From Tissierellia bacterium (lineage in GTDB: Bacteria > Bacillota > Clostridia > Tissierellales > Tepidimicrobiaceae): a stretch of 48,544 nucleotides of DNA. The notes beneath the pieces are model-generated. The model saw only the letters and a program-made list of their open reading frames with translations. It searched no databases and was not told the origin of the DNA. The position numbers and the translations under genes are program-made. Where the stretch lies: positions 1 through 48,544 of the forward strand of contig JAAZMA010000262.1 in the NCBI GenBank assembly GCA_012799055.1. The letters are read 5' to 3'. Shown one piece after another: positions 1 through 48,544 of the stretch. Position 1 is the first letter of the stretch; every line of letters begins with the position of its first letter.

Positions 1-2
1 AA

Positions 3-3000
3 ATTGAAGAATTAATAGATAATACTAAGTTTAAACCCTTATATGATGAAAAAAGGGATTTGTTTTATATTGGCTATAATGTGGAAGAAGGGATGGTATT
101 AAATTCGTATTATGATTTATTAGCTTCAGAGTCTAGAACCACTTCTTATATTACCATATCTAGAGGGGAGGTACCCCTTAGTCATTGGAATCGATTGGGA
201 AAATCCTTAATAAAGGAAAAAGGTTATTTGGCATTGGCTTCTTGGTCAGGAACAATGTTTGAGTATTTGATGCCTTCTTTAGTATTAAAGGATTATGAAA
301 ATAGTTTAATAGATGAAAGTAATAAAACAGCCATAAAAATACAAAAAGACTATGGCAATAGCCATAAAGTCCCCTGGGGTATTTCTGAATCTGGGTTCTT
401 TGCCTTTGATAGACAATTAAATTATCAATATAAAGCCTTTGGCATACCTTCCCTAGGTTTTATGAGGGGTTTAAAAGATGAATTAGTAGTATCCCCTTAT
501 AGTAGTTTTTTAGCATTAAAATTTGATTATGCAGGAGTATTGGAAAATATTAAAAAACTAGAATCTGAAGGTTTAAGGGGTGAATATGGCTATTATGAGG
601 CGGTGGATTATACTTTGTCTAGATTACCAGAGCATTTAGAAAAGGGTATAGTCAAATCCTATATGAGCCATCATCAAGGAATGATACTTGTCTCCATAAA
701 CAATTTGTTGAATAAAAATATAATGGTAAATAGATTTCATAGAGAACCACAAATGAAATGTGGGGAATTATTGTTACAGGAAAAAATACCCTTAAGGCCT
801 ATAATTTCAAAGGAAAAAGAAAATTTAGTGGAGAGAAGAACTATAAAAGCAAAGAAAAAACCCTATAAAAATAGAGTATATGGTAAATCAGGCCTAAAGG
901 ATATTAAATGCCATATATTATCCTCTAATACTTATTCACTAATGATAAACAATAGAGGAGAAGGATTTTCTAAAAATGGCAATATATTCATTAATAGATG
1001 GAGAAGGGATTTTTTATCTACTCCCTATGGTCAATTTATTTATATTAAGGATTTAAAAAATAATAGTATTTGGTCTGGAGCTTTTGCCCCAATGTATAAA
1101 GAGTCAGATTACTATAATGTGGAGTTTTCATCATATAAGGCCAGCTTCCATCGAAAAGATGGAGATGTGGAAACTAAAATGGATGTGTTTTTATTACCAG
1201 AGGAATTAGGGGAAATTAGAAAAGTATCTTTAATTAATAATGGAGAAGAAGAAAAATTATTGGAAACCATATCTTATTTTGAAGTAGTAGGAGAAAAAAT
1301 CAATTCAGATATGGCCCATCCAGTTTTTAATAATTTATTTATAAAAACAGAAGCTTTAGAGGATGTAGAAGGAATATTAGCCCATAGAAGAAAGAGAGGA
1401 GAAGATTTAAGGGATATTTGGATTTTACATGGAATTAGAATCTTTGAAAAAGATTGGGAAAAGTTTCAATATGAAACCGATAGAAATAAATTTATTGGTA
1501 GGGGAAACTCTCTTGAAAATCCCATGGGGGTTGTAAAGGGCTTAAGTAATACTACTGGAGTAGTACTAGAGCCTATTATGAGTATTGGAAAGAAAATCAA
1601 GTTAAAACCTAAAGAAAAAATAAATATATATTATATAACTGCCATGGCCTATAGTCGTGAAGAAGCCATAAGTATATTAAATAAATATAGTATTAAAGAA
1701 AATATTATAATGGCCAAAGATTTGTCTAATACTAAATCCCAAACAGAAATAGACTTTCTTAATTTAAATCAAAAGAATATAGGATTTGCAGAAAAACTAC
1801 TACCCTATTTGTTTTATTTAAAGAAGGATTTTAAATCTAAATATAAATATATATTAAAAAACAATATTAAAGGAAAGGAAGGATTATGGGGCCATAGTAT
1901 TTCTGGAGATAATCCTATAGTATTAATTACTATAAAAACCTTAGAAGGATTAGAAAATATAGAAAAAATTTTAGATGCCTATGAATATTGGTTATATAAG
2001 GGAATTAAAGTAGACTTAATTATATTAAATGAAGAAAAATCCACTTATCATCAGCCTCTATTTCAAAATATTAGAGAAATCATATATGAAAGGGGAGGAT
2101 ATAAAGGTGGAATATTTTTAAAGAACAAAAATGCCATGGAAAATGAAGAACTGGCACTATTTTACAAATGGGCAGATTTAATAATTGATGGAGATAGGGG
2201 ATTTAGTGTAGATAGGGAATTTAAAGATTCAATCCCTTGTAGAGAATTTAATGGAGAGAAAATCTATTATCCAGAAGAAAATAAAGTATTAGAGTTAGAG
2301 TATTTTAATGGTTATGGAGGTTTTAGTGAAGATGGTACAGAGTATATTATTAAATTAAATAAAGATATTAATACTCCTACTCCATGGATCAATGTAATAG
2401 CCAATAAATATTTTGGTTTTATAATAACAGAAATGGGAACTGGATTTACTTGGTCTAAAAACAGTAGGGAAAACAAATTGACTCCCTGGTACAATGATTT
2501 AATAATGGAAAATCCAGGGGAGATAGTATATTTAAGGGATAATGATACAGGGGATATATTTAGTATTACCCCTAAACCTATTAGGGATGAAAGGGAGTAT
2601 ATAATCACCCATGGACTAGGCTATACTTCATTTTATCATAATAGTCATGGAATACAGCAGGAATTAACAATGTTTATACCTAAAGAAGACAGTGTTAAAG
2701 TAAATTTAATTAAATTGAAAAACAATACAAATATGGAAAGGAAAATTAGCTTATTTTATTATATTAGACCAGTATTAGGGGTAATAGATGAGGAAACAGA
2801 AAGTTTATTGGAAAGTGATATGACAGAAGGAATATTTAAAATTAAAAACTCCACTAATCTAGAATTTAAAAATAGTACTATATTTATTGGGAGTTCAGAA
2901 GAAATTAAATCCTATACTGGAGATAGATTAGAATTTTTAGGAAAAACACCTAATTATAAAACCCCTGAAAGTTTAAAAAAAGAAAGGCTTTCATGTAATA

Positions 3001-4697
3001 TAGGTTTTGGTTTAAATCCCTGTGGGGCTATAGAAGTGGAGTTAAATCTTAAACCTAATGAAGAAAAACAATTAGTATTTTTACTAGGTGAAAATGATGA
3101 TATTGAAATAGGGCATGGTTTAATAAATAAATATAGAAATATTGAATTATCTAAAAAGTCCTTAGAAGAAATAAAAGATTTTTGGAGAAAAAAACTTAGT
3201 ATTATAAAAATAAATACCCCTGATAATAGTATGAATTATTTAATGAACAATTGGCTAATGTATCAGACTATTGCCTGTAGAATATGGGGAAGGGCAGGCT
3301 TTTATCAGGTAGGCGGTGCTTTTGGGGCAAGGGATCAAATGCAGGATACTATGAATGCCCTATACCATGTACCCAGTGAAGGGAGAAGACAAATCCTTGA
3401 AAATTGTAAGCATCAATACAAGGAAGGAGATGTGCAACATTGGTGGCACCCTATACCAGATTCAGAAGTTCATAAGGGAATTAGAAGTAAATATACAGAT
3501 GATTTATTATGGCTACCCCTAGGAGTTTCAGAATATATTTTAAAAACAGGAGATGAAAGTATATTAAAAGAAAAGATTCCCTTTATAGAAAGCCCTATTT
3601 TAGAAGAAGATGAAGAGGAAAGATATGAGGTACCTTCCATATCTAAGGATATAGGTACTGTATATGAACACTGTATTAGAGCCATTGAAAAATCTCTTAA
3701 ATTTGGTGAAAGGGGATTGCCCCTAATGGGGGGAGGAGATTGGAATGATGGAATGAATAAAATTGGCTACAAGGGATTTGGAGAATCTGTATGGCTAGGC
3801 TGGTTTATAATTACTGTTTTAAAATCCTTTATCCCCATATGTGAAAAAATGGAGGATTTTAAAAAAGTAGAAAAATACAAAGGGATTATATTTAAGTTAA
3901 AAACTGCAATTGAAAAAAATGCTTGGGATGGAGAATGGTATAAAAGAGCCTTTTTTGATGATGGTACTCCCATTGGTTCAAAGGAAAATACTGAATGTAC
4001 AATAGATTCTATAGCCCAATCTTGGGCTGTTATTTCCCAGGCAGGAGATTTACAAAGGGTAAAAATAGCTTTAAATTCTGTAGAAAAACATTTAATAAAT
4101 AATGAAGAAGGCATAATAGCATTGTTAAATCCACCTTTTGAAAATACAGACTTAGACCCAGGATATATAAAATCCTATGTTCCAGGAGTAAGGGAAAATG
4201 GAGGCCAATATACCCATGCGGCCATATGGGTAATTAAAGCATTTGCATTATTAGGAGAAGGCGATAGGGCTTATGAATTATTTAAAATGGTCAATCCTAT
4301 AAATCATACTAGGTCCTTAATAGAATGTGCCAAATACAAAGTTGAACCCTATGTGGTAGCTGCTGATGTATATACTAATCCTCAGCATCTAGGTAGGGGC
4401 GGGTGGACTTGGTACACAGGCTCATCAGGATGGATGTATAAAGTGGGCTTGGAAAATATACTAGGTTTTAGAATAGAAAAAAATAAATTATATATAGACC
4501 CATGTATACCTAAGGATTGGGAAAAATATAGTATTAGATATAGACATGGCTCCACCTATTATAATATAGAAGTAAGAAATTTAAATAAGATAAATAAAGG
4601 AGTAAGTAAAATAATATTAGATGGAGTAGCAATTAAGGAAGAATATATTGATTTAGTAGATGATGGAGTAGAACATTTTATCTCAGTAAGCCTATAG
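3..4697 (+). CDS. GH94-family glucan phosphorylase / cyclic beta-1,2-glucan synthase (NdvB/ChvB)-like protein, C-terminal ~1560 aa; the 5' end lies outside the window
   Basis: The reading frame is open from nt 3, so the listed TTG at 60 is internal. Motifs typical of the NdvB middle and GH94 C-terminal regions are present: 'LYDEKRDLFYIGYN', 'SWSGTMFEYLMPSLV', 'GAFGARDQMQD' and 'PLMGGGDWNDGMN'. Stop codon at 4695-4697. Confidence 0.85.
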   Translation: MEELIDNTKFKPLYDEKRDLFYIGYNVEEGMVLNSYYDLLASESRTTSYITISRGEVPLSHWNRLGKSLIKEKGYLALASWSGTMFEYLMPSLVLKDYENSLIDESNKTAIKIQKDYGNSHKVPWGISESGFFAFDRQLNYQYKAFGIPSLGFMRGLKDELVVSPYSSFLALKFDYAGVLENIKKLESEGLRGEYGYYEAVDYTLSRLPEHLEKGIVKSYMSHHQGMILVSINNLLNKNIMVNRFHREPQMKCGELLLQEKIPLRPIISKEKENLVERRTIKAKKKPYKNRVYGKSGLKDIKCHILSSNTYSLMINNRGEGFSKNGNIFINRWRRDFLSTPYGQFIYIKDLKNNSIWSGAFAPMYKESDYYNVEFSSYKASFHRKDGDVETKMDVFLLPEELGEIRKVSLINNGEEEKLLETISYFEVVGEKINSDMAHPVFNNLFIKTEALEDVEGILAHRRKRGEDLRDIWILHGIRIFEKDWEKFQYETDRNKFIGRGNSLENPMGVVKGLSNTTGVVLEPIMSIGKKIKLKPKEKINIYYITAMAYSREEAISILNKYSIKENIIMAKDLSNTKSQTEIDFLNLNQKNIGFAEKLLPYLFYLKKDFKSKYKYILKNNIKGKEGLWGHSISGDNPIVLITIKTLEGLENIEKILDAYEYWLYKGIKVDLIILNEEKSTYHQPLFQNIREIIYERGGYKGGIFLKNKNAMENEELALFYKWADLIIDGDRGFSVDREFKDSIPCREFNGEKIYYPEENKVLELEYFNGYGGFSEDGTEYIIKLNKDINTPTPWINVIANKYFGFIITEMGTGFTWSKNSRENKLTPWYNDLIMENPGEIVYLRDNDTGDIFSITPKPIRDEREYIITHGLGYTSFYHNSHGIQQELTMFIPKEDSVKVNLIKLKNNTNMERKISLFYYIRPVLGVIDEETESLLESDMTEGIFKIKNSTNLEFKNSTIFIGSSEEIKSYTGDRLEFLGKTPNYKTPESLKKERLSCNIGFGLNPCGAIEVELNLKPNEEKQLVFLLGENDDIEIGHGLINKYRNIELSKKSLEEIKDFWRKKLSIIKINTPDNSMNYLMNNWLMYQTIACRIWGRAGFYQVGGAFGARDQMQDTMNALYHVPSEGRRQILENCKHQYKEGDVQHWWHPIPDSEVHKGIRSKYTDDLLWLPLGVSEYILKTGDESILKEKIPFIESPILEEDEEERYEVPSISKDIGTVYEHCIRAIEKSLKFGERGLPLMGGGDWNDGMNKIGYKGFGESVWLGWFIITVLKSFIPICEKMEDFKKVEKYKGIIFKLKTAIEKNAWDGEWYKRAFFDDGTPIGSKENTECTIDSIAQSWAVISQAGDLQRVKIALNSVEKHLINNEEGIIALLNPPFENTDLDPGYIKSYVPGVRENGGQYTHAAIWVIKAFALLGEGDRAYELFKMVNPINHTRSLIECAKYKVEPYVVAADVYTNPQHLGRGGWTWYTGSSGWMYKVGLENILGFRIEKNKLYIDPCIPKDWEKYSIRYRHGSTYYNIEVRNLNKINKGVSKIILDGVAIKEEYIDLVDDGVEHFISVSL

Positions 4698-4703
4698 GCT
4701 AAA

Positions 4704-4808
4704 CAAGTATACGCAAGGAAGTATATGAATCTGTATGAATCTGGTAAGTATATGAGCCTGGTAAGTATCTGAACCTGGCACTAACTAAGTATATGAACCT
4801 GGCACTAA
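4704..4808. repeat. Degenerate direct repeats of a ~17-24-nt unit (consensus roughly TAAGTATMTGARCCTGG, with or without CACTAAC)
   Basis: Read directly: CAAGTATACGCAAGG / AAGTATATGAATCTG / TATGAATCTGG / TAAGTATATGAGCCTGG / TAAGTATCTGAACCTGGCACTAAC / TAAGTATATGAACCTGGCACTAAC. Five to six successive copies improve toward the 3' end. Confidence 0.8.
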
Positions 4809-4852
4809 CTTACTAACTTTTGTACAAAAGTTAGTAAGTTAGTGCCAGGTTC
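4795..4852. repeat. Perfect 58-bp palindrome (29+29 nt) built from the repeat unit
   Basis: GAACCTGGCACTAACTTACTAACTTTTGT | ACAAAAGTTAGTAAGTTAGTGCCAGGTTC. The right arm is the exact reverse complement of the left. No U-tract follows; the next bases are AGAGATTTACAGAGATTTAG. Confidence 0.95.
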
Positions 4853-4930
4853 AGAGATTTACAGAGATTTAGTTCCCTTTTATATTAACTTAGTCTATAA
4901 TAAAAGTATAAAAGGGAAAGAGGTGGAAAT

Positions 4931-6541
4931 ATGTTTATTATCAATGGTAATATAAGAACTATGGATCCTAAAAAGCCTAAAGCAGAAGCTGTGGCCATAA
5001 AAAATGGTAAAATAATTAAGGTAGGAAATAATGAGGAAGTATTAGCATTAAAAAATGGAGATGCTAAAGTAATAGATTTAGGGGGAAAACTATTACTACC
5101 TGGCTTTAATGATAGTCATATGCATTTAGTAGGTTATTCTCTTTTTCTAGACCTTATAGATTTGGCAGAAGAAAAGTCCATTGGAGAAATAATTGAAAAA
5201 TGTAGAACTGAAATCAAATTTAAAAAAATAGAAAAGGGAAAATGGATTAGGGGGAGAGGTTGGAATCAAGATTATTTTAAAGGGGAGAAAAGATTTCCCA
5301 ATAGATATGATTTAGATAAAATTTCTTCTGAACACCCAATTATTCTAAATAGGACCTGTGGACACATAGTAGTAGTTAATAGTAAAGCATTGGAAATAGC
5401 TAATATTACTAAAAATACAGCTCAAGTAGAAAATGGTTATTTTGACATTGATGAAAATGGTGAACCTTTGGGAATATTTAGAGGAAATGCAATTGGATTA
5501 ATAGAAAAAGCTATACCAGAACCTACTGTAGAAGAAATAAAAAATCAATTGATAAAGGGAATGGAAAATGCAAATTCTTGTGGCATTACTTCAGTTCAAT
5601 CAGATGATTTTGGAGTAGTAGGAGATAATAATTATGAAAAAATAATAATGGCCTATGAAGAATTAAGAGACCAAGGAAAAATGAGCTTAAGGGTATATGA
5701 ACAATGTTTAATTCCCAATATTGAAGTATTTCAAGATTTCCTAAACAAAGGATATAAAACAGGTTATGGAGATGAAATATTTAAAATAGGGCCACTTAAA
5801 TTATTATCTGATGGATCCTTAGGGGCTAGAACAGCTGCTTTGACAATTCCCTATAATGATAATGAGGAAACCATGGGTTTAAATTTATTTACTCAAGAGG
5901 AATTAGACTCTATAGTAGAAAAAGCTCATAATAATGGAATGCAATTAGCTATTCACTCCATAGGGAATAGGGCTATGTATATGGTATTTGAAGCCATGGA
6001 AAAAGCATTAAGGAAAAAACCAAGAAAAAATCATCGTCATGGTATAGTCCATTGTCAAATAACCGATGAGCATTTATTAAATAAATTTAAAGAATTAGAT
6101 GTAATAGCCTATATTCAACCAATATTTTTAGATTATGATTGGAAAATAGTAGAATCTAGAGTAGGGAAGGATTTGGCTAAAACCAGCTATAATTGGAAGA
6201 CTTTAGTAGATAAGGAAGTACATATAGCCTGTGGTTCAGATTGCCCTGTGGAAAGTTTTAATGTACTTCATGGCATATATGAAGCAGTAAGTCGAAAGGA
6301 TTTAGACGGAAATCCAAAAGGTGGGTGGATGAAAGATCAAAGACTAACTGTAGAAGAAGCTGTATATGGTTTTACCATGGGAGGAGCCTATGCATCCTTT
6401 GAAGAAAATATAAAGGGTTCCATTGAAAAAGGCAAATTGGCAGATATGGTGGTATTGTCAAGGAATATATTTGAAATACCAGAAGATGAAATAAAAGATG
6501 TGAAAGTGGAGATGACTATATTTAATGGGAAATTAGTATAA
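4931..6541 (+). CDS. Amidohydrolase-3 family metal-dependent hydrolase (YtcJ-like)
   Basis: N-terminal 'LLLPGFNDSHMHL' metal-binding HxH motif, and later 'HSIGNRA', 'HGIVHCQ' and 'ACGSDCPVE'. SD GAGGTGG lies 6 nt upstream of the ATG. Confidence 0.85.
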   Translation: MFIINGNIRTMDPKKPKAEAVAIKNGKIIKVGNNEEVLALKNGDAKVIDLGGKLLLPGFNDSHMHLVGYSLFLDLIDLAEEKSIGEIIEKCRTEIKFKKIEKGKWIRGRGWNQDYFKGEKRFPNRYDLDKISSEHPIILNRTCGHIVVVNSKALEIANITKNTAQVENGYFDIDENGEPLGIFRGNAIGLIEKAIPEPTVEEIKNQLIKGMENANSCGITSVQSDDFGVVGDNNYEKIIMAYEELRDQGKMSLRVYEQCLIPNIEVFQDFLNKGYKTGYGDEIFKIGPLKLLSDGSLGARTAALTIPYNDNEETMGLNLFTQEELDSIVEKAHNNGMQLAIHSIGNRAMYMVFEAMEKALRKKPRKNHRHGIVHCQITDEHLLNKFKELDVIAYIQPIFLDYDWKIVESRVGKDLAKTSYNWKTLVDKEVHIACGSDCPVESFNVLHGIYEAVSRKDLDGNPKGGWMKDQRLTVEEAVYGFTMGGAYASFEENIKGSIEKGKLADMVVLSRNIFEIPEDEIKDVKVEMTIFNGKLV

Positions 6542-6544
6542 GAC

Positions 6545-6579
6545 AGGGGGTTATTTAATTAACCCCCTATTTTATTTTT
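6545..6579 (+). terminator. Rho-independent terminator of the amidohydrolase gene
   Basis: Stem AGGGGGTTA / TAACCCCCT with loop TTTAAT, followed by ATTTTATTTTT. Confidence 0.8.
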
Positions 6580-6601
6580 AGTATGCTATTTTAAAAGGTT
6601 T

Positions 6602-6658
6602 GTGCCAGGTTCAGATGTTTACCGGGTTAATATTTATTTACCAAGTACAGATATTTAC
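6602..6658. repeat. Three inverted-orientation copies of the 4704-4872 repeat unit
   Basis: GTGCCAGGTTCAGATGTTTAC (19/21 identical to 4842-4862, GTGCCAGGTTCAGAGATTTAC), then CGGGTTAATATTTATTTAC and CAAGTACAGATATTTAC. Confidence 0.75.
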
Positions 6659-6662
6659 TGCT

Positions 6663-7136
6663 TTATTTTAATTTAGAAAACAAATCCTTTTCTAAATAAA
6701 TATTTTCCATTATATTATTTTCAAATTCTTCTAGTTTTTCAAAGGTTTTGTCATAAGTATTACAACCGTCTTCAGGAGCTGTGTAATTATTAGTTACTTG
6801 TCTTAATTCCTTAAGTTTATTTTCTATTTCCCTATATTCTTTTTCTAATTCATTTATATTATATAAAATTTTATTAAGTAATTCTTTAGATGGTTTTCGA
6901 TCATACATTTTAATATAGGGAAATATATCCACTTCTTTTATTATTAAAATTTCTTCTAAAATAGTTTTAGTATTATTAAATAGTCTATGGACAATCCTTA
7001 ATTCCCTATGTTCTCTTCCATGAACCCTTAATATAGTAGATGTTAATTTTGAGATTTCTGGCATTTCCCTTTGGAAATATTTATGATAAGTATTCACAAT
7101 TTCATTAACTAAATCAGTATAAGATTTGTTTTTCAT
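6663..7136 (-). CDS. Short RIC/ScdA (YtfE)-type hemerythrin-like domain protein, lacking the N-terminal ScdA_N domain
   Basis: Colinear by eye with the C-terminal di-iron domain of E. coli YtfE. Matching stretches are 'IVNTYHKYFQREMPEI', 'LRVHGREH', 'KEVDIFPYIK', 'VTNNYTAPEDGCNTYDKTF' and 'IYLEKDLF'. SD GGAGGG lies upstream. Confidence 0.5.
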   Translation of the reverse strand: MKNKSYTDLVNEIVNTYHKYFQREMPEISKLTSTILRVHGREHRELRIVHRLFNNTKTILEEILIIKEVDIFPYIKMYDRKPSKELLNKILYNINELEKEYREIENKLKELRQVTNNYTAPEDGCNTYDKTFEKLEEFENNIMENIYLEKDLFSKLK

Positions 7137-7192
7137 TATTATCCCTCCAGTATTTGTTATAATAATATTTTAGCATTAAATACTAATAAGTA

Positions 7193-7208
7193 TTTGACTT
7201 AAGTCAAA
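7193..7208. promoter_or_regulatory. Perfect 16-bp palindrome TTTGACTTAAGTCAAA in a divergent intergenic region (candidate operator overlapping a TTGACT -35-like hexamer)
   Basis: Read directly. It lies between the divergently oriented genes 6663-7136 (-) and 7326-8693 (+). Confidence 0.3.
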
Positions 7209-7325
7209 ATATAAAAATCTTTATATAAATCTTCTGTGTTTATAGAATACTCTGTAAAAATCTTAAAAAGTATGATAAAATCATAAAGGCTGACATAATA
7301 AAGGAAAGAGAGTTGGTACTAAATT

Positions 7326-8693
7326 ATGGAATATTCTAAGAAGAATAATAACTTTTATAAAGAAATGGTAGGCATTGCATTACCTATTACATTACAAAAT
7401 TTAATCGCCAATTCAGTAAATATGCTAGATACTTTAATGATTAGCAGTTTAGGTGATAAAAGTTTAGCAGCAGTAGGTTTTGCTAATCAGATATTTTTTC
7501 TATATTCTGTTACAATTTTTGGTATTGTTACAGGTTCTTCAGTTTTTATAGCTCAATTTTGGGGGAAGAGAGATAGGGAAAATATACGAAAGATAATTGG
7601 TATTTCTTTGACTCTTAGTAGTATATTAGGATTAATATTTACTTTGGTAGTATTATTATTTCCTGAATCCATTATGAAAATTTTTAGTAAAGATGTTGAA
7701 GTAATACAATTAGGAACTGAATATCTATTAATAGTAGTGTTTAGCTATATAATTACTGGTATTAGTTTTACTTATGCTGTTGCTTCTAGAAGTATTGGAC
7801 AAGCAAAATTGCCTATGATGGTGTCTATTATATCCTTTGTGACCAATGCTTTGTTTAACTATTTACTTATTTTTGGAAAGTTTGGATTTCCAAGACTAGG
7901 TATTAGAGGTGCAGCCTATGGAACATTAATAGCTAGGATAGTGGAAGTATTACTTATATTATTTGCAATATATTCTGATACTACAAGCCCATTGGCAGGT
8001 AATATAAAAGAGATGACAAATTGGAATAAGAATTTTATAAAAAAATATTTTATCACTACTTATCCTGTAATGATAAATGAGGCCTTATGGTCTTTAGGTA
8101 ATGTAATGTATTCAGTAGCCTATTCTAAAATAGGTACTGAAGCCTCTGCATCTATACAAATTTTAAATACTACTTACAATTTATTTATGGTATTAGCTAG
8201 AGGTATGGCCAATGCATGTACAGTAATGGTAGGGAATAAAATCGGAGGAAATGAAGAAGAAATAGCCATAGATTATGCCAACAGATTTTTAATAATATCA
8301 GCCCTTAGTGGTGCAGTACTTGGTTTAATATTGTATCTTGGCTCAGATATAATTTTAAAGATTTTTAAAAATTTAAGTCCAGAAGTATACACTATGTCTA
8401 AGCAGTTGTTAACAGTATTAGCTATTTTCTTTTTCTTAAAGGCTATGAATAGTACCTTAATAGTAGGTGTTCTTAGAGGTGGTGGAGATACGAAATTTTC
8501 CATGAAATTGGAAATGAGTGCAGTATGGCTTGTGGGAGTACCATTAGCGTTTTTAGGTTCAGTTGTTTTTAAATTGCCAGTTCATTTAGTATTGGCTTTA
8601 GTTTATATGGAGGATGTGGTAAAGGCAGCTATAGGCATACCTAGAGTTATATCTAAAAAATGGGTTAAAAATGTAATTAAGGATATGGACTAA
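7326..8693 (+). CDS. MATE family efflux transporter
   Basis: 455 aa with about 12 predicted hydrophobic helices. The N-terminus '[32 protein letters not shown]' and the 'LRGGGDTKF' motif in the second half are typical of NorM/DinF-type MATE proteins. Confidence 0.9.
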
Positions 8694-8701
8694 GGATATT
8701 T

Positions 8702-8749
8702 AAAGCAAATAAATTTGGAATTTTATCACCTATATTTATTTGCTTTTTT
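8702..8749 (+). terminator. Rho-independent terminator after the MATE gene
   Basis: 13-bp stem AAAGCAAATAAAT / ATTTATTTGCTTT with a 19-nt loop, followed by a T-run. Confidence 0.75.
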
Positions 8750-8803
8750 CCATTTATTATTATAAAATTTTATCAAGTGGGAAATAATTTGGGGAGGTTT
8801 TTT

Positions 8804-9370
8804 ATGAAACTTTTAAAAGACAGGATACTTCAAGATGGGACTGTAGAAGAAGATATATTAAAGGTTGGGAGCTTTTTAAATCATCAAATAGATGTGAAAT
8901 TATTAAATGAAATAGGGAAAGAGTTTAAAGAGCGATTTAAAGATAAAAAAGTTGACAAGATATTAACAATTGAAACTTCCGGTATAGCTATTGCAGTTAT
9001 AGCTGCCCAGTATTTTCATGTACCTGTAGTTTTTGCCAGAAAAACAGAATCTAAAACTATGGACAAAGACCTTTACGAATCCACAGTTTATTCTTATACC
9101 AAAGAAAAGAATTATACCATAAAAGTGTCAAAAAAATTTTTAAATGAAGGAGAAAACGTTTTATTAATAGATGATTTTTTAGCCAGAGGCAGGGCAATTG
9201 AAGGATTAATAGATATATTAAAGCAGGCTAATGTTAATTTAGTAGGAGTTGGCATTGTTATAGAGAAAGGGTTTCAAGAAGGGGGTAAGGTTCTAAGAGA
9301 TAAGGGGATTTTAATAGAATCCTTAGCTATTATAGATAAACCAGTAGATGGAAAAATTAAATTTATGTAA
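8804..9370 (+). CDS. xpt: Xanthine phosphoribosyltransferase
   Basis: '[14 protein letters not shown]...[10 protein letters not shown]' N-terminus and PRT motif '[13 protein letters not shown]'. The ATG at 8804 is preceded by GGGGAGG. The listed GTG at 8777 has no SD. Confidence 0.9.
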
Positions 9371-9391
9371 TAAATGGATTTTTTTATTTTA

Positions 9392-9420
9392 TTGAATTCA
9401 AAAATTAATTATGGTATATT
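9392..9420 (+). promoter_or_regulatory. Candidate sigma-A promoter with extended -10 (TTGAAT-17 nt-TATATT, TG at -15/-14)
   Basis: TTGAAT at 9392-9397 and TGGTATATT at 9412-9420 with an exact 17-nt spacer. It would give a ~280-nt leader for nfnA. Confidence 0.4.
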
Positions 9421-9707
9421 AAAAATGTACTATTTGTGAAATATATGACATAACTTAGTATTCTAATGGGTTTTAGCATAGGTTTTTTTGATAAATTTAA
9501 GGATAAGACCATTGGAAATATTGATAATATAATAATTTACTATAGATTTTGTCTATGGATAGCACTAGTTTACAGAAGATTTGCTATTTAAAATCAATTT
9601 ATTTATTAGTTCACAATATTATTAGTCATATAAATAACTATTCTTTAATAATTATACAAAATGCTATATAATTAAAATAACAATATTTAGTAAGGGAGGA
9701 GTATTAA

Positions 9708-10586
9708 TTGTATAAAATTGTAGAAAAAAAGGAACTAGCCCCTAATATCTATTCCATGGATATTTTGGCTCCAAGGGTAGCTAATTCTGCCCAACCAGGT
9801 CAGTTTGTGATTGTAATAACTGACGAATCAGGTGAAAGAATTCCTCTAACTATTTGTGATTATGACAAAGAGAAGGGAACAGTTAATATAGTTGTACAGG
9901 CTATGGGCTGTTCTACTAAGAAAATGGTTGCATTGGAAGAAGGGGAATACTTTAAAGATTTTGTAGGTCCCTTAGGAAAACCTTCCGATTATGTAAACAT
10001 GGACTTAGAGGAAGTAAAAAAGAAAAAATATATTTTTGTAGCTGGAGGTGTTGGTGCAGCACCTGTATATCCCCAAGTAAAATGGTTCCATGAGAGAGGT
10101 ATTGATGTAGATGTAATAGTAGGCGCTAAAACTAAAGATTTAGTAATATTAGAAGATAAAATAAAAGAAGTAGCTGGTAATTTATATATTGCAACTGATG
10201 ATGGTAGTTATGGATATAATGGTATGGTTACAGGTTGTTTAGAAGATTTAGTTAAAAATCAAGGTAAAAAATATGATCAATGTATTTCCATAGGACCTAT
10301 GATAATGATGAAATTTGTATCATTACTCACTGAAGAATTGGGGATACCAACAGTAGTAAGCCTTAATCCTATTATGGTAGATGGTACAGGAATGTGTGGT
10401 GCTTGTAGAGTTTCTGTTGGAGATGAAACTAAATTTGCTTGTGTAGATGGGCCAGAATTCGATGGACATCTTGTAGATTTTGATGAAGCATTAAAGAGAC
10501 AAGCTCAATATAAATCAGAGGAAGTAAAATTAGATAAAAAAGTAGAAGAAGATTGTAAGATAGAAGATCAGGGAGGTGCCAAATAA
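9708..10586 (+). CDS. nfnA: NfnA-like FAD/NAD(P)-binding [2Fe-2S] subunit (PyrK/SudB-type; ferredoxin-NADP+ reductase small subunit)
   Basis: 'PGQFVIV...ERIPLTI' FAD-binding barrel, 'FVAGGVGAAPV' nucleotide-binding loop, and C-terminal cluster 'GTGMCGACRV...FACVDGPEF'. TTG start lies 7 nt after AGGGAGGA. The stop overlaps the nfnB start (TAATG). Confidence 0.8.
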   Translation: MYKIVEKKELAPNIYSMDILAPRVANSAQPGQFVIVITDESGERIPLTICDYDKEKGTVNIVVQAMGCSTKKMVALEEGEYFKDFVGPLGKPSDYVNMDLEEVKKKKYIFVAGGVGAAPVYPQVKWFHERGIDVDVIVGAKTKDLVILEDKIKEVAGNLYIATDDGSYGYNGMVTGCLEDLVKNQGKKYDQCISIGPMIMMKFVSLLTEELGIPTVVSLNPIMVDGTGMCGACRVSVGDETKFACVDGPEFDGHLVDFDEALKRQAQYKSEEVKLDKKVEEDCKIEDQGGAK

Positions 10587-11977
10587 TGGATAGATTTACC
10601 AGAACTCCTATTTCCAATCAAGATCCAAAAGTTAGAGCAACAAATTTTGATGAAGTATGTCTTGGATATACAGAAGAAGAGGCAATTAAAGAGGCAAAGC
10701 GATGTATACAATGTAAAAAACCTACTTGTAGACCAAAGTGCCCTGTAAACATTGATATACCTGAATTTATAGGTCATATTGCCCAGGGAGAGTTTGAAGA
10801 AGCTGCCCATTCCCTTGCAAAATACACTGCACTTCCTGCAGTTTGTGGAAGAGTTTGTCCACAAGAAACTCAATGTGAAAGTACATGTATTTTAGGGAAA
10901 AAAGGGGATCCTATAGCCATAGGAAAACTTGAAAGATTTGCAGCAGACTGGGCTAGAAAGAACAATATAGATGTAGGTAAGACTAAGGAGAAAAATGGTT
11001 TTAAAGTTGCAGTAATAGGCTCAGGTCCTGCAGGAATTACTTGTGCAGGAGATTTAGTGAAGGAAGGTTATGATGTTACAATATTTGAAGCCTTACATGA
11101 ACCAGGAGGAGTATTAGTATATGGAATTCCTGAGTTTAGACTTCCTAAAGAAGATGTAGTGAAACCAGAAATAGAAAATTTAAAGAAATTAGGAGTAAAA
11201 ATAGAAACTAATGTAATTGTAGGTAGAACTGTAACCATAGATGATTTAATGGAAAAAGAAGGTTTCCATGCAGTATTTATTGGTTCAGGTGCAGGACTTC
11301 CAATATTTATGGGAATACCTGGCGAAAATTTAAACGGGGTATTTTCAGCAAATGAATTTTTAACTAGAAACAATTTAATGAAGGCCTTTAGAAAAGATTA
11401 TGACACACCTATTAAGGTAGGGGAAAAGGTAGCAGTTATTGGTGGAGGAAATGTGGCTATGGACGCTGCTAGAACTGCCTTAAGACTTGGTGCTGAAGTA
11501 TATATAGTATATAGGAGAACTCAAGAAGAACTTCCAGCTAGAGTAGAAGAAGTCCATCATGCCATGGAAGAAGGAGTTAAGTTTGAATTTTTAACCTCAC
11601 CTGTAGAAGTCATAGGCAATGAAAATGGCTGGGTGAAGGCTATTAGATGTCAGAGAATGGAATTAGGGGAACCAGATGCTTCTGGTAGAAGAAGACCAGT
11701 TCCAATAGAAGGTTCTGAATTTGAATTTGATGTAGATACAGTAATAATGGCATTAGGTACATCACCAAATCCATTAATACCCTCTACTACAGAAGGACTT
11801 GAAATAAACAAATGGCAATGTATTGTTGCAGATGAAAATGGGCAAACTTCTAGAGAAGGAGTATTTGCAGGTGGAGATGCTGTAACTGGCGCTGCCACAG
11901 TAATACTTGCCATGGGTGCAGGAAAAGACGCTGCAGCTGGCATAGACAAATATATAAAAGAAAAATACGGTAAATAA
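10586..11977 (+). CDS. nfnB: NfnB / GltD-like NADPH-dependent oxidoreductase large subunit (homotetrameric glutamate synthase-like)
   Basis: 'CIQCKKPTCRPKCPVNIDIPEFI' and 'CGRVCPQETQCESTC' Fe-S motifs. 'VAVIGSGPAGITCAGDL' and 'VAVIGGGNVAMDAAR' are Rossmann loops. Confidence 0.85.
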   Translation: MDRFTRTPISNQDPKVRATNFDEVCLGYTEEEAIKEAKRCIQCKKPTCRPKCPVNIDIPEFIGHIAQGEFEEAAHSLAKYTALPAVCGRVCPQETQCESTCILGKKGDPIAIGKLERFAADWARKNNIDVGKTKEKNGFKVAVIGSGPAGITCAGDLVKEGYDVTIFEALHEPGGVLVYGIPEFRLPKEDVVKPEIENLKKLGVKIETNVIVGRTVTIDDLMEKEGFHAVFIGSGAGLPIFMGIPGENLNGVFSANEFLTRNNLMKAFRKDYDTPIKVGEKVAVIGGGNVAMDAARTALRLGAEVYIVYRRTQEELPARVEEVHHAMEEGVKFEFLTSPVEVIGNENGWVKAIRCQRMELGEPDASGRRRPVPIEGSEFEFDVDTVIMALGTSPNPLIPSTTEGLEINKWQCIVADENGQTSREGVFAGGDAVTGAATVILAMGAGKDAAAGIDKYIKEKYGK

Positions 11978-12003
11978 AAAAGATACAAATTATATTAAAT
12001 AAG

Positions 12004-12042
12004 GACTATAAACTATTAATTAATAGTTTATAGTCTTTATTT
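12004..12042 (+). terminator. Rho-independent terminator after nfnB
   Basis: Perfect 32-bp palindrome GACTATAAACTATTAA / TTAATAGTTTATAGTC followed by TTTATTTG. Confidence 0.8.
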
Positions 12043-12127
12043 GTCTAAAGAAGAATTAAATTTGAATATTGTTAATTTTATGCTATAATATTTAGAGTAT
12101 CGAAATTAATTTTGTGAGGTGGTACTT

Positions 12128-13498
12128 ATGGATGAGTGTCATAGTAGTAAAAATGCAATAAGAGACACAGTACTTAAAACTGCAGGGCCTGTATTAATAG
12201 AAGTGTTTTTAGGTACCCTTTTTGGCATGGTAGATATGATGATGTTAGGGAGAATTGCCAATCCAGGGGAAGCAGCTGCATCTATTGCAGCAGTAGGGAT
12301 TACAAATCAGGTAGTATTTATTGCATTATCTTTAGTTCAATCTCTAAATGTAGGTGCAACAGCCATGGTGGCTAGATATGTGGGAGCAAACAAAGAAGAT
12401 AGAATTGAATCTGTAGTAAGACATGTAATATTACTTACTCAAGTCTTATTAGTATTGCCTATATTTATATTAGGACTACTTTATTCAGATAAAATAATGA
12501 AATTATTAGGTGCACATAGTGATACCTTAATGTTTGGAAGTAATTATTTTAAAGTAATAATAATTGGACTTATTTTTCAAGCTTTTAATTTTTCCATATA
12601 TGCAGTACTTAGGGGAGCAGGGGACACTAAAACTCCTATGAATATTAATATTAAGGTAAATTCTTTAAATGTAATAGGAAATGCAATACTTATTTATGGT
12701 TTATTTGGTTTTCCAAAATTGGGAGTCACAGGAGCGGGGATTTCTACTAGCTTTTCTCAAATGATAGCTTCCATATTGTTAATTAGACACATTTTGAAAA
12801 AAAATACTATTATTCAAATAGATTTAAAAAAAAGATTTAAATTTAATAAAGACATAATGTACAATTTAATCAAAATTGGTATACCTGCATCTTTAGAACA
12901 AATTGCCTTTAGAGTAGGGATTTTAATTTTTGTTCGCATTGTTTCTTCTTTAGGAACTGTAGCTTTTGCTACTCATCAAATATGTTTAAATATATTAAGT
13001 CTTTCCTTTACACCGGGACAAGCCTTTGGTATAGCAGCATCTTCTTTAACAGGTCGAAGCCTTGGGGCAAAGGATTCAGATTTAGCAGAAGAATATATTA
13101 AAACCAGTGGTAGAATTGGTGCCATAATTGCCACTATTATAGGTGTAATATTCTTTTTCTTTGGCTCTTTTATTGCTAGTTTATATACAAAAGACCCACA
13201 AGTAATAAAGGAAGCTACAAAAATACTTAAAGTAATGGCTTTTGTGCAGCCTTTTCAATCCTCTCAATTAATTACTGCTGGTGGTCTTAGGGGAGCAGGA
13301 GATACAGTATGGACATTAGTTGCCATATTTTTCTCAGTATTAATTATAAGAGTGGTTTTAGCCTATTTATTTATAATAAAACTAGAATTAGGTTTAATAG
13401 GTGCCTGGTATGCTATGTTCTGTGATCAATTTGTAAGATGGGCTTTAATAAAATTAAGATTTAAAACTAATAAGTGGAAATATATTAATATTAGATAA
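12128..13498 (+). CDS. MATE family efflux transporter (second copy in the window)
   Basis: About 12 hydrophobic helices, with 'LRGAGDTKTPM' and 'LRGAGDTVW' MATE repeat motifs. The ATG at 12128 lies 5 nt after GAGGTGG; the listed GTG at 12119 sits inside that SD. Confidence 0.9.
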   Translation: MDECHSSKNAIRDTVLKTAGPVLIEVFLGTLFGMVDMMMLGRIANPGEAAASIAAVGITNQVVFIALSLVQSLNVGATAMVARYVGANKEDRIESVVRHVILLTQVLLVLPIFILGLLYSDKIMKLLGAHSDTLMFGSNYFKVIIIGLIFQAFNFSIYAVLRGAGDTKTPMNINIKVNSLNVIGNAILIYGLFGFPKLGVTGAGISTSFSQMIASILLIRHILKKNTIIQIDLKKRFKFNKDIMYNLIKIGIPASLEQIAFRVGILIFVRIVSSLGTVAFATHQICLNILSLSFTPGQAFGIAASSLTGRSLGAKDSDLAEEYIKTSGRIGAIIATIIGVIFFFFGSFIASLYTKDPQVIKEATKILKVMAFVQPFQSSQLITAGGLRGAGDTVWTLVAIFFSVLIIRVVLAYLFIIKLELGLIGAWYAMFCDQFVRWALIKLRFKTNKWKYINIR

Positions 13499-13519
13499 TA
13501 TTTTAATTGTATTACAAAT

Positions 13520-13558
13520 AACTACCCTTTTTAAGGCCTGGCCCTAGAAAGGGTAGTT
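13520..13558. terminator. Bidirectional hairpin between convergent genes; it overlaps the last 9 codons of the minus-strand flavoprotein gene
   Basis: Stem AACTACCCTTT / AAAGGGTAGTT with an internally self-complementary loop (AGGCCTGGCCCT). T-rich sequence follows on the plus strand. Confidence 0.65.
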
Positions 13559-14583
13559 ATTTTTATAGCAAAATCCTTGGCCTCTTTTTCTATATTGGGT
13601 ATATTTAAAATCGCACCTTTATCATTAGCTGTAGCCATTAAGGAAAAGTATGGAGGTAGTCTAAAGGTTTTGTTTATATTTAAACTACTAATTAATTGTT
13701 TGGCTAAGGCATCTCCACCAGAATGGCCAGAGACTATAATGGAAAATATGCTTTTATTAAAAAATTTTGTCTTTCTATATAGGGCAGTAAGCCTATTAAT
13801 TAAGGCTACTATATTTGCCCCAAGCATATCATTATAATTTGGACAAATAAATACTAAAATGTCGGATTCTAATATAGCTGGATACACTTCTTCTACTACT
13901 ATTCCGCCGTAAAAACATTTCATTTCACTTCCAAAATATTTACAGGTTTTATAGGGACATCCTTTACAATCTACAATATTTCCATTGCCTATATTTATTT
14001 CTTGAATTTCCATATCTAAATTAGATTTTACCATATCCCATAATGTTAAAGTGTTGGAAGTTGCACGATTACTAGAGTGTAATGCTAATAATTTTGGATT
14101 TTTTATATATGAAACCTTATCATTTACAAATCTCTCTCCTAATTCTCTACATTGATATAGACAGATTTCTTCTAAATCCATATTATAAACTTTTTTTAAG
14201 GGAATAAGATTGTCTAAATTTCCAGTGGCTTCAACCATAGGTCGCCCTACAAATCTACAACCTAATAAATTAGCTTTAAATATTATAGATTGAGCAGCTG
14301 TTTTGGTAAATAATTGATAATTACTATGGATTAATACTATGGCACTGGAACCATATAGGGCATCATTTCCCCTTAGGAATAATTTTTGAAATATATTATT
14401 TAAATTGCTGCTTTCTCCAGTTATAGGTAATTCTATTGCAAAAATAATTCTTTTATTTCTTAAATCTGGCAATTCACCATGGGGCTCAACTATTATATAA
14501 GGAATGCCTTCTAAAGTATTATCTATCATTTTATTTAAAAATGGAGAAGGTTTTTCAGGTAGAATTAAACAATATTCTATCAT
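13531..14583 (-). CDS. Two-domain flavodoxin-fold protein. The C-terminal half is NADPH-dependent FMN reductase / iron-sulfur flavoprotein (Isf)-like with a compact 4-Cys motif
   Basis: C-terminal half: 'LLALHSSNRATSNT' (FMN phosphate loop GSxRxxSxT type), 'DCKGCPYKTCKYFGSEMKC' (CX2CX4CX8C) and 'ILVFICPNYNDMLGANIVALINR'. The N-terminal ~165 aa looks like a degenerate flavodoxin-like domain. The start overlaps the upstream stop (ATGA). Confidence 0.6.
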   Translation of the reverse strand: MIEYCLILPEKPSPFLNKMIDNTLEGIPYIIVEPHGELPDLRNKRIIFAIELPITGESSNLNNIFQKLFLRGNDALYGSSAIVLIHSNYQLFTKTAAQSIIFKANLLGCRFVGRPMVEATGNLDNLIPLKKVYNMDLEEICLYQCRELGERFVNDKVSYIKNPKLLALHSSNRATSNTLTLWDMVKSNLDMEIQEINIGNGNIVDCKGCPYKTCKYFGSEMKCFYGGIVVEEVYPAILESDILVFICPNYNDMLGANIVALINRLTALYRKTKFFNKSIFSIIVSGHSGGDALAKQLISSLNINKTFRLPPYFSLMATANDKGAILNIPNIEKEAKDFAIKITTLSRARP

Positions 14584-15830
14584 ATAATACTCACTAGCCT
14601 TTCATAAGTGTTATTTATTTTTTTGAACAAAGCCTTTGGCAAAGGCAATTGCTCTATTTCTATTTGATTATTTTTTAATCTACATTTAGAACCTATATAT
14701 GCCTCTCCCATATAGGTGGAACCATAAAACCAATCCCCTTTAATAGTTGAAATTATAGACAAGGCTCCAGAAGACAAACTAGGTGCCACATAGGGTTTAT
14801 AGCCTAATTTCCGAACTTCCTTATTAGCATTAATTGTTTTTTCAGTTAAATAATTGGATAGTTCTTCATTGTAGTTTTTTATACTATTGGCTATTATAAG
14901 ACCTTCACCATGGGGGCCGAAGGCTCTACCTTCATCTAAATAATGGGTAGTTTCATTAGATTTTTCTCCATAGTATGAAGCCCTTCCATTCATAACCCCT
15001 AGACCATAACCTATAATTTGATTGGAAGCTAGTCCCTTAAAATCAAAATCTCCATTTTCATCTTTATTGCTTTCTAAAAAAACTACTTTACATAGTAAGT
15101 CCACTGGATCCGATACTACTGCAAAAATTCCTTTGAAATTTTTTTCCCTTGCTAAAAAGGCGTATTCCTTAATAATTTCTGAATTACTATTAAATTGAGC
15201 CATTCTTACATCCTCCACTGGACTACCTACTGGTGGTATTCCTTTGGAGGCACAAAATACAAACATATCACAATTAAACAAATTTTCCTTATCTATTATA
15301 TTTACTGGTGGAAAGGCCTTTTCATGGAAGGGTTTTCTAATTTGATTTAATTCATATTCCCATCTTTGTAGCCGATTTGGATTTCTATCATAAATTCCAA
15401 TATTCTCTATAGTTTCTTCACCTAATAGTCTTAATCCTATGGCTAAAGTACTACCTACATCTCCCAATGCTAATAGATTTATCTTCCATTTTCTTTTAGT
15501 TTCTAAATTTAAGACATTTTCCCAATTTGGGTATTTAGTGTTTATAGATATTACCATGTCTTGATTAATTTTTTCTATTATCCAATTTGGTACTTTGCTT
15601 GAATAATTTTCATTGTCCAAAAGTAATAGATGAATACCTTCTTCTCTATTAAACAATAGGGAAGGGTGATTTATTAAATAGCTTTGCCTAGATTTCAAAG
15701 GCTCTATTCTATTTAGGAAATAAAGTTTTCCACTATTAGATTTGGCTTCTTCTTCACTAATAGTATGAAAATTTCTATACTCATAAAGGGAGAAGAAATA
15801 TTCGCCCCTGTATTTGTAATAATTAAACAT
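14580..15830 (-). CDS. Lactate/malate dehydrogenase-family Rossmann protein with a ~115-aa N-terminal extension and atypical substrate-site residues
   Basis: 'KINLLALGDVGSTLAIGL' (GxGxxG type), 'IGIYDRN' (acidic residue after beta-2), 'MFVFCAS', 'VVSDPVDLL' (= VSNPVD), 'GVMNGRASYY' and 'FGPHGEG' (= GEHG catalytic His). Confidence 0.65.
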   Translation of the reverse strand: MFNYYKYRGEYFFSLYEYRNFHTISEEEAKSNSGKLYFLNRIEPLKSRQSYLINHPSLLFNREEGIHLLLLDNENYSSKVPNWIIEKINQDMVISINTKYPNWENVLNLETKRKWKINLLALGDVGSTLAIGLRLLGEETIENIGIYDRNPNRLQRWEYELNQIRKPFHEKAFPPVNIIDKENLFNCDMFVFCASKGIPPVGSPVEDVRMAQFNSNSEIIKEYAFLAREKNFKGIFAVVSDPVDLLCKVVFLESNKDENGDFDFKGLASNQIIGYGLGVMNGRASYYGEKSNETTHYLDEGRAFGPHGEGLIIANSIKNYNEELSNYLTEKTINANKEVRKLGYKPYVAPSLSSGALSIISTIKGDWFYGSTYMGEAYIGSKCRLKNNQIEIEQLPLPKALFKKINNTYERLVSII

Positions 15831-15837
15831 ATTATCC

Positions 15838-18800
15838 CTACTTTCTATTTAAATCTTTATGAATTATATTTTCAATTCTTATTAAATGTTCCAAATCCCC
15901 TTCTAGACAAGCTGAAGGTTTTTGATTTCCATAGTATTCCATAGACTTATAGGTATCTGGTCTTCTTGGGGAGGTTAATACTTCACCTAAATTTCTTATG
16001 ATTAAACTTTTTTCATTAATTTCTTGATATACTTGTTCTATTGATTTAAATATTTCTATTGCATTAATTAAGCAGGTTTCTGATAAATTATATATGGCTT
16101 TTGCAGTAGTGTTTTTTATAAAAGATGGAGAGGCATAGGGAAGAATTAAATTGATACTAGGAATTAAATTATCATAATCAGTACCTTCCCTATAGACCAT
16201 ATCTCCACCTATAAATGGGTATTGATCTGATTCGTTAAACCAAATTTTTAAATTAGGTACAAAATAAGCAGCATCTACATCTAGATTTTTAATATCTCCA
16301 ATTTCTTTGCCACGGCCTGTAAGTATTCCAACTATAACTTTATTAATATCTATATTAGCTTTTTTTATAATAGGTTCTATTACATTTAATCGATAGCCTT
16401 TATGCAGTAAATCATCTACTAAAATCATTGGTCTATTAAAGGATTTAAAAACTTTAGCCTGATTTTCTAAACTTAAATAATTTGGATAGGCAGCAATAGT
16501 AAAATCAGTAATCATTGGATTAAATATTTTCTCAGTATGCATAGTTTTTGTAACAGTGTTTGGCAAAATCATTCCATTTAGTATAGAACCAAAGGGTACA
16601 CAAATATTTGGGCCAAGGGTTCTTACTTCTTTCTGTAATATAGATACTTTATTGGCATCGCAAATTTTTTGTATTAATTTACTATATATCATATCTTCAT
16701 TAAAGGATAATAAAAGTTCTCCAGGATATAAACTAGATAATACCTCCTTTAAAGCTTTTCTAGATTTTCTAATGGTTTCTTGAATTTGAGGATTACTATC
16801 ATAAGGTGGTTTTAATAGATTTCCCAAATCTTGATTTAATGTCATAGGATTGTTCATATCCACTATAAATAAAGGACTATTATTGTAGTTAAAAGGGGTT
16901 TCTATAAAGCCTTGGATTTTCAAGCTTTCTTCTAGCTCTTTTCTGTTTTTATAACTTAAAGCATTTTTAAATAGGGCATAATTGTAATCATTTGCTATAA
17001 TATATGCTAAAGTTTCATTTAATACAGTTTCAATTAAATAGTCATCGGTATATTTAGTGTATATACCAGATAAAACAACTAATTTTCCCCTTGAATGAAT
17101 TCTTAGATATTGTGTTATATCCCTATTTTTAAATTCCTCAAATAACAAACTAGAGGGAACCCAATAAAATGTAGAAAATCCTAATATGGAATTGTCCTCT
17201 GTGTTTTTTACCAACAAAATTCTATATTCCAATTTATTTCTTAATTCATAAAGGGCTTCCATATACAATTCATGTCCAAATTTTTTCTCTAAATATTCTA
17301 TAAAATTGTCATTTAAATCCTCAATTATTTCAATTTCAATAGTTTTAGTTTGAACTAAAGATTTATACTGAGGTTCTCTCAAATATAGACCATATCTATA
17401 AATATATTGCTGAGCCAATGGGTCAACCTGTTTGGAAATATCCCTATTTAAATCTATAAAATTTCGAATTTGAGTAGAAGAAATATCTTCATATTGAGGA
17501 GGTAGACTTAAAATAAGCACATCTCCCTTTAAATTTTCAAGTCTTTTTTCTAATAGTATATCCTCGTTTTCTTTAGATTGTTGAGATTTTCTATCAAATA
17601 TTATATGAGATAATTTATTTAATTCTCCTTCTCTTTCATAGGCAGAAGCGTTGATTAATACATCAGTACCTACTACCATATAGACTTGTCTATTTCCAAA
17701 TAAATCTTGTAATTTTAGCAAATCCTCATCATTACTAATATTAATTGGAATTTCACTGGGAAAAAGAAATATATCTTTTTCTTGGGCTATGGTCATATTT
17801 ACAATATCTCTTCTAAATTTGTGAGGTTGGGTCCTTTTAGACCAGGAAAATTCATCTACTGCTAAATATACTTCAAATCCCAAATCTCTAATTTCCAGGG
17901 CAATTTCCTTATGACTTAGTGAAAAAGGGTCAAAGCTTCCAGGGAAAAATGCTACTTTGTCTTTGCTACTCATTTCTATATTTCCATGGTAAAATTCATA
18001 ATCTAGTATAAATCTATAAACATGATTTAAAGAAGCAGAATTATTTAAAAATAGAAATTTATCTTCTTCTTTTTGTGGTAATAGTGTAAACATTTTTTTG
18101 CCAATTAGTGTAAAAATATTATGTTTTTCTGTTAATAATAGATTATTGGAATTAAGTACTTGACTCCCAAGTATTCTAAAGGCTTCAGTTTTTATTTCTT
18201 TATCATAAGATCCCATACCACTTAATAGTATTCCTAATAATCGATATAGCCTTTCTTCATATACATTTTCATCCTCTTTAAATCTATCTTTATACTTAGG
18301 ATAATGTTCTATACATATTCCAGTGGTTCTTAAAAGCAAAAATACTATTTGAGTATTTGATTGTTTAATTTTTTCTTCAAAATCATCTATTATTTCATCT
18401 AATTCAGTAGGCTGTAAATATAACAATAGTTGACCTAGATAATCTGGTATATATTTGGTAAATTGGTAATTTTGCATTTCTAAAGCTCTTAACAATTCAA
18501 CGGCAATATCATTTCTTTCTCCTAAGGACAAAAATTCAAATATATTTAATAGAGTATGTCCTGCATAATTGCGAACCTTTTCTACTGCTGAAACCTTTAA
18601 TAAATTACAAAAATGCATACCAGTATGAAGTCCTGTAGTATCTGGAAATTTTTTAACTTGGTCATAAAGTATATCTATATTTACTTTTTTGTTCATCCAA
18701 TCAGTGGCAGTTTTAAGATTATTTAAAAATATTTCTTGGATATTTTCTTCATCTTTTTCATAATTATACTTAAGTGTTTTTAATATTTTTTTCTCTAGAT

Positions 18801-20694
18801 TAAGTTTTTTGCCAATCTTATATTTTAAATAGTTTTCAGCAGTATAGGGAGAGGGGTAGGTGTTTTCTAAAAGCCAATTTTTAAGTCTAGATTTAAAATC
18901 CCTATTATCCCATAGTTCTCTATATATTTCATCTATAATATCTAAAGTAGTAAGTCTAATTTCTAAAAAATTAGAGTTTAATTGTTCCATAATGTAGTTT
19001 TCATATTTTTTTAAATTTTCTTCACTTAAATAATATATGGGAATATATTTTATTGTTTGAGATAAATACAATTGCCCTGTTGGAGATATGTTTTTATAGT
19101 TTTCGTAGTATTTTATTAAAATATTGGAGTATTTTTCAAAGTTTTTTATATTGGAATTATAAAATAAGGATTTTATTATGGTTTTTAAATTGTATTGCCA
19201 TTCAATGGGAGATTCTTCGATTTTATGATCTGGATAAAGTATATAATGTAGTAGATTGTCCAATAATCCTTCACTGGTAGTTTTAGGTTTTGATTTATTA
19301 ATAGATTTAGGTATTTCTTTTCTATATTCTTCATCATATTGGCTAATTAATAGTCCAATTAGTTCAGCAGCTTCTTTTCTAATATCTTCTTCATTGTGAA
19401 ATAGTAAATCTACCATAAAGTATAATGTAATTACTTTTTGTTTTTGAGTTAAATAATTGGAGTATTCTCTAAATATTTGAAGATATAATCGTAGTTTTCT
19501 CCAATTGTATTCAGAACGGGCCATTTCTATTATATTATTAAAAGATGTATCATCTAAAAATTTTGCCATTAAATCAATATTATGTTCAATTGCAAAGTAT
19601 TTTAAATTGTCTACAATATCTTCATTTTCCATTAGGGAAAAAGGTTTATTTACTATTATAGGATTTAGGCCTTTACTAAGAGTAGTATCTACTCCAAGAC
19701 TTATCATATAATCTTCAAAATCTTTTAATTTCCTATAAACTTTTTCATATCTTTTTTCTTTTTTAGCATCTAAATTATCCAATTTATTTAAAATTATATC
19801 ATAGGCTTCCTCTAGGGTGTAAATATACATTTTATACTCATTGTTTTGGATTTTATTTTTAACTCTAAAATCTGCATAAATAAGTACTAGGGATTCTAAA
19901 GGTAGATTTTCTAGTTCTAAATCCCAGGTAGAATGATTAGTTGCTATATGGCCAATTTTTTCTGCGTTAAATCTATTAAACCACTCTTCAGTATAATAAT
20001 AATGTAAATATGGCACTCTATGACTTTCTTCCTCCATAACACCGTATTTGCCAATATCATGTCCTAGTCCTGAGCCTGTTACAATACCTAAATCTATAGG
20101 TAGATTTAAGGATTTTAATTGTCTAGCAATATTTAAACTTAAATGATTGACCCCTACCACATGTTCTATAGTATTGTGTCCTGTAAGGGATAAATCTAAT
20201 TTCATTAACTCATATACCCAATTATTTAAAAAGGCAGTTTTAAAATTTAAATATTCTTTTAAATAATTAGTGTCTTTTTCTTCTTTTTCACTTAAAAAGG
20301 AGATAGGATATTTATATAAAAAATTATTTTCATCATAGTGGATTTCGTACTGGGAAAAAACTCTTAGTATATTTAAGTAAAATAGTACTAAGGGTTCTAA
20401 ACCTTTATGAAAATTTCCATTGTTTTTTTCAGGAAAAGATAATTTTAAAACCCAATTATAAATATATTGAAGCCATTCTATTTCTCCTATATCCCAATGT
20501 TTTCTATATAATGGGTAAAACAACTTCATTAAAGCTAGAGCATCGTATTTATTTTTCAAGACTATTTCCCCTAAATAGTCTTGAAAATCATTTCGATTTA
20601 CTATTTTTAAATAATCTTCATAATAAAATTTTAAATAATCTTTATTTATTTCTTTTAAAATTATTTGATATATTTCTCGTTGAGCCTTAATCAT
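15838..20694 (-). CDS. Uncharacterised 1618-aa multidomain protein: HD phosphohydrolase, HEAT-like repeats, NadD/PPAT-like nucleotidyltransferase, GNAT-like region, type-I phosphoribosyltransferase-like domain
   Basis: HD: 'IEHVVGVNHLS...GSGLGHDIGKYG...LIYADFRV' (aa ~170-280). Nucleotidyltransferase: 'VAFFPGSFDPFSLSH', 'MVVGTDVL', 'ISSTQIRNFI', 'YIYRYGLY' (aa ~912-1105). PRT: 'RPMILVDDLLHKGYR' (aa 1421-1435). HEAT-like: 'EEDIRKEAAELIGLL', 'DKEIKTEAFRILG'. The ATG overlaps the sdaAA stop (ATGA). Confidence 0.7.
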   Translation of the reverse strand: MIKAQREIYQIILKEINKDYLKFYYEDYLKIVNRNDFQDYLGEIVLKNKYDALALMKLFYPLYRKHWDIGEIEWLQYIYNWVLKLSFPEKNNGNFHKGLEPLVLFYLNILRVFSQYEIHYDENNFLYKYPISFLSEKEEKDTNYLKEYLNFKTAFLNNWVYELMKLDLSLTGHNTIEHVVGVNHLSLNIARQLKSLNLPIDLGIVTGSGLGHDIGKYGVMEEESHRVPYLHYYYTEEWFNRFNAEKIGHIATNHSTWDLELENLPLESLVLIYADFRVKNKIQNNEYKMYIYTLEEAYDIILNKLDNLDAKKEKRYEKVYRKLKDFEDYMISLGVDTTLSKGLNPIIVNKPFSLMENEDIVDNLKYFAIEHNIDLMAKFLDDTSFNNIIEMARSEYNWRKLRLYLQIFREYSNYLTQKQKVITLYFMVDLLFHNEEDIRKEAAELIGLLISQYDEEYRKEIPKSINKSKPKTTSEGLLDNLLHYILYPDHKIEESPIEWQYNLKTIIKSLFYNSNIKNFEKYSNILIKYYENYKNISPTGQLYLSQTIKYIPIYYLSEENLKKYENYIMEQLNSNFLEIRLTTLDIIDEIYRELWDNRDFKSRLKNWLLENTYPSPYTAENYLKYKIGKKLNLEKKILKTLKYNYEKDEENIQEIFLNNLKTATDWMNKKVNIDILYDQVKKFPDTTGLHTGMHFCNLLKVSAVEKVRNYAGHTLLNIFEFLSLGERNDIAVELLRALEMQNYQFTKYIPDYLGQLLLYLQPTELDEIIDDFEEKIKQSNTQIVFLLLRTTGICIEHYPKYKDRFKEDENVYEERLYRLLGILLSGMGSYDKEIKTEAFRILGSQVLNSNNLLLTEKHNIFTLIGKKMFTLLPQKEEDKFLFLNNSASLNHVYRFILDYEFYHGNIEMSSKDKVAFFPGSFDPFSLSHKEIALEIRDLGFEVYLAVDEFSWSKRTQPHKFRRDIVNMTIAQEKDIFLFPSEIPINISNDEDLLKLQDLFGNRQVYMVVGTDVLINASAYEREGELNKLSHIIFDRKSQQSKENEDILLEKRLENLKGDVLILSLPPQYEDISSTQIRNFIDLNRDISKQVDPLAQQYIYRYGLYLREPQYKSLVQTKTIEIEIIEDLNDNFIEYLEKKFGHELYMEALYELRNKLEYRILLVKNTEDNSILGFSTFYWVPSSLLFEEFKNRDITQYLRIHSRGKLVVLSGIYTKYTDDYLIETVLNETLAYIIANDYNYALFKNALSYKNRKELEESLKIQGFIETPFNYNNSPLFIVDMNNPMTLNQDLGNLLKPPYDSNPQIQETIRKSRKALKEVLSSLYPGELLLSFNEDMIYSKLIQKICDANKVSILQKEVRTLGPNICVPFGSILNGMILPNTVTKTMHTEKIFNPMITDFTIAAYPNYLSLENQAKVFKSFNRPMILVDDLLHKGYRLNVIEPIIKKANIDINKVIVGILTGRGKEIGDIKNLDVDAAYFVPNLKIWFNESDQYPFIGGDMVYREGTDYDNLIPSINLILPYASPSFIKNTTAKAIYNLSETCLINAIEIFKSIEQVYQEINEKSLIIRNLGEVLTSPRRPDTYKSMEYYGNQKPSACLEGDLEHLIRIENIIHKDLNRK

Positions 20695-21557
20695 AAAATC
20701 CTCCTTTTTATATCTTCGCCAGTAGGTGTAGCTGCTACACCACCTAGAGCAGTTTCTCTTAAAGATTCAGGCATGGCTTTGCCTACTTTATACATGGCTT
20801 CTACCACTTCGTCAAAGGGTACCATAGACTTTACACCTGCCATGGCTAAATCTGCAGATACTAATGCATTAATTACACCAGAGGCATTTCGTAATGCACA
20901 GGGGAATTCCACTAAACCTGCTACTGGATCACATACTAAACCCATAATATTAAGTAATGCAAAGGATGCACCATGTAGGGAAGTTTCTGGTTCACCGCCA
21001 ATCATTTCTATAATAGCTCCTGCAGCCATAGCAGCTGCTGCACCACATTCTGCTTGACATCCTCCTTCTGCTCCAGAAATAGTGGCATTTTTAGCTATTA
21101 TTTCTCCAATCCCTCCCGCTGTAAATAAACCATAAATCATTTCTTTTTCACTTAAATTATATTTTTCTGAAACTATTATTATGGCACTGGGAAGTATGCC
21201 AGATGCACCAGCTGTAGGAGCTGCTACTATTTTTCCCATGGAAGCATTTACTTCGGAAGTAGATAAAGCCATGGCCATGGCAGAATTAATAATTTCACCA
21301 CAAATGGTATTTCCCATATTTTTGTATTTTTCCACTTTTTTAGCATCTCCACCTGTAAGTTTCGATACAGAAATTACTTCTTTATTTAATGCAGATTTAG
21401 AGGAACTTATCATAGTATCTAAAACTAATTTCATATTATCTATTAATTCTTCATAGGGCAAACCTCTTTCTGCCATTTCTTTTGCTATTACTATTTCAGA
21501 AATTTTTTTATTTTGTTCATTACATAATTTTAATAATTCATTTCCTTTATTATACAT
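20691..21557 (-). CDS. sdaAA: L-serine dehydratase, iron-sulfur-dependent, alpha subunit
   Basis: 'TGGDAKK', 'NASMGKIVAAPTAGASGILP', 'ISGAEGGCQAECGAAAAMAA', 'LVCDPVAGLVEFPC' and 'ETALGGVAATPTG', colinear with Bacillus SdaAA. Confidence 0.92.
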   Translation of the reverse strand: MYNKGNELLKLCNEQNKKISEIVIAKEMAERGLPYEELIDNMKLVLDTMISSSKSALNKEVISVSKLTGGDAKKVEKYKNMGNTICGEIINSAMAMALSTSEVNASMGKIVAAPTAGASGILPSAIIIVSEKYNLSEKEMIYGLFTAGGIGEIIAKNATISGAEGGCQAECGAAAAMAAGAIIEMIGGEPETSLHGASFALLNIMGLVCDPVAGLVEFPCALRNASGVINALVSADLAMAGVKSMVPFDEVVEAMYKVGKAMPESLRETALGGVAATPTGEDIKRRIL

Positions 21558-21560
21558 ATT

Positions 21561-22229
21561 TTACCTCCCAATTGGATTGATTCCAGTAATATAAATGATT
21601 TCGTCTAAGGCTTTTATTTTATTAATAATAATATCCTCTATGGGACTGTCAATTTCCATAACCATAGTGGCAATTTTTCCTTCTCGTGAGACTTTCATAG
21701 TGGCAATATTAATGTCTTCATTTGAAAGTATTGAGCTAATTCTACTAATAGAGCCTTTTCTGTCTGTATACTTAATTAATATAGTTGGATAATTACCTGT
21801 AAATTCTATATTAATGCCATTTAAATTAGTAATTAATATATTACCACCACCTATAGATGAACCAATTAAATAATAGTCTTCCTTATTTTTATAATGAAAT
21901 ACAATTTTAACTGTATTGGGATGTTCATATCCTAAGTCTGTTTCTATAAATTCTATATTAATGCCTTTTTCCTTGGCAATATTTAATGAATCCTTAATTC
22001 TTTCATCGGAGGGTTCCATTCCTAAAACCCCTGCTACTAAGGCTCTGTCTGTTCCATGGCCTCTATAGGTTTTGGCAAAGGAACCATGGAGAAAAAAACT
22101 AACTCCTGTAAAAGAAGTATTGGCAATTTCTCGTCCAATTTTTCCAAGTCTAGCAGCACCTGCAGTATGAGAACTGGAAGGACCAATCATAATGGGACCT
22201 AATATATCAAAAACTCCATAATTTTTCAT
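21561..22229 (-). CDS. sdaAB: L-serine dehydratase, iron-sulfur-dependent, beta subunit (with C-terminal ACT domain)
   Basis: 'MKNYGVFDILGPIMIGPSSSHTAGAARLG' and 'GSFAKTYRGHGTDRALVAGVLG'. The preferred start is the ATG at 22229 (AAAGGA SD). The ORF track's upstream ATG at 22265 would add 12 aa. Confidence 0.9.
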   Translation of the reverse strand: MKNYGVFDILGPIMIGPSSSHTAGAARLGKIGREIANTSFTGVSFFLHGSFAKTYRGHGTDRALVAGVLGMEPSDERIKDSLNIAKEKGINIEFIETDLGYEHPNTVKIVFHYKNKEDYYLIGSSIGGGNILITNLNGINIEFTGNYPTILIKYTDRKGSISRISSILSNEDINIATMKVSREGKIATMVMEIDSPIEDIIINKIKALDEIIYITGINPIGR

Positions 22230-22297
22230 TTTATCATCCTTTCCCCGTTTTATTAATTTTAGCATTTAATTAAAATTATGGCAATAAAAAAGGAGGT

Positions 22298-22942
22298 CTA
22301 GCCTCCTAAGGTAATATCCTGTTCATTGTACCAATTTAGTGCATTGTAAAAATGTTCTTTTTTAAAATCAGGCCAATAATCCTCCACAACAAAAAAATCC
22401 GCATATACAGATTGAATGGGAGGAAAACCGCTAAGTCTTCTTCTACCGCCCCAGCGAATAATTAAATCCACTCTAGAAATATCTCTAGATTTAATAGAAT
22501 CCATAATATTATCATCTTTATTTTCTTTGGAAAAGGAATCTTTTAAATCCCATTGCCATCCATAATTTACAAGAAAATTTACTTTAGTTTTACCCTCTCC
22601 AAAGACTTGTCTTCTAATGGTAAAGGGAATTAAGGCCTTAGGAAACATATCTGTACTAGTATTGCCTACAACTAATAAAGAGGCATTTTCTTTTGCTAAA
22701 AGTTTTACTGCATCTATACAAGCTTGAGTAAAAGCCAATCTTTGAACCTTAGGTCTTTTAGTATTGTCCATTGTGAAACCATAGTATGTAATTTCTTCTA
22801 CACCTACTTTTTCACAAAGTTTAAATAATTCTAATCCAGGATTAAGACCTTTGTCATAGCCTTTTTCTTTAGATAATCCATTTTCTACTGCCCATCTTCT
22901 ATTTCCATCGGGAATAATTCCTATATGTTTAGGTATTCGCAT
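22298..22942 (-). CDS. Short, divergent cis-prenyltransferase (UppS family) homolog
   Basis: 'PKHIGIIPDGNRRWA' (= HxAIIMDGNxRWA), 'ITYYGFTMDN' and 'DLIIRWGGRRRLSGF'. It is only 214 aa, and the canonical RxSNFLLWQ motif is replaced by 'RLSGFPPIQ'. SD AGGAGG. Confidence 0.7.
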   Translation of the reverse strand: MRIPKHIGIIPDGNRRWAVENGLSKEKGYDKGLNPGLELFKLCEKVGVEEITYYGFTMDNTKRPKVQRLAFTQACIDAVKLLAKENASLLVVGNTSTDMFPKALIPFTIRRQVFGEGKTKVNFLVNYGWQWDLKDSFSKENKDDNIMDSIKSRDISRVDLIIRWGGRRRLSGFPPIQSVYADFFVVEDYWPDFKKEHFYNALNWYNEQDITLGG

Positions 22943-23003
22943 ATTTATCCTCCTAGAATTTTATAATGTATATTATTCCCAACATATTTTAAATAATTCA
23001 AGA

Positions 23004-23030
23004 AAAATGGACTATAAAAAGGTCCATTTT
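23004..23030 (-). terminator. Terminator hairpin at the end of the pspC-domain gene (overlaps its stop codon)
   Basis: Minus strand reads AAAATGGAC-CTTTTTATA-GTCCATTTT followed by TCTTGAATTATTT. Confidence 0.6.
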
Positions 23031-23424
23031 ATTCTTTATTAAGCACATTAATTATTATATAAAGTCCAAATATTATTAACAATACGGGCCAATACCTACC
23101 AATATTCATAATCTTGTGGGCAAATTGTGGCCATATTACTTTACTAAGCATTATGGTACCAATTACTATAAATGCAATGCCTATAAAAAAGGCAGTATTA
23201 TTTTTTGTTTTATCATCATAGTCTTGATAGATTACTCCATCGTCCTCAGGAATTATTAGTGCACAAATTAAATAAGCTAAAAAGCCAGGTCCTCCAGGCA
23301 TAAAAGCCAGTAATACCCAAATTATTCGAACTACTACAGGATCAATATTAAAATATTCTCCAATTCCACCACAAACTCCAGCAATAATTTTATCAGAACT
23401 GGAACGTTTCAATTTTTTATTCAT
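23029..23424 (-). CDS. PspC domain-containing membrane protein
   Basis: 'SSDKIIAGVCGGIGEYFNIDPVVVRIIWVLL' is a PspC-domain signature. Three to four hydrophobic helices follow. SD AGGAGGTG. Confidence 0.8.
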   Translation of the reverse strand: MNKKLKRSSSDKIIAGVCGGIGEYFNIDPVVVRIIWVLLAFMPGGPGFLAYLICALIIPEDDGVIYQDYDDKTKNNTAFFIGIAFIVIGTIMLSKVIWPQFAHKIMNIGRYWPVLLIIFGLYIIINVLNKE

Positions 23425-23555
23425 CTAACACACCTCCTAAGAGTATAATATCAAATATTTATATTAAATAAAATAGAAAGTAAAAATAATATTATTCACA
23501 ATATATATAGATTGTGATAATATGAATTTGGATACAATAAATTTGGAGGTTTATT

Positions 23556-23987
23556 ATGTTTAATATATTTTCTCTAATATTTAAATACATCTTTATAGTA
23601 ATAATATATCTATTTATTTTAAGTATTATAAGATTAATATATTTAGATATAAAGGGTATATCCCAGGAGATTTCTGATGGAGGCAAATACTTAAAATTAA
23701 TAAACAAAAAGGAATCTTTATCTTTTAATGTAAAAGAATATTATCCACTCACAAAGTCTATATCCATTGGACGAAGTAACAATAATGAAATCGTATTAAA
23801 AGATCCATATATTTCAAAAAACCATCTAAAAATAGTAGAAGATGAAGGAGTTTTTTTCATAGAAGATTTAAACTCTGCCAATGGTACCTATCTTAATGGG
23901 GAAAGAATAATGGATGTGGTTAAAATTAAAAATGGTGATAGAATTAGAGTAGGACAAGTGGAGTTTTTATTTGTAGATAGAGAGTAG
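23556..23987 (+). CDS. Membrane-anchored FHA domain protein (FhaB-like)
   Basis: N-terminal TM helix, then an FHA core 'ISIGRSNNNEIVLKDPYISKNHLKI...EDLNSANGTYLNGERI'. SD GGAGG. Confidence 0.85.
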   Translation: MFNIFSLIFKYIFIVIIYLFILSIIRLIYLDIKGISQEISDGGKYLKLINKKESLSFNVKEYYPLTKSISIGRSNNNEIVLKDPYISKNHLKIVEDEGVFFIEDLNSANGTYLNGERIMDVVKIKNGDRIRVGQVEFLFVDRE

Positions 23988-23995
23988 GGGATATT

Positions 23996-25213
23996 ATGTT
24001 AGATAAAATAACTAGCCCTAGGCGACCTAGAAATTTGCTAGTTTTATTTGAATTAATGGCTATTGCATTATTGTTTATATATGATAGGGAAAACTTAGAT
24101 AAATTCACCATTATATCTGGAATAAGTTTAATACTTCTTATTTATGTTTCTAATTTTTTATTACCTAAAATATCCACAGGAGATAATTATATTTTTTTAA
24201 TAACTACTATGCTTTTAAGTATAGGAGTTATTATGATATATAGAATAAATCCTGCATTAGGTATAAAGCAAGTAATATGGATAGGTATAGGAATTTTATT
24301 ATTTTTTATTACTTATTTTATTGTAAAAAATATAAATGAATGGAGAAATTGGACTAATCTTTATTTTGGCTTATCTATAGTATTATTTGTTGCTACCCTT
24401 TTATTTGGAACCACTAAAAAAGGTTCTACTAATTGGCTTGAAATTGGCAGATTTAGTTTTCAACCAACAGAAATAATTAAATTATTATTAATTTTCTTAA
24501 TAGCCTCCTATTATGTAAATTACGATGAATACAAGGAGAAAAAATTTGGGCCCTATTATTTAACAGGGGCTGTATATTTATTTATTGGATTTTTGTTTTT
24601 ACAAAAAGATTTAGGAACAGTTTTAATTTTTTATTCCATATTTATTGCTCTTCAATTTATATATGAGGAAAATAGAAAATTAATATTTTATAATGTATTA
24701 CTTTTTGTAGTAGCAGGAGTAGCAGGTTTCTTTTTATTTGACCATGTTAGAATTAGATTTCAAATTTGGTTAAATCCATGGGAATATATAGACAATAAAG
24801 GCTATCAAATAACCCAATCCTTATTTGCCATTGCTACAGGAGGATTTTTTGGGACGGGGATTGGATTAGGACATCCAGACTTTATTCCAGAAGTATATAC
24901 AGATTTTATATTCTCTGCCATTTGCGAAGAAATGGGTATATTTGCTGGAATAGGTGTTATAATGTTATTTTTAATCTTAGTATATAGAGGATTTAAAATA
25001 GCCATTTCTCAAAGAGACAAGTTTTTTAGAATAGTGGCATTAGGTATAAGTATATTATTTGGAATTCAATCTTTTATTATATTTGGTGGAGTGTTAAAAT
25101 TAATACCTTTAACAGGTATTACCATACCCTTTGTTAGTTATGGAGGTAGTTCCATGCTATCTAGTTTTATAGCTTTAGGAATACTTCAAGTAGCATCAGA
25201 GGAATTGGATTAG
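23996..25213 (+). CDS. FtsW/RodA/SpoVE (SEDS) family peptidoglycan polymerase
   Basis: About 10 TM helices, with 'FQPTEIIKLLLI', 'QKDLGT', 'GYQITQSLFAIATGGFFGTG', 'TDFIFSAICEEMG' and 'IPFVSYGGSS'. Confidence 0.9.
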   Translation: MLDKITSPRRPRNLLVLFELMAIALLFIYDRENLDKFTIISGISLILLIYVSNFLLPKISTGDNYIFLITTMLLSIGVIMIYRINPALGIKQVIWIGIGILLFFITYFIVKNINEWRNWTNLYFGLSIVLFVATLLFGTTKKGSTNWLEIGRFSFQPTEIIKLLLIFLIASYYVNYDEYKEKKFGPYYLTGAVYLFIGFLFLQKDLGTVLIFYSIFIALQFIYEENRKLIFYNVLLFVVAGVAGFFLFDHVRIRFQIWLNPWEYIDNKGYQITQSLFAIATGGFFGTGIGLGHPDFIPEVYTDFIFSAICEEMGIFAGIGVIMLFLILVYRGFKIAISQRDKFFRIVALGISILFGIQSFIIFGGVLKLIPLTGITIPFVSYGGSSMLSSFIALGILQVASEELD

Positions 25214-25224
25214 GAGTTGACAAT

Positions 25225-26628
25225 ATGGACAAAGAATTAAAGAGAATAATTATAGTATTATCTGGGATATGCTTATTATTTGTTGTATTAATAGTGTATT
25301 TATCATGTTTTCAAATGTTTAAGGCAGAAAAAGTAGCAAAAAATAGTTATAATAAGCGATTATGGATAAATGAAGAAAAAGTATTAAGGGGCTCTATTAT
25401 AGATAGAAATGGGAAAATTCTCGCTTATAGTGAAAAAGACGGAGAGACTTATAAAAGATATTACAATTATGGAAATCTTTATAGCCATATTATAGGCTAT
25501 AGCTATAGGGAATATGGTAAGGTAGGTTTAGAATTACAATACAATAATCTGCTATTAAATATATCTGAAAGTACTCCAATTAATGAATTTAAAAATATAG
25601 TATTACCTAGTACAGAGGGTAATACGTTAAAACTTACAATAGACCACCATCTTCAGGAATATACAAGGGAACAACTAAAGGGGAAAAAAGGTGCAGTGGT
25701 TACTATGAATCCTAGTACAGGTGAAATATATTCCATGGTAAGTATGCCAGACTTTAATACAAGTCACTTAAGAGAAAATTGGAATGATATAATGGAAGAT
25801 AAGAATAGCCCCTTTTTAAATAGGGCTACCTCAGGACTATATACACCAGGGTCTGCTTTTAAAGTATTGACTACTATTGCCATATTAGATGATTCTAATT
25901 TAAACAAAGAATATAATTGTACAGGAAGTACTAAAATTGATGGATATATTTTAAAGGATTATAGCCAAAAAGGTCATGGTGCTATTAATTTAGAAGAGGC
26001 ATTAGTAAAATCTTGTAATACTTATTTTGCAGAAAAAGGTGTAGAAGTGGGTAAAGATAAATTAGGAGAGGTATTAGATAAATTTATGATAAATAAAAAA
26101 ATTCCCTTTGACTTACCTACTCAAAAGTCCACTTTTCCCTATAAAGAAAATTTAGGCAAAACAGATATAGCTGCAGCTAGCATTGGTCAAGGTAAAGTAT
26201 TAGTTACACCACTGAATATGGCTATGGTAGCATCGGGAATTGCCAATAATGGGGATATAATGAAGCCTATATTAGTAAAGGAAGCCATATCTCCAGAGGG
26301 AAAAGTAATTAGAAGTAATCATTCAGAATTATTATCTAGGGCTACAGATGTTTTTACTGCCAATGAAGTAAAAAATATGATGGTGGAAGTAGTAAAAAGG
26401 GGCACAGGTACAAATGCAAGTATAAAAAATATAAGGGTGGCAGGTAAGACTGGTACTGCTGAAAACCCTTCAGGGAAATCCCATGCCTGGTTTATAGGTT
26501 TTGCACCAGCAGATGATCCTCAAATTGCCATAGCAGTAGTATTAGAAGAGGAAGGTAGTACTGGTGGAAAAGCTGCAGCACCTATTGCAAGAAAAATATT
26601 AATAGAAGCATTAAATACTATTAAATAG
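25225..26628 (+). CDS. Class B penicillin-binding protein (PBP2/PbpA-type transpeptidase)
   Basis: N-terminal anchor. Catalytic motifs S-x-x-K 'GSAFKV', S-x-N 'KSCNTYF' and 'KTGTAE'. Confidence 0.9.
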   Translation: MDKELKRIIIVLSGICLLFVVLIVYLSCFQMFKAEKVAKNSYNKRLWINEEKVLRGSIIDRNGKILAYSEKDGETYKRYYNYGNLYSHIIGYSYREYGKVGLELQYNNLLLNISESTPINEFKNIVLPSTEGNTLKLTIDHHLQEYTREQLKGKKGAVVTMNPSTGEIYSMVSMPDFNTSHLRENWNDIMEDKNSPFLNRATSGLYTPGSAFKVLTTIAILDDSNLNKEYNCTGSTKIDGYILKDYSQKGHGAINLEEALVKSCNTYFAEKGVEVGKDKLGEVLDKFMINKKIPFDLPTQKSTFPYKENLGKTDIAAASIGQGKVLVTPLNMAMVASGIANNGDIMKPILVKEAISPEGKVIRSNHSELLSRATDVFTANEVKNMMVEVVKRGTGTNASIKNIRVAGKTGTAENPSGKSHAWFIGFAPADDPQIAIAVVLEEEGSTGGKAAAPIARKILIEALNTIK

Positions 26629-26640
26629 GGAGGTAATATT

Positions 26641-28437
26641 ATGGCTAAAAAATTTAAGGAAAGACGAGATATTCCAGTAGAATATACCTGGGACTTGGAG
26701 TCTATGTATAAAGATGAAAAGGCTTGGGAAGAAGATTTAAATAAGGTTTTAAAATTAGCTGAGGAATATCCTAAATATCAAGGTAAAGTAATAGAAACTG
26801 GAGAAAACTTATTAAATGCCCTTAAAGATCAAAATGAATTGTATAGAACTGTATCTAAAGTTTATTCCTATTCCAGTATGAAATTAGATGAGGATACTAG
26901 GGTAGGAAGTTCTCAGGAAATGTCTAGTAAGGCATTATCTGCCTACGTAAAGGTAAATGAAAAGACTTCATTTTTAATACCAGAAATACTTGAGATAGAA
27001 GAGTCCACACTTAATAAATACTATAATGAAGTAGATGGATTAAAATTATATAAACAGGCTTTAGACGAAGTGTTGAGGAAAAAGGATCATGTTCTTTCTG
27101 CTAAGGAAGAAAACCTTCTAGCTCAAATGGGAGAGGTGGCTGAAGCTTCACATAATATATTTTCTATGCTAGACAATGCAGATATAAAATTCCCAACTAT
27201 TAAAGATGAAGAAGGAAATGATGTAGAAATAACCCATGGTAATTTTATTCCCCTAATGGAAAGCAAAAATAGAGATGTAAGAAAAGCAGCTTTTGAAGGA
27301 TTATATAATACTTATAAGGGCTTTGAAAACACTTATGCTCAAATGTTAAATGGAAATACTAAGAAAAATATTTTTTATGCAAAGGCTAGAAAATATAATT
27401 CTAGTATTGAGGCTTCCTTAGATGAAAACAATATACCAGTTTTAGTCTATGATAATTTAATTAATTCCATCCATGATAATTTAGACAGTATGTATAAATA
27501 CATGGATATTAGAAAAAGGGCACTAGGAGTAGAGGAACTTCATATGTACGATTTATACACTCCCATAGTAAAAGATGTGGATATTACTATGGAATATGAA
27601 GAAGGCAAAAAATTAATCTTAGAAGGACTTCATCCATTGGGAGAAGAGTATAGAAATATACTAGAAGAAGGTTTTAATAATCGTTGGATTGATGTGTATG
27701 AAAATCCAGGTAAAAGGTCTGGAGCCTATTCTGGTGGGTGTTACGATTCTAAACCTTTTATACTTTTAAATTATCATGATACTTTAGATAATGTATTTAC
27801 TATTGCCCATGAATTAGGACATTCAGTTCATTCTTATTTAACTAGGAAACATCAACCCTTTGTATATGGAAGATACAGTATATTTGTGGCAGAAGTAGCT
27901 TCTACTACTAATGAAGCATTATTATTAGACCATATGCTAAAAAATGTAGAAGATGAAGGGGAAAGATTATATTTATTAAATCACTATTTAGAAATGTTTA
28001 GAACTACAGTATTTAGACAAACTATGTTTGCAGAATTTGAGAGAGAAATATATAAATATGCTGAAAGTGGTGGAGCTTTAACAGCCGATTATTTATCTGA
28101 AACTTATAAAAAACTAAATGAAAAATACTATGGACCAAATATGGTAGTAGATGATGAAATAGCCATGGAATGGGCTAGAATACCACATTTTTATTATAAT
28201 TTTTATGTATTCCAATATGCTACTGGATTTTCAGCAGCAGTAGATTTATCACAACAAATATTAAAAGAAGGAGAAATAGCAGTAGAAAGGTATTTAAACT
28301 TCTTAAGAAGTGGTAGTTCTGATTATCCTATAAATGTATTAAAAGCCGCTGGAGTAGATATGACAACAGAAAAACCTGTAAATAATGCAATGAAAGTATT
28401 TAGAGAATTAGTAGAGGAAATGGATAAGTTGATATAG
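26641..28437 (+). CDS. pepF: Oligoendopeptidase F (M3B)
   Basis: 598 aa, 'HELGHSVHSY' zinc motif, 'PHFYYNFYVFQYATG' and an M3B-typical N-terminus 'YTWDLESMY'. Confidence 0.92.
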   Translation: MAKKFKERRDIPVEYTWDLESMYKDEKAWEEDLNKVLKLAEEYPKYQGKVIETGENLLNALKDQNELYRTVSKVYSYSSMKLDEDTRVGSSQEMSSKALSAYVKVNEKTSFLIPEILEIEESTLNKYYNEVDGLKLYKQALDEVLRKKDHVLSAKEENLLAQMGEVAEASHNIFSMLDNADIKFPTIKDEEGNDVEITHGNFIPLMESKNRDVRKAAFEGLYNTYKGFENTYAQMLNGNTKKNIFYAKARKYNSSIEASLDENNIPVLVYDNLINSIHDNLDSMYKYMDIRKRALGVEELHMYDLYTPIVKDVDITMEYEEGKKLILEGLHPLGEEYRNILEEGFNNRWIDVYENPGKRSGAYSGGCYDSKPFILLNYHDTLDNVFTIAHELGHSVHSYLTRKHQPFVYGRYSIFVAEVASTTNEALLLDHMLKNVEDEGERLYLLNHYLEMFRTTVFRQTMFAEFEREIYKYAESGGALTADYLSETYKKLNEKYYGPNMVVDDEIAMEWARIPHFYYNFYVFQYATGFSAAVDLSQQILKEGEIAVERYLNFLRSGSSDYPINVLKAAGVDMTTEKPVNNAMKVFRELVEEMDKLI

Positions 28438-28455
28438 GAATATTATTAAATTTTT

Positions 28456-28486
28456 AGCAGATCCAAAAGGGTCTGCTTTATTTTTT
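28456..28486 (+). terminator. Rho-independent terminator after pepF
   Basis: AGCAGATCC-AAAA-GGGTCTGCT (9 bp, one G-U pair) followed by TTATTTTTT. Confidence 0.85.
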
Positions 28487-28623
28487 GAAAAGCATTGTAA
28501 AAAGATAAAATTAATGATACAGTAAGCATAATATGGATATTTTATCCATACTGTATAAATTGATTTTAAAACATAATAAAATTAATTATAGTTAAAATAA
28601 AAATAAAAATTTTCATAATATCT

Positions 28624-29397
28624 TTGATGATTGTATCCATATTTTCTTTAATATTATTTGGAACAAAAGGGGAAAGCAAAAGCGAGAATAATGTAGCAAT
28701 ATTTACTTATCATTTAATTGTAGAAGATGAAGATTTTGATGAAGAAGGTTTAAATAAAAGCCTACCTATTACAAAACTCTCGGATTTTGAAAATGAAATG
28801 AAATTTTTAAAAGATAATGATTATAAAGTTATATCCATGAAGGAGTTTCAAGACCATATATATGAAAAAAAGAATTTTCCACCTAAGACTGTATTAATAA
28901 CATTTGATGATGGTTATTATTCAAATATTCAATATGCATATCCTATTTTAAAGGAATATAATTTTCCAGCAACAACCTTTATTATTGGTAAGATGACTGA
29001 ACACGCAAAGCCTGATGCTAAATTAAGGTATATTTCCATTGAAGAAATGAATGATACTAAAGATATATTTACCTATGGAGGACATACTTATGATTTACAC
29101 TATTTTGATGATGGGAAATCTAGACTTGTAAGTAGTTCAGAAGAGGTCGTAAAAGATGATTTGAAAAAATTATCTAATATTGGGGAATTTAAATACTTTG
29201 CATATCCCTATGGAATGTATTCGGCGAAAAATGAAAAGATACTAGAAGATTTTGGCTATAAACTTGGTTTTTTAAACAATAATGAACTTGCAAATCTTAA
29301 TTCTAGACCTTTTGAAATTCCACGAATATCTATAAATAGTATGATCACTTTTGAAGATTTTGTTAAGTTTTTAATACTTTTAGAAAAGGATAAGTAA
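28624..29397 (+). CDS. Polysaccharide deacetylase (CE4) family protein
   Basis: 'VLITFDDGYYSN', 'ATTFIIG' and 'GGHTYDLH'. The start is uncertain (TTG 28624 or ATG 28627), and neither has a recognisable SD. Confidence 0.75.
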   Translation: MMIVSIFSLILFGTKGESKSENNVAIFTYHLIVEDEDFDEEGLNKSLPITKLSDFENEMKFLKDNDYKVISMKEFQDHIYEKKNFPPKTVLITFDDGYYSNIQYAYPILKEYNFPATTFIIGKMTEHAKPDAKLRYISIEEMNDTKDIFTYGGHTYDLHYFDDGKSRLVSSSEEVVKDDLKKLSNIGEFKYFAYPYGMYSAKNEKILEDFGYKLGFLNNNELANLNSRPFEIPRISINSMITFEDFVKFLILLEKDK

Positions 29398-29410
29398 GTA
29401 AAAAAGATTT

Positions 29411-29448
29411 AATCACAGTGAATAATATATATATTATTCACTGTGATT
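29411..29448. terminator. Bidirectional terminator between convergent deacetylase and nadK genes
   Basis: Perfect 38-bp palindrome AATCACAGTGAATAATAT-AT-ATATTATTCACTGTGATT, flanked by an A-run upstream and a T-run downstream. Confidence 0.85.
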
Positions 29449-29460
29449 TTTAGCATAATT

Positions 29461-30273
29461 CTACAAAAACTTACTTTTCAAATTGTTCCAATACATATCC
29501 TTATCAAAATTTAATCTTGAAATTGTCCTATCTGGAATGGTAAAATCTATCTTTGTAATATTATCGTATTTATGCTCTACTCCATCTACTATGATTAAAA
29601 TAGAATTTTCATATCTATATTCTGGTTTTATGGTGATTTTCAAATCTCCTGGTATAATTGCAGAATTAGGTAAAGACCTATAAGCTTTAGAACTAATAGG
29701 AGATAAGGGAGTCATTTGCAGTGTATTTAAGGATGGATAGATTATGCTACCACCAGAGGAAAAATTGTAGGCAGTGCTTCCCACAGGAGTGGAGATAATC
29801 ATACCATCTCCACAAAAATTTTCTAAATGATTTCCATCTACAAATATTTCTAAATGTACCACCTTAGATTTTATACCTTTAACCACAATTTCATTTACAC
29901 CATATAATTGTAATTGGCGATTTTTAGTATATATATTAGCTTGGACTAGAAAAATCTTTTCAACAATATAATCATTGTTAATATATTTTTCAATAAATAT
30001 ATCAATATTTTCAGGTAAAATTTCTTGGAAAAAACCTAAATGCCCTGTATTTATTCCTACAAAGGGAATAGGAGTAAAACTATGTTTATGAACAGCCCTA
30101 AGAAATGCTCCATCTCCTCCAATGCAAATATTTAATTCTGCATTTTCATTAAATTTATCTGAAACTATAAAACCTTTATTTTCTAATTTTTTTATTAATA
30201 ATTCCGTAGTGTTCTTAGATTCTAAATCATAATTGGAAATAATATTAATAATTCTAAATTCTTCTTTTGACAA
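29461..30273 (-). CDS. nadK: NAD+ kinase
   Basis: 'CIGGDGAFLRA', 'GINTGHLGFF', 'GDGMIISTPVGSTAYNFSSGG' and 'TPLSP'. The preferred TTG start at 30273 lies 6 nt after GGAGGGG. The listed TTG at 30288 lies inside that SD. Confidence 0.9.
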   Translation of the reverse strand: MSKEEFRIINIISNYDLESKNTTELLIKKLENKGFIVSDKFNENAELNICIGGDGAFLRAVHKHSFTPIPFVGINTGHLGFFQEILPENIDIFIEKYINNDYIVEKIFLVQANIYTKNRQLQLYGVNEIVVKGIKSKVVHLEIFVDGNHLENFCGDGMIISTPVGSTAYNFSSGGSIIYPSLNTLQMTPLSPISSKAYRSLPNSAIIPGDLKITIKPEYRYENSILIIVDGVEHKYDNITKIDFTIPDRTISRLNFDKDMYWNNLKSKFL

Positions 30274-30386
30274 ATATTTCCCCTCCAAAATTTAAATCCT
30301 TTAATTATAATAATTTTTTGTTATAATTACCTTATAAATATCTTAAACTCATTATACAATAAAAGTACTAAAATTTGGAGGTAAAA

Positions 30387-31283
30387 ATGGATTTATTAAA
30401 AGAAAGTGAAAACAATATTATTTTTAGTGTAAAAGATGGGGGAGAAACCTTAGAAGAATTTTTACTAAATCAAGGATTGTCTTCTAGATTTTTTCGAAGG
30501 GTGTACAAAGGCAAATGTATTTTTGTAAATGGGAAATTAATAAATAAAAATCAAGTTTTAAACATGGGAGATATAGTATCTATAATTATAGAGGATGAAA
30601 TAGATAATACTTTTGCGGAAAATATGCCTTTAGATATTATATATGAAGACATGGATATATTAGCAATAAATAAGCCTCCCTTTGTAGTGGTTCATCCTAC
30701 AAAAAGCCATCAAGCAAATACTATATCCAATGGAATAGCTTATTATTTTAAAGAAAAAGGCATTAAAAGAAAAATAAGATTAGTAAATAGATTAGATATG
30801 AATACATCAGGTATACTTTTAGTAGCAAAATCCTCCTTTGCCCATCAGCAAATGGCCCTACAATTTGAAAACAATAAAGTGGAAAAAAGATATATGGCAG
30901 TAGTAGATGGAGTAGTGGAAAAAGATAGTGATGCTATAGATTTACCCATAGGTAGAGAAGAAGAGAAAAGCATTAGAAAAGTAGTAACCCCTAATGGACA
31001 AGATGCTTTAACTAAATATAGAGTAATGGAAAGATATAATAATGCTACTTTATTAGATATAGAATTAATCACTGGCCGTTCCCATCAAATAAGGGTACAT
31101 TTAAATCATATAGGTCATCCAATAATTGGAGATACCTTGTATTTTAAATCTAGTCCATATATAAATAGGCAGGCATTACATGCTTACTATTTAAAATTAA
31201 AGAAACCACGAAGAGAAGAAAAAATAGAACTAAAAGCAAATCTACCTAAGGATATAAAAATGTTAATAAACCATCTAAAATAA
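30387..31283 (+). CDS. RluA-family (RluD-like) pseudouridine synthase with N-terminal S4-like domain
   Basis: 'VNRLDMNTSGILLVAKS' (catalytic Asp motif), 'KRYMAVV' and 'TGRSHQIRVHL'. The ATG at 30387 lies 5 nt after GGAGG. Confidence 0.9.
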   Translation: MDLLKESENNIIFSVKDGGETLEEFLLNQGLSSRFFRRVYKGKCIFVNGKLINKNQVLNMGDIVSIIIEDEIDNTFAENMPLDIIYEDMDILAINKPPFVVVHPTKSHQANTISNGIAYYFKEKGIKRKIRLVNRLDMNTSGILLVAKSSFAHQQMALQFENNKVEKRYMAVVDGVVEKDSDAIDLPIGREEEKSIRKVVTPNGQDALTKYRVMERYNNATLLDIELITGRSHQIRVHLNHIGHPIIGDTLYFKSSPYINRQALHAYYLKLKKPRREEKIELKANLPKDIKMLINHLK

Positions 31284-31284
31284 T

Positions 31285-31911
31285 TTATTTTTTATCCAAG
31301 GTTTTAACAAGCTCCATCATTTTCATCATTTCTTTTATTTTTTTCTTTTCTTCTTCACTCTTTCCTTCCATTAGTGGCTCTATTATATTTATTAGTTTTT
31401 TAGGCTCATTTAAACTATTAGGATCAGAAATAAAGGTATTAAGCATAGCCAACATGCTTTTGTATTTATCCATATTAAATATAATGTCTAAAACAAGCCC
31501 CATATCCTTTATTTCTTCTTTAGAAATTTCATCTTTTATAGTATTCATTATGTAATTAATTCTTTCTCTATTATCTACCATTGGAATGGAGGATTCAATA
31601 TAATTAATTGTCGGGTTTCCCATAAAAGAGATAGCTTCGTATAATCCAAGGATTTTTTCTGTAATCATAATGGATTTATTAATAGGAGCTATATATTCAG
31701 GAGGGAAATAAGGTCCAATTTTTTTCATTAATCTTACTTTTTCTTGAGTATGTGGAATATTTAAAACAAATTTGTTTTCTTTAAGCTTTACTGTAGTATC
31801 TTTTGCTACAACAATTTTATTTAAATCTTCCTCTTCTGTTTGTAAAACTTCCCTTTCTTTTTTCCTATTTATTATGAAAAATAACAATATTAATAATAAT
31901 ATATTATCCAT
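31285..31911 (-). CDS. Hypothetical membrane-anchored protein (N-terminal TM, Lys/Glu-rich C-terminus)
   Basis: 208-aa ORF with a strong SD (AGGAGG, 7-nt spacer). I recognise no family motif. Confidence 0.6.
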   Translation of the reverse strand: MDNILLLILLFFIINRKKEREVLQTEEEDLNKIVVAKDTTVKLKENKFVLNIPHTQEKVRLMKKIGPYFPPEYIAPINKSIMITEKILGLYEAISFMGNPTINYIESSIPMVDNRERINYIMNTIKDEISKEEIKDMGLVLDIIFNMDKYKSMLAMLNTFISDPNSLNEPKKLINIIEPLMEGKSEEEKKKIKEMMKMMELVKTLDKK

Positions 31912-32041
31912 GGCAGTACCTCCTAAAATTATACATATATATTATTCTATGCTGCCAATTAATAAAAGTTACCAAATTATTTGGTAATATATTGGAACTA
32001 AAATACATAGATTAGATTAGAATATATGGGAGGTGTTATCT

Positions 32042-32323
32042 TTGGAGAAAAAGGATAATATGAAAAATATTATGGAGGAGTTTAAAAACTTCTCACCAAC
32101 AGATGAGGATATTGAGAAAATTTCCACTTTAAGTGAGACTTATAAAGATAAGTCAGAGGAAGATATTTTTTTTGAAATAATTAAAATTAATGAAGATATG
32201 GAAAATACTATGACTGAGGAAGAATACGAAAGAGTATTTCAACAATTAGAAAGCCTTAGGCCAATGCTAAATGAGGAGCAATTGGAAAAACTAGATAAAA
32301 TATTATATATTTTAGGCAGATAA
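32042..32323 (+). CDS. Small acidic hypothetical protein
   Basis: Glu/Asp-rich ~90-aa ORF. A TTG at 32042 lies 6 nt after GGGAGGTG. The ATG at 32060 is an alternative start. No recognised motif. Confidence 0.45.
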   Translation: MEKKDNMKNIMEEFKNFSPTDEDIEKISTLSETYKDKSEEDIFFEIIKINEDMENTMTEEEYERVFQQLESLRPMLNEEQLEKLDKILYILGR

Positions 32324-32406
32324 ATTTACCAAATTTATCAAATAGACATTAAAGCCTAGTAATGTTATAATTTTTATATATTATGTAAACTAAGAAGGGG
32401 ATATAA

Positions 32407-34158
32407 ATGAAGAAGAAATCTACTTTTAAAATATTATTAATCTTGATAATATTTATTGCTTTAGTTTCAAATATATTTTTATCTCTAAATAATAAAAAAG
32501 AGTATAAGGAAATTCCCTATAAATTATTTTTAGAACATATAGAAAAGAATTTGGTTCAAGAAGTGGAATTAAAAGATAAATCTCAGCTTAAAGGAAAATT
32601 TAAAAATGGAGATTTATTTATTACAGATAATCCTCGAAGGGAAGATTTTAAAGAATACTTGTTGCTTAATAATGTGGAAGTAATAGAGGATAACAGTTTA
32701 ATTCCTGCCCAAATTATTACTATTATGTTTTTATTAATGGGCATAGGGTTACTGGCTTATTTTACTAATAAAAATTACTCAAAACAAGCGGAAAAAGAAA
32801 TGGCTTTAATGTCTAAAATAGATATGGAAAATTCTAATAAAGGGAAAATTACATTTGAAGATGTGGCTGGAAATGAAGAGGCAAAAGAATCTTTAAAAGA
32901 ATTAGTGGATTTTATAAAAAATCCAGAAATATATAGTAAATATGGAGCTAGAATGCCTAGGGGTGTATTATTATATGGGCCACCTGGCACTGGGAAAACT
33001 TTATTGGCTAAGTCATTAGCAGGTGAAGCCAATGTATCTTTTTATCCAGTGTCAGGCTCAGATTTTATTCAAGTTTATGCAGGTCTTGGAGCCAGTAGAA
33101 TAAGAGAATTATTTAAAAAAGCAAAGGAAGATGGAAAATCAGTAATATTTATAGATGAGATAGATGCCCTTGGTAAGAAGAGAAAAGGTGGCAATTCCCA
33201 TGGAGGTAGTGAAGAAGGAGATAGAACTTTAAATGCACTACTTACAGAAATGTCAGGTTTTAAAGGAAATGAAGGTATAATAGTAATGGCAGCTACAAAT
33301 AGAATAGATACTCTAGATGAGGCATTACTTCGTCCTGGAAGATTTGATAGGCAAATTGAAATAGGCCTTCCAGATGTAAATGCTAGATATTCTATATTAA
33401 AACTTCATAGTATGAATAAGCCTATATCTAGTGAGGTGGACTTAAGGAAACTGGCTTTAGAAACTGTGTATTTTAGTGGTGCTAAATTGGAGAATTTGAT
33501 GAATGAATCTGCAATAATTGCTGCTAGAAACAAGGACAAAAATATTAATAATGAACATATTAATAAGGCATATTATGCAATATTAGTAGGAGATGAAAAA
33601 AAAGATAGATCTAGTATTTCTCTAGGAGATAAAAAGATTACAGCTTATCATGAAGCAGGACATGCTTTAATCACAAAAAAAATTACTAAAAACAATAGGG
33701 TAACAAAAGTTAGTATAATACCTAGTACTAAAGGTATGGGAGGGTTTAGTTTAAACATTCCTCCAGATAGAATGTATCAAACTAAAATAGATATAGAAAA
33801 CAATATTAAAATTGCCTTGGGAGGAAGGGCTGCAGAAGAAATTATATTTGGCAAAGACAATATTACCACTGGTGCCTCTTCAGATTTAAAAAAAGCAACA
33901 GAGATGACTTTAGCACTATTGGGTAATTATGGTATGGATGATAAAATAGGGCTTATAAATTATGACATAATACTAAATAGTAATTTAAATACGGATATTT
34001 CCTTAATGGAAAGGACTAGGGATATTTTAGATAATTTTTATCAAGATACTAAAAAAGTCTTAGTGGAAAATAAAATTTATTTAGAAAAAATTGCAAAGGC
34101 TTTATTGGAAAAAGAAACCTTAGATGAAGTGGAGATAGATAAAATTCTTGCCAGTTAA
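32407..34158 (+). CDS. ftsH: ATP-dependent zinc metalloprotease FtsH (compact paralog, 583 aa)
   Basis: Two N-terminal TM helices, Walker A 'GPPGTGKTLLAK', Walker B 'VIFIDEIDA', SRH 'ATNRIDTLDEALLRPGRFDR' and zinc motif 'HEAGHAL'. Confidence 0.9.
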   Translation: MKKKSTFKILLILIIFIALVSNIFLSLNNKKEYKEIPYKLFLEHIEKNLVQEVELKDKSQLKGKFKNGDLFITDNPRREDFKEYLLLNNVEVIEDNSLIPAQIITIMFLLMGIGLLAYFTNKNYSKQAEKEMALMSKIDMENSNKGKITFEDVAGNEEAKESLKELVDFIKNPEIYSKYGARMPRGVLLYGPPGTGKTLLAKSLAGEANVSFYPVSGSDFIQVYAGLGASRIRELFKKAKEDGKSVIFIDEIDALGKKRKGGNSHGGSEEGDRTLNALLTEMSGFKGNEGIIVMAATNRIDTLDEALLRPGRFDRQIEIGLPDVNARYSILKLHSMNKPISSEVDLRKLALETVYFSGAKLENLMNESAIIAARNKDKNINNEHINKAYYAILVGDEKKDRSSISLGDKKITAYHEAGHALITKKITKNNRVTKVSIIPSTKGMGGFSLNIPPDRMYQTKIDIENNIKIALGGRAAEEIIFGKDNITTGASSDLKKATEMTLALLGNYGMDDKIGLINYDIILNSNLNTDISLMERTRDILDNFYQDTKKVLVENKIYLEKIAKALLEKETLDEVEIDKILAS

Positions 34159-34188
34159 AAATTTCCAAAAAAATCTTTAGTCTATAAC

Positions 34189-34217
34189 TTGAAGAATAGA
34201 TGAATAAAAGGTATAAT
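34189..34217 (+). promoter_or_regulatory. Sigma-A-type promoter (TTGAAG-17 nt-TATAAT) driving the structured RNA
   Basis: TTGAAG at 34189-34194 and TATAAT at 34212-34217 with an exact 17-nt spacer. Confidence 0.6.
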
Positions 34218-34225
34218 GTATATAG

Positions 34226-34400
34226 AGAATATTTCTGCGATGTACGTTGACCCATATAATTCAACCGACATGGTGAACACGGGAGTTCGGGTCCAGTAAT
34301 GTAGAGCAGGCCTTAAATGGAAGTTCGAAATTATTGGCAGGGCACCCACCTTGTGAGAGGCGGGTGTGAATTAGTTGGGATGGACGGCATCGCGGTAATA
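34226..34400 (+). ncRNA. ssrS: Candidate 6S RNA (ssrS-like), ~175 nt
   Basis: It has its own promoter and a downstream long hairpin. The 5' end TATTTCTGCGATG (34230-34242) pairs with the 3' end CATCGCGGTAATA (34388-34400). There is an apical helix CCAGTAAT/ATTATTGG and a 3'-side hairpin CACCCACC...GGCGGGTG. The region is visibly GC-richer than its flanks. Its ends and the GGUCC...AGCCUUAAA segment resemble E. coli 6S RNA as I remember it. Confidence 0.5.
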
Positions 34401-34438
34401 CAACAAACCCTTAGGATTTATCCTAAGGGTTTGTTGTA
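34399..34438 (+). terminator. Long perfect hairpin (probable terminator of the RNA gene; weak U-tract)
   Basis: TACAACAAACCCTTAGGAT-TT-ATCCTAAGGGTTTGTTGTA, followed by TTATGGG. Confidence 0.55.
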
Positions 34439-34535
34439 TTATGGGAAAAATATATTTTCCCTATGGGACTGATTTATTGCATATTATATAGATTTTTTCC
34501 TAATAATAAAAGTAAATAAATTTTAGGAGATAATT

Positions 34536-34778
34536 ATGAGAAATATATGTCCATTGTGTAATGGTTTATATGAAATAAAATATAAATGTAAAATATGTAA
34601 TAGTCCCATGGAAGATAAGGGGGCTAAAGTTAATTATATGGATTCTTATAGTCCATATTTATTAGATGATATTAGTCATTTGGCTGATGGAGTGGCTAGG
34701 GACAAATGTGTACATATCTATTATTGTCCCCAATGCCACAGGAATGCCCAATGTTTCATTGAAAGAAAAGAATTTTAA
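34536..34778 (+). CDS. Small Cys-rich (zinc-ribbon-like) hypothetical protein, 80 aa
   Basis: 'CPLC...CKIC' and 'C..H...CPQCH...C' (9 Cys). SD AGGAG lies 7 nt upstream of the ATG. Confidence 0.55.
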   Translation: MRNICPLCNGLYEIKYKCKICNSPMEDKGAKVNYMDSYSPYLLDDISHLADGVARDKCVHIYYCPQCHRNAQCFIERKEF

Positions 34779-35575
34779 GAAATATGAATTGGGTACTTTT
34801 TTCTTTCTTTAAATATATAAATATATTTAAAGCCAATTTCTTTTAGCAGTTTTTCTGCTAATTTATAATCATATCCTATATGTTCTGGACTGTGGGCATC
34901 AGAACCTATGGTTATTATTTCTCCTCCTAAATTTTTATATAGTTGTAATATATCAATTTTTGGATGATAATAATCTAATCCATATCTTTTTCCTGCTGTA
35001 TTTAATTCTATGCCTTTGCCTTTTTCAATAATTAATTTTAAAATATCCTCTACAATAAAGGAATATTCACTAAAATCTGGAACCATTGAAGAATTTTCAA
35101 AATATCTGTCTATATAATCTATATGGCCTATAATATCAAAATTTTCAAATGACAATAAACACTGATACATATATTTATAATATTCTATTATAGCATCAAT
35201 AGGTGATTTTCCATAGGTAAAATTGTCAAAATAAATATCTGTCCCATCAATTGCATGAATACTCATTATTACAAAATCAAAAGGATTATTATTAATTAAT
35301 TTATTATACCTGTTTGCCAAATACGGCTGCATGCCAATTTCCACTCCAGCAAAAACATCAATATCTTTTAAATGTTTATACTTAACTTTTTTTACTTTTC
35401 GAAAATAGTCTTGAGTTCTAAAGTCTATATCGATTTTATCTTTTCCCACTTCATAATCAATATGATCTGTAAAACAAACGCTTTTCATATTTTTATCTAT
35501 ACTAGCCTTTACCATTTCTTCCATTAGATATTTACAATCCATGGAAAAGTCGCTATGAATATGAAAATCATACAT
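34775..35575 (-). CDS. PHP-family histidinol-phosphatase (HisJ/HisK-like)
   Basis: 'MYDFHIHSDFSMDC' N-terminal PHP metal motif, 'CFTDHIDY', 'SIHAIDG', 'IGHIDYI' and 'TIGSDAHSPEHIG'. Confidence 0.8.
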   Translation of the reverse strand: MYDFHIHSDFSMDCKYLMEEMVKASIDKNMKSVCFTDHIDYEVGKDKIDIDFRTQDYFRKVKKVKYKHLKDIDVFAGVEIGMQPYLANRYNKLINNNPFDFVIMSIHAIDGTDIYFDNFTYGKSPIDAIIEYYKYMYQCLLSFENFDIIGHIDYIDRYFENSSMVPDFSEYSFIVEDILKLIIEKGKGIELNTAGKRYGLDYYHPKIDILQLYKNLGGEIITIGSDAHSPEHIGYDYKLAEKLLKEIGFKYIYIFKERKKYPIHIS

Positions 35576-35638
35576 ATACTACACCCCTAATTTTATTAAT
35601 TGAGACTATTTTACTTCAAAAATAAGAAATAGTAAAGT

Positions 35639-37657
35639 TTAAGCTGTAAAAAATTCTTCTTTATATTGTAGTTTGTATAAATCGTAGTAAAGACCTTCTT
35701 TTTCCAATAGCTCTTGATGATTTCCCATTTCCTTAATTTCACCTTTACTTAGAACTATTATTTTATCTGAATTTTGTATAGTAGATAATCTATGGGCCAC
35801 TGCAATTGTAGTTCTACCTTTTATTAATTTTTCTAGTGCATCTTGTATTAAAAGTTCCGTTTCTGTATCAATATTAGAGGTAGCTTCATCTAATATTAAT
35901 ATACTTGGATTAAAGGCTAATGTTCTAGCAAAGGCCAATAATTGCCTTTCTCCAGAGGATAGGGTGGCGCCTCTTTCCATTACTGGTTCATCATATTGTT
36001 CAGGTAATTTTTCAATAAAGTGATGGGCATTAACATATTTTGCAATTTCTATAATTTCTTCATCTGTTATATTTTGATTGTTTAATCTTATATTATCTTT
36101 AATATTACCAGTAAATATAAACACATCTTGTAATACTACACCAATATGTTTTCTTAGCTCATATTTATTATATTCCTTTATATTTACCCCATCTATTAAT
36201 ATTTCTCCCTTTTGAATATCATAAAATCTAGTAATTAAGTTGATAATAGAGGTTTTTCCAGCACCAGTAGCACCTACAAAGGCAACTATTTCTCCAGGCT
36301 CTATGGTAAAACTAACATCCTTTAAAACCCAATTTTCTTCTTCATATGCAAACCATACATTTTTAAATTCTATTTTTCCCTTTATTTCCCTTATAGGCAC
36401 TGGAGTTTTAGGATTCTTTACTTGATTATCTTCATCTAATATGGCGAAAATTCTTTCACTGGATGCCATTGCCGATTGTAATATATTATATTTTTCTGTT
36501 AAATCTCGTATTGGATTAAAAAACTTTTGTAGATAGTCTATAAAGGCATATAGTACTCCAAATTCAATATATCCAGATACAACTTGCCCACCACCAAAAT
36601 AAATTAGAAAGGCTAGGCCAAGGGATCTAATTATTTCAATAGATGGACTAAATATGGCATAAGTTCTGACTTCTCGTTCTGAGGTATTTAGATAATCTGT
36701 ATTAATTTTATTAAATTCATTAAATATTTTTTCTTCTTTTTTAAATATTTGTATGGTTTTCATTCCTGTAATATTTTCATTTAATGTTGAGTTAATCCTG
36801 GCTAGTTGTGCCCTTCCCAATCTATAAATCACCCTTATTTTTTTTCTAAATATAATAGAAGCTAAAAGTATAAAGGGAATTAAAGAAAAGGACAATAATG
36901 CTAGTTTGTAATTCATTTTTAACATTACAATCATTATTCCAGCCAATATAAACACATCTTTAAATAGAGAAACTAACACACTAGTATACATTTCATTTAA
37001 GGTTTCTGTATCGTTAGTCACTCTAGTCACTAATCTACCTACAGGATTTTTGTCAAAATAGGATATAGATAGATTTTGAATATGGGAAAAAACATCCTGT
37101 CTAATATTAAAAATAATTTTTTGGCTAGTATAATTTAAAATATATACTTGCAAATAATTGAAAATAAAAGCTAGAATTATTGCTAATAAAAAAATTACAC
37201 CTATTTTTGTTAAACCGTCAATATCCTGTTTTCTAAATTTTTGATAATCAGCCTTTGATAAAGTAATGGTTTCAGATTTTCCGTCTTTAGATACATCTAC
37301 TAAATAATATTTTCCCTCTTTTTTTTCTATGGTTTTCAAAGGCAAATTTTCTAATCTATTTTTATCTTCCAATGGTAGATTTTTTAAGCGAATATATTTT
37401 TTATTATTAAATTCTACTCCAGGAATAGATTCAGTAATACTAGTTTCTACCATAGGTTCCTTGTATCCATTAATATAGTCATCTATGGTTACTTTAAATA
37501 AATAAGGCCTTAATAGTTCTAGTCCTGTAACCAACATCATAAGCACTATACTTATAAGTAAATAGTGCCAATAGGGTTTAGCGTATTTAAGCATTCTTCT
37601 CATTAGGTGTGAATCATAAGATTTCCCAGCTATTTCATCATTGTGATAATTACTCAT
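35639..37657 (-). CDS. ABC exporter, fused permease/ATPase, subunit 2 of a heterodimer (consensus Walker B, degenerate signature)
   Basis: Walker A 'GATGAGKTS', Walker B plus catalytic Glu 'ILILDEATS', signature 'LSSGERQ' (not LSGGQ). There is a ~100-aa insert between TM1 and TM2. SD GGAGGAGGG. Confidence 0.9.
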   Translation of the reverse strand: MSNYHNDEIAGKSYDSHLMRRMLKYAKPYWHYLLISIVLMMLVTGLELLRPYLFKVTIDDYINGYKEPMVETSITESIPGVEFNNKKYIRLKNLPLEDKNRLENLPLKTIEKKEGKYYLVDVSKDGKSETITLSKADYQKFRKQDIDGLTKIGVIFLLAIILAFIFNYLQVYILNYTSQKIIFNIRQDVFSHIQNLSISYFDKNPVGRLVTRVTNDTETLNEMYTSVLVSLFKDVFILAGIMIVMLKMNYKLALLSFSLIPFILLASIIFRKKIRVIYRLGRAQLARINSTLNENITGMKTIQIFKKEEKIFNEFNKINTDYLNTSEREVRTYAIFSPSIEIIRSLGLAFLIYFGGGQVVSGYIEFGVLYAFIDYLQKFFNPIRDLTEKYNILQSAMASSERIFAILDEDNQVKNPKTPVPIREIKGKIEFKNVWFAYEEENWVLKDVSFTIEPGEIVAFVGATGAGKTSIINLITRFYDIQKGEILIDGVNIKEYNKYELRKHIGVVLQDVFIFTGNIKDNIRLNNQNITDEEIIEIAKYVNAHHFIEKLPEQYDEPVMERGATLSSGERQLLAFARTLAFNPSILILDEATSNIDTETELLIQDALEKLIKGRTTIAVAHRLSTIQNSDKIIVLSKGEIKEMGNHQELLEKEGLYYDLYKLQYKEEFFTA

Positions 37658-37675
37658 AGTATCCCTCCTCCAAAT

Positions 37676-39421
37676 CTAATATATTTTTTCTTCTAGGAGT
37701 TGCTTTTCATATAGATAATTATATAAACCATTATTTTCAACTAAAATATCATGAGTACCTCTTTCAATTATTTGGCCATCATCTAATACAATAATTTCAT
37801 CTGCATTTTGTATAGTTGAAATTCTATGACTAATAATAATGGTAGTTTTCCTATTTGTAAGTTTTTCTAAATTATTAAGGATTTTTTCTTCTGTTTCTGT
37901 ATCTACACTAGACAAACTATCGTCTAAAATTAAAATAGGGGAATCTTTTATTAAAGCTCTAGCTATGGAGACTCTTTGTTTTTGTCCACCAGATAGGGTA
38001 ACCCCTCTTTCACCTAAAACTGTATCAAAACTATTTGGAAAATCTACTATATTATTATAAACTTCAGCTGCTTTTGCAGCCTCAATTATCATTTCATCTG
38101 AAACTTCTTCATCAAAGGCAAAGCCAATATTGTCTTTAATGGTGGTGGAAAATAAAAAATTATCTTGAGGTACATAAGCTATATTTTCTCTTAAATCTTG
38201 CATTTTAATATCTTTTATATTTATATCGTCTAAAAGTATTTCTCCATGGTCTATATCGTATAGTCTTAATAATAAATTGACTATTGTTGTTTTACCACTA
38301 CCAGTTCTACCTACTATAGCTAAGGTTTTTCCTTCTTCAATAGTAAAATTAATGTTTTTTAATACTGGTTCCTTTGCTCCTGGATATTTAAAATCTACAT
38401 TTTTAAATTCTATTTTACCCCTTGCTTTATCTAAAGGGATGGGATTTTCACTATCAATTATTTCAGATTCTTCATCTAATATGGTATTAATCCTTTCCAT
38501 TGAGGCTACTCCTCTTTGCAATATATTAACAACCCAGCCTACTGCCATCATAGGCCAAATTAATAGTCCTAGATAATTGTTAAAGGCAATAAAATCTCCA
38601 AGTGTAATGGTATCTAACATTACTAATCTACCACCATAAATTATAACTATTAAAAAACTTATAGAAGAAACAAATTGAACCAATGGATGAAATATTCCTG
38701 AAACTTTCACTAAGGCTAAATTTTTACTTAAATTATCTTCATTAACTTGGGTAAATTCTTCTAAAGCTAAATCTTCTTGCACAAAGGATTTAATTACCCT
38801 TATTCCTGCAAAATTTTCCTGGGTAGTGTCAGTTAAATTAGCAAAGGCTTCTTGTACTGATGTAAATCTTCTATATATTACTTTACCAAATTTATTTACA
38901 GTTAAAGTAATAAATGGCAATGTGGCTAAAGCTATTAGGGTTAATTTAATATTGGTGGTTTTAGCCATCATAATCATAGATAATATGGTTAAAAAAGTGG
39001 CATCTACAGCCATCATAATACCTTGTCCCGATGCCTGCCTTACTGCATTAATATCATTGGTAGCATGGGCCATTAAATCTCCAGTTTTATGAGTAGTAAA
39101 ATAATTGGGAGATAGGGTTAATAAATGTTCAAAGAACATATTTCTTAAATAATGTTCCATTTTCCTAGAAGTACCAAAGATATTAATTCTCCAAAGATAT
39201 CTTCCAGCTGCAATTAAAAAGCCAGTTAGCAAAATCAATAGAGAATATTTTAGTAGTTCTGTAGGAACTATTAATCCTTCTTCCAATAGATTTGTAACTT
39301 TTCGGATTATTTGAGGTATTAGTAATTGAATTGAATCAATTATTAGTAAACAAATGATTCCTAGAATATAATTCCATTTGTTTTGTTTGAAAAAATCTTT
39401 TAATGTTATGAAATTTTGCAT
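37676..39421 (-). CDS. ABC exporter, fused permease/ATPase, subunit 1 of a heterodimer (degenerate catalytic site, consensus signature)
   Basis: Walker A 'GRTGSGKTT', signature 'LSGGQKQR', Walker B 'ILILDDSLS' (catalytic Glu replaced by Asp). The ATG at 39421 lies 5 nt after AGGAGG. The listed GTG at 39451 has no SD. Confidence 0.9.
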   Translation of the reverse strand: MQNFITLKDFFKQNKWNYILGIICLLIIDSIQLLIPQIIRKVTNLLEEGLIVPTELLKYSLLILLTGFLIAAGRYLWRINIFGTSRKMEHYLRNMFFEHLLTLSPNYFTTHKTGDLMAHATNDINAVRQASGQGIMMAVDATFLTILSMIMMAKTTNIKLTLIALATLPFITLTVNKFGKVIYRRFTSVQEAFANLTDTTQENFAGIRVIKSFVQEDLALEEFTQVNEDNLSKNLALVKVSGIFHPLVQFVSSISFLIVIIYGGRLVMLDTITLGDFIAFNNYLGLLIWPMMAVGWVVNILQRGVASMERINTILDEESEIIDSENPIPLDKARGKIEFKNVDFKYPGAKEPVLKNINFTIEEGKTLAIVGRTGSGKTTIVNLLLRLYDIDHGEILLDDINIKDIKMQDLRENIAYVPQDNFLFSTTIKDNIGFAFDEEVSDEMIIEAAKAAEVYNNIVDFPNSFDTVLGERGVTLSGGQKQRVSIARALIKDSPILILDDSLSSVDTETEEKILNNLEKLTNRKTTIIISHRISTIQNADEIIVLDDGQIIERGTHDILVENNGLYNYLYEKQLLEEKIY

Positions 39422-39672
39422 TTTTACCTCCTGTTGTAAGTATTTCGACACTCAAAATAATATCTATAATCTATATTATAATAGAAATAAAAATTATTTA
39501 AAGGTTAAACTAATTAAAATTTGAAAATATTTATTATTTTTAAACTTTAATAAGATTGTATTTTCAAGAATTTAACTATAATTTATTTTATTTTTTAAAA
39601 AAGATTATATATGATTAATTACTTAATTTGAGGGTATATAATACCCATATTAATAAATAAGGGGGAGTCAAT

Positions 39673-40059
39673 ATGAGGTTAAATGATTTATTTGAAAATA
39701 AGAGAAGAGAAAGAGAGAGGCAAGAGAAAAAAGAAACGGCTAAAAAGGTTGCTATAGGTACTGCCATTGGTACAGTTATAGGAGCTGTGGCAGGAATACT
39801 AACTGCTCCAAAATCTGGGAAGGAAACCAGGGAAGATATTGTGGCTAAAACTAAAGAAACTACAGACAATGTGAAAAAAACAATTGGGGAATCAGTGGAT
39901 GCTATAAAAGAAGGAGAGAAACAAGTAAGAAGAGGGATTAAAGAAAGGATTGAAGAGTTTAGGGATAGGGATTTAATTGAAGTAGAAATAGAAAACTTGG
40001 AAGAAAATGTGGAAGACCTAGAAGATATGGCTAATACTGAAGAAAACGAAACAATGTAG
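39673..40059 (+). CDS. YtxH domain-containing (general stress-type) protein
   Basis: 'VAIGTAIGTVIGAVAGILTAPKSGKETREDI' is a YtxH signature. The C-terminus is charged coiled-coil. SD AGGGGGAG. Confidence 0.75.
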   Translation: MRLNDLFENKRRERERQEKKETAKKVAIGTAIGTVIGAVAGILTAPKSGKETREDIVAKTKETTDNVKKTIGESVDAIKEGEKQVRRGIKERIEEFRDRDLIEVEIENLEENVEDLEDMANTEENETM

Positions 40060-40071
40060 CAGGTGATAATT

Positions 40072-40524
40072 ATGGATGCTACTATTACAGTTAAAGAATT
40101 ATTAAATTTTATTTTGTATATTTTAGGCATAGGTGTATTAGCTTATTTAATAGCAATTATTAGAAATGCAAACAAAATTATTTTTAAAGCAAGAAAGATA
40201 ATTGAAGATAATGAGGAAGAAATAGATACTACCTTAAAACAATTACCTGATATAACAACCAATGTAAATGATATATCGGAGGATTTAAGGGAATTAATTG
40301 AGGAAGTATCCCCAGAGATAACAGGACTTACCACAAATGTGAATTCTATTACTGAAAGATTAGATACAAGTAGTGAAATAGTTTTAGATGCAGTAGATAC
40401 TGTTTCAGAATCTGTAGCTGAGACTGCACTTCATCTTGGGTATAATGTGCGAAATGCAGCAGATTACATAGAACTAATAATGGATATAATAGAAATAATT
40501 AAAAATGCTTTTAAGGGCAAATAA
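40072..40524 (+). CDS. DUF948-like membrane-anchored protein (typical partner of YtxH)
   Basis: One N-terminal TM helix, then helical repeats 'TLKQLPDITTNVNDISEDL...ITGLTTNVNSITERL'. The ATG at 40072 lies 5 nt after AGGTGA. Confidence 0.6.
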   Translation: MDATITVKELLNFILYILGIGVLAYLIAIIRNANKIIFKARKIIEDNEEEIDTTLKQLPDITTNVNDISEDLRELIEEVSPEITGLTTNVNSITERLDTSSEIVLDAVDTVSESVAETALHLGYNVRNAADYIELIMDIIEIIKNAFKGK

Positions 40525-40534
40525 TGAATATTAA

Positions 40535-40560
40535 AAGGACCCAAAAATGGGTTCTTTTAA
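40535..40560 (+). terminator. Rho-independent terminator after the ytxH/DUF948 pair
   Basis: AAGGACCC-AAAAAT-GGGTTCTT, followed by TTAATATT. Confidence 0.7.
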
Positions 40561-40688
40561 TATTGCTAAAGAATGAAAGACTGGTATACTATATATATAT
40601 ATCATTATATCTTTACTTTTTTACTTTGAATAATTGATTTTAAATTGACAATAATCTAAGTATTAAATACTTATGAAAGGTGAGTTAT

Positions 40689-41576
40689 GTGAAAAGGGCT
40701 AAGATAATATGCAATCCATCATCAGGAAGGCAAATAATTCAAAAACGAGTAGATTATCTAACTAATTTATTATTAGATGAAGGGTATATTGTTAGTAAAT
40801 TTAATACTCAAAAAAAAGATGATGCAATGAAGGAAACAATGAAAGCTTGTAGTGAGGACTGGGATTTTATAATTGCTTGTGGTGGAGATGGAACTGTTAA
40901 CGAAGTAGCCAAGGGTATTGTAAAATCAGAAAGGAAGATACCTGTGGCAATATTATCTGCTGGTACAGTTAATGATTTTGCCAATCATATGGGATTGCCG
41001 AGAAATATGGATGATTTTTTTCAAATGATAGAAAATGAAAATATAAAAGAAGTAGATTTAGGAAAAGTTAATGAAGAATATTTTGTTAATGTAGCAGCCA
41101 GTGGACTATTAACCAATGTGGGATATCAGGTACAACCTGAGGCAAAGGCGGTTTTTGGTAGAATGGCTTATTATATTGAAGGAGTAAGGGAGATTCCAAG
41201 ACAAAAATTTGAACCTGTAAAAGTGGAGTTTATATCAGAGGAATATTCTAGAGAAGAAGATATATTATTGTTTTTAATATCTAATTCAGCTTCCATTGGT
41301 GGTTTTAAAATGCTAGCTCCAGATGCTAATGTATCTGATGGATATTTAGATGTGGTTATTATAAAGAAGTCAGAAGTGGGAGATTTAGCCCAAATATTTG
41401 TGAATATTTTCAGAGGGGAACATATACATCACCCAAATGTAGAGTATTTTAAAACTAAGAAATTAATTGTAAATACATCTGAGGATATTACTATAGATAT
41501 AGATGGAGAATATGGAGGAAAATTGCCAGCTACTTTTGAGGTAGTATCTAATGGATTTAAAATTTTCGTTCCTTAA
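40689..41576 (+). CDS. YegS/BmrU/DagK-family lipid (diacylglycerol) kinase
   Basis: 'AKIICNPSSG', 'IIACGGDGTVNEV', 'AILSAGTVNDFA' and 'IDIDGE'. The start is either the GTG at 40689 or the GTG at 40680; the latter lies inside the only SD-like element, AAAGGTGAG. Confidence 0.85.
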   Translation: MKRAKIICNPSSGRQIIQKRVDYLTNLLLDEGYIVSKFNTQKKDDAMKETMKACSEDWDFIIACGGDGTVNEVAKGIVKSERKIPVAILSAGTVNDFANHMGLPRNMDDFFQMIENENIKEVDLGKVNEEYFVNVAASGLLTNVGYQVQPEAKAVFGRMAYYIEGVREIPRQKFEPVKVEFISEEYSREEDILLFLISNSASIGGFKMLAPDANVSDGYLDVVIIKKSEVGDLAQIFVNIFRGEHIHHPNVEYFKTKKLIVNTSEDITIDIDGEYGGKLPATFEVVSNGFKIFVP

Positions 41577-41605
41577 AATCACAAAATTTATTGGAGGAGA
41601 TTCTA

Positions 41606-42061
41606 TTGAATAATTCTAAGGAAAAGCCTGTTTGTGAAAGTGTAATTAGTATTGAAAAACACTTAAGGCGAATTGATTATATGATAAGAATAGAGGGGAG
41701 GGAAATACTTAAAGATTTTAACATTACTGTACCTCAATTTACTGCATTGCAATTTTTAATTTACAACAAAGGATTGACCATAGGTGAATTAAGTCAAAAA
41801 ATGGGCTTAGCTTGTTCCACTATTACAGATTTAGTTGATAGAATGGAAAAAAACAATTTAGTAGTTAGGAAAAAGGATGAAAAAGACAAAAGGGTAGTTA
41901 GAGTTGAGGTATTACCTATTGGATATGAAATAGTGGAAAAAGTATTAGAAAAAAGAGTAAGATTTCTAGAATTAAAAATGGAAGGATTAGAATTAGAAAA
42001 GAGAGTTGCATTAAGTGAAGGTTTAGAATCCTTATATAAAATAATGAAAGAGAATGAATGA
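41606..42061 (+). CDS. MarR-family transcriptional regulator
   Basis: Winged-helix core 'ITVPQFTALQFLIYNKGLTIGELSQKMGLACSTITDLVDRMEKNNLVVRKKDEKDKRVV'. The TTG at 41606 lies 6 nt after GGAGGAG. Confidence 0.8.
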   Translation: MNNSKEKPVCESVISIEKHLRRIDYMIRIEGREILKDFNITVPQFTALQFLIYNKGLTIGELSQKMGLACSTITDLVDRMEKNNLVVRKKDEKDKRVVRVEVLPIGYEIVEKVLEKRVRFLELKMEGLELEKRVALSEGLESLYKIMKENE

Positions 42062-42092
42062 GAAGATTTTTTAGGGGAAAAGGGGAATAGTC

Positions 42093-45000
42093 ATGAAATT
42101 AATTAATAATAGGTATAAATTAGATAGGGTAGTATATGATTCTTTATATAGTAGTTTATATCAGGGGTTTGATCTTTGGGAAAATGATAAAAAAATATAT
42201 TTAAAATTGTACAATAGTGAAAAACGTGGAAATGTTATAGACTATTTTATAAATAATTTTATCATCCTATCTAAAATAAATCATGAAAATCTTCTTTTAA
42301 ATTATCAATTTGACATAATAAGTACCATAGATAGTAAAAAGGTTAATATTAAACAATATTTTTCTACCATAGAGTATATAGATGCACCTACATTAGATGA
42401 GGTATATTTAAATTTTAATTTTCATCAAAGATTGAATATTTTAATTCAAGTAGCCAATGTTTTAGATTTTTTACACTATAAGGGGATTATATACAGATAT
42501 TTAAGTCCTACAAATATTTTTGTACTAGAAGATGGTAGTATAAAACTTATGGATTTAGCTACAATCCATGATAATATTATTAACACTGAGTATGATGATT
42601 TAACTAGAAGTTTTATAGCTCCAGAAGTGCTATTAGAACAGAAGGATATTATTAATGAAAATGCAGATAAATATTCCTTTGGAATGTTAATATTATATTT
42701 ATTAACTGAGAACTTTCATAATCCATTTGGAAATAAATTTGATTATATTGGAGAATTTCAATTAAATTCTTTACAAGAAGATTTTTTAAATCACATAATA
42801 AATTCTTTTATTATGAAAAACCCAAATCTAAGGGATTATAAATTTCGTGATTTAATAGATGCTTTAAATAGAAAATTTAATATGAATTTTCAATATGACT
42901 TAGTTAAGGAACGGGGAGTATTGGATTTTCATACTAAAATAGTTGGCAGAGAAAAACAAATAAATAGAATACTACATTTTGATCAATTAATTACTAGTGG
43001 AGATATTGATAATAAGATAGTACTTATAAAAGGTAATACAGGGACAGGGAAAACTAGATTGTTAAAGGAAATTTCTCATCTTTTAAGATTAAAAGGAAGA
43101 GATGTTTATAGTACAGAAATAAGCCTAGAAGATAGTAGCGAGTTAAAACCAATGACAAATATATTAAGACAAACTATTAAAGATACCCCCAAAATAATCC
43201 TTGATAAATATGCACAGGAATTATATAGAATAGTGCCAGAATTAAAGCCTGCATTAGATATGAATAATTCTATTGTTTTAAACGGAGATAAGGAAAGACT
43301 AAGATTATTTGATAGAACAGCTAATTATTTAGGGGAATTATCTCAAAGTCAACCTATTTATCTAATTATAGATAATTTGGAAAAATGTAGTCTACAGTTA
43401 CTATATATGATAGATTATATAATTAATAATATGAGAAACGGAAAAATAATAATAGTAGCCTCATATAATGAAAAAGTAATTCTGGAAAATTCTGAAAAGA
43501 AGGATATTATATTAAAATGGACTAAAAACGAAATAGTAGAGGAAATGCAGGTAACTAATTTTGATTTAGCTGAAATAGGGGAGTATATTCAGTATATATT
43601 GGGAATATCTTACAAACCTTTAAAATTTTCAGCTGTTATATTAAAAGAAAGCCAAGGTAATCCTAAATATATTGAGTATTTAATAAAAGATTTATATGCA
43701 AATGGAGAGCTTTTTTTTAGTACTGGAGGTTATTGGGAAGTAAAGGCCAAAAAGTATTCTGATATATATTTTTCGGCAAACCTTGGAGAAACATTAGAAT
43801 CTCAACTTAATTTAATTAAAGATGAGCATATGGATATAATGAAGGTGGTTTCAGTATATTATGATGCAGTTTCTAAAAACACTTTACAATCTATTTTAGA
43901 TATAGATTCAGATATTTTAAATAAAAATTTAAATGAATTAATTGCTATGAGATTATTAGATGTAAGAGTTTCAGATTGGGGATATAGCTATAGCATAAAT
44001 GATATTCGACTAAAAAGAAATATATACTATAAAATTGCCGAAGAAGAGAGAATAAAGATTCATGAAAAAATCGCAAAACATCTGGAAAAAAATTATCCTC
44101 CAAATTATAAAGCTGTAATGGGGGAGTTTATTCATCATCTTATGTGCTCTAATCAAAAGATAAGAGCTTTAGAGTTTATTATAAATGAGGCAAAAGAAGA
44201 GGAACTATATAGTTCTCAATCTGTATTATTATGGGAAGAAGCCTATGAAATCGACAAAGAGTTGAAGTCGGAATACAGAATGGAAATATTAAAAAATTTA
44301 GGAAATATTTATGCTACTAAAGGAGAAAATGACAAGGCTTTAGATATTTATAATGAATTATTTCAGGAGGCTATAAAATCCAATGAAATAGAATATGCAA
44401 TTATATCTAATAATGGTATGGCTGATATCTATATTAAGAGAAATTTCTTGGAATTAGCCATAGAAAAAATAGAAGAATCTACAAAATTATCTAAGAAAAT
44501 AAATAATTTAGATTTACTTGTTGAGTCTAAAATATTACAAAACAGGATACTTCTAGAAAATGGTCAGTTTGAAGAAACTAATAGGAATATGAATCAACTA
44601 TTAGAATTTTCGTTGGAAAATAAATTAGATAAAAACCTAGGAAATATATATAATATACTAGGATTAATAGAATTTTATAATGGGAATATGGACAAGGCTT
44701 TAAATAGATATGAAGAAAGTATAGAGGCTTTTCAGAAGGTAGGAGATTTGTTAAATTCTACGAAACCTATAAATAATATAGCAAATATTTATACCCAATA
44801 TGGAAAAAATGAAAAGGCTATGGAGTATTATGAGAAAGGATTAAGTGTTGTAAAAAATCGTGAGATTTTACATTTTAAATTAATATTTTTAAACAACATA
44901 GGCTCCACCTATATGGCAATGTATGAGTATGATAAAGCAATAAAATATATGGAAGCAGCTCGAGTTATAGCCATAGAAATAGAAGATGCCAACTTAGAAT

Positions 45001-47477
45001 TTTTAACCAATATGAATTTAAGCATAATTTATTTACTTATAGGAAATTATGAGCAAAGTTATAATTATTATACTATGTTAGAAGAAGTAGTAAATGATAA
45101 TAACTATAGTTTTGAGATTATAAGCTATTATTATAATTTTCTATCTGAATTTTATTTTGCCTTTGGTGAATTTCATAAGGCTATGAAGTATTCAAAAATG
45201 GCTATAGAAAATCTTGAAGAATTCTCTATTAATGAATATATGGCTTCCAAGACTAGAATTGCATTAATAGAATTTTTCGGTAATAATACATATAATAGGG
45301 AATCCATAGAAAAAATAAGAGCTGAATACAGAGAGCAAAACATTGATTTAGACAGAAGATATGCTTTATTATACTTGGCTTTTATACCACTAATAGAGGG
45401 AGACTATGAGTATTTAATGGATCTTCTCAATGAAGAGGATGAATTGAGAGGAGAATATTCTATTCCTAAATTAGATTATATTAGGGGAATACTTACAAAT
45501 TCTTTAGGAGATGATGATGAAAGTATTGAAAATTTAATAAAACTAGAGGCTAATATGAAAAAACACAATTTACCTCAATTAGATTTAGTATTAAATATTA
45601 TTTTGGGTATGAAGTTTTCAAAAAAAGGAAAGTATTATGAAGGTATTAATTGTTTGTTGGAGACTCAAGATACAATATATAGTTTTATAAAAAATATCCC
45701 TTGTAGAGAATTCCAAAAAGGATTTATAAAAAGATTTTATGGAGATATTATTAAAGAAGAAATAAGTAAAATGGTGTATGAAATTACCAATAAAAAAATA
45801 AATACTATTTGTATAGACGAAATAAAATCCCAAGATAAAATAGAAAAATATTTTGATTATAGACCTTTAATTGAATTAATGAATGATGAAGATTTTGCAA
45901 AAATCAGGGAAGTTAGTAGATATATAAATGATGATGTTAAAGATATTGAAAGTTTAGATATATTAATATCTAAATTAACTTCTAATTACAAAACTAATTT
46001 AGAGTTAATATTAAAATTTTTAGCTAAAGAAACCTTTGCTATAAGGGGTTATATCTTAGGATATGATGAAGATACTAATAAATATTTACCAATTATTTCC
46101 TTGGATGGAAACAATGATTGGACTCCTAATGAAAACTTATTATCTTTAGCCAATAGATATGAAGATGGGATACTTATAAATAATAATATTCACGAAAGTA
46201 CTATAGAATTTCATAGAGAATTTTTATCAAAGGGTACTAGGGCACTAATGTGTATTCCAATTGGAGTAAAAGATTCAAAGACAATCTATGTTGGAGAAGA
46301 TAGAAGAAAAAGCTCTTATTATAATCAAATAAATGAAGGATATATTTATTTAGAAACTGAAAGAGTTTTTAATAGATTTGATAAAACTAGACATAGATTG
46401 GTTTATTCTTTGACACCAATTATTTATATTAATCTTGAAAATTATAAATTGAAAATCTTATCTACCATTGATAAATTAACTGGCACTAATACTAGAAAAC
46501 ATTTTGAACAGGAATATAATAAGATATTTGATGATGCTAGAAAGAACCAAAGAACTTTTGCAGTTTTAATGCTAGATATAGATAGTTTTAAAGAGATTAA
46601 TGATACCTATGGTCATAGAAAGGGAGATGAGGTTTTAAGTGAAATTGGGAAAAACCTTAAAAATAGTATAAGGAGTACAGATTTAGTTGCAAGATATGGA
46701 GGAGAGGAGTTTGTAATAATTTTAAAAAATATTACTGAAGAAGAGGCTATGAAAATAGGGGAAAAAATTAGAGTAAATATTGAAAACATTCGTGTTCCAA
46801 AAGTTAGAGAAACCATAACTATAAGTATTGGTATAGCTATGTTTCCACAACATGGACAATTTAAGGAAGAATTAATTGAAAAAGCAGACCAGGCCCTATA
46901 TCATGCAAAGGAAGAGGGAAAAAACAAGGTAGTAGTTTGGGATTCTCATCTTTTCAACACTTTGCATAGAGTAGATAGATTAGCTGGGATTATTTCTGGT
47001 AATATTAATCAGGATCAAAGGAACGTATTAGCTATTTTAGATATAATAGATTTAGTTAAAGAAAATATAAATAAAGAAGAAAAGATATTTAAATTTTTAG
47101 GCAGATTAATTGAAACAATAGAGGCAGAAAGTTGTACTTTAATTTACTTGGATAAGGATAAAAATCCTATAAAAACCTATTCTCGTATGAGGCAAAGTAT
47201 GGAATGGGAAGAGGAACCTTTTATAAATTATAATATAGTAAAAAAAGTTGCATTTGCAAGAAAAGGTGAGTTTTCAATTGATTGGGAAAATATTAATGAT
47301 GTAGATTTAATTTTAAATAGTCCCAATTGGAAATCTATAATAGTTCACCCAATAGAATTTAATGGTAAAATTAAGGCAATAATTTATATTACAGTGCCTT
47401 TAAGAGAGAAAGAATTTGATTATGATTGCTATAATATGGTAAAGACTTTAAGTGGGGTTTTTTCACCCATAGTGTAA
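42093..47477 (+). CDS. 1794-aa signalling protein: degenerate Ser/Thr-kinase-like domain, AAA/STAND P-loop NTPase, TPR repeats, GAF, GGDEF (GGEEF, RxxD I-site), C-terminal GAF-like domain
   Basis: Kinase-like aa 1-265 ('IYLKL', 'GIIYRYLSPTNIF', 'MDLA', 'IAPE'). Walker A 'GNTGTGKT' (aa 314-321) and Walker B 'IYLIIDNLE'. TPR-like 'LGNIYATKGENDKALDIYNE', 'IANIYTQYGKNEKAMEYYEKGL' and others. GGDEF 'LMLDIDSFKEINDTYGHRKGDEVL...RSTDLVARYGGEEF'. Confidence 0.8.
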   Translation: MKLINNRYKLDRVVYDSLYSSLYQGFDLWENDKKIYLKLYNSEKRGNVIDYFINNFIILSKINHENLLLNYQFDIISTIDSKKVNIKQYFSTIEYIDAPTLDEVYLNFNFHQRLNILIQVANVLDFLHYKGIIYRYLSPTNIFVLEDGSIKLMDLATIHDNIINTEYDDLTRSFIAPEVLLEQKDIINENADKYSFGMLILYLLTENFHNPFGNKFDYIGEFQLNSLQEDFLNHIINSFIMKNPNLRDYKFRDLIDALNRKFNMNFQYDLVKERGVLDFHTKIVGREKQINRILHFDQLITSGDIDNKIVLIKGNTGTGKTRLLKEISHLLRLKGRDVYSTEISLEDSSELKPMTNILRQTIKDTPKIILDKYAQELYRIVPELKPALDMNNSIVLNGDKERLRLFDRTANYLGELSQSQPIYLIIDNLEKCSLQLLYMIDYIINNMRNGKIIIVASYNEKVILENSEKKDIILKWTKNEIVEEMQVTNFDLAEIGEYIQYILGISYKPLKFSAVILKESQGNPKYIEYLIKDLYANGELFFSTGGYWEVKAKKYSDIYFSANLGETLESQLNLIKDEHMDIMKVVSVYYDAVSKNTLQSILDIDSDILNKNLNELIAMRLLDVRVSDWGYSYSINDIRLKRNIYYKIAEEERIKIHEKIAKHLEKNYPPNYKAVMGEFIHHLMCSNQKIRALEFIINEAKEEELYSSQSVLLWEEAYEIDKELKSEYRMEILKNLGNIYATKGENDKALDIYNELFQEAIKSNEIEYAIISNNGMADIYIKRNFLELAIEKIEESTKLSKKINNLDLLVESKILQNRILLENGQFEETNRNMNQLLEFSLENKLDKNLGNIYNILGLIEFYNGNMDKALNRYEESIEAFQKVGDLLNSTKPINNIANIYTQYGKNEKAMEYYEKGLSVVKNREILHFKLIFLNNIGSTYMAMYEYDKAIKYMEAARVIAIEIEDANLEFLTNMNLSIIYLLIGNYEQSYNYYTMLEEVVNDNNYSFEIISYYYNFLSEFYFAFGEFHKAMKYSKMAIENLEEFSINEYMASKTRIALIEFFGNNTYNRESIEKIRAEYREQNIDLDRRYALLYLAFIPLIEGDYEYLMDLLNEEDELRGEYSIPKLDYIRGILTNSLGDDDESIENLIKLEANMKKHNLPQLDLVLNIILGMKFSKKGKYYEGINCLLETQDTIYSFIKNIPCREFQKGFIKRFYGDIIKEEISKMVYEITNKKINTICIDEIKSQDKIEKYFDYRPLIELMNDEDFAKIREVSRYINDDVKDIESLDILISKLTSNYKTNLELILKFLAKETFAIRGYILGYDEDTNKYLPIISLDGNNDWTPNENLLSLANRYEDGILINNNIHESTIEFHREFLSKGTRALMCIPIGVKDSKTIYVGEDRRKSSYYNQINEGYIYLETERVFNRFDKTRHRLVYSLTPIIYINLENYKLKILSTIDKLTGTNTRKHFEQEYNKIFDDARKNQRTFAVLMLDIDSFKEINDTYGHRKGDEVLSEIGKNLKNSIRSTDLVARYGGEEFVIILKNITEEEAMKIGEKIRVNIENIRVPKVRETITISIGIAMFPQHGQFKEELIEKADQALYHAKEEGKNKVVVWDSHLFNTLHRVDRLAGIISGNINQDQRNVLAILDIIDLVKENINKEEKIFKFLGRLIETIEAESCTLIYLDKDKNPIKTYSRMRQSMEWEEEPFINYNIVKKVAFARKGEFSIDWENINDVDLILNSPNWKSIIVHPIEFNGKIKAIIYITVPLREKEFDYDCYNMVKTLSGVFSPIV

Positions 47478-47546
47478 TTTACTTTTAATATTAAAATATG
47501 ATAAAGCAACTAAAATACAAGGAATCAAGCAGAAAGGAGGCATATT

Positions 47547-48544
47547 ATGGCAGTAACTATAAAAGATGTGGCACAGCTGGCAGGAGTCTCAATTTCTACA
47601 GTTTCTAGAGTTATAAACAATTCAAAGCCAGTAAGTCCAGCAGTAAGAAGAAAAGTATTGGAAGCCATAGAGGAGTTGGATTATAAACCAAATCAAGTAG
47701 CTAGATCCTTAGTAACAAAAAAATCTAATTTAATAGGTATAGTACTTACAGATATTAGAAACTATTATATAGCTAATATGATTAGAGGAATAGAGGAAGT
47801 AGGCAGAATGTATGATTATGATATTATACTGTCTTCTAGCTATGGTGAAGCAAATCGAGAGATAGAATTATTAGAATTATTAAGGTCAAAACAAGTAGAA
47901 GGTGTAATATTTATATCTGAAACTGTAAGTAAGAAAGTATTAAATGCTATAAAGAAATTAAAGATTCCATCTATATATTTAAATAAATATTATAAAAATA
48001 ATAGTTTTCCTTCTGTATCTATAGATAATTTTGAAGGGGCTTATAAAATGACTGAATATCTTAAAAAATTAGGGCATAAAAAAATCCTATATATAACTGA
48101 TAATAACCAAGATAATAAATCCATAGAAAAACTAAAAATTGAAGGATTTAAAAAAGCTTTATTCGAAAGTGGATTAGAAGACTTTATTTTATCAGTAGAG
48201 GGATTTGAAATAGAAGATGGATATAATACAGGAGATAATGTAATAAAATTAGTAGAGGAAGAAGGTATTACAGCAGTTTTTTGTTGTCAGGATGAAATAG
48301 CTATAGGTCTTATAAATTATTGTTATGATAACAATATTAAGGTACCAGAAGATATTTCTATTAGTGGTTATGGAGATACAGAATTAGCTTCTATTTATAG
48401 ACCAGGGCTTACAACAGTAAAAGAACCTTACTACGATATAGGTGCAGTTGCTATTAGAAGAATAATAAAGGAAATAGATGAAGGAATAGTAGAAGATGAA
48501 GACACTTATCTTCCAATTCAAATAATTAAAAGGGAAAGTACAAG
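47547..48544 (+). CDS. LacI/CcpA-family transcriptional regulator (3' end beyond the window)
   Basis: 'MAVTIKDVAQLAGVSISTVSRVINNSKPVSPAVRRKVLEAIEELDYKPNQVARSL' is an HTH_LacI signature. A periplasmic-binding-fold core follows. SD AAAGGAGG lies 6 nt upstream. There is no stop before the window end, so it is absent from the ORF track. Confidence 0.85.
   Translation, partial: MAVTIKDVAQLAGVSISTVSRVINNSKPVSPAVRRKVLEAIEELDYKPNQVARSLVTKKSNLIGIVLTDIRNYYIANMIRGIEEVGRMYDYDIILSSSYGEANREIELLELLRSKQVEGVIFISETVSKKVLNAIKKLKIPSIYLNKYYKNNSFPSVSIDNFEGAYKMTEYLKKLGHKKILYITDNNQDNKSIEKLKIEGFKKALFESGLEDFILSVEGFEIEDGYNTGDNVIKLVEEEGITAVFCCQDEIAIGLINYCYDNNIKVPEDISISGYGDTELASIYRPGLTTVKEPYYDIGAVAIRRIIKEIDEGIVEDEDTYLPIQIIKREST

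Follow-up and report, generated by a model that had tools for sequence, protein, structure and literature searches.

An autonomous three-gene cassette around a giant multidomain protein, probably co-transcribed with L-serine dehydratase genes in a Tissierellia bacterium

Do five tightly packed genes of a Tissierellia bacterium form one pathway, or does a smaller unit among them stand on its own? The question arises in the window, a 48,544-nt stretch of DNA, for which the initial annotation had described a five-gene operon joining L-serine dehydratase to a giant fusion protein, a lactate dehydrogenase (LDH)-like protein and an Fe-S flavoprotein. We found the ORFs at the same coordinates, all on the minus strand (13531-14583, 14580-15830, 15838-20694, 20691-21557 and 21561-22265), and the junctions read from the sequence were as claimed: the TAA of sdaAB lies 3 nt before the ATG of sdaAA with GGGAGG within the 3' end of sdaAB, an ATGA overlap (20691-20694) joins sdaAA to the giant gene, the TAG of the giant gene is followed after 7 nt by the LDH-like ATG at 15830, and the LDH-like and flavoprotein genes again overlap as ATGA (14580-14583). 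Related loci are packed in a similar way: most of those with linked sda have a -4 overlap between sdaAA and the giant gene, 1-20 nt usually separate the giant and LDH-like genes, and the LDH-like and flavoprotein genes overlap in most cases (-4 or -1); because these arrangements recur, the tight junctions are not, on this comparison, due to chance.

The first two genes encode ordinary subunits of the two-subunit Fe-S L-serine dehydratase, both above the equivalog cut-offs: the beta subunit SdaAB with its ACT domain (TIGR00719, 264.6 bits against a cut-off of 161; Pfam SDH_beta and ACT) and the 288-aa alpha subunit SdaAA (20691-21557; TIGR00718, 381 bits against 243; Pfam SDH_alpha, E-value 6.8e-78). 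For sdaAB, translation almost certainly begins not at the ATG at 22265, which sits within a conserved extended -10 box, but at the ATG at 22229, for a protein of 222 aa (21561-22229): most relatives have 222 aa, the ATG at 22229 follows GGGGAAAGGA, and the first 12 residues of the longer ORF lie outside the TIGR00719 match, which starts at residue 13.

Upstream of sdaAB, at a distance of 35-40 nt, lies a sigma-A type promoter with an extended -10 (22256-22284; TTGCCA, 17 nt, TG-n-TAAAAT), and the pattern TTGnnn-17-TGnTAnAAT is found at the same position in 14/14 sda-linked loci. Before it, at 22291-22307, comes a hairpin that resembles a terminator and belongs to the uppS-like gene upstream. 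In the same 14 loci, the 200 nt that precede the giant gene showed no conserved promoter-like element. The hairpin that had been placed at the end of the block was borne out as a strong stem-loop across the stop codon of the flavoprotein gene (pairing over about 13516-13562; -27.4 kcal/mol, z = -5.9, 0/200 shuffles as stable), and is probably a bidirectional terminator that also serves the convergent MATE gene. Within the block, where no terminator had been reported, only two weak coding-strand hairpins were detected, both with a poor T-run (near 14632-14646, -12.5 kcal/mol, z = -2.3; near 21268-21281, -5.8 kcal/mol, z = -0.9). Since a conserved promoter was found ahead of sdaAB but not ahead of the giant gene, start and stop codons overlap, and neither internal hairpin makes a convincing terminator, the source organism and its close relatives seem to transcribe the five genes as one unit.

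We then considered gene order in a sample of 80 species-representative loci, of which 69 were testable for sdaAA and the LDH-like gene and 65 for the flavoprotein gene. The LDH-like gene was directly downstream of the giant gene in 67/69 loci and the flavoprotein gene followed in 62/65, so the three downstream genes are syntenic in relatives. sdaAA, however, directly preceded the giant gene in only 14 of the 69 loci, all among the closest relatives of the window (Tissierellia/Tissierellaceae-type records), and was absent from that position in the other 55; the serine dehydratase genes are thus not always attached. Five Gudongella/Soehngenia-type loci had only an ACT-domain ORF of about 95 aa at the sda position, with the trio intact, and in loci without sda the trio had its own upstream region of 100-500 nt, often divergent. 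Co-expression as one unit stood for the source lineage, whereas the idea of five genes as one conserved system did not, and on gene order we place serine dehydratase outside the conserved system. The model of the initial annotation, in which pyruvate and/or ammonia from serine dehydratase is turned into a new metabolite or cofactor by the LDH-like enzyme, flavoprotein and giant enzyme, draws on the single conserved promoter and the overlaps running through all five genes in this lineage, and on the retention in the LDH-like protein of the Arg171 and His195 equivalents, as expected for a pyruvate-type 2-oxo acid. With sdaAA restricted to close relatives and the cassette occurring without sda from Clostridium to Atribacterota, we give this model little weight, and a pathway starting from serine-derived pyruvate and ammonia is unlikely as a general function. 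The dehydratase enzymes themselves are unremarkable; what is specific to this lineage is only that their genes share an operon with the cassette.

The evolutionary core of the operon is an autonomous, widely conserved and unstudied three-gene cassette. The giant protein is encoded by at least 587 species genomes and has relatives in more than 4,800 database clusters, and the cassette is conserved in Tissierellia, Clostridiaceae, Peptostreptococcales-type genera and Atribacterota. Its overlapping junctions occur family-wide, its three proteins diverge in step (r 0.88-0.93), and of the protein clusters formed by 1,156 neighbouring ORFs no more than three recurred, the flanks being otherwise unrelated between loci. 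At the edge of the giant family (28-30% identity), two of six sampled members had the giant and LDH-like genes only and three had the giant gene alone, which indicates that the giant protein can function without its partners. No characterised ortholog was found, leaving the three downstream genes as an undescribed, strongly syntenic set, and no function was assigned to the cassette by Pfam/NCBIfam equivalogs, solved relatives, defence models, riboswitches or the literature. HD, nucleotidyltransferase and phosphoribosyltransferase (PRT) domains recur in anti-phage defence systems, and a nucleotide-based defence or conflict system was accordingly considered; it is disfavoured to the point of being scarcely credible, given that PADLOC returned no match for any of the three proteins, that the cassette lies in housekeeping chromosomal contexts and co-diverges with host lineages, and that the operon has a vegetative promoter of sigma-A type.

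The giant gene (15838-20694) encodes 1618 aa in an architecture of about 1,600 aa that is fixed across members, and the whole protein matched no Pfam/NCBIfam equivalog and no PDB sequence. Its domains are, in order, an HD phosphohydrolase, a HEAT solenoid, a NadD-derived nucleotidyltransferase, an alpha/beta domain and a type I PRT-like domain, and we scored the conservation of domains and residues over 31 divergent members. The HD domain (HDIG-type, Pfam HD; residues ~170-285, 19840-20187) keeps H178, H212-D213, H231, H254 and D275, each in 27/31 members. It is not of YqeK type. The alpha-helical HEAT-like solenoid (residues ~340-900, 17995-19677) has a Pfam HEAT repeat match in 14/31 members; other HEAT/ARM models match this region weakly, and nothing else matches it.

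The nucleotidyltransferase domain (residues ~910-1112, 17359-17967; Pfam CTP_transf_like in 26/31 members) shares the NadD fold (Foldseek TM 0.79 to M. tuberculosis NadD) and can be aligned with NadD structures over its full length, DISSTxIR and the C-terminal GLY element included. Where NadD has HxGH, the whole family carries [S/T]x[S/G]H, the first His being changed while ISSTxIR is kept, and the domain scores far below the NadD equivalog cut-offs (38 bits against 112). Sources name the giant protein nicotinate-nucleotide adenylyltransferase, and with its NadD-derived domain it could be a plain enzyme of NAD biosynthesis or salvage, its two downstream genes being unrelated and merely co-transcribed. 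This is quite improbable in view of the replaced motif and the low equivalog score, and the 67/69 and 62/65 synteny, the overlapping codons and the co-divergence are hard to square with unrelated neighbours. The PRTs of the NAD pathway (pyridine PRTs), moreover, have a type II fold, different from that of the giant protein.

The alpha/beta domain (residues ~1115-1295, 16810-17352) has a GNAT-like strand/helix order and resembles GNAT by topology only: the DSSP element order of the model (pLDDT 86) fits GNAT topology. The GNAT module of the initial annotation found no support in sequence, with an Acetyltransf_1 match in only 1/31 members (E-value 0.009) and no match to RimI by hhalign. In the C-terminal PRT-like domain (residues ~1300-1618, 15841-16797), all 50 Foldseek matches listed were UPRT, XPRT, HGPRT or APRT (E-value ~1e-5, TM 0.4-0.5), Pfam Pribosyltran matched 9/31 members, and VILVDDLLHKGYR falls on the PRPP loop of Upp by hhalign. 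The acidic pair is kept (D1427 in 30/31 members, D1428 in 27/31), and the loop has KGYR where the phosphate-binding residues TGxT are usual. This module, found only in the giant-protein family, is conserved more strongly than any other part of the protein, and a motif specific to the family, PNTxTKxxHTE, is invariant in it. Residues 900-1618 were modelled as a compact body (pTM 0.86), which suggests that the three C-terminal domains act as a single unit.

Because the loop lacks TGxT and the fold match is distant, the PRT-like domain could be regulatory or ligand-binding only. Type I PRT folds act as sensor domains in PyrR and PurR, and the giant protein could follow the logic of GlnD/GlnE, the NadD-like domain nucleotidylating a protein (for example the LDH-like protein or flavoprotein) or a small effector, the HD domain removing the mark, the solenoid docking the target and ligand sensing falling to the PRT-like and GNAT-like domains. 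The presence in one chain of a nucleotidyltransferase and an HD hydrolase separated by about 560 aa of protein-binding-type solenoid would suit such a modification cycle, as would the non-canonical loop and the dispensability of the redox partners at the family edge. To our knowledge, however, the targets of HIGH-motif NadD-type transferases are small phosphorylated metabolites and not proteins, and the conservation of the PRT-like domain with its invariant motif fits catalysis better than sensing. We regard this reading as unlikely, while granting it some weight.

Both partners resemble redox proteins. The LDH-like protein (14580-15830, 416 aa) belongs to the LDH/MDH superfamily of NAD-dependent dehydrogenases (Pfam Ldh_1_N, 28.4 bits) and its whole fold aligns with human LDHA (hhalign probability 94% over 283 columns). 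It keeps as invariant the GxGxxG and acidic residue of the NAD pocket and the active-site equivalents R209 (R109 in LDHA), R283 (R171) and H307 (H195). It differs from the superfamily in two invariant substitutions (M280 for D168 and D241 for N140), an N-terminal extension of about 110 aa, a score of 34 bits against the L-LDH cut-off of 339, and the genomic tie to the giant gene. The flavoprotein-like protein (13531-14583, 350 aa) consists of an N-terminal domain of about 160 aa and an FMN_red domain (Pfam, 66.6 bits; matched by 30/30 family members); no PDB sequence relative was found, even with the family profile. As in Isf, of the NADPH-dependent FMN reductase/flavodoxin-like family, a compact four-Cys motif (C206, C209, C214 and C223, all invariant) lies about 45-60 residues into the FMN_red domain, at the position of the [4Fe-4S] site of Isf; the spacing CX2CX4CX8C and the extra N-terminal domain, which has no detectable relatives, set it apart.

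The reading that we prefer, tentatively and at slightly less than even confidence, is that the cassette is an autonomous module that makes and hydrolyses a NAD-like (di)nucleotide and is coupled to two redox partners. The PRT-like domain would bind PRPP or a ribose-5-phosphate compound and form or hold a mononucleotide, whose phosphate the adjacent NadD-derived domain would adenylylate to give a NAD-like dinucleotide. The HD domain would then hydrolyse a pyrophosphate or phosphoester bond in turnover or proofreading, much as the HD diphosphatase YqeK, which occurs as a fusion with NadD or in a cluster with it, cleaves analogues of NaAD and the dinucleotide products of the transferase (PMC9426524). 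The solenoid of about 560 residues may be the platform that holds both translationally coupled partners, and the LDH-like enzyme and Fe-S flavoprotein may either build or alter a base or 2-oxo/2-hydroxy-acid-type moiety, or the product may serve them as a redox carrier.

Two known designs are closest. Like the YqeK-NadD fusion or gene pair of Firmicutes and mycoplasmas, the giant protein joins an HD phosphohydrolase to the transferase; unlike it, the HD domain is N-terminal and not of YqeK type, the solenoid lies between the two, and nothing in YqeK-NadD corresponds to the other two C-terminal domains or to the two redox partners, which look obligate. In the multifunctional NAD salvage enzymes (NadR, NadM-Nudix, NadV+NadM), a PRT or kinase step precedes adenylylation, and the proposed logic is the same: a module that forms a ribosyl phosphate sits beside an adenylyltransferase for mononucleotides, and the system also includes a hydrolase; the order that we propose is an analogy with these enzymes, which differ in lacking HEAT, LDH-like and Fe-S flavoprotein components and the divergent type I fold with KGYR for TGxT. 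The dinucleotide module is favoured by the synteny and co-divergence of the trio, the kept HD metal ligands, nucleotidyltransferase motifs and PRT acidic pair, the Foldseek matches to NadD and PRTs, the LDH-like active site and the four-Cys motif. It is weakened by the non-canonical PRT loop, the replaced HxGH His, the non-YqeK HD domain, an LDH-like protein without D168, the loss of partners at the family edge, and the finding at cassette loci of no riboswitch, shared operator or conserved fourth gene hinting at a pathway.

In a group of the closest relatives of the window, drawn from one bacterial family, the cassette appears to have been set downstream of sdaAB-sdaAA with loss of the promoter it had of its own, so that in these bacteria it would be co-expressed with serine dehydratase.

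The giant (1618 aa), LDH-like (416 aa) and flavoprotein (350 aa) genes form a conserved, co-inherited and translationally coupled module. We surveyed 80 loci, taking up to 10 kb on either side, searching with every protein of the five-gene block and allowing for contig ends in the counts. The synteny of this trio, set as a check beforehand, held: the LDH-like gene came directly after the giant gene at 67 of 69 testable loci, and the flavoprotein gene lay downstream of the giant gene at 62 of 65. Clustering of 1,156 neighbouring ORFs yielded three families that recurred across the set, namely the trio itself (78, 68 and 63 loci), with the next largest cluster at 17 loci and no conserved fourth gene. 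Recurrent flanking genes were unrelated housekeeping genes, lineage-specific and differing from clade to clade (Ndk, RlmN, PHP, GntR, IorAB, CobO/S, PGM, SbcCD, carAB/pyr, and panB/panG-like genes with an APH-family kinase). Junctions within the trio were tight family-wide, and the three proteins co-diverge (r 0.88-0.93). Databases contain more than 4,800 relatives that equal the giant protein in length, and the species-representative genomes with a gene for a relative number at least 587; the named homologs all belong to little-studied genera. Automatic names of all three trio proteins in the sources are generic, the giant being labelled "cytidyltransferase" or "NadD". Such labels would suit a conventional NAD enzyme whose neighbours are unrelated, a rival reading against which stand the recurrence of the same two downstream genes and the co-divergence of all three proteins.

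Reading the window sequence confirmed the five minus-strand ORFs where the initial annotation had placed them, together with their junctions: 3 nt separate the sdaAB stop from the sdaAA start, with GGGAGG within the end of sdaAB, ATGA overlaps occur at 20691-20694 and 14580-14583, and the giant gene's TAG is followed after 7 nt by the LDH-like ATG at 15830. The hairpin at the end of the block is strong (-27.4 kcal/mol, z = -5.9, no shuffle folding as well), and within the block no strong terminator was found, the two hairpin-like matches on the coding strand both being weak and lacking T-runs. The one boundary to be revised is the sdaAB start, which had been set at the first ATG of the ORF (22265), a position that falls within the -10 box of a promoter match (TTGCCA-17-TGcTAAAAT, 22256-22284). 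We place the real start, on sequence grounds, at the ATG at 22229, which gives 222 aa as in most relatives and coincides with position 1 of TIGR00719. This promoter directly follows a terminator-type match, a hairpin then a T-run, at the end of the upstream minus-strand uppS-like gene (22291-22307), and a TTGnnn-17-TGnTAnAAT element was found in the same place, 35-40 nt 5' of the sdaAB start, at 14 of 14 related loci carrying sda genes. In the 200 nt 5' of the giant gene, no conserved promoter-like element was found in the window or at the 14 sda-linked loci, where the giant start is usually overlapped by the sdaAA stop. Given the conserved sdaAB promoter, the lack of such an element before the giant gene and the sdaAA/giant overlap, a single five-gene transcript is most likely in the window's lineage. 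The top sigma-70 consensus match of the region (TTGACA-16-TATTAT, 11/12, window 21625-21652, minus strand) lies within sdaAB, about 70 nt 5' of the sdaAA start; it may be a chance match, since promoter-like matches in this AT-rich DNA are not enriched over shuffles (75 found vs 67 expected).

The uppS-like gene (window 22298-22942, minus strand) encodes a short cis-prenyltransferase/UppS-like protein of 214 aa, whose score falls slightly below the uppS equivalog cut-off (106.1 vs 109.55 bits) and which may be a specialised UppS paralogue. It is preceded by a gene for a PspC/LiaF-TM membrane protein (window 23029-23424, minus strand), and the pair (ORF clusters c12 and c11) is found again 5' of sdaAB in several relatives.

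Both sda products score above their equivalog cut-offs (SdaAA, 381 vs 243 for TIGR00718; SdaAB, 264.6 vs 161 for TIGR00719), and the genes are adjacent, in beta-then-alpha order and 3 nt apart, as expected of a two-subunit Fe-S L-serine dehydratase. All five genes had been proposed to form one undescribed system, which could be read as a serine-fed pathway. The predicted shared transcript is in keeping with that rival; against it, sdaAA lies directly 5' of the giant gene at only 14 of 69 testable loci, all of them from the relatives nearest to the window (under the record names Tissierellia, Tissierellaceae, Tissierella or Clostridium sp. Cult3). At sda-less loci the trio usually has its own upstream region of 100-500 nt and is often divergent from a gene on the opposite strand. 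The link to serine dehydratase is a lineage-specific operon fusion. The proposal therefore stands for an undescribed system and, as the sequence suggests, for co-expression of the five genes here, and falls for the membership of serine dehydratase. At five loci of Gudongella/Soehngenia type (L012, L015, L016, L018 and L021), the sda position directly 5' of the giant gene is taken by an ACT-domain-only ORF of about 95 aa (approximately 9450-9940 of each 24-kb locus) that resembles the C-terminal part of sdaAB; it may be what is left of sdaAB after an sda operon fusion was lost, or an independent ACT protein with a regulatory role.

Six members were sampled from the most distant fringe of the family (28-30% identity): one had the full trio, two had the giant and LDH-like genes only and three had the giant gene alone. 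Ranked by attachment to the giant gene, the LDH-like gene therefore comes first, then the flavoprotein, with sda far behind in third place. At two of the three giant-alone edge loci, a gene for an APH-family kinase lies downstream in convergent orientation. Genes of this APH/choline-kinase family adjoin partner-less giant genes at L045 (9040-9999), L084 (10891-11841) and L086 (10847-11776); at L045 the kinase gene overlaps the giant start and comes after panG-like (DUF2520) and panB genes. The kinase may be a substitute partner, providing a phosphorylated substrate. In Clostridiaceae bacterium 35-E11 (L029, 2884-14800), a partner-less giant gene comes after the same-strand genes pyrB, pyrK, pyrD, carA and carB, with an 11-nt overlap with carB; in this single genome the context hints at a connection with pyrimidine/PRPP metabolism. 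In an Alkaliphilus MAG, a Clostridiales-2 sRNA (L033, 1713-1795, minus strand, 87 bits) lies on the opposite strand a short way upstream of the giant gene.

Sequence searches for solved relatives of the whole giant protein, family profiles included, returned none. Residues ~170-285 are an HDIG-type HD domain; of 31 divergent members, 27 keep each of H178, H212-D213, H231, H254 and D275, so that the HD metal-ligand set H...HD...D is present. The HD segments of seven diverse members matched HDIG, TIGR00295 and the HD part of a DVU_1551-type model only, each weakly; a YqeK identity (COG1713) was rejected, the same segments having no YqeK model at E <= 1 in NCBIfam, and the family profile found no YqeK structure in the PDB. 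Across residues ~340-900, a HEAT repeat model matched 14 of 31 members and nothing matched in the window protein itself.

Residues ~910-1112 are a NadD-derived nucleotidyltransferase domain. Foldseek matched them to M. tuberculosis NadD (TM 0.79, E 1e-8), and the alignment of the domain with NadD structures begins at the first motif and runs past DISSTxIR (DISSTQIR in the window protein) to the C-terminal GLY element, with ISSTxIR kept in 24-28 of 31 members. HxGH is replaced by S-L-S-H in the window protein and, in the family as a whole, by [S/T]x[S/G]H. We rejected a canonical NadD (EC 2.7.7.18) on this replacement and on the TIGR00482 score (38.2 bits vs a cut-off of 112.45). Loss of HxGH need not abolish catalysis, since PPAT works with TxGH.

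Residues ~1115-1295 are predicted to form an alpha/beta domain with GNAT-like strand/helix order, the model being a confident one (pLDDT 86, pTM 0.86). That order alone fits the GNAT module of the initial annotation, which lacks sequence support: the window segment had no Pfam family at E <= 5, Acetyltransf_1 matched one of 31 members (E 0.009), hhalign against RimI was empty there, and RxxGxG/A was not seen between predicted strand 4 and helix 3. In the remaining part (residues ~1300-1618), the fold of the predicted structure resembles that of type I PRTs, the class to which all of the 50 Foldseek matches listed belong (UPRT, XPRT, HGPRT and APRT; E 1e-5 to 3e-4, TM 0.39-0.50). Pfam Pribosyltran matched 9 of 31 members, and hhalign aligned VILVDDLLHKGYR with the Upp PRPP loop. 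The hydrophobic strand and acidic pair are present (VILVDD; D1427 in 30 and D1428 in 27 of 31 members), and the phosphate-binding turn reads K-G-Y-R, in contrast to the TGxT-like turn of type I PRTs. Among 1.84 billion representative proteins, the last 514 residues had no relatives outside the giant architecture, the 340 clusters recovered being full-length members of ~1,600 aa and shorter, fragment-like proteins. Residue conservation indicates that key residues of the three nucleotide-chemistry domains are under selection.

Alignment of the LDH-like protein with human LDHA spans the entire fold, NAD-binding Rossmann domain included (hhalign probability 94%, 283 columns). R209, R283 and H307, the equivalents of R109, R171 and H195, are invariant, as are NAD-pocket residues; an invariant Met280 stands at Asp168 and an invariant Asp at N140, so that the Asp168-His195 dyad is absent. 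An identity as L-LDH was rejected (NF000824, 34 bits vs a cut-off of 339; no D168). The kept R109, R171 and H195, the two replacements and an N-terminal extension of ~110 aa mark a distinct branch of the LDH/MDH superfamily, and the protein is probably still a 2-oxo/2-hydroxy-acid dehydrogenase. In the flavoprotein, an FMN_red domain (66.6 bits vs a cut-off of 24; matched in 30 of 30 members) follows an N-terminal domain of ~160 aa to which no family was assigned. Its invariant C206, C209, C214 and C223 form a CX2CX4CX8C motif; this is the position of the cluster-binding site in Isf-type iron-sulfur flavoproteins, and the combination of a flavodoxin-like FMN_red domain with a compact four-Cys motif suggests an Isf-like protein with a putative cluster. 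The PDB held no sequence relatives of the flavoprotein, family profile included.

Rfam searches found no riboswitch or leader RNA upstream of the cassette in the window and 12 other loci, and no shared operator emerged from 45 upstream regions, which lacked a Rex box and in which the only enriched 8-mers were -10-like words. The sole Rfam match in the window is a 6S (SsrS) RNA gene (34229-34402, plus strand; 86 bits vs a gathering threshold of 46.4). Other plus-strand features of the window are genes for a PyrK-like Fe-S/FAD subunit and a GltA-type NADPH oxidoreductase (9708-11977), convergent to the operon and kept at that position in close relatives (ORF clusters c7 and c8); a 1,545-aa protein with glucoamylase-like, GH94 supersandwich and GH94 catalytic domains (60-4697); and a 1,794-aa protein joining a Ser/Thr kinase, an AAA_16 ATPase, TPR and a GGDEF diguanylate cyclase (42093-47477), an unusual signalling fusion.

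The cassette combines known enzyme superfamilies in an undescribed way. Full-text literature searches found no description of the giant family, which agrees with the initial view of an undescribed system, and an anti-phage defence system was rejected, as no PADLOC family was matched by any trio protein. By analogy with two-step NAD salvage, the C-terminal unit of the giant would carry out a ribosyl-phosphate-handling step followed by adenylylation by the NadD-type domain, and the HD domain could be the hydrolytic counterpart of that adenylylation. A characterised precedent for such a counterpart exists in the YqeK HD diphosphatase, which, fused to or clustered with NadD, cleaves NaAD and mis-made analogues (PMC9426524). 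Both partners could plausibly dock on the HEAT solenoid, and they may make, modify or use the product. The same pairing of HD and nucleotidyltransferase domains could instead be read as a GlnD/GlnE-like writer/eraser regulator, a less likely rival. We propose, at low confidence, that the cassette makes, recycles and uses a new compound, either an NAD-like dinucleotide or a nucleotide-linked 2-hydroxy acid, that would serve anaerobic Bacillota and Atribacterota as a "private" redox cofactor or signalling nucleotide. Under this proposal the giant would be a single-chain assembly line, passing from the PRT-like step to adenylylation with HD hydrolysis, and the LDH-like protein and the flavoprotein would be a dedicated dehydrogenase and a ferredoxin-linked reductase docked on the HEAT scaffold.

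The experimental target is narrowed to three genes instead of five, and recognising the sda link as a lineage-specific fusion leaves fewer hypotheses worth testing. The automatic annotation of the giant protein is misleading, and the present analysis corrects its label. An enzyme of ~1,600 residues with three apparently intact nucleotide-chemistry domains is accompanied by an unchanged pair of redox partners across hundreds of species of anaerobes; such conservation under the labels "cytidyltransferase" and "NadD" alone points to a sizeable blind spot in the nucleotide/cofactor metabolism of Clostridia-type fermenters and Atribacterota. A new dinucleotide or cofactor as the product would mean an added pathway; if the giant is a regulatory writer/eraser, it would represent a new use of the NadD fold.

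Follow-up and report, generated by a model that had tools for sequence, protein, structure and literature searches.

Among described systems, one of the closest comparisons is offered by the NadD-YqeK fusion of mycoplasmas, in which an HD hydrolase shares a polypeptide with a NadD-type domain and the HD diphosphatase was shown experimentally to proofread NadD products (PMC9426524). A similar pairing is found in BIG, a giant open reading frame on the reverse strand (15838..20694) of the window, the whole stretch of 48,544 nucleotides that was analysed. However, the HD domain of BIG does not belong to the YqeK family and lies ~600 aa upstream of the nucleotidyltransferase (NTase), across a HEAT solenoid. 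Moreover, in comparison with NadD and NadD-YqeK, BIG adds a GNAT-fold and a phosphoribosyltransferase (PRT)-like domain, as well as two obligatory redox partner genes.

BIG encodes 1618 aa followed by a stop codon. Its ATG start and the stop codon of sdaAA, the next gene upstream, overlap; a Shine-Dalgarno sequence AGGAGG (20700..20705, reverse strand) is present 5 nt 5' of this ATG (position 20694), within the end of sdaAA. The length of the frame (4.9 kb in DNA of ~28% GC) and the recovery of more than 4800 homologs in a homolog search, mostly of 1570-1640 aa, indicate that it is not a chance ORF. BIG is thus confirmed as a real protein of anaerobic bacteria, a single polypeptide uniting several enzyme-like modules, and it is among the largest conserved proteins of the Clostridia/Tissierellia and Atribacterota, across which it was found in at least 499 species genomes. 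These modules are an HD phosphohydrolase, a HEAT/ARM solenoid of ~550 aa, a NadD-colinear domain, a GNAT-fold domain and a divergent type-I-PRT-like domain, in agreement with the five-module parse of the preliminary description made from the sequence, all of whose quoted peptides lie in BIG where it had placed them. The AF2 model adds a helical region at the N-terminus (aa 1-145; 20260..20694, reverse strand), weakly conserved according to the conservation profile, and a C-terminal helical bundle (aa 1531-1618; 15841..16104, reverse strand). Residue conservation was counted over 331 homologs gathered by three clade-centred searches. In this set, the residues assigned to the putative active sites of the HD, NTase and PRT-like modules vary little or not at all, and the alignments indicate strict purifying selection on these sites. 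Such conservation is not what would be seen in a purely scaffolding protein, the outcome that the preliminary description had named as fatal to its reading. Sequence searches of the PDB with the whole protein, the HD region and the PRT-like region gave no match, and neither a curated family nor a solved structure defining the function of BIG was found.

The HD phosphohydrolase domain (aa ~146-335; 19690..20259, reverse strand) was delimited with domain models and is marked by H178, H212-D213, H231, H254, D258 and D275, all seven invariant in 331/331 homologs. The Pfam HD model aligns with aa 175-275 and scores 21.8 bits, just short of its cut-off of 22; in a set of 25 family members the HD part of NF045665 matched all 25, TIGR00295 matched 21 and HDIG matched 14. 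Both the metal-ligand motif of the class (H...HD...H...H...D) and the HD fold family are therefore present, which confirms the domain proposed earlier. This is not the case for the parallel drawn at the same time with YqeK, the operon partner of nadD: no YqeK-named NCBIfam model appeared among the matches at E <= 1 of the 25 members (presuming that the release contains such a model), the nearest being NF045665 and TIGR00295, and an identity with YqeK (COG1713) was consequently rejected. Downstream of the HD domain, aa ~357-903 (17986..19626, reverse strand) were assigned to a HEAT/ARM-like alpha-solenoid on the basis of the AF2 model, Foldseek and PF02985, the latter recorded for some homologs. 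The model of aa 1-905 is all-helical (pLDDT 89), and its Foldseek matches include PP2A-A, CAND1, importins and designed ARM proteins. Two patches of the solenoid, aa 400-480 and 655-800, are conserved. The stacked helical-hairpin repeats of the HEAT/ARM class are thus predicted in BIG, and the HEAT-like repeats read earlier from the translation are borne out by the model.

The NadD/NMNAT-like nucleotidyltransferase occupies aa 910-1106 (17377..17967, reverse strand) and contains the motifs FFPGSFDPFSLSH, DEFSWSKR, VVGTD, ISSTQIR and YGLY. Its earlier recognition as a NadD-colinear domain holds: PF01467 matched above its cut-off (E 2.4e-7), NadD structures are the top Foldseek matches (TM 0.78 to that of M. 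tuberculosis), ~190 aa of the domain align colinearly with E. coli NadD, and the order of motifs (GxFDP..xxH, GxD, ISSTxxR, GLY) is that of NadD (COG1057). The final His of the HxGH-type motif and the GxD motif are conserved in 331/331 homologs, and ISSTxxR is intact, with S1073 and R1077 also in 331/331. In contrast to the HxGH of NadD, the family has S-x-(S/G)-H: the motif reads S-L-S-H in BIG, its first position is Ser or Thr rather than His, and its Gly is kept in only 71/331 homologs, Ser being found in 259/331. The FPG(T/S)FDP motif, for its part, is one that we take to resemble PPAT. With the curated NadD equivalog models (TIGR00482, NF000840 and related ones) scores are low: 38.2 bits at best, where the cut-off is 112.45, and 22-35 bits for the others, which have cut-offs of 150-187. 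Moreover, in an alignment with the E. coli-type NadD 6kg3, the elements of the NaMN pocket (PPHK/R, P-S-Y-T and the stacking Trp after GxD) are replaced in BIG by SWSKR, INIxN and Y1019, and these replacements (SWSK, INIxN, Y) are invariant in the homologs. Both the scores and the replaced base-pocket motifs indicate, at the level of sequence, that the NTase of BIG is not a NadD equivalog.

The fold of aa ~1115-1295 (16810..17352, reverse strand) is that of GNAT proteins. Foldseek retrieved 4lua, KKT23, the C-domain of ICL2 and TmcA from the PDB and many GNATs from BFVD, several at a probability of ~1.0, and the target-normalised TM to GNAT acyltransferases is 0.5-0.67; these include the C-domain of M. 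tuberculosis ICL2, which binds acetyl-CoA. However, the assignment is one of fold alone: BIG differs from these acyltransferases by the absence of the motif-A loop for the CoA pyrophosphate (Q/RxxGxG/A), the beta4-alpha3 loop being variable and unconserved, and by two helices inserted between beta3 and beta4 in the AF2 model. No Pfam match was obtained in this region in 10 members. The GNAT-like block noted earlier therefore stands as a fold, whereas a sequence signature and the CoA loop are missing.

The type-I-PRT-like domain (aa ~1325-1500; 16195..16722, reverse strand) is defined by the motifs CVPFG, PNTVTK, ILVDDLLHKGYR, W..E and GGD, of which ILVDDLLHKGYR, the PRPP-loop motif (nt 16390-16428), agrees with 11/13 positions of the PROSITE-type PRPP pattern. 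BIG resembles type I PRTs (PF00156; HPRT/APRT/OPRT and the PurR/PyrR sensors) in all parts of the PRPP-binding motif (strand, loop, helix and acidic pair), and the AF2 model has a beta-alpha-beta order in this domain. D1427 is conserved in 331/331 homologs and K1432, G1433 and R1435 in at least 92% of them, while the second acidic residue of the loop (D1428) is Asp or Asn, the latter in 108/331; the TGxT (T/S-G-x-T) phosphate loop of type I PRTs is replaced by HKGYR in BIG. The PRPP loop and PRT proposed by the preliminary description recur in 17/25 homologs as PF00156 matches in the same register at the loop (profile positions 87-141), but the window's own copy has no PF00156 match and all the others are sub-threshold, with a best score of 19.6 bits against a cut-off of 26.3. 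Foldseek, run on whole models so that NadD and GNAT matches occupy the top of the lists, gave two weak PRT matches, to viral APRT and PRT proteins. A profile search with the PRT-like region found no PRT in the PDB, and hhalign comparisons of its profile with single real PRTs from the fetched loci were insignificant, although one alignment was in register at the PRPP loop. The C-terminal half of BIG matches 340 of 1.84 billion clusters at E <= 1e-3; the 150 of these that were listed are all BIG-type proteins or fragments, and among them, unlike type I PRTs, the PRT-like domain is confined to the BIG family. The assignment is thus local and sub-threshold, and the domain is best described as divergent and PRT-like.

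An important feature of BIG is its linkage to two downstream genes on the same strand. The first (14580..15830, reverse strand) codes for an LDH/MDH-like NAD-binding dehydrogenase of 416 aa, which matches Ldh_1_N at 28.4 bits (cut-off 27) and LDH in a profile search of the PDB (E 1.8e-9). It shares with LDH/MDH the Rossmann GxGxxG, and the residues aligned with the active-site Arg and His of LDH are invariant, whereas it differs from them by an N-terminal extension of ~110 aa and by a score that falls well short of the equivalog cut-offs for LDH and MDH; an invariant Met presumably takes the position of LDH Asp168 (alignment by eye). The second gene (13531..14583, reverse strand), whose start overlaps the stop of the first, codes for a 350-aa protein with an FMN_red domain at aa 163-315 (PF03358, E 2.5e-18) and the motif C206-x2-C-x4-C-x8-C223. 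In 25 sequences the cysteines C206, C209, C214 and C223 never vary, and the HD-less clade B has them invariant as well. An FMN_red fold with a compact four-Cys putative [4Fe-4S] motif near the N-terminus of the domain points to an Isf-like iron-sulfur flavoprotein; the motif lies ~45-60 residues into the domain, which we take to be as in Isf of Methanosarcina. Unlike this protein, the partner carries an extra N-terminal domain of ~160 aa, and it has no match in the PDB by sequence. In 83 loci the order BIG, LDH-like gene, Isf-like gene is fixed on the same strand, with gaps mostly below 20 nt or overlaps. The LDH-like gene takes the second place in 77/83 loci and the Isf-like gene the third in 71/83, in several phyla, and no other conserved neighbour was found across the 83. 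Among loci lacking the partners, a real absence could be demonstrated in only two (L031 and L037, none within 10 kb), the others having a short flank. The preliminary description had suggested a self-contained assembly or editing line for a nucleotide-derived cofactor or signal; its overall interpretation is partly supported, but BIG is tied to these two genes rather than self-contained.

Relatives without the HD domain either retain the two redox partners or have an upstream PPDK_N dikinase-like gene instead. In clade C, which is HD-less, a PPDK_N ATP-grasp protein is encoded directly upstream in 6/6 loci, and the NTase site is degenerate in 4/8 sequences examined, while the PRT-like motifs persist; of all modules, only the PRT-like domain keeps its motifs throughout the three clades of the BIG superfamily. 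The combination of PPDK_N and a degenerate NTase is consistent with the replacement of one ATP-using activation module by another. Because HD-less relatives combine a dead NTase site with an intact PRT-like site, the PRT-like and adenylyl-transfer steps would not be obligatorily coupled. The partnership with an LDH-like protein and an Fe-S flavoprotein, together with the dikinase-like swap in a sister clade, outlines a modular system without a characterised member. Homologs are named in the source databases 'cytidyltransferase' or 'nicotinate-nucleotide adenylyltransferase', and the name 'cytidyltransferase-related domain protein', given earlier, is borne out. The NaMN adenylyltransferase name, which is propagating in databases, is doubtful, as it is contradicted by the NadD cut-offs and the pocket motifs. 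No published function of the family, which the preliminary description would have counted against its reading, was found in the literature, and searches centred on Tissierellia, Clostridium and Peptostreptococcaceae returned no well-studied model organism among the top homologs.

We tentatively propose, as a possible reading, that BIG forms the core of a complex by which an ADP-linked phosphoribosyl metabolite is made and edited. The reading draws on the domain folds, the conservation of the putative active sites and the gene linkage, all of which were observed, whereas each of the mechanistic steps is inferred; the family-specific C-terminal half, the NadD-YqeK precedent and the module swap of clade C also speak for it. 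BIG and its two partners would assemble in the cytoplasm, with BIG as the catalytic scaffold, to make and edit an ADP-linked (dinucleotide-type) small molecule. The C-terminal PRT-like domain of BIG would bind PRPP or a phosphoribosyl ligand to give a ribose-5'-phosphate adduct of some base or acid, the phosphate of which the NadD-like domain would adenylylate with ATP, and the HD domain would hydrolyse the product or wrong products, as YqeK fused to NadD does. The HEAT solenoid, like the non-canonical GNAT fold, may be a docking or ligand-binding element, and together they would hold the translationally coupled LDH-like dehydrogenase and Isf-like Fe-S flavoprotein. These partners may provide the base or change its redox state, and the base would then be a compound with a 2-hydroxy/2-oxo-carboxylate. 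Read from sequence, the assembly line suggested earlier, a PRT followed by an adenylyltransferase, is plausible. Several observations count against the complex as proposed: the sub-threshold PRT, with Asn as its second acidic residue in 108/331 homologs and HKGYR for TGxT; the GNAT fold without CoA loop; the Ser in place of the first His of HxGH and, in 259/331, of its Gly; the two loci that carry BIG without partners within 10 kb; and the existence of dead-NTase relatives, because of which the PRT-like domain could work without adenylyl transfer. This is also the case for the upstream regions, which do not point to a metabolite: neither the window nor 7 diverse loci have a riboswitch ahead of BIG, and Rex operators are not enriched in the 400 nt upstream of BIG in 70 loci. 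More speculatively still, BIG and its LDH-like and Isf-like partners may form an unrecognised machine of strict anaerobes that synthesises and edits a cofactor or signalling nucleotide of a new kind, an ADP-linked phosphoribosyl compound, with the PRT-like domain as its invariant catalytic heart and an interchangeable ATP-using module, NadD-like in two clades and PPDK_N dikinase-like in the third. The function of BIG, once known, could reveal a new nucleotide-derived cofactor or a new signal, or a new coupling of redox state and nucleotide metabolism in anaerobes.

Some of the same features can be read differently. PRT-fold domains of PurR and PyrR are sensors of PRPP or (p)ppGpp, HEAT solenoids are classic scaffolds, and a stoichiometric complex is suggested by the close linkage of the three genes and their overlapping stops. 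BIG might accordingly be a metabolic sensor or regulator in which ligand-binding modules (for an ATP/NAD-type nucleotide, PRPP or (p)ppGpp, or an acyl-CoA-like compound) set the activity of the LDH-like/Isf-like pair on the HEAT scaffold and HD is the sole real catalyst, possibly degrading a nucleotide signal. The retention of the architecture in the part of the superfamily with a degenerate NTase, and a GNAT fold devoid of CoA loop and sequence signature, would fit such a regulator. We regard it as rather unlikely, since in the clade of the window the NTase residues at the superfamily ATP-site positions are conserved in 331/331 homologs, a pattern no less expected of a catalyst than of a binding module, and a domain-profile search found no DNA-binding or signalling output domain in BIG. 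The pairing of an HD domain with a nucleotidyltransferase is also known from GlnD and CCA-adding enzymes, and by the same logic BIG could nucleotidylylate a protein or RNA gripped by the HEAT repeats, with HD removing the mark. HEAT-like repeats do bind proteins or nucleic acids, and the RNA acetyltransferases TmcA and Kre33 are among the Foldseek matches of the GNAT region; however, these two alignments have an rmsd of >20 A, the NTase is of the HxGH/NadD class, known members of which use small phosphate esters, and not of the pol-beta class of GlnD and CCA enzymes, and apart from the two redox partners no conserved gene for an RNA-binding or target protein lies nearby, which makes a macromolecule modifier distinctly improbable.

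Should the database name be right, BIG would be a housekeeping NaMN/NMN adenylyltransferase (NadD) with accessory domains for NAD salvage, its PRT-like domain making NaMN/NMN and its HD domain acting as YqeK. The ~190-aa colinearity, the best fold match and the source names all agree with this; NAD salvage does proceed by a PRT step and then an adenylyltransferase step, and hydrolase fusions exist in NadD-YqeK and also in NadM-Nudix, another hydrolase-NMNAT fusion. It is nevertheless very improbable: every NadD equivalog model scores at most 38 bits against cut-offs of 112-187, the PPHK, PSYT and W of the NaMN pocket are exchanged for invariant SWSK, INIxN and Y, the known PRTs for nicotinate and nicotinamide belong to type II and not type I, no YqeK model matches the HD domain in 25 members, and the obligatory LDH-like and Isf-like partners play no part in NAD salvage. 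We give the least credence to a ligase resembling CitC, in which the HxGH-type domain would make an acyl-adenylate from a 2-hydroxy/2-oxo acid delivered by the LDH-like enzyme and the GNAT fold would pass the acyl group to a thiol on the PRT-like domain, one similar to CoA or to phosphoribosyl-dephospho-CoA. Citrate lyase ligase indeed unites GNAT-like and cytidylyltransferase-like domains, the FPG(T/S)FDP motif is PPAT-like, the LDH-like partner has kept the residue that aligns with the Arg by which LDH binds the carboxylate, and BIG follows pantothenate genes in one genome. Against this, BIG has no Citrate_ly_lig family match, its GxD and C-terminal GLY motifs are NadD/NMNAT-like and not PPAT- or CitC-like, the CoA loop of the GNAT fold is absent, and the pantothenate context is a single case.

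Other contexts were considered for the locus. An anti-phage defence or mobile element reading was rejected: PADLOC gave no defence match on the BIG locus, and no carriage of BIG by a phage or true plasmid was found, the sole 'plasmid' match being a 2.6-Mb Acetoanaerobium replicon with no annotation in PLSDB. A link of the module to sporulation or dipicolinate was also set aside; the module is present in Atribacterota, which to our knowledge do not form spores. A preprint in which DPA synthesis by Isf proteins of Clostridium is put forward as a speculation concerns the generic copy number of Isf (10.1101/803486). Upstream of BIG, the window carries the L-serine dehydratase genes sdaAB (21561-22265, reverse strand) and sdaAA (20691-21557, reverse strand), an association found in only 14/83 loci and thus lineage-specific. 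Finally, in one genome BIG is preceded by pantothenate genes, namely panB and a gene for a DUF2520 protein that is presumably PanG-like.

The giant ORF of the window (BIG; 15838-20694, minus strand) is uninterrupted over 1618 codons in surroundings of only 25-30% G + C, and its ATG, preceded at 5 nt by a strong AGGAGG, overlaps the stop codon of the gene upstream. A search of 5.8 billion proteins found more than 4800 relatives, the best 120 of which are almost all 1570-1640 aa long with 95-100% query coverage. Given the long ORF, the AGGAGG and so many relatives of like length, BIG is a real gene and its ~1600-aa length a family trait. All the peptide strings read in the preliminary description were found in the translation at the positions assigned to them. 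When one genome of each species was scanned, at least 499 carried a relative, among them Tissierellia, many Clostridia, Atribacterota and one Calditrichales assembly. Two full-length paralogs (P0253 and P0282) apparently come from the same genome, that of Crassaminicella thermophila. Homologs carry automatic names only (“cytidyltransferase”, “nicotinate-nucleotide adenylyltransferase”, “HD domain-containing protein”), and literature searches found no study on the family. Every part of BIG is a known fold, while the whole system is without a characterised member; we rate it as belonging with the nucleotidyltransferase-hydrolase fusions of nucleotide-cofactor metabolism and as not categorically new.

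The HD domain and the helical repeats proposed earlier both hold. The HD phosphohydrolase domain (aa ~146-335) scores 21.8 bits with Pfam HD against a cut-off of 22, and in 25 members this region matched the HD part of NF045665 (25/25), TIGR00295 (21/25) and HDIG (14/25). Among their NCBIfam matches at E <= 1 none was to a YqeK-named model, and a YqeK identity was rejected on this ground. The AF2 model of aa 1-905 (pLDDT 89, pTM 0.84) is helical throughout and its Foldseek matches are PP2A-A, CAND1, importins and designed armadillo proteins, which supports a HEAT/ARM solenoid at aa ~357-903. In an alignment of 331 full-length homologs gathered by three clade-centred searches, the HD residues H178, H212, D213, H231, H254, D258 and D275 are invariant.

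The NadD-like nucleotidyltransferase (aa 910-1106) was likewise borne out, by PF01467 over its cut-off (E 2.4e-7) and by NadD structures as top Foldseek matches (TM 0.78) of the C-terminal AF2 model (aa 900-1618, pLDDT 81.6, pTM 0.83). In a profile alignment it is colinear with E. coli-type NadD over ~190 residues, GTFDPfslsH of the BIG family facing GTFDPVHYGH, sWsKRtqP facing PPHRPQP, vvGsD facing IIGQD, disstqiR facing NISATIIR and yGLY facing QGLYR. Invariant among the 331 homologs are G919, D922, H928, W951, S952, K953, R961, G1009, D1011, Y1019, S1073 and R1077; the HxGH-type motif is S-x-(S/G)-H, its third position being Gly in 71 of them. The following block (aa ~1115-1295) has the GNAT fold suggested for it, as seen in Foldseek matches in PDB and BFVD, but ten members lack any Pfam signature there, and a canonical GNAT identity was rejected. 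The β4-α3 loop, where true GNATs have their CoA-binding motif, is not conserved.

For the phosphoribosyltransferase (PRT) module also proposed at aa ~1325-1500, the AF2 model displays the strand-loop-helix-strand order of type I PRT around ILVDDLLHKGYR, and PF00156 matched 17/25 homologs in the same register (profile positions 87-141), always under the cut-off. BFVD gave two weak PRT matches, while Pfam did not match this domain in the window's own BIG, and neither a profile search of PDB nor hhalign against single PRTs was significant. The assignment is supported locally but not proven. In the 331 homologs, C1365, N1379, K1383, D1427, W1485, E1488 and G1497 are invariant, K1432, G1433 and R1435 reach at least 92%, and at position 1428, 220 sequences have Asp and 108 have Asn. 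Because the putative HD, nucleotidyltransferase and PRT-like residues are conserved, a purely scaffolding protein, the refutation envisaged beforehand, is ruled out for this clade. The C-terminal half is family-specific, since aa 1108-1618 found only 340 matches (E <= 1e-3) among 1.84 billion cluster representatives, and the 150 of these listed were all BIG-type proteins or fragments.

BIG is followed on the same strand by an LDH/MDH-like dehydrogenase (14580-15830, minus strand; 416 aa, Ldh_1_N) and an Isf-like flavoprotein (13531-14583, minus strand; 350 aa, FMN_red) whose start overlaps the dehydrogenase stop. Across 83 loci this order and common strand are fixed, with the LDH-like gene present in 77, at a median gap of 11 nt from BIG, and the Isf-like gene in 71. 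Contig ends explain nearly all missing partners, and only two loci truly lack both within 10 kb. In Clostridiaceae 35-E11 (L031:253-7161), BIG overlaps the end of a pyrB-pyrK-pyrD-carA-carB operon; in Marinisporobacter (L037:2378-7359), it is preceded by radical SAM, Phos_pyr_kin, DUF2520 (presumably PanG-like), panB and APH-type kinase genes. Clustering of all neighbouring ORFs gave no further conserved neighbour, and the serine dehydratase genes that precede BIG in the window recur in only 14/83 loci. The dehydrogenase profile matches LDH and MDH structures (E 1.8e-9) and retains the Rossmann GxGxxG and residues that align to Arg and His of the LDH active site; by manual alignment, an invariant Met occupies what we take to be the LDH Asp168 position. 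The flavoprotein has an additional N-terminal domain and, at the start of FMN_red, four invariant cysteines (C206-x2-C-x4-C-x8-C223), an arrangement shared with the iron-sulfur flavoprotein Isf. Defence, phage and plasmid searches rejected a defence-related or mobile identity. Upstream of BIG, neither a riboswitch (seven diverse loci and the window) nor an enriched Rex site (400 nt in 70 loci) gave a hint of its metabolite.

Shorter relatives (1075-1300 aa) among the matches to aa 1108-1618 lack the HD region, as they have a Met start and align from ~aa 350-395 of BIG; they form two groups. In clade B (P0370, P0430), Ldh_1_N and FMN_red genes follow. The LDH-like partner has 312-349 aa there (L088:3361-4299, L089:10794-11843) against ~415 aa beside HD-containing BIG; judging from these two clade B cases, the ~110-aa N-terminal extension of the partner appears to accompany the HD-bearing N-terminus of BIG. 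In L089, the three genes are followed (12884-17088) by two more for activase-like ATPases of the 2-hydroxyacyl-CoA dehydratase/benzoyl-CoA reductase type, one with BcrAD_BadFG and DUF2229 (976 aa) and one with DUF2229 (423 aa). In clade C (P0466, P0440, P0403, P0460, P0479, P0443), all six loci have directly upstream, 2-5 nt away or overlapping, a gene for an orthologous 850-900-aa protein (52-70% mutual identity) whose sole Pfam domain is PPDK_N, a dikinase-type ATP-grasp as in PEP synthase/PPDK (L086:5317-8004, L087:3-1694, L090:699-3278, L091:3449-5998, L092:3297-5996, L085:1-357). No LDH-like or Isf-like genes were seen near clade C where flanks suffice. Four of eight clade C-type sequences (P0466, P0460, P0456, P0403) have a degenerate nucleotidyltransferase site, with the motif His replaced by Asp, GxD lost and ISSTxxR degenerate (window aa 925-928, 1009-1011, 1071-1077), and their NadD-like domain looks like a pseudoenzyme; the PRT-like motifs of these four are intact. 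Judged by motifs, the PRT-like domain is the most constant element of the superfamily, because almost all eight retain CVPFG, VDDxxHKG(Y/F)R and WxxES..GGD despite this degeneration. The ATP-using module appears interchangeable.

Beyond the observed folds, site conservation, gene linkage and module swaps, we tentatively propose a four-step model, possible as a whole but held with low confidence. The PRT-like domain would form a phosphoribosyl adduct, the NadD-like domain would adenylylate it, the HD domain would hydrolyse the product or wrong products, and the solenoid would dock the two redox partners, which may supply or modify the base. The closest experimental precedent for such editing comes from mycoplasmas, where the HD domain of a NadD-YqeK fusion cleaves faulty products of NadD (PMC9426524).

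BIG might instead regulate the LDH-like/Isf-like pair as a ligand sensor, a reading we consider unlikely. It is doubtful that this nucleotidyltransferase-HD protein nucleotidylylates protein or RNA and removes the mark. A true NadD plus salvage accessories is very unlikely: NadD equivalog identity was rejected at 38 bits against at least 112, and the NaMN-pocket motifs differ in the profile alignment. A CitC-like acyl-adenylate ligase seems most improbable, and the remaining probability goes to something else.

Lineage-level synteny around the module (window 22298-23424, minus strand, and 23556-26628, plus strand; likewise L001 and L003) involves PspC (joined by LiaF-like genes in L001 and L003), a UppS-like cis-prenyltransferase that is short (214 aa) and falls just under the uppS cut-off, and a divergent FHA-FtsW-type cluster; in L001 the ORF after this cluster encodes a PBP transpeptidase. 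Immediately upstream of BIG, L003 has an amine-oxidase/phytoene-desaturase-like gene. The remaining features noted in the window all lie on the plus strand. In a 1545-aa ORF (60-4697), possibly truncated at its start by the edge of the window, a glucoamylase-like domain is joined by two supersandwich stretches and a catalytic domain of GH94; the product may be a glycan phosphorylase or cyclic-glucan-synthase-like protein. Neighbouring genes at 9708-11977 code for a DHODB-type Fe-S/FAD electron-transfer subunit and a Fer4_20/Pyr_redox_2 protein, a pair that resembles GltD/NfnAB/SudAB-type oxidoreductases. The sole Rfam match is a 6S RNA (RF00013, 86 bits; 34229-34402), and a 1794-aa protein (42093-47477) joins a Ser/Thr protein kinase to an AAA_16 (STAND-type) ATPase and TPR repeats, and has a GGDEF diguanylate cyclase domain at its C terminus.
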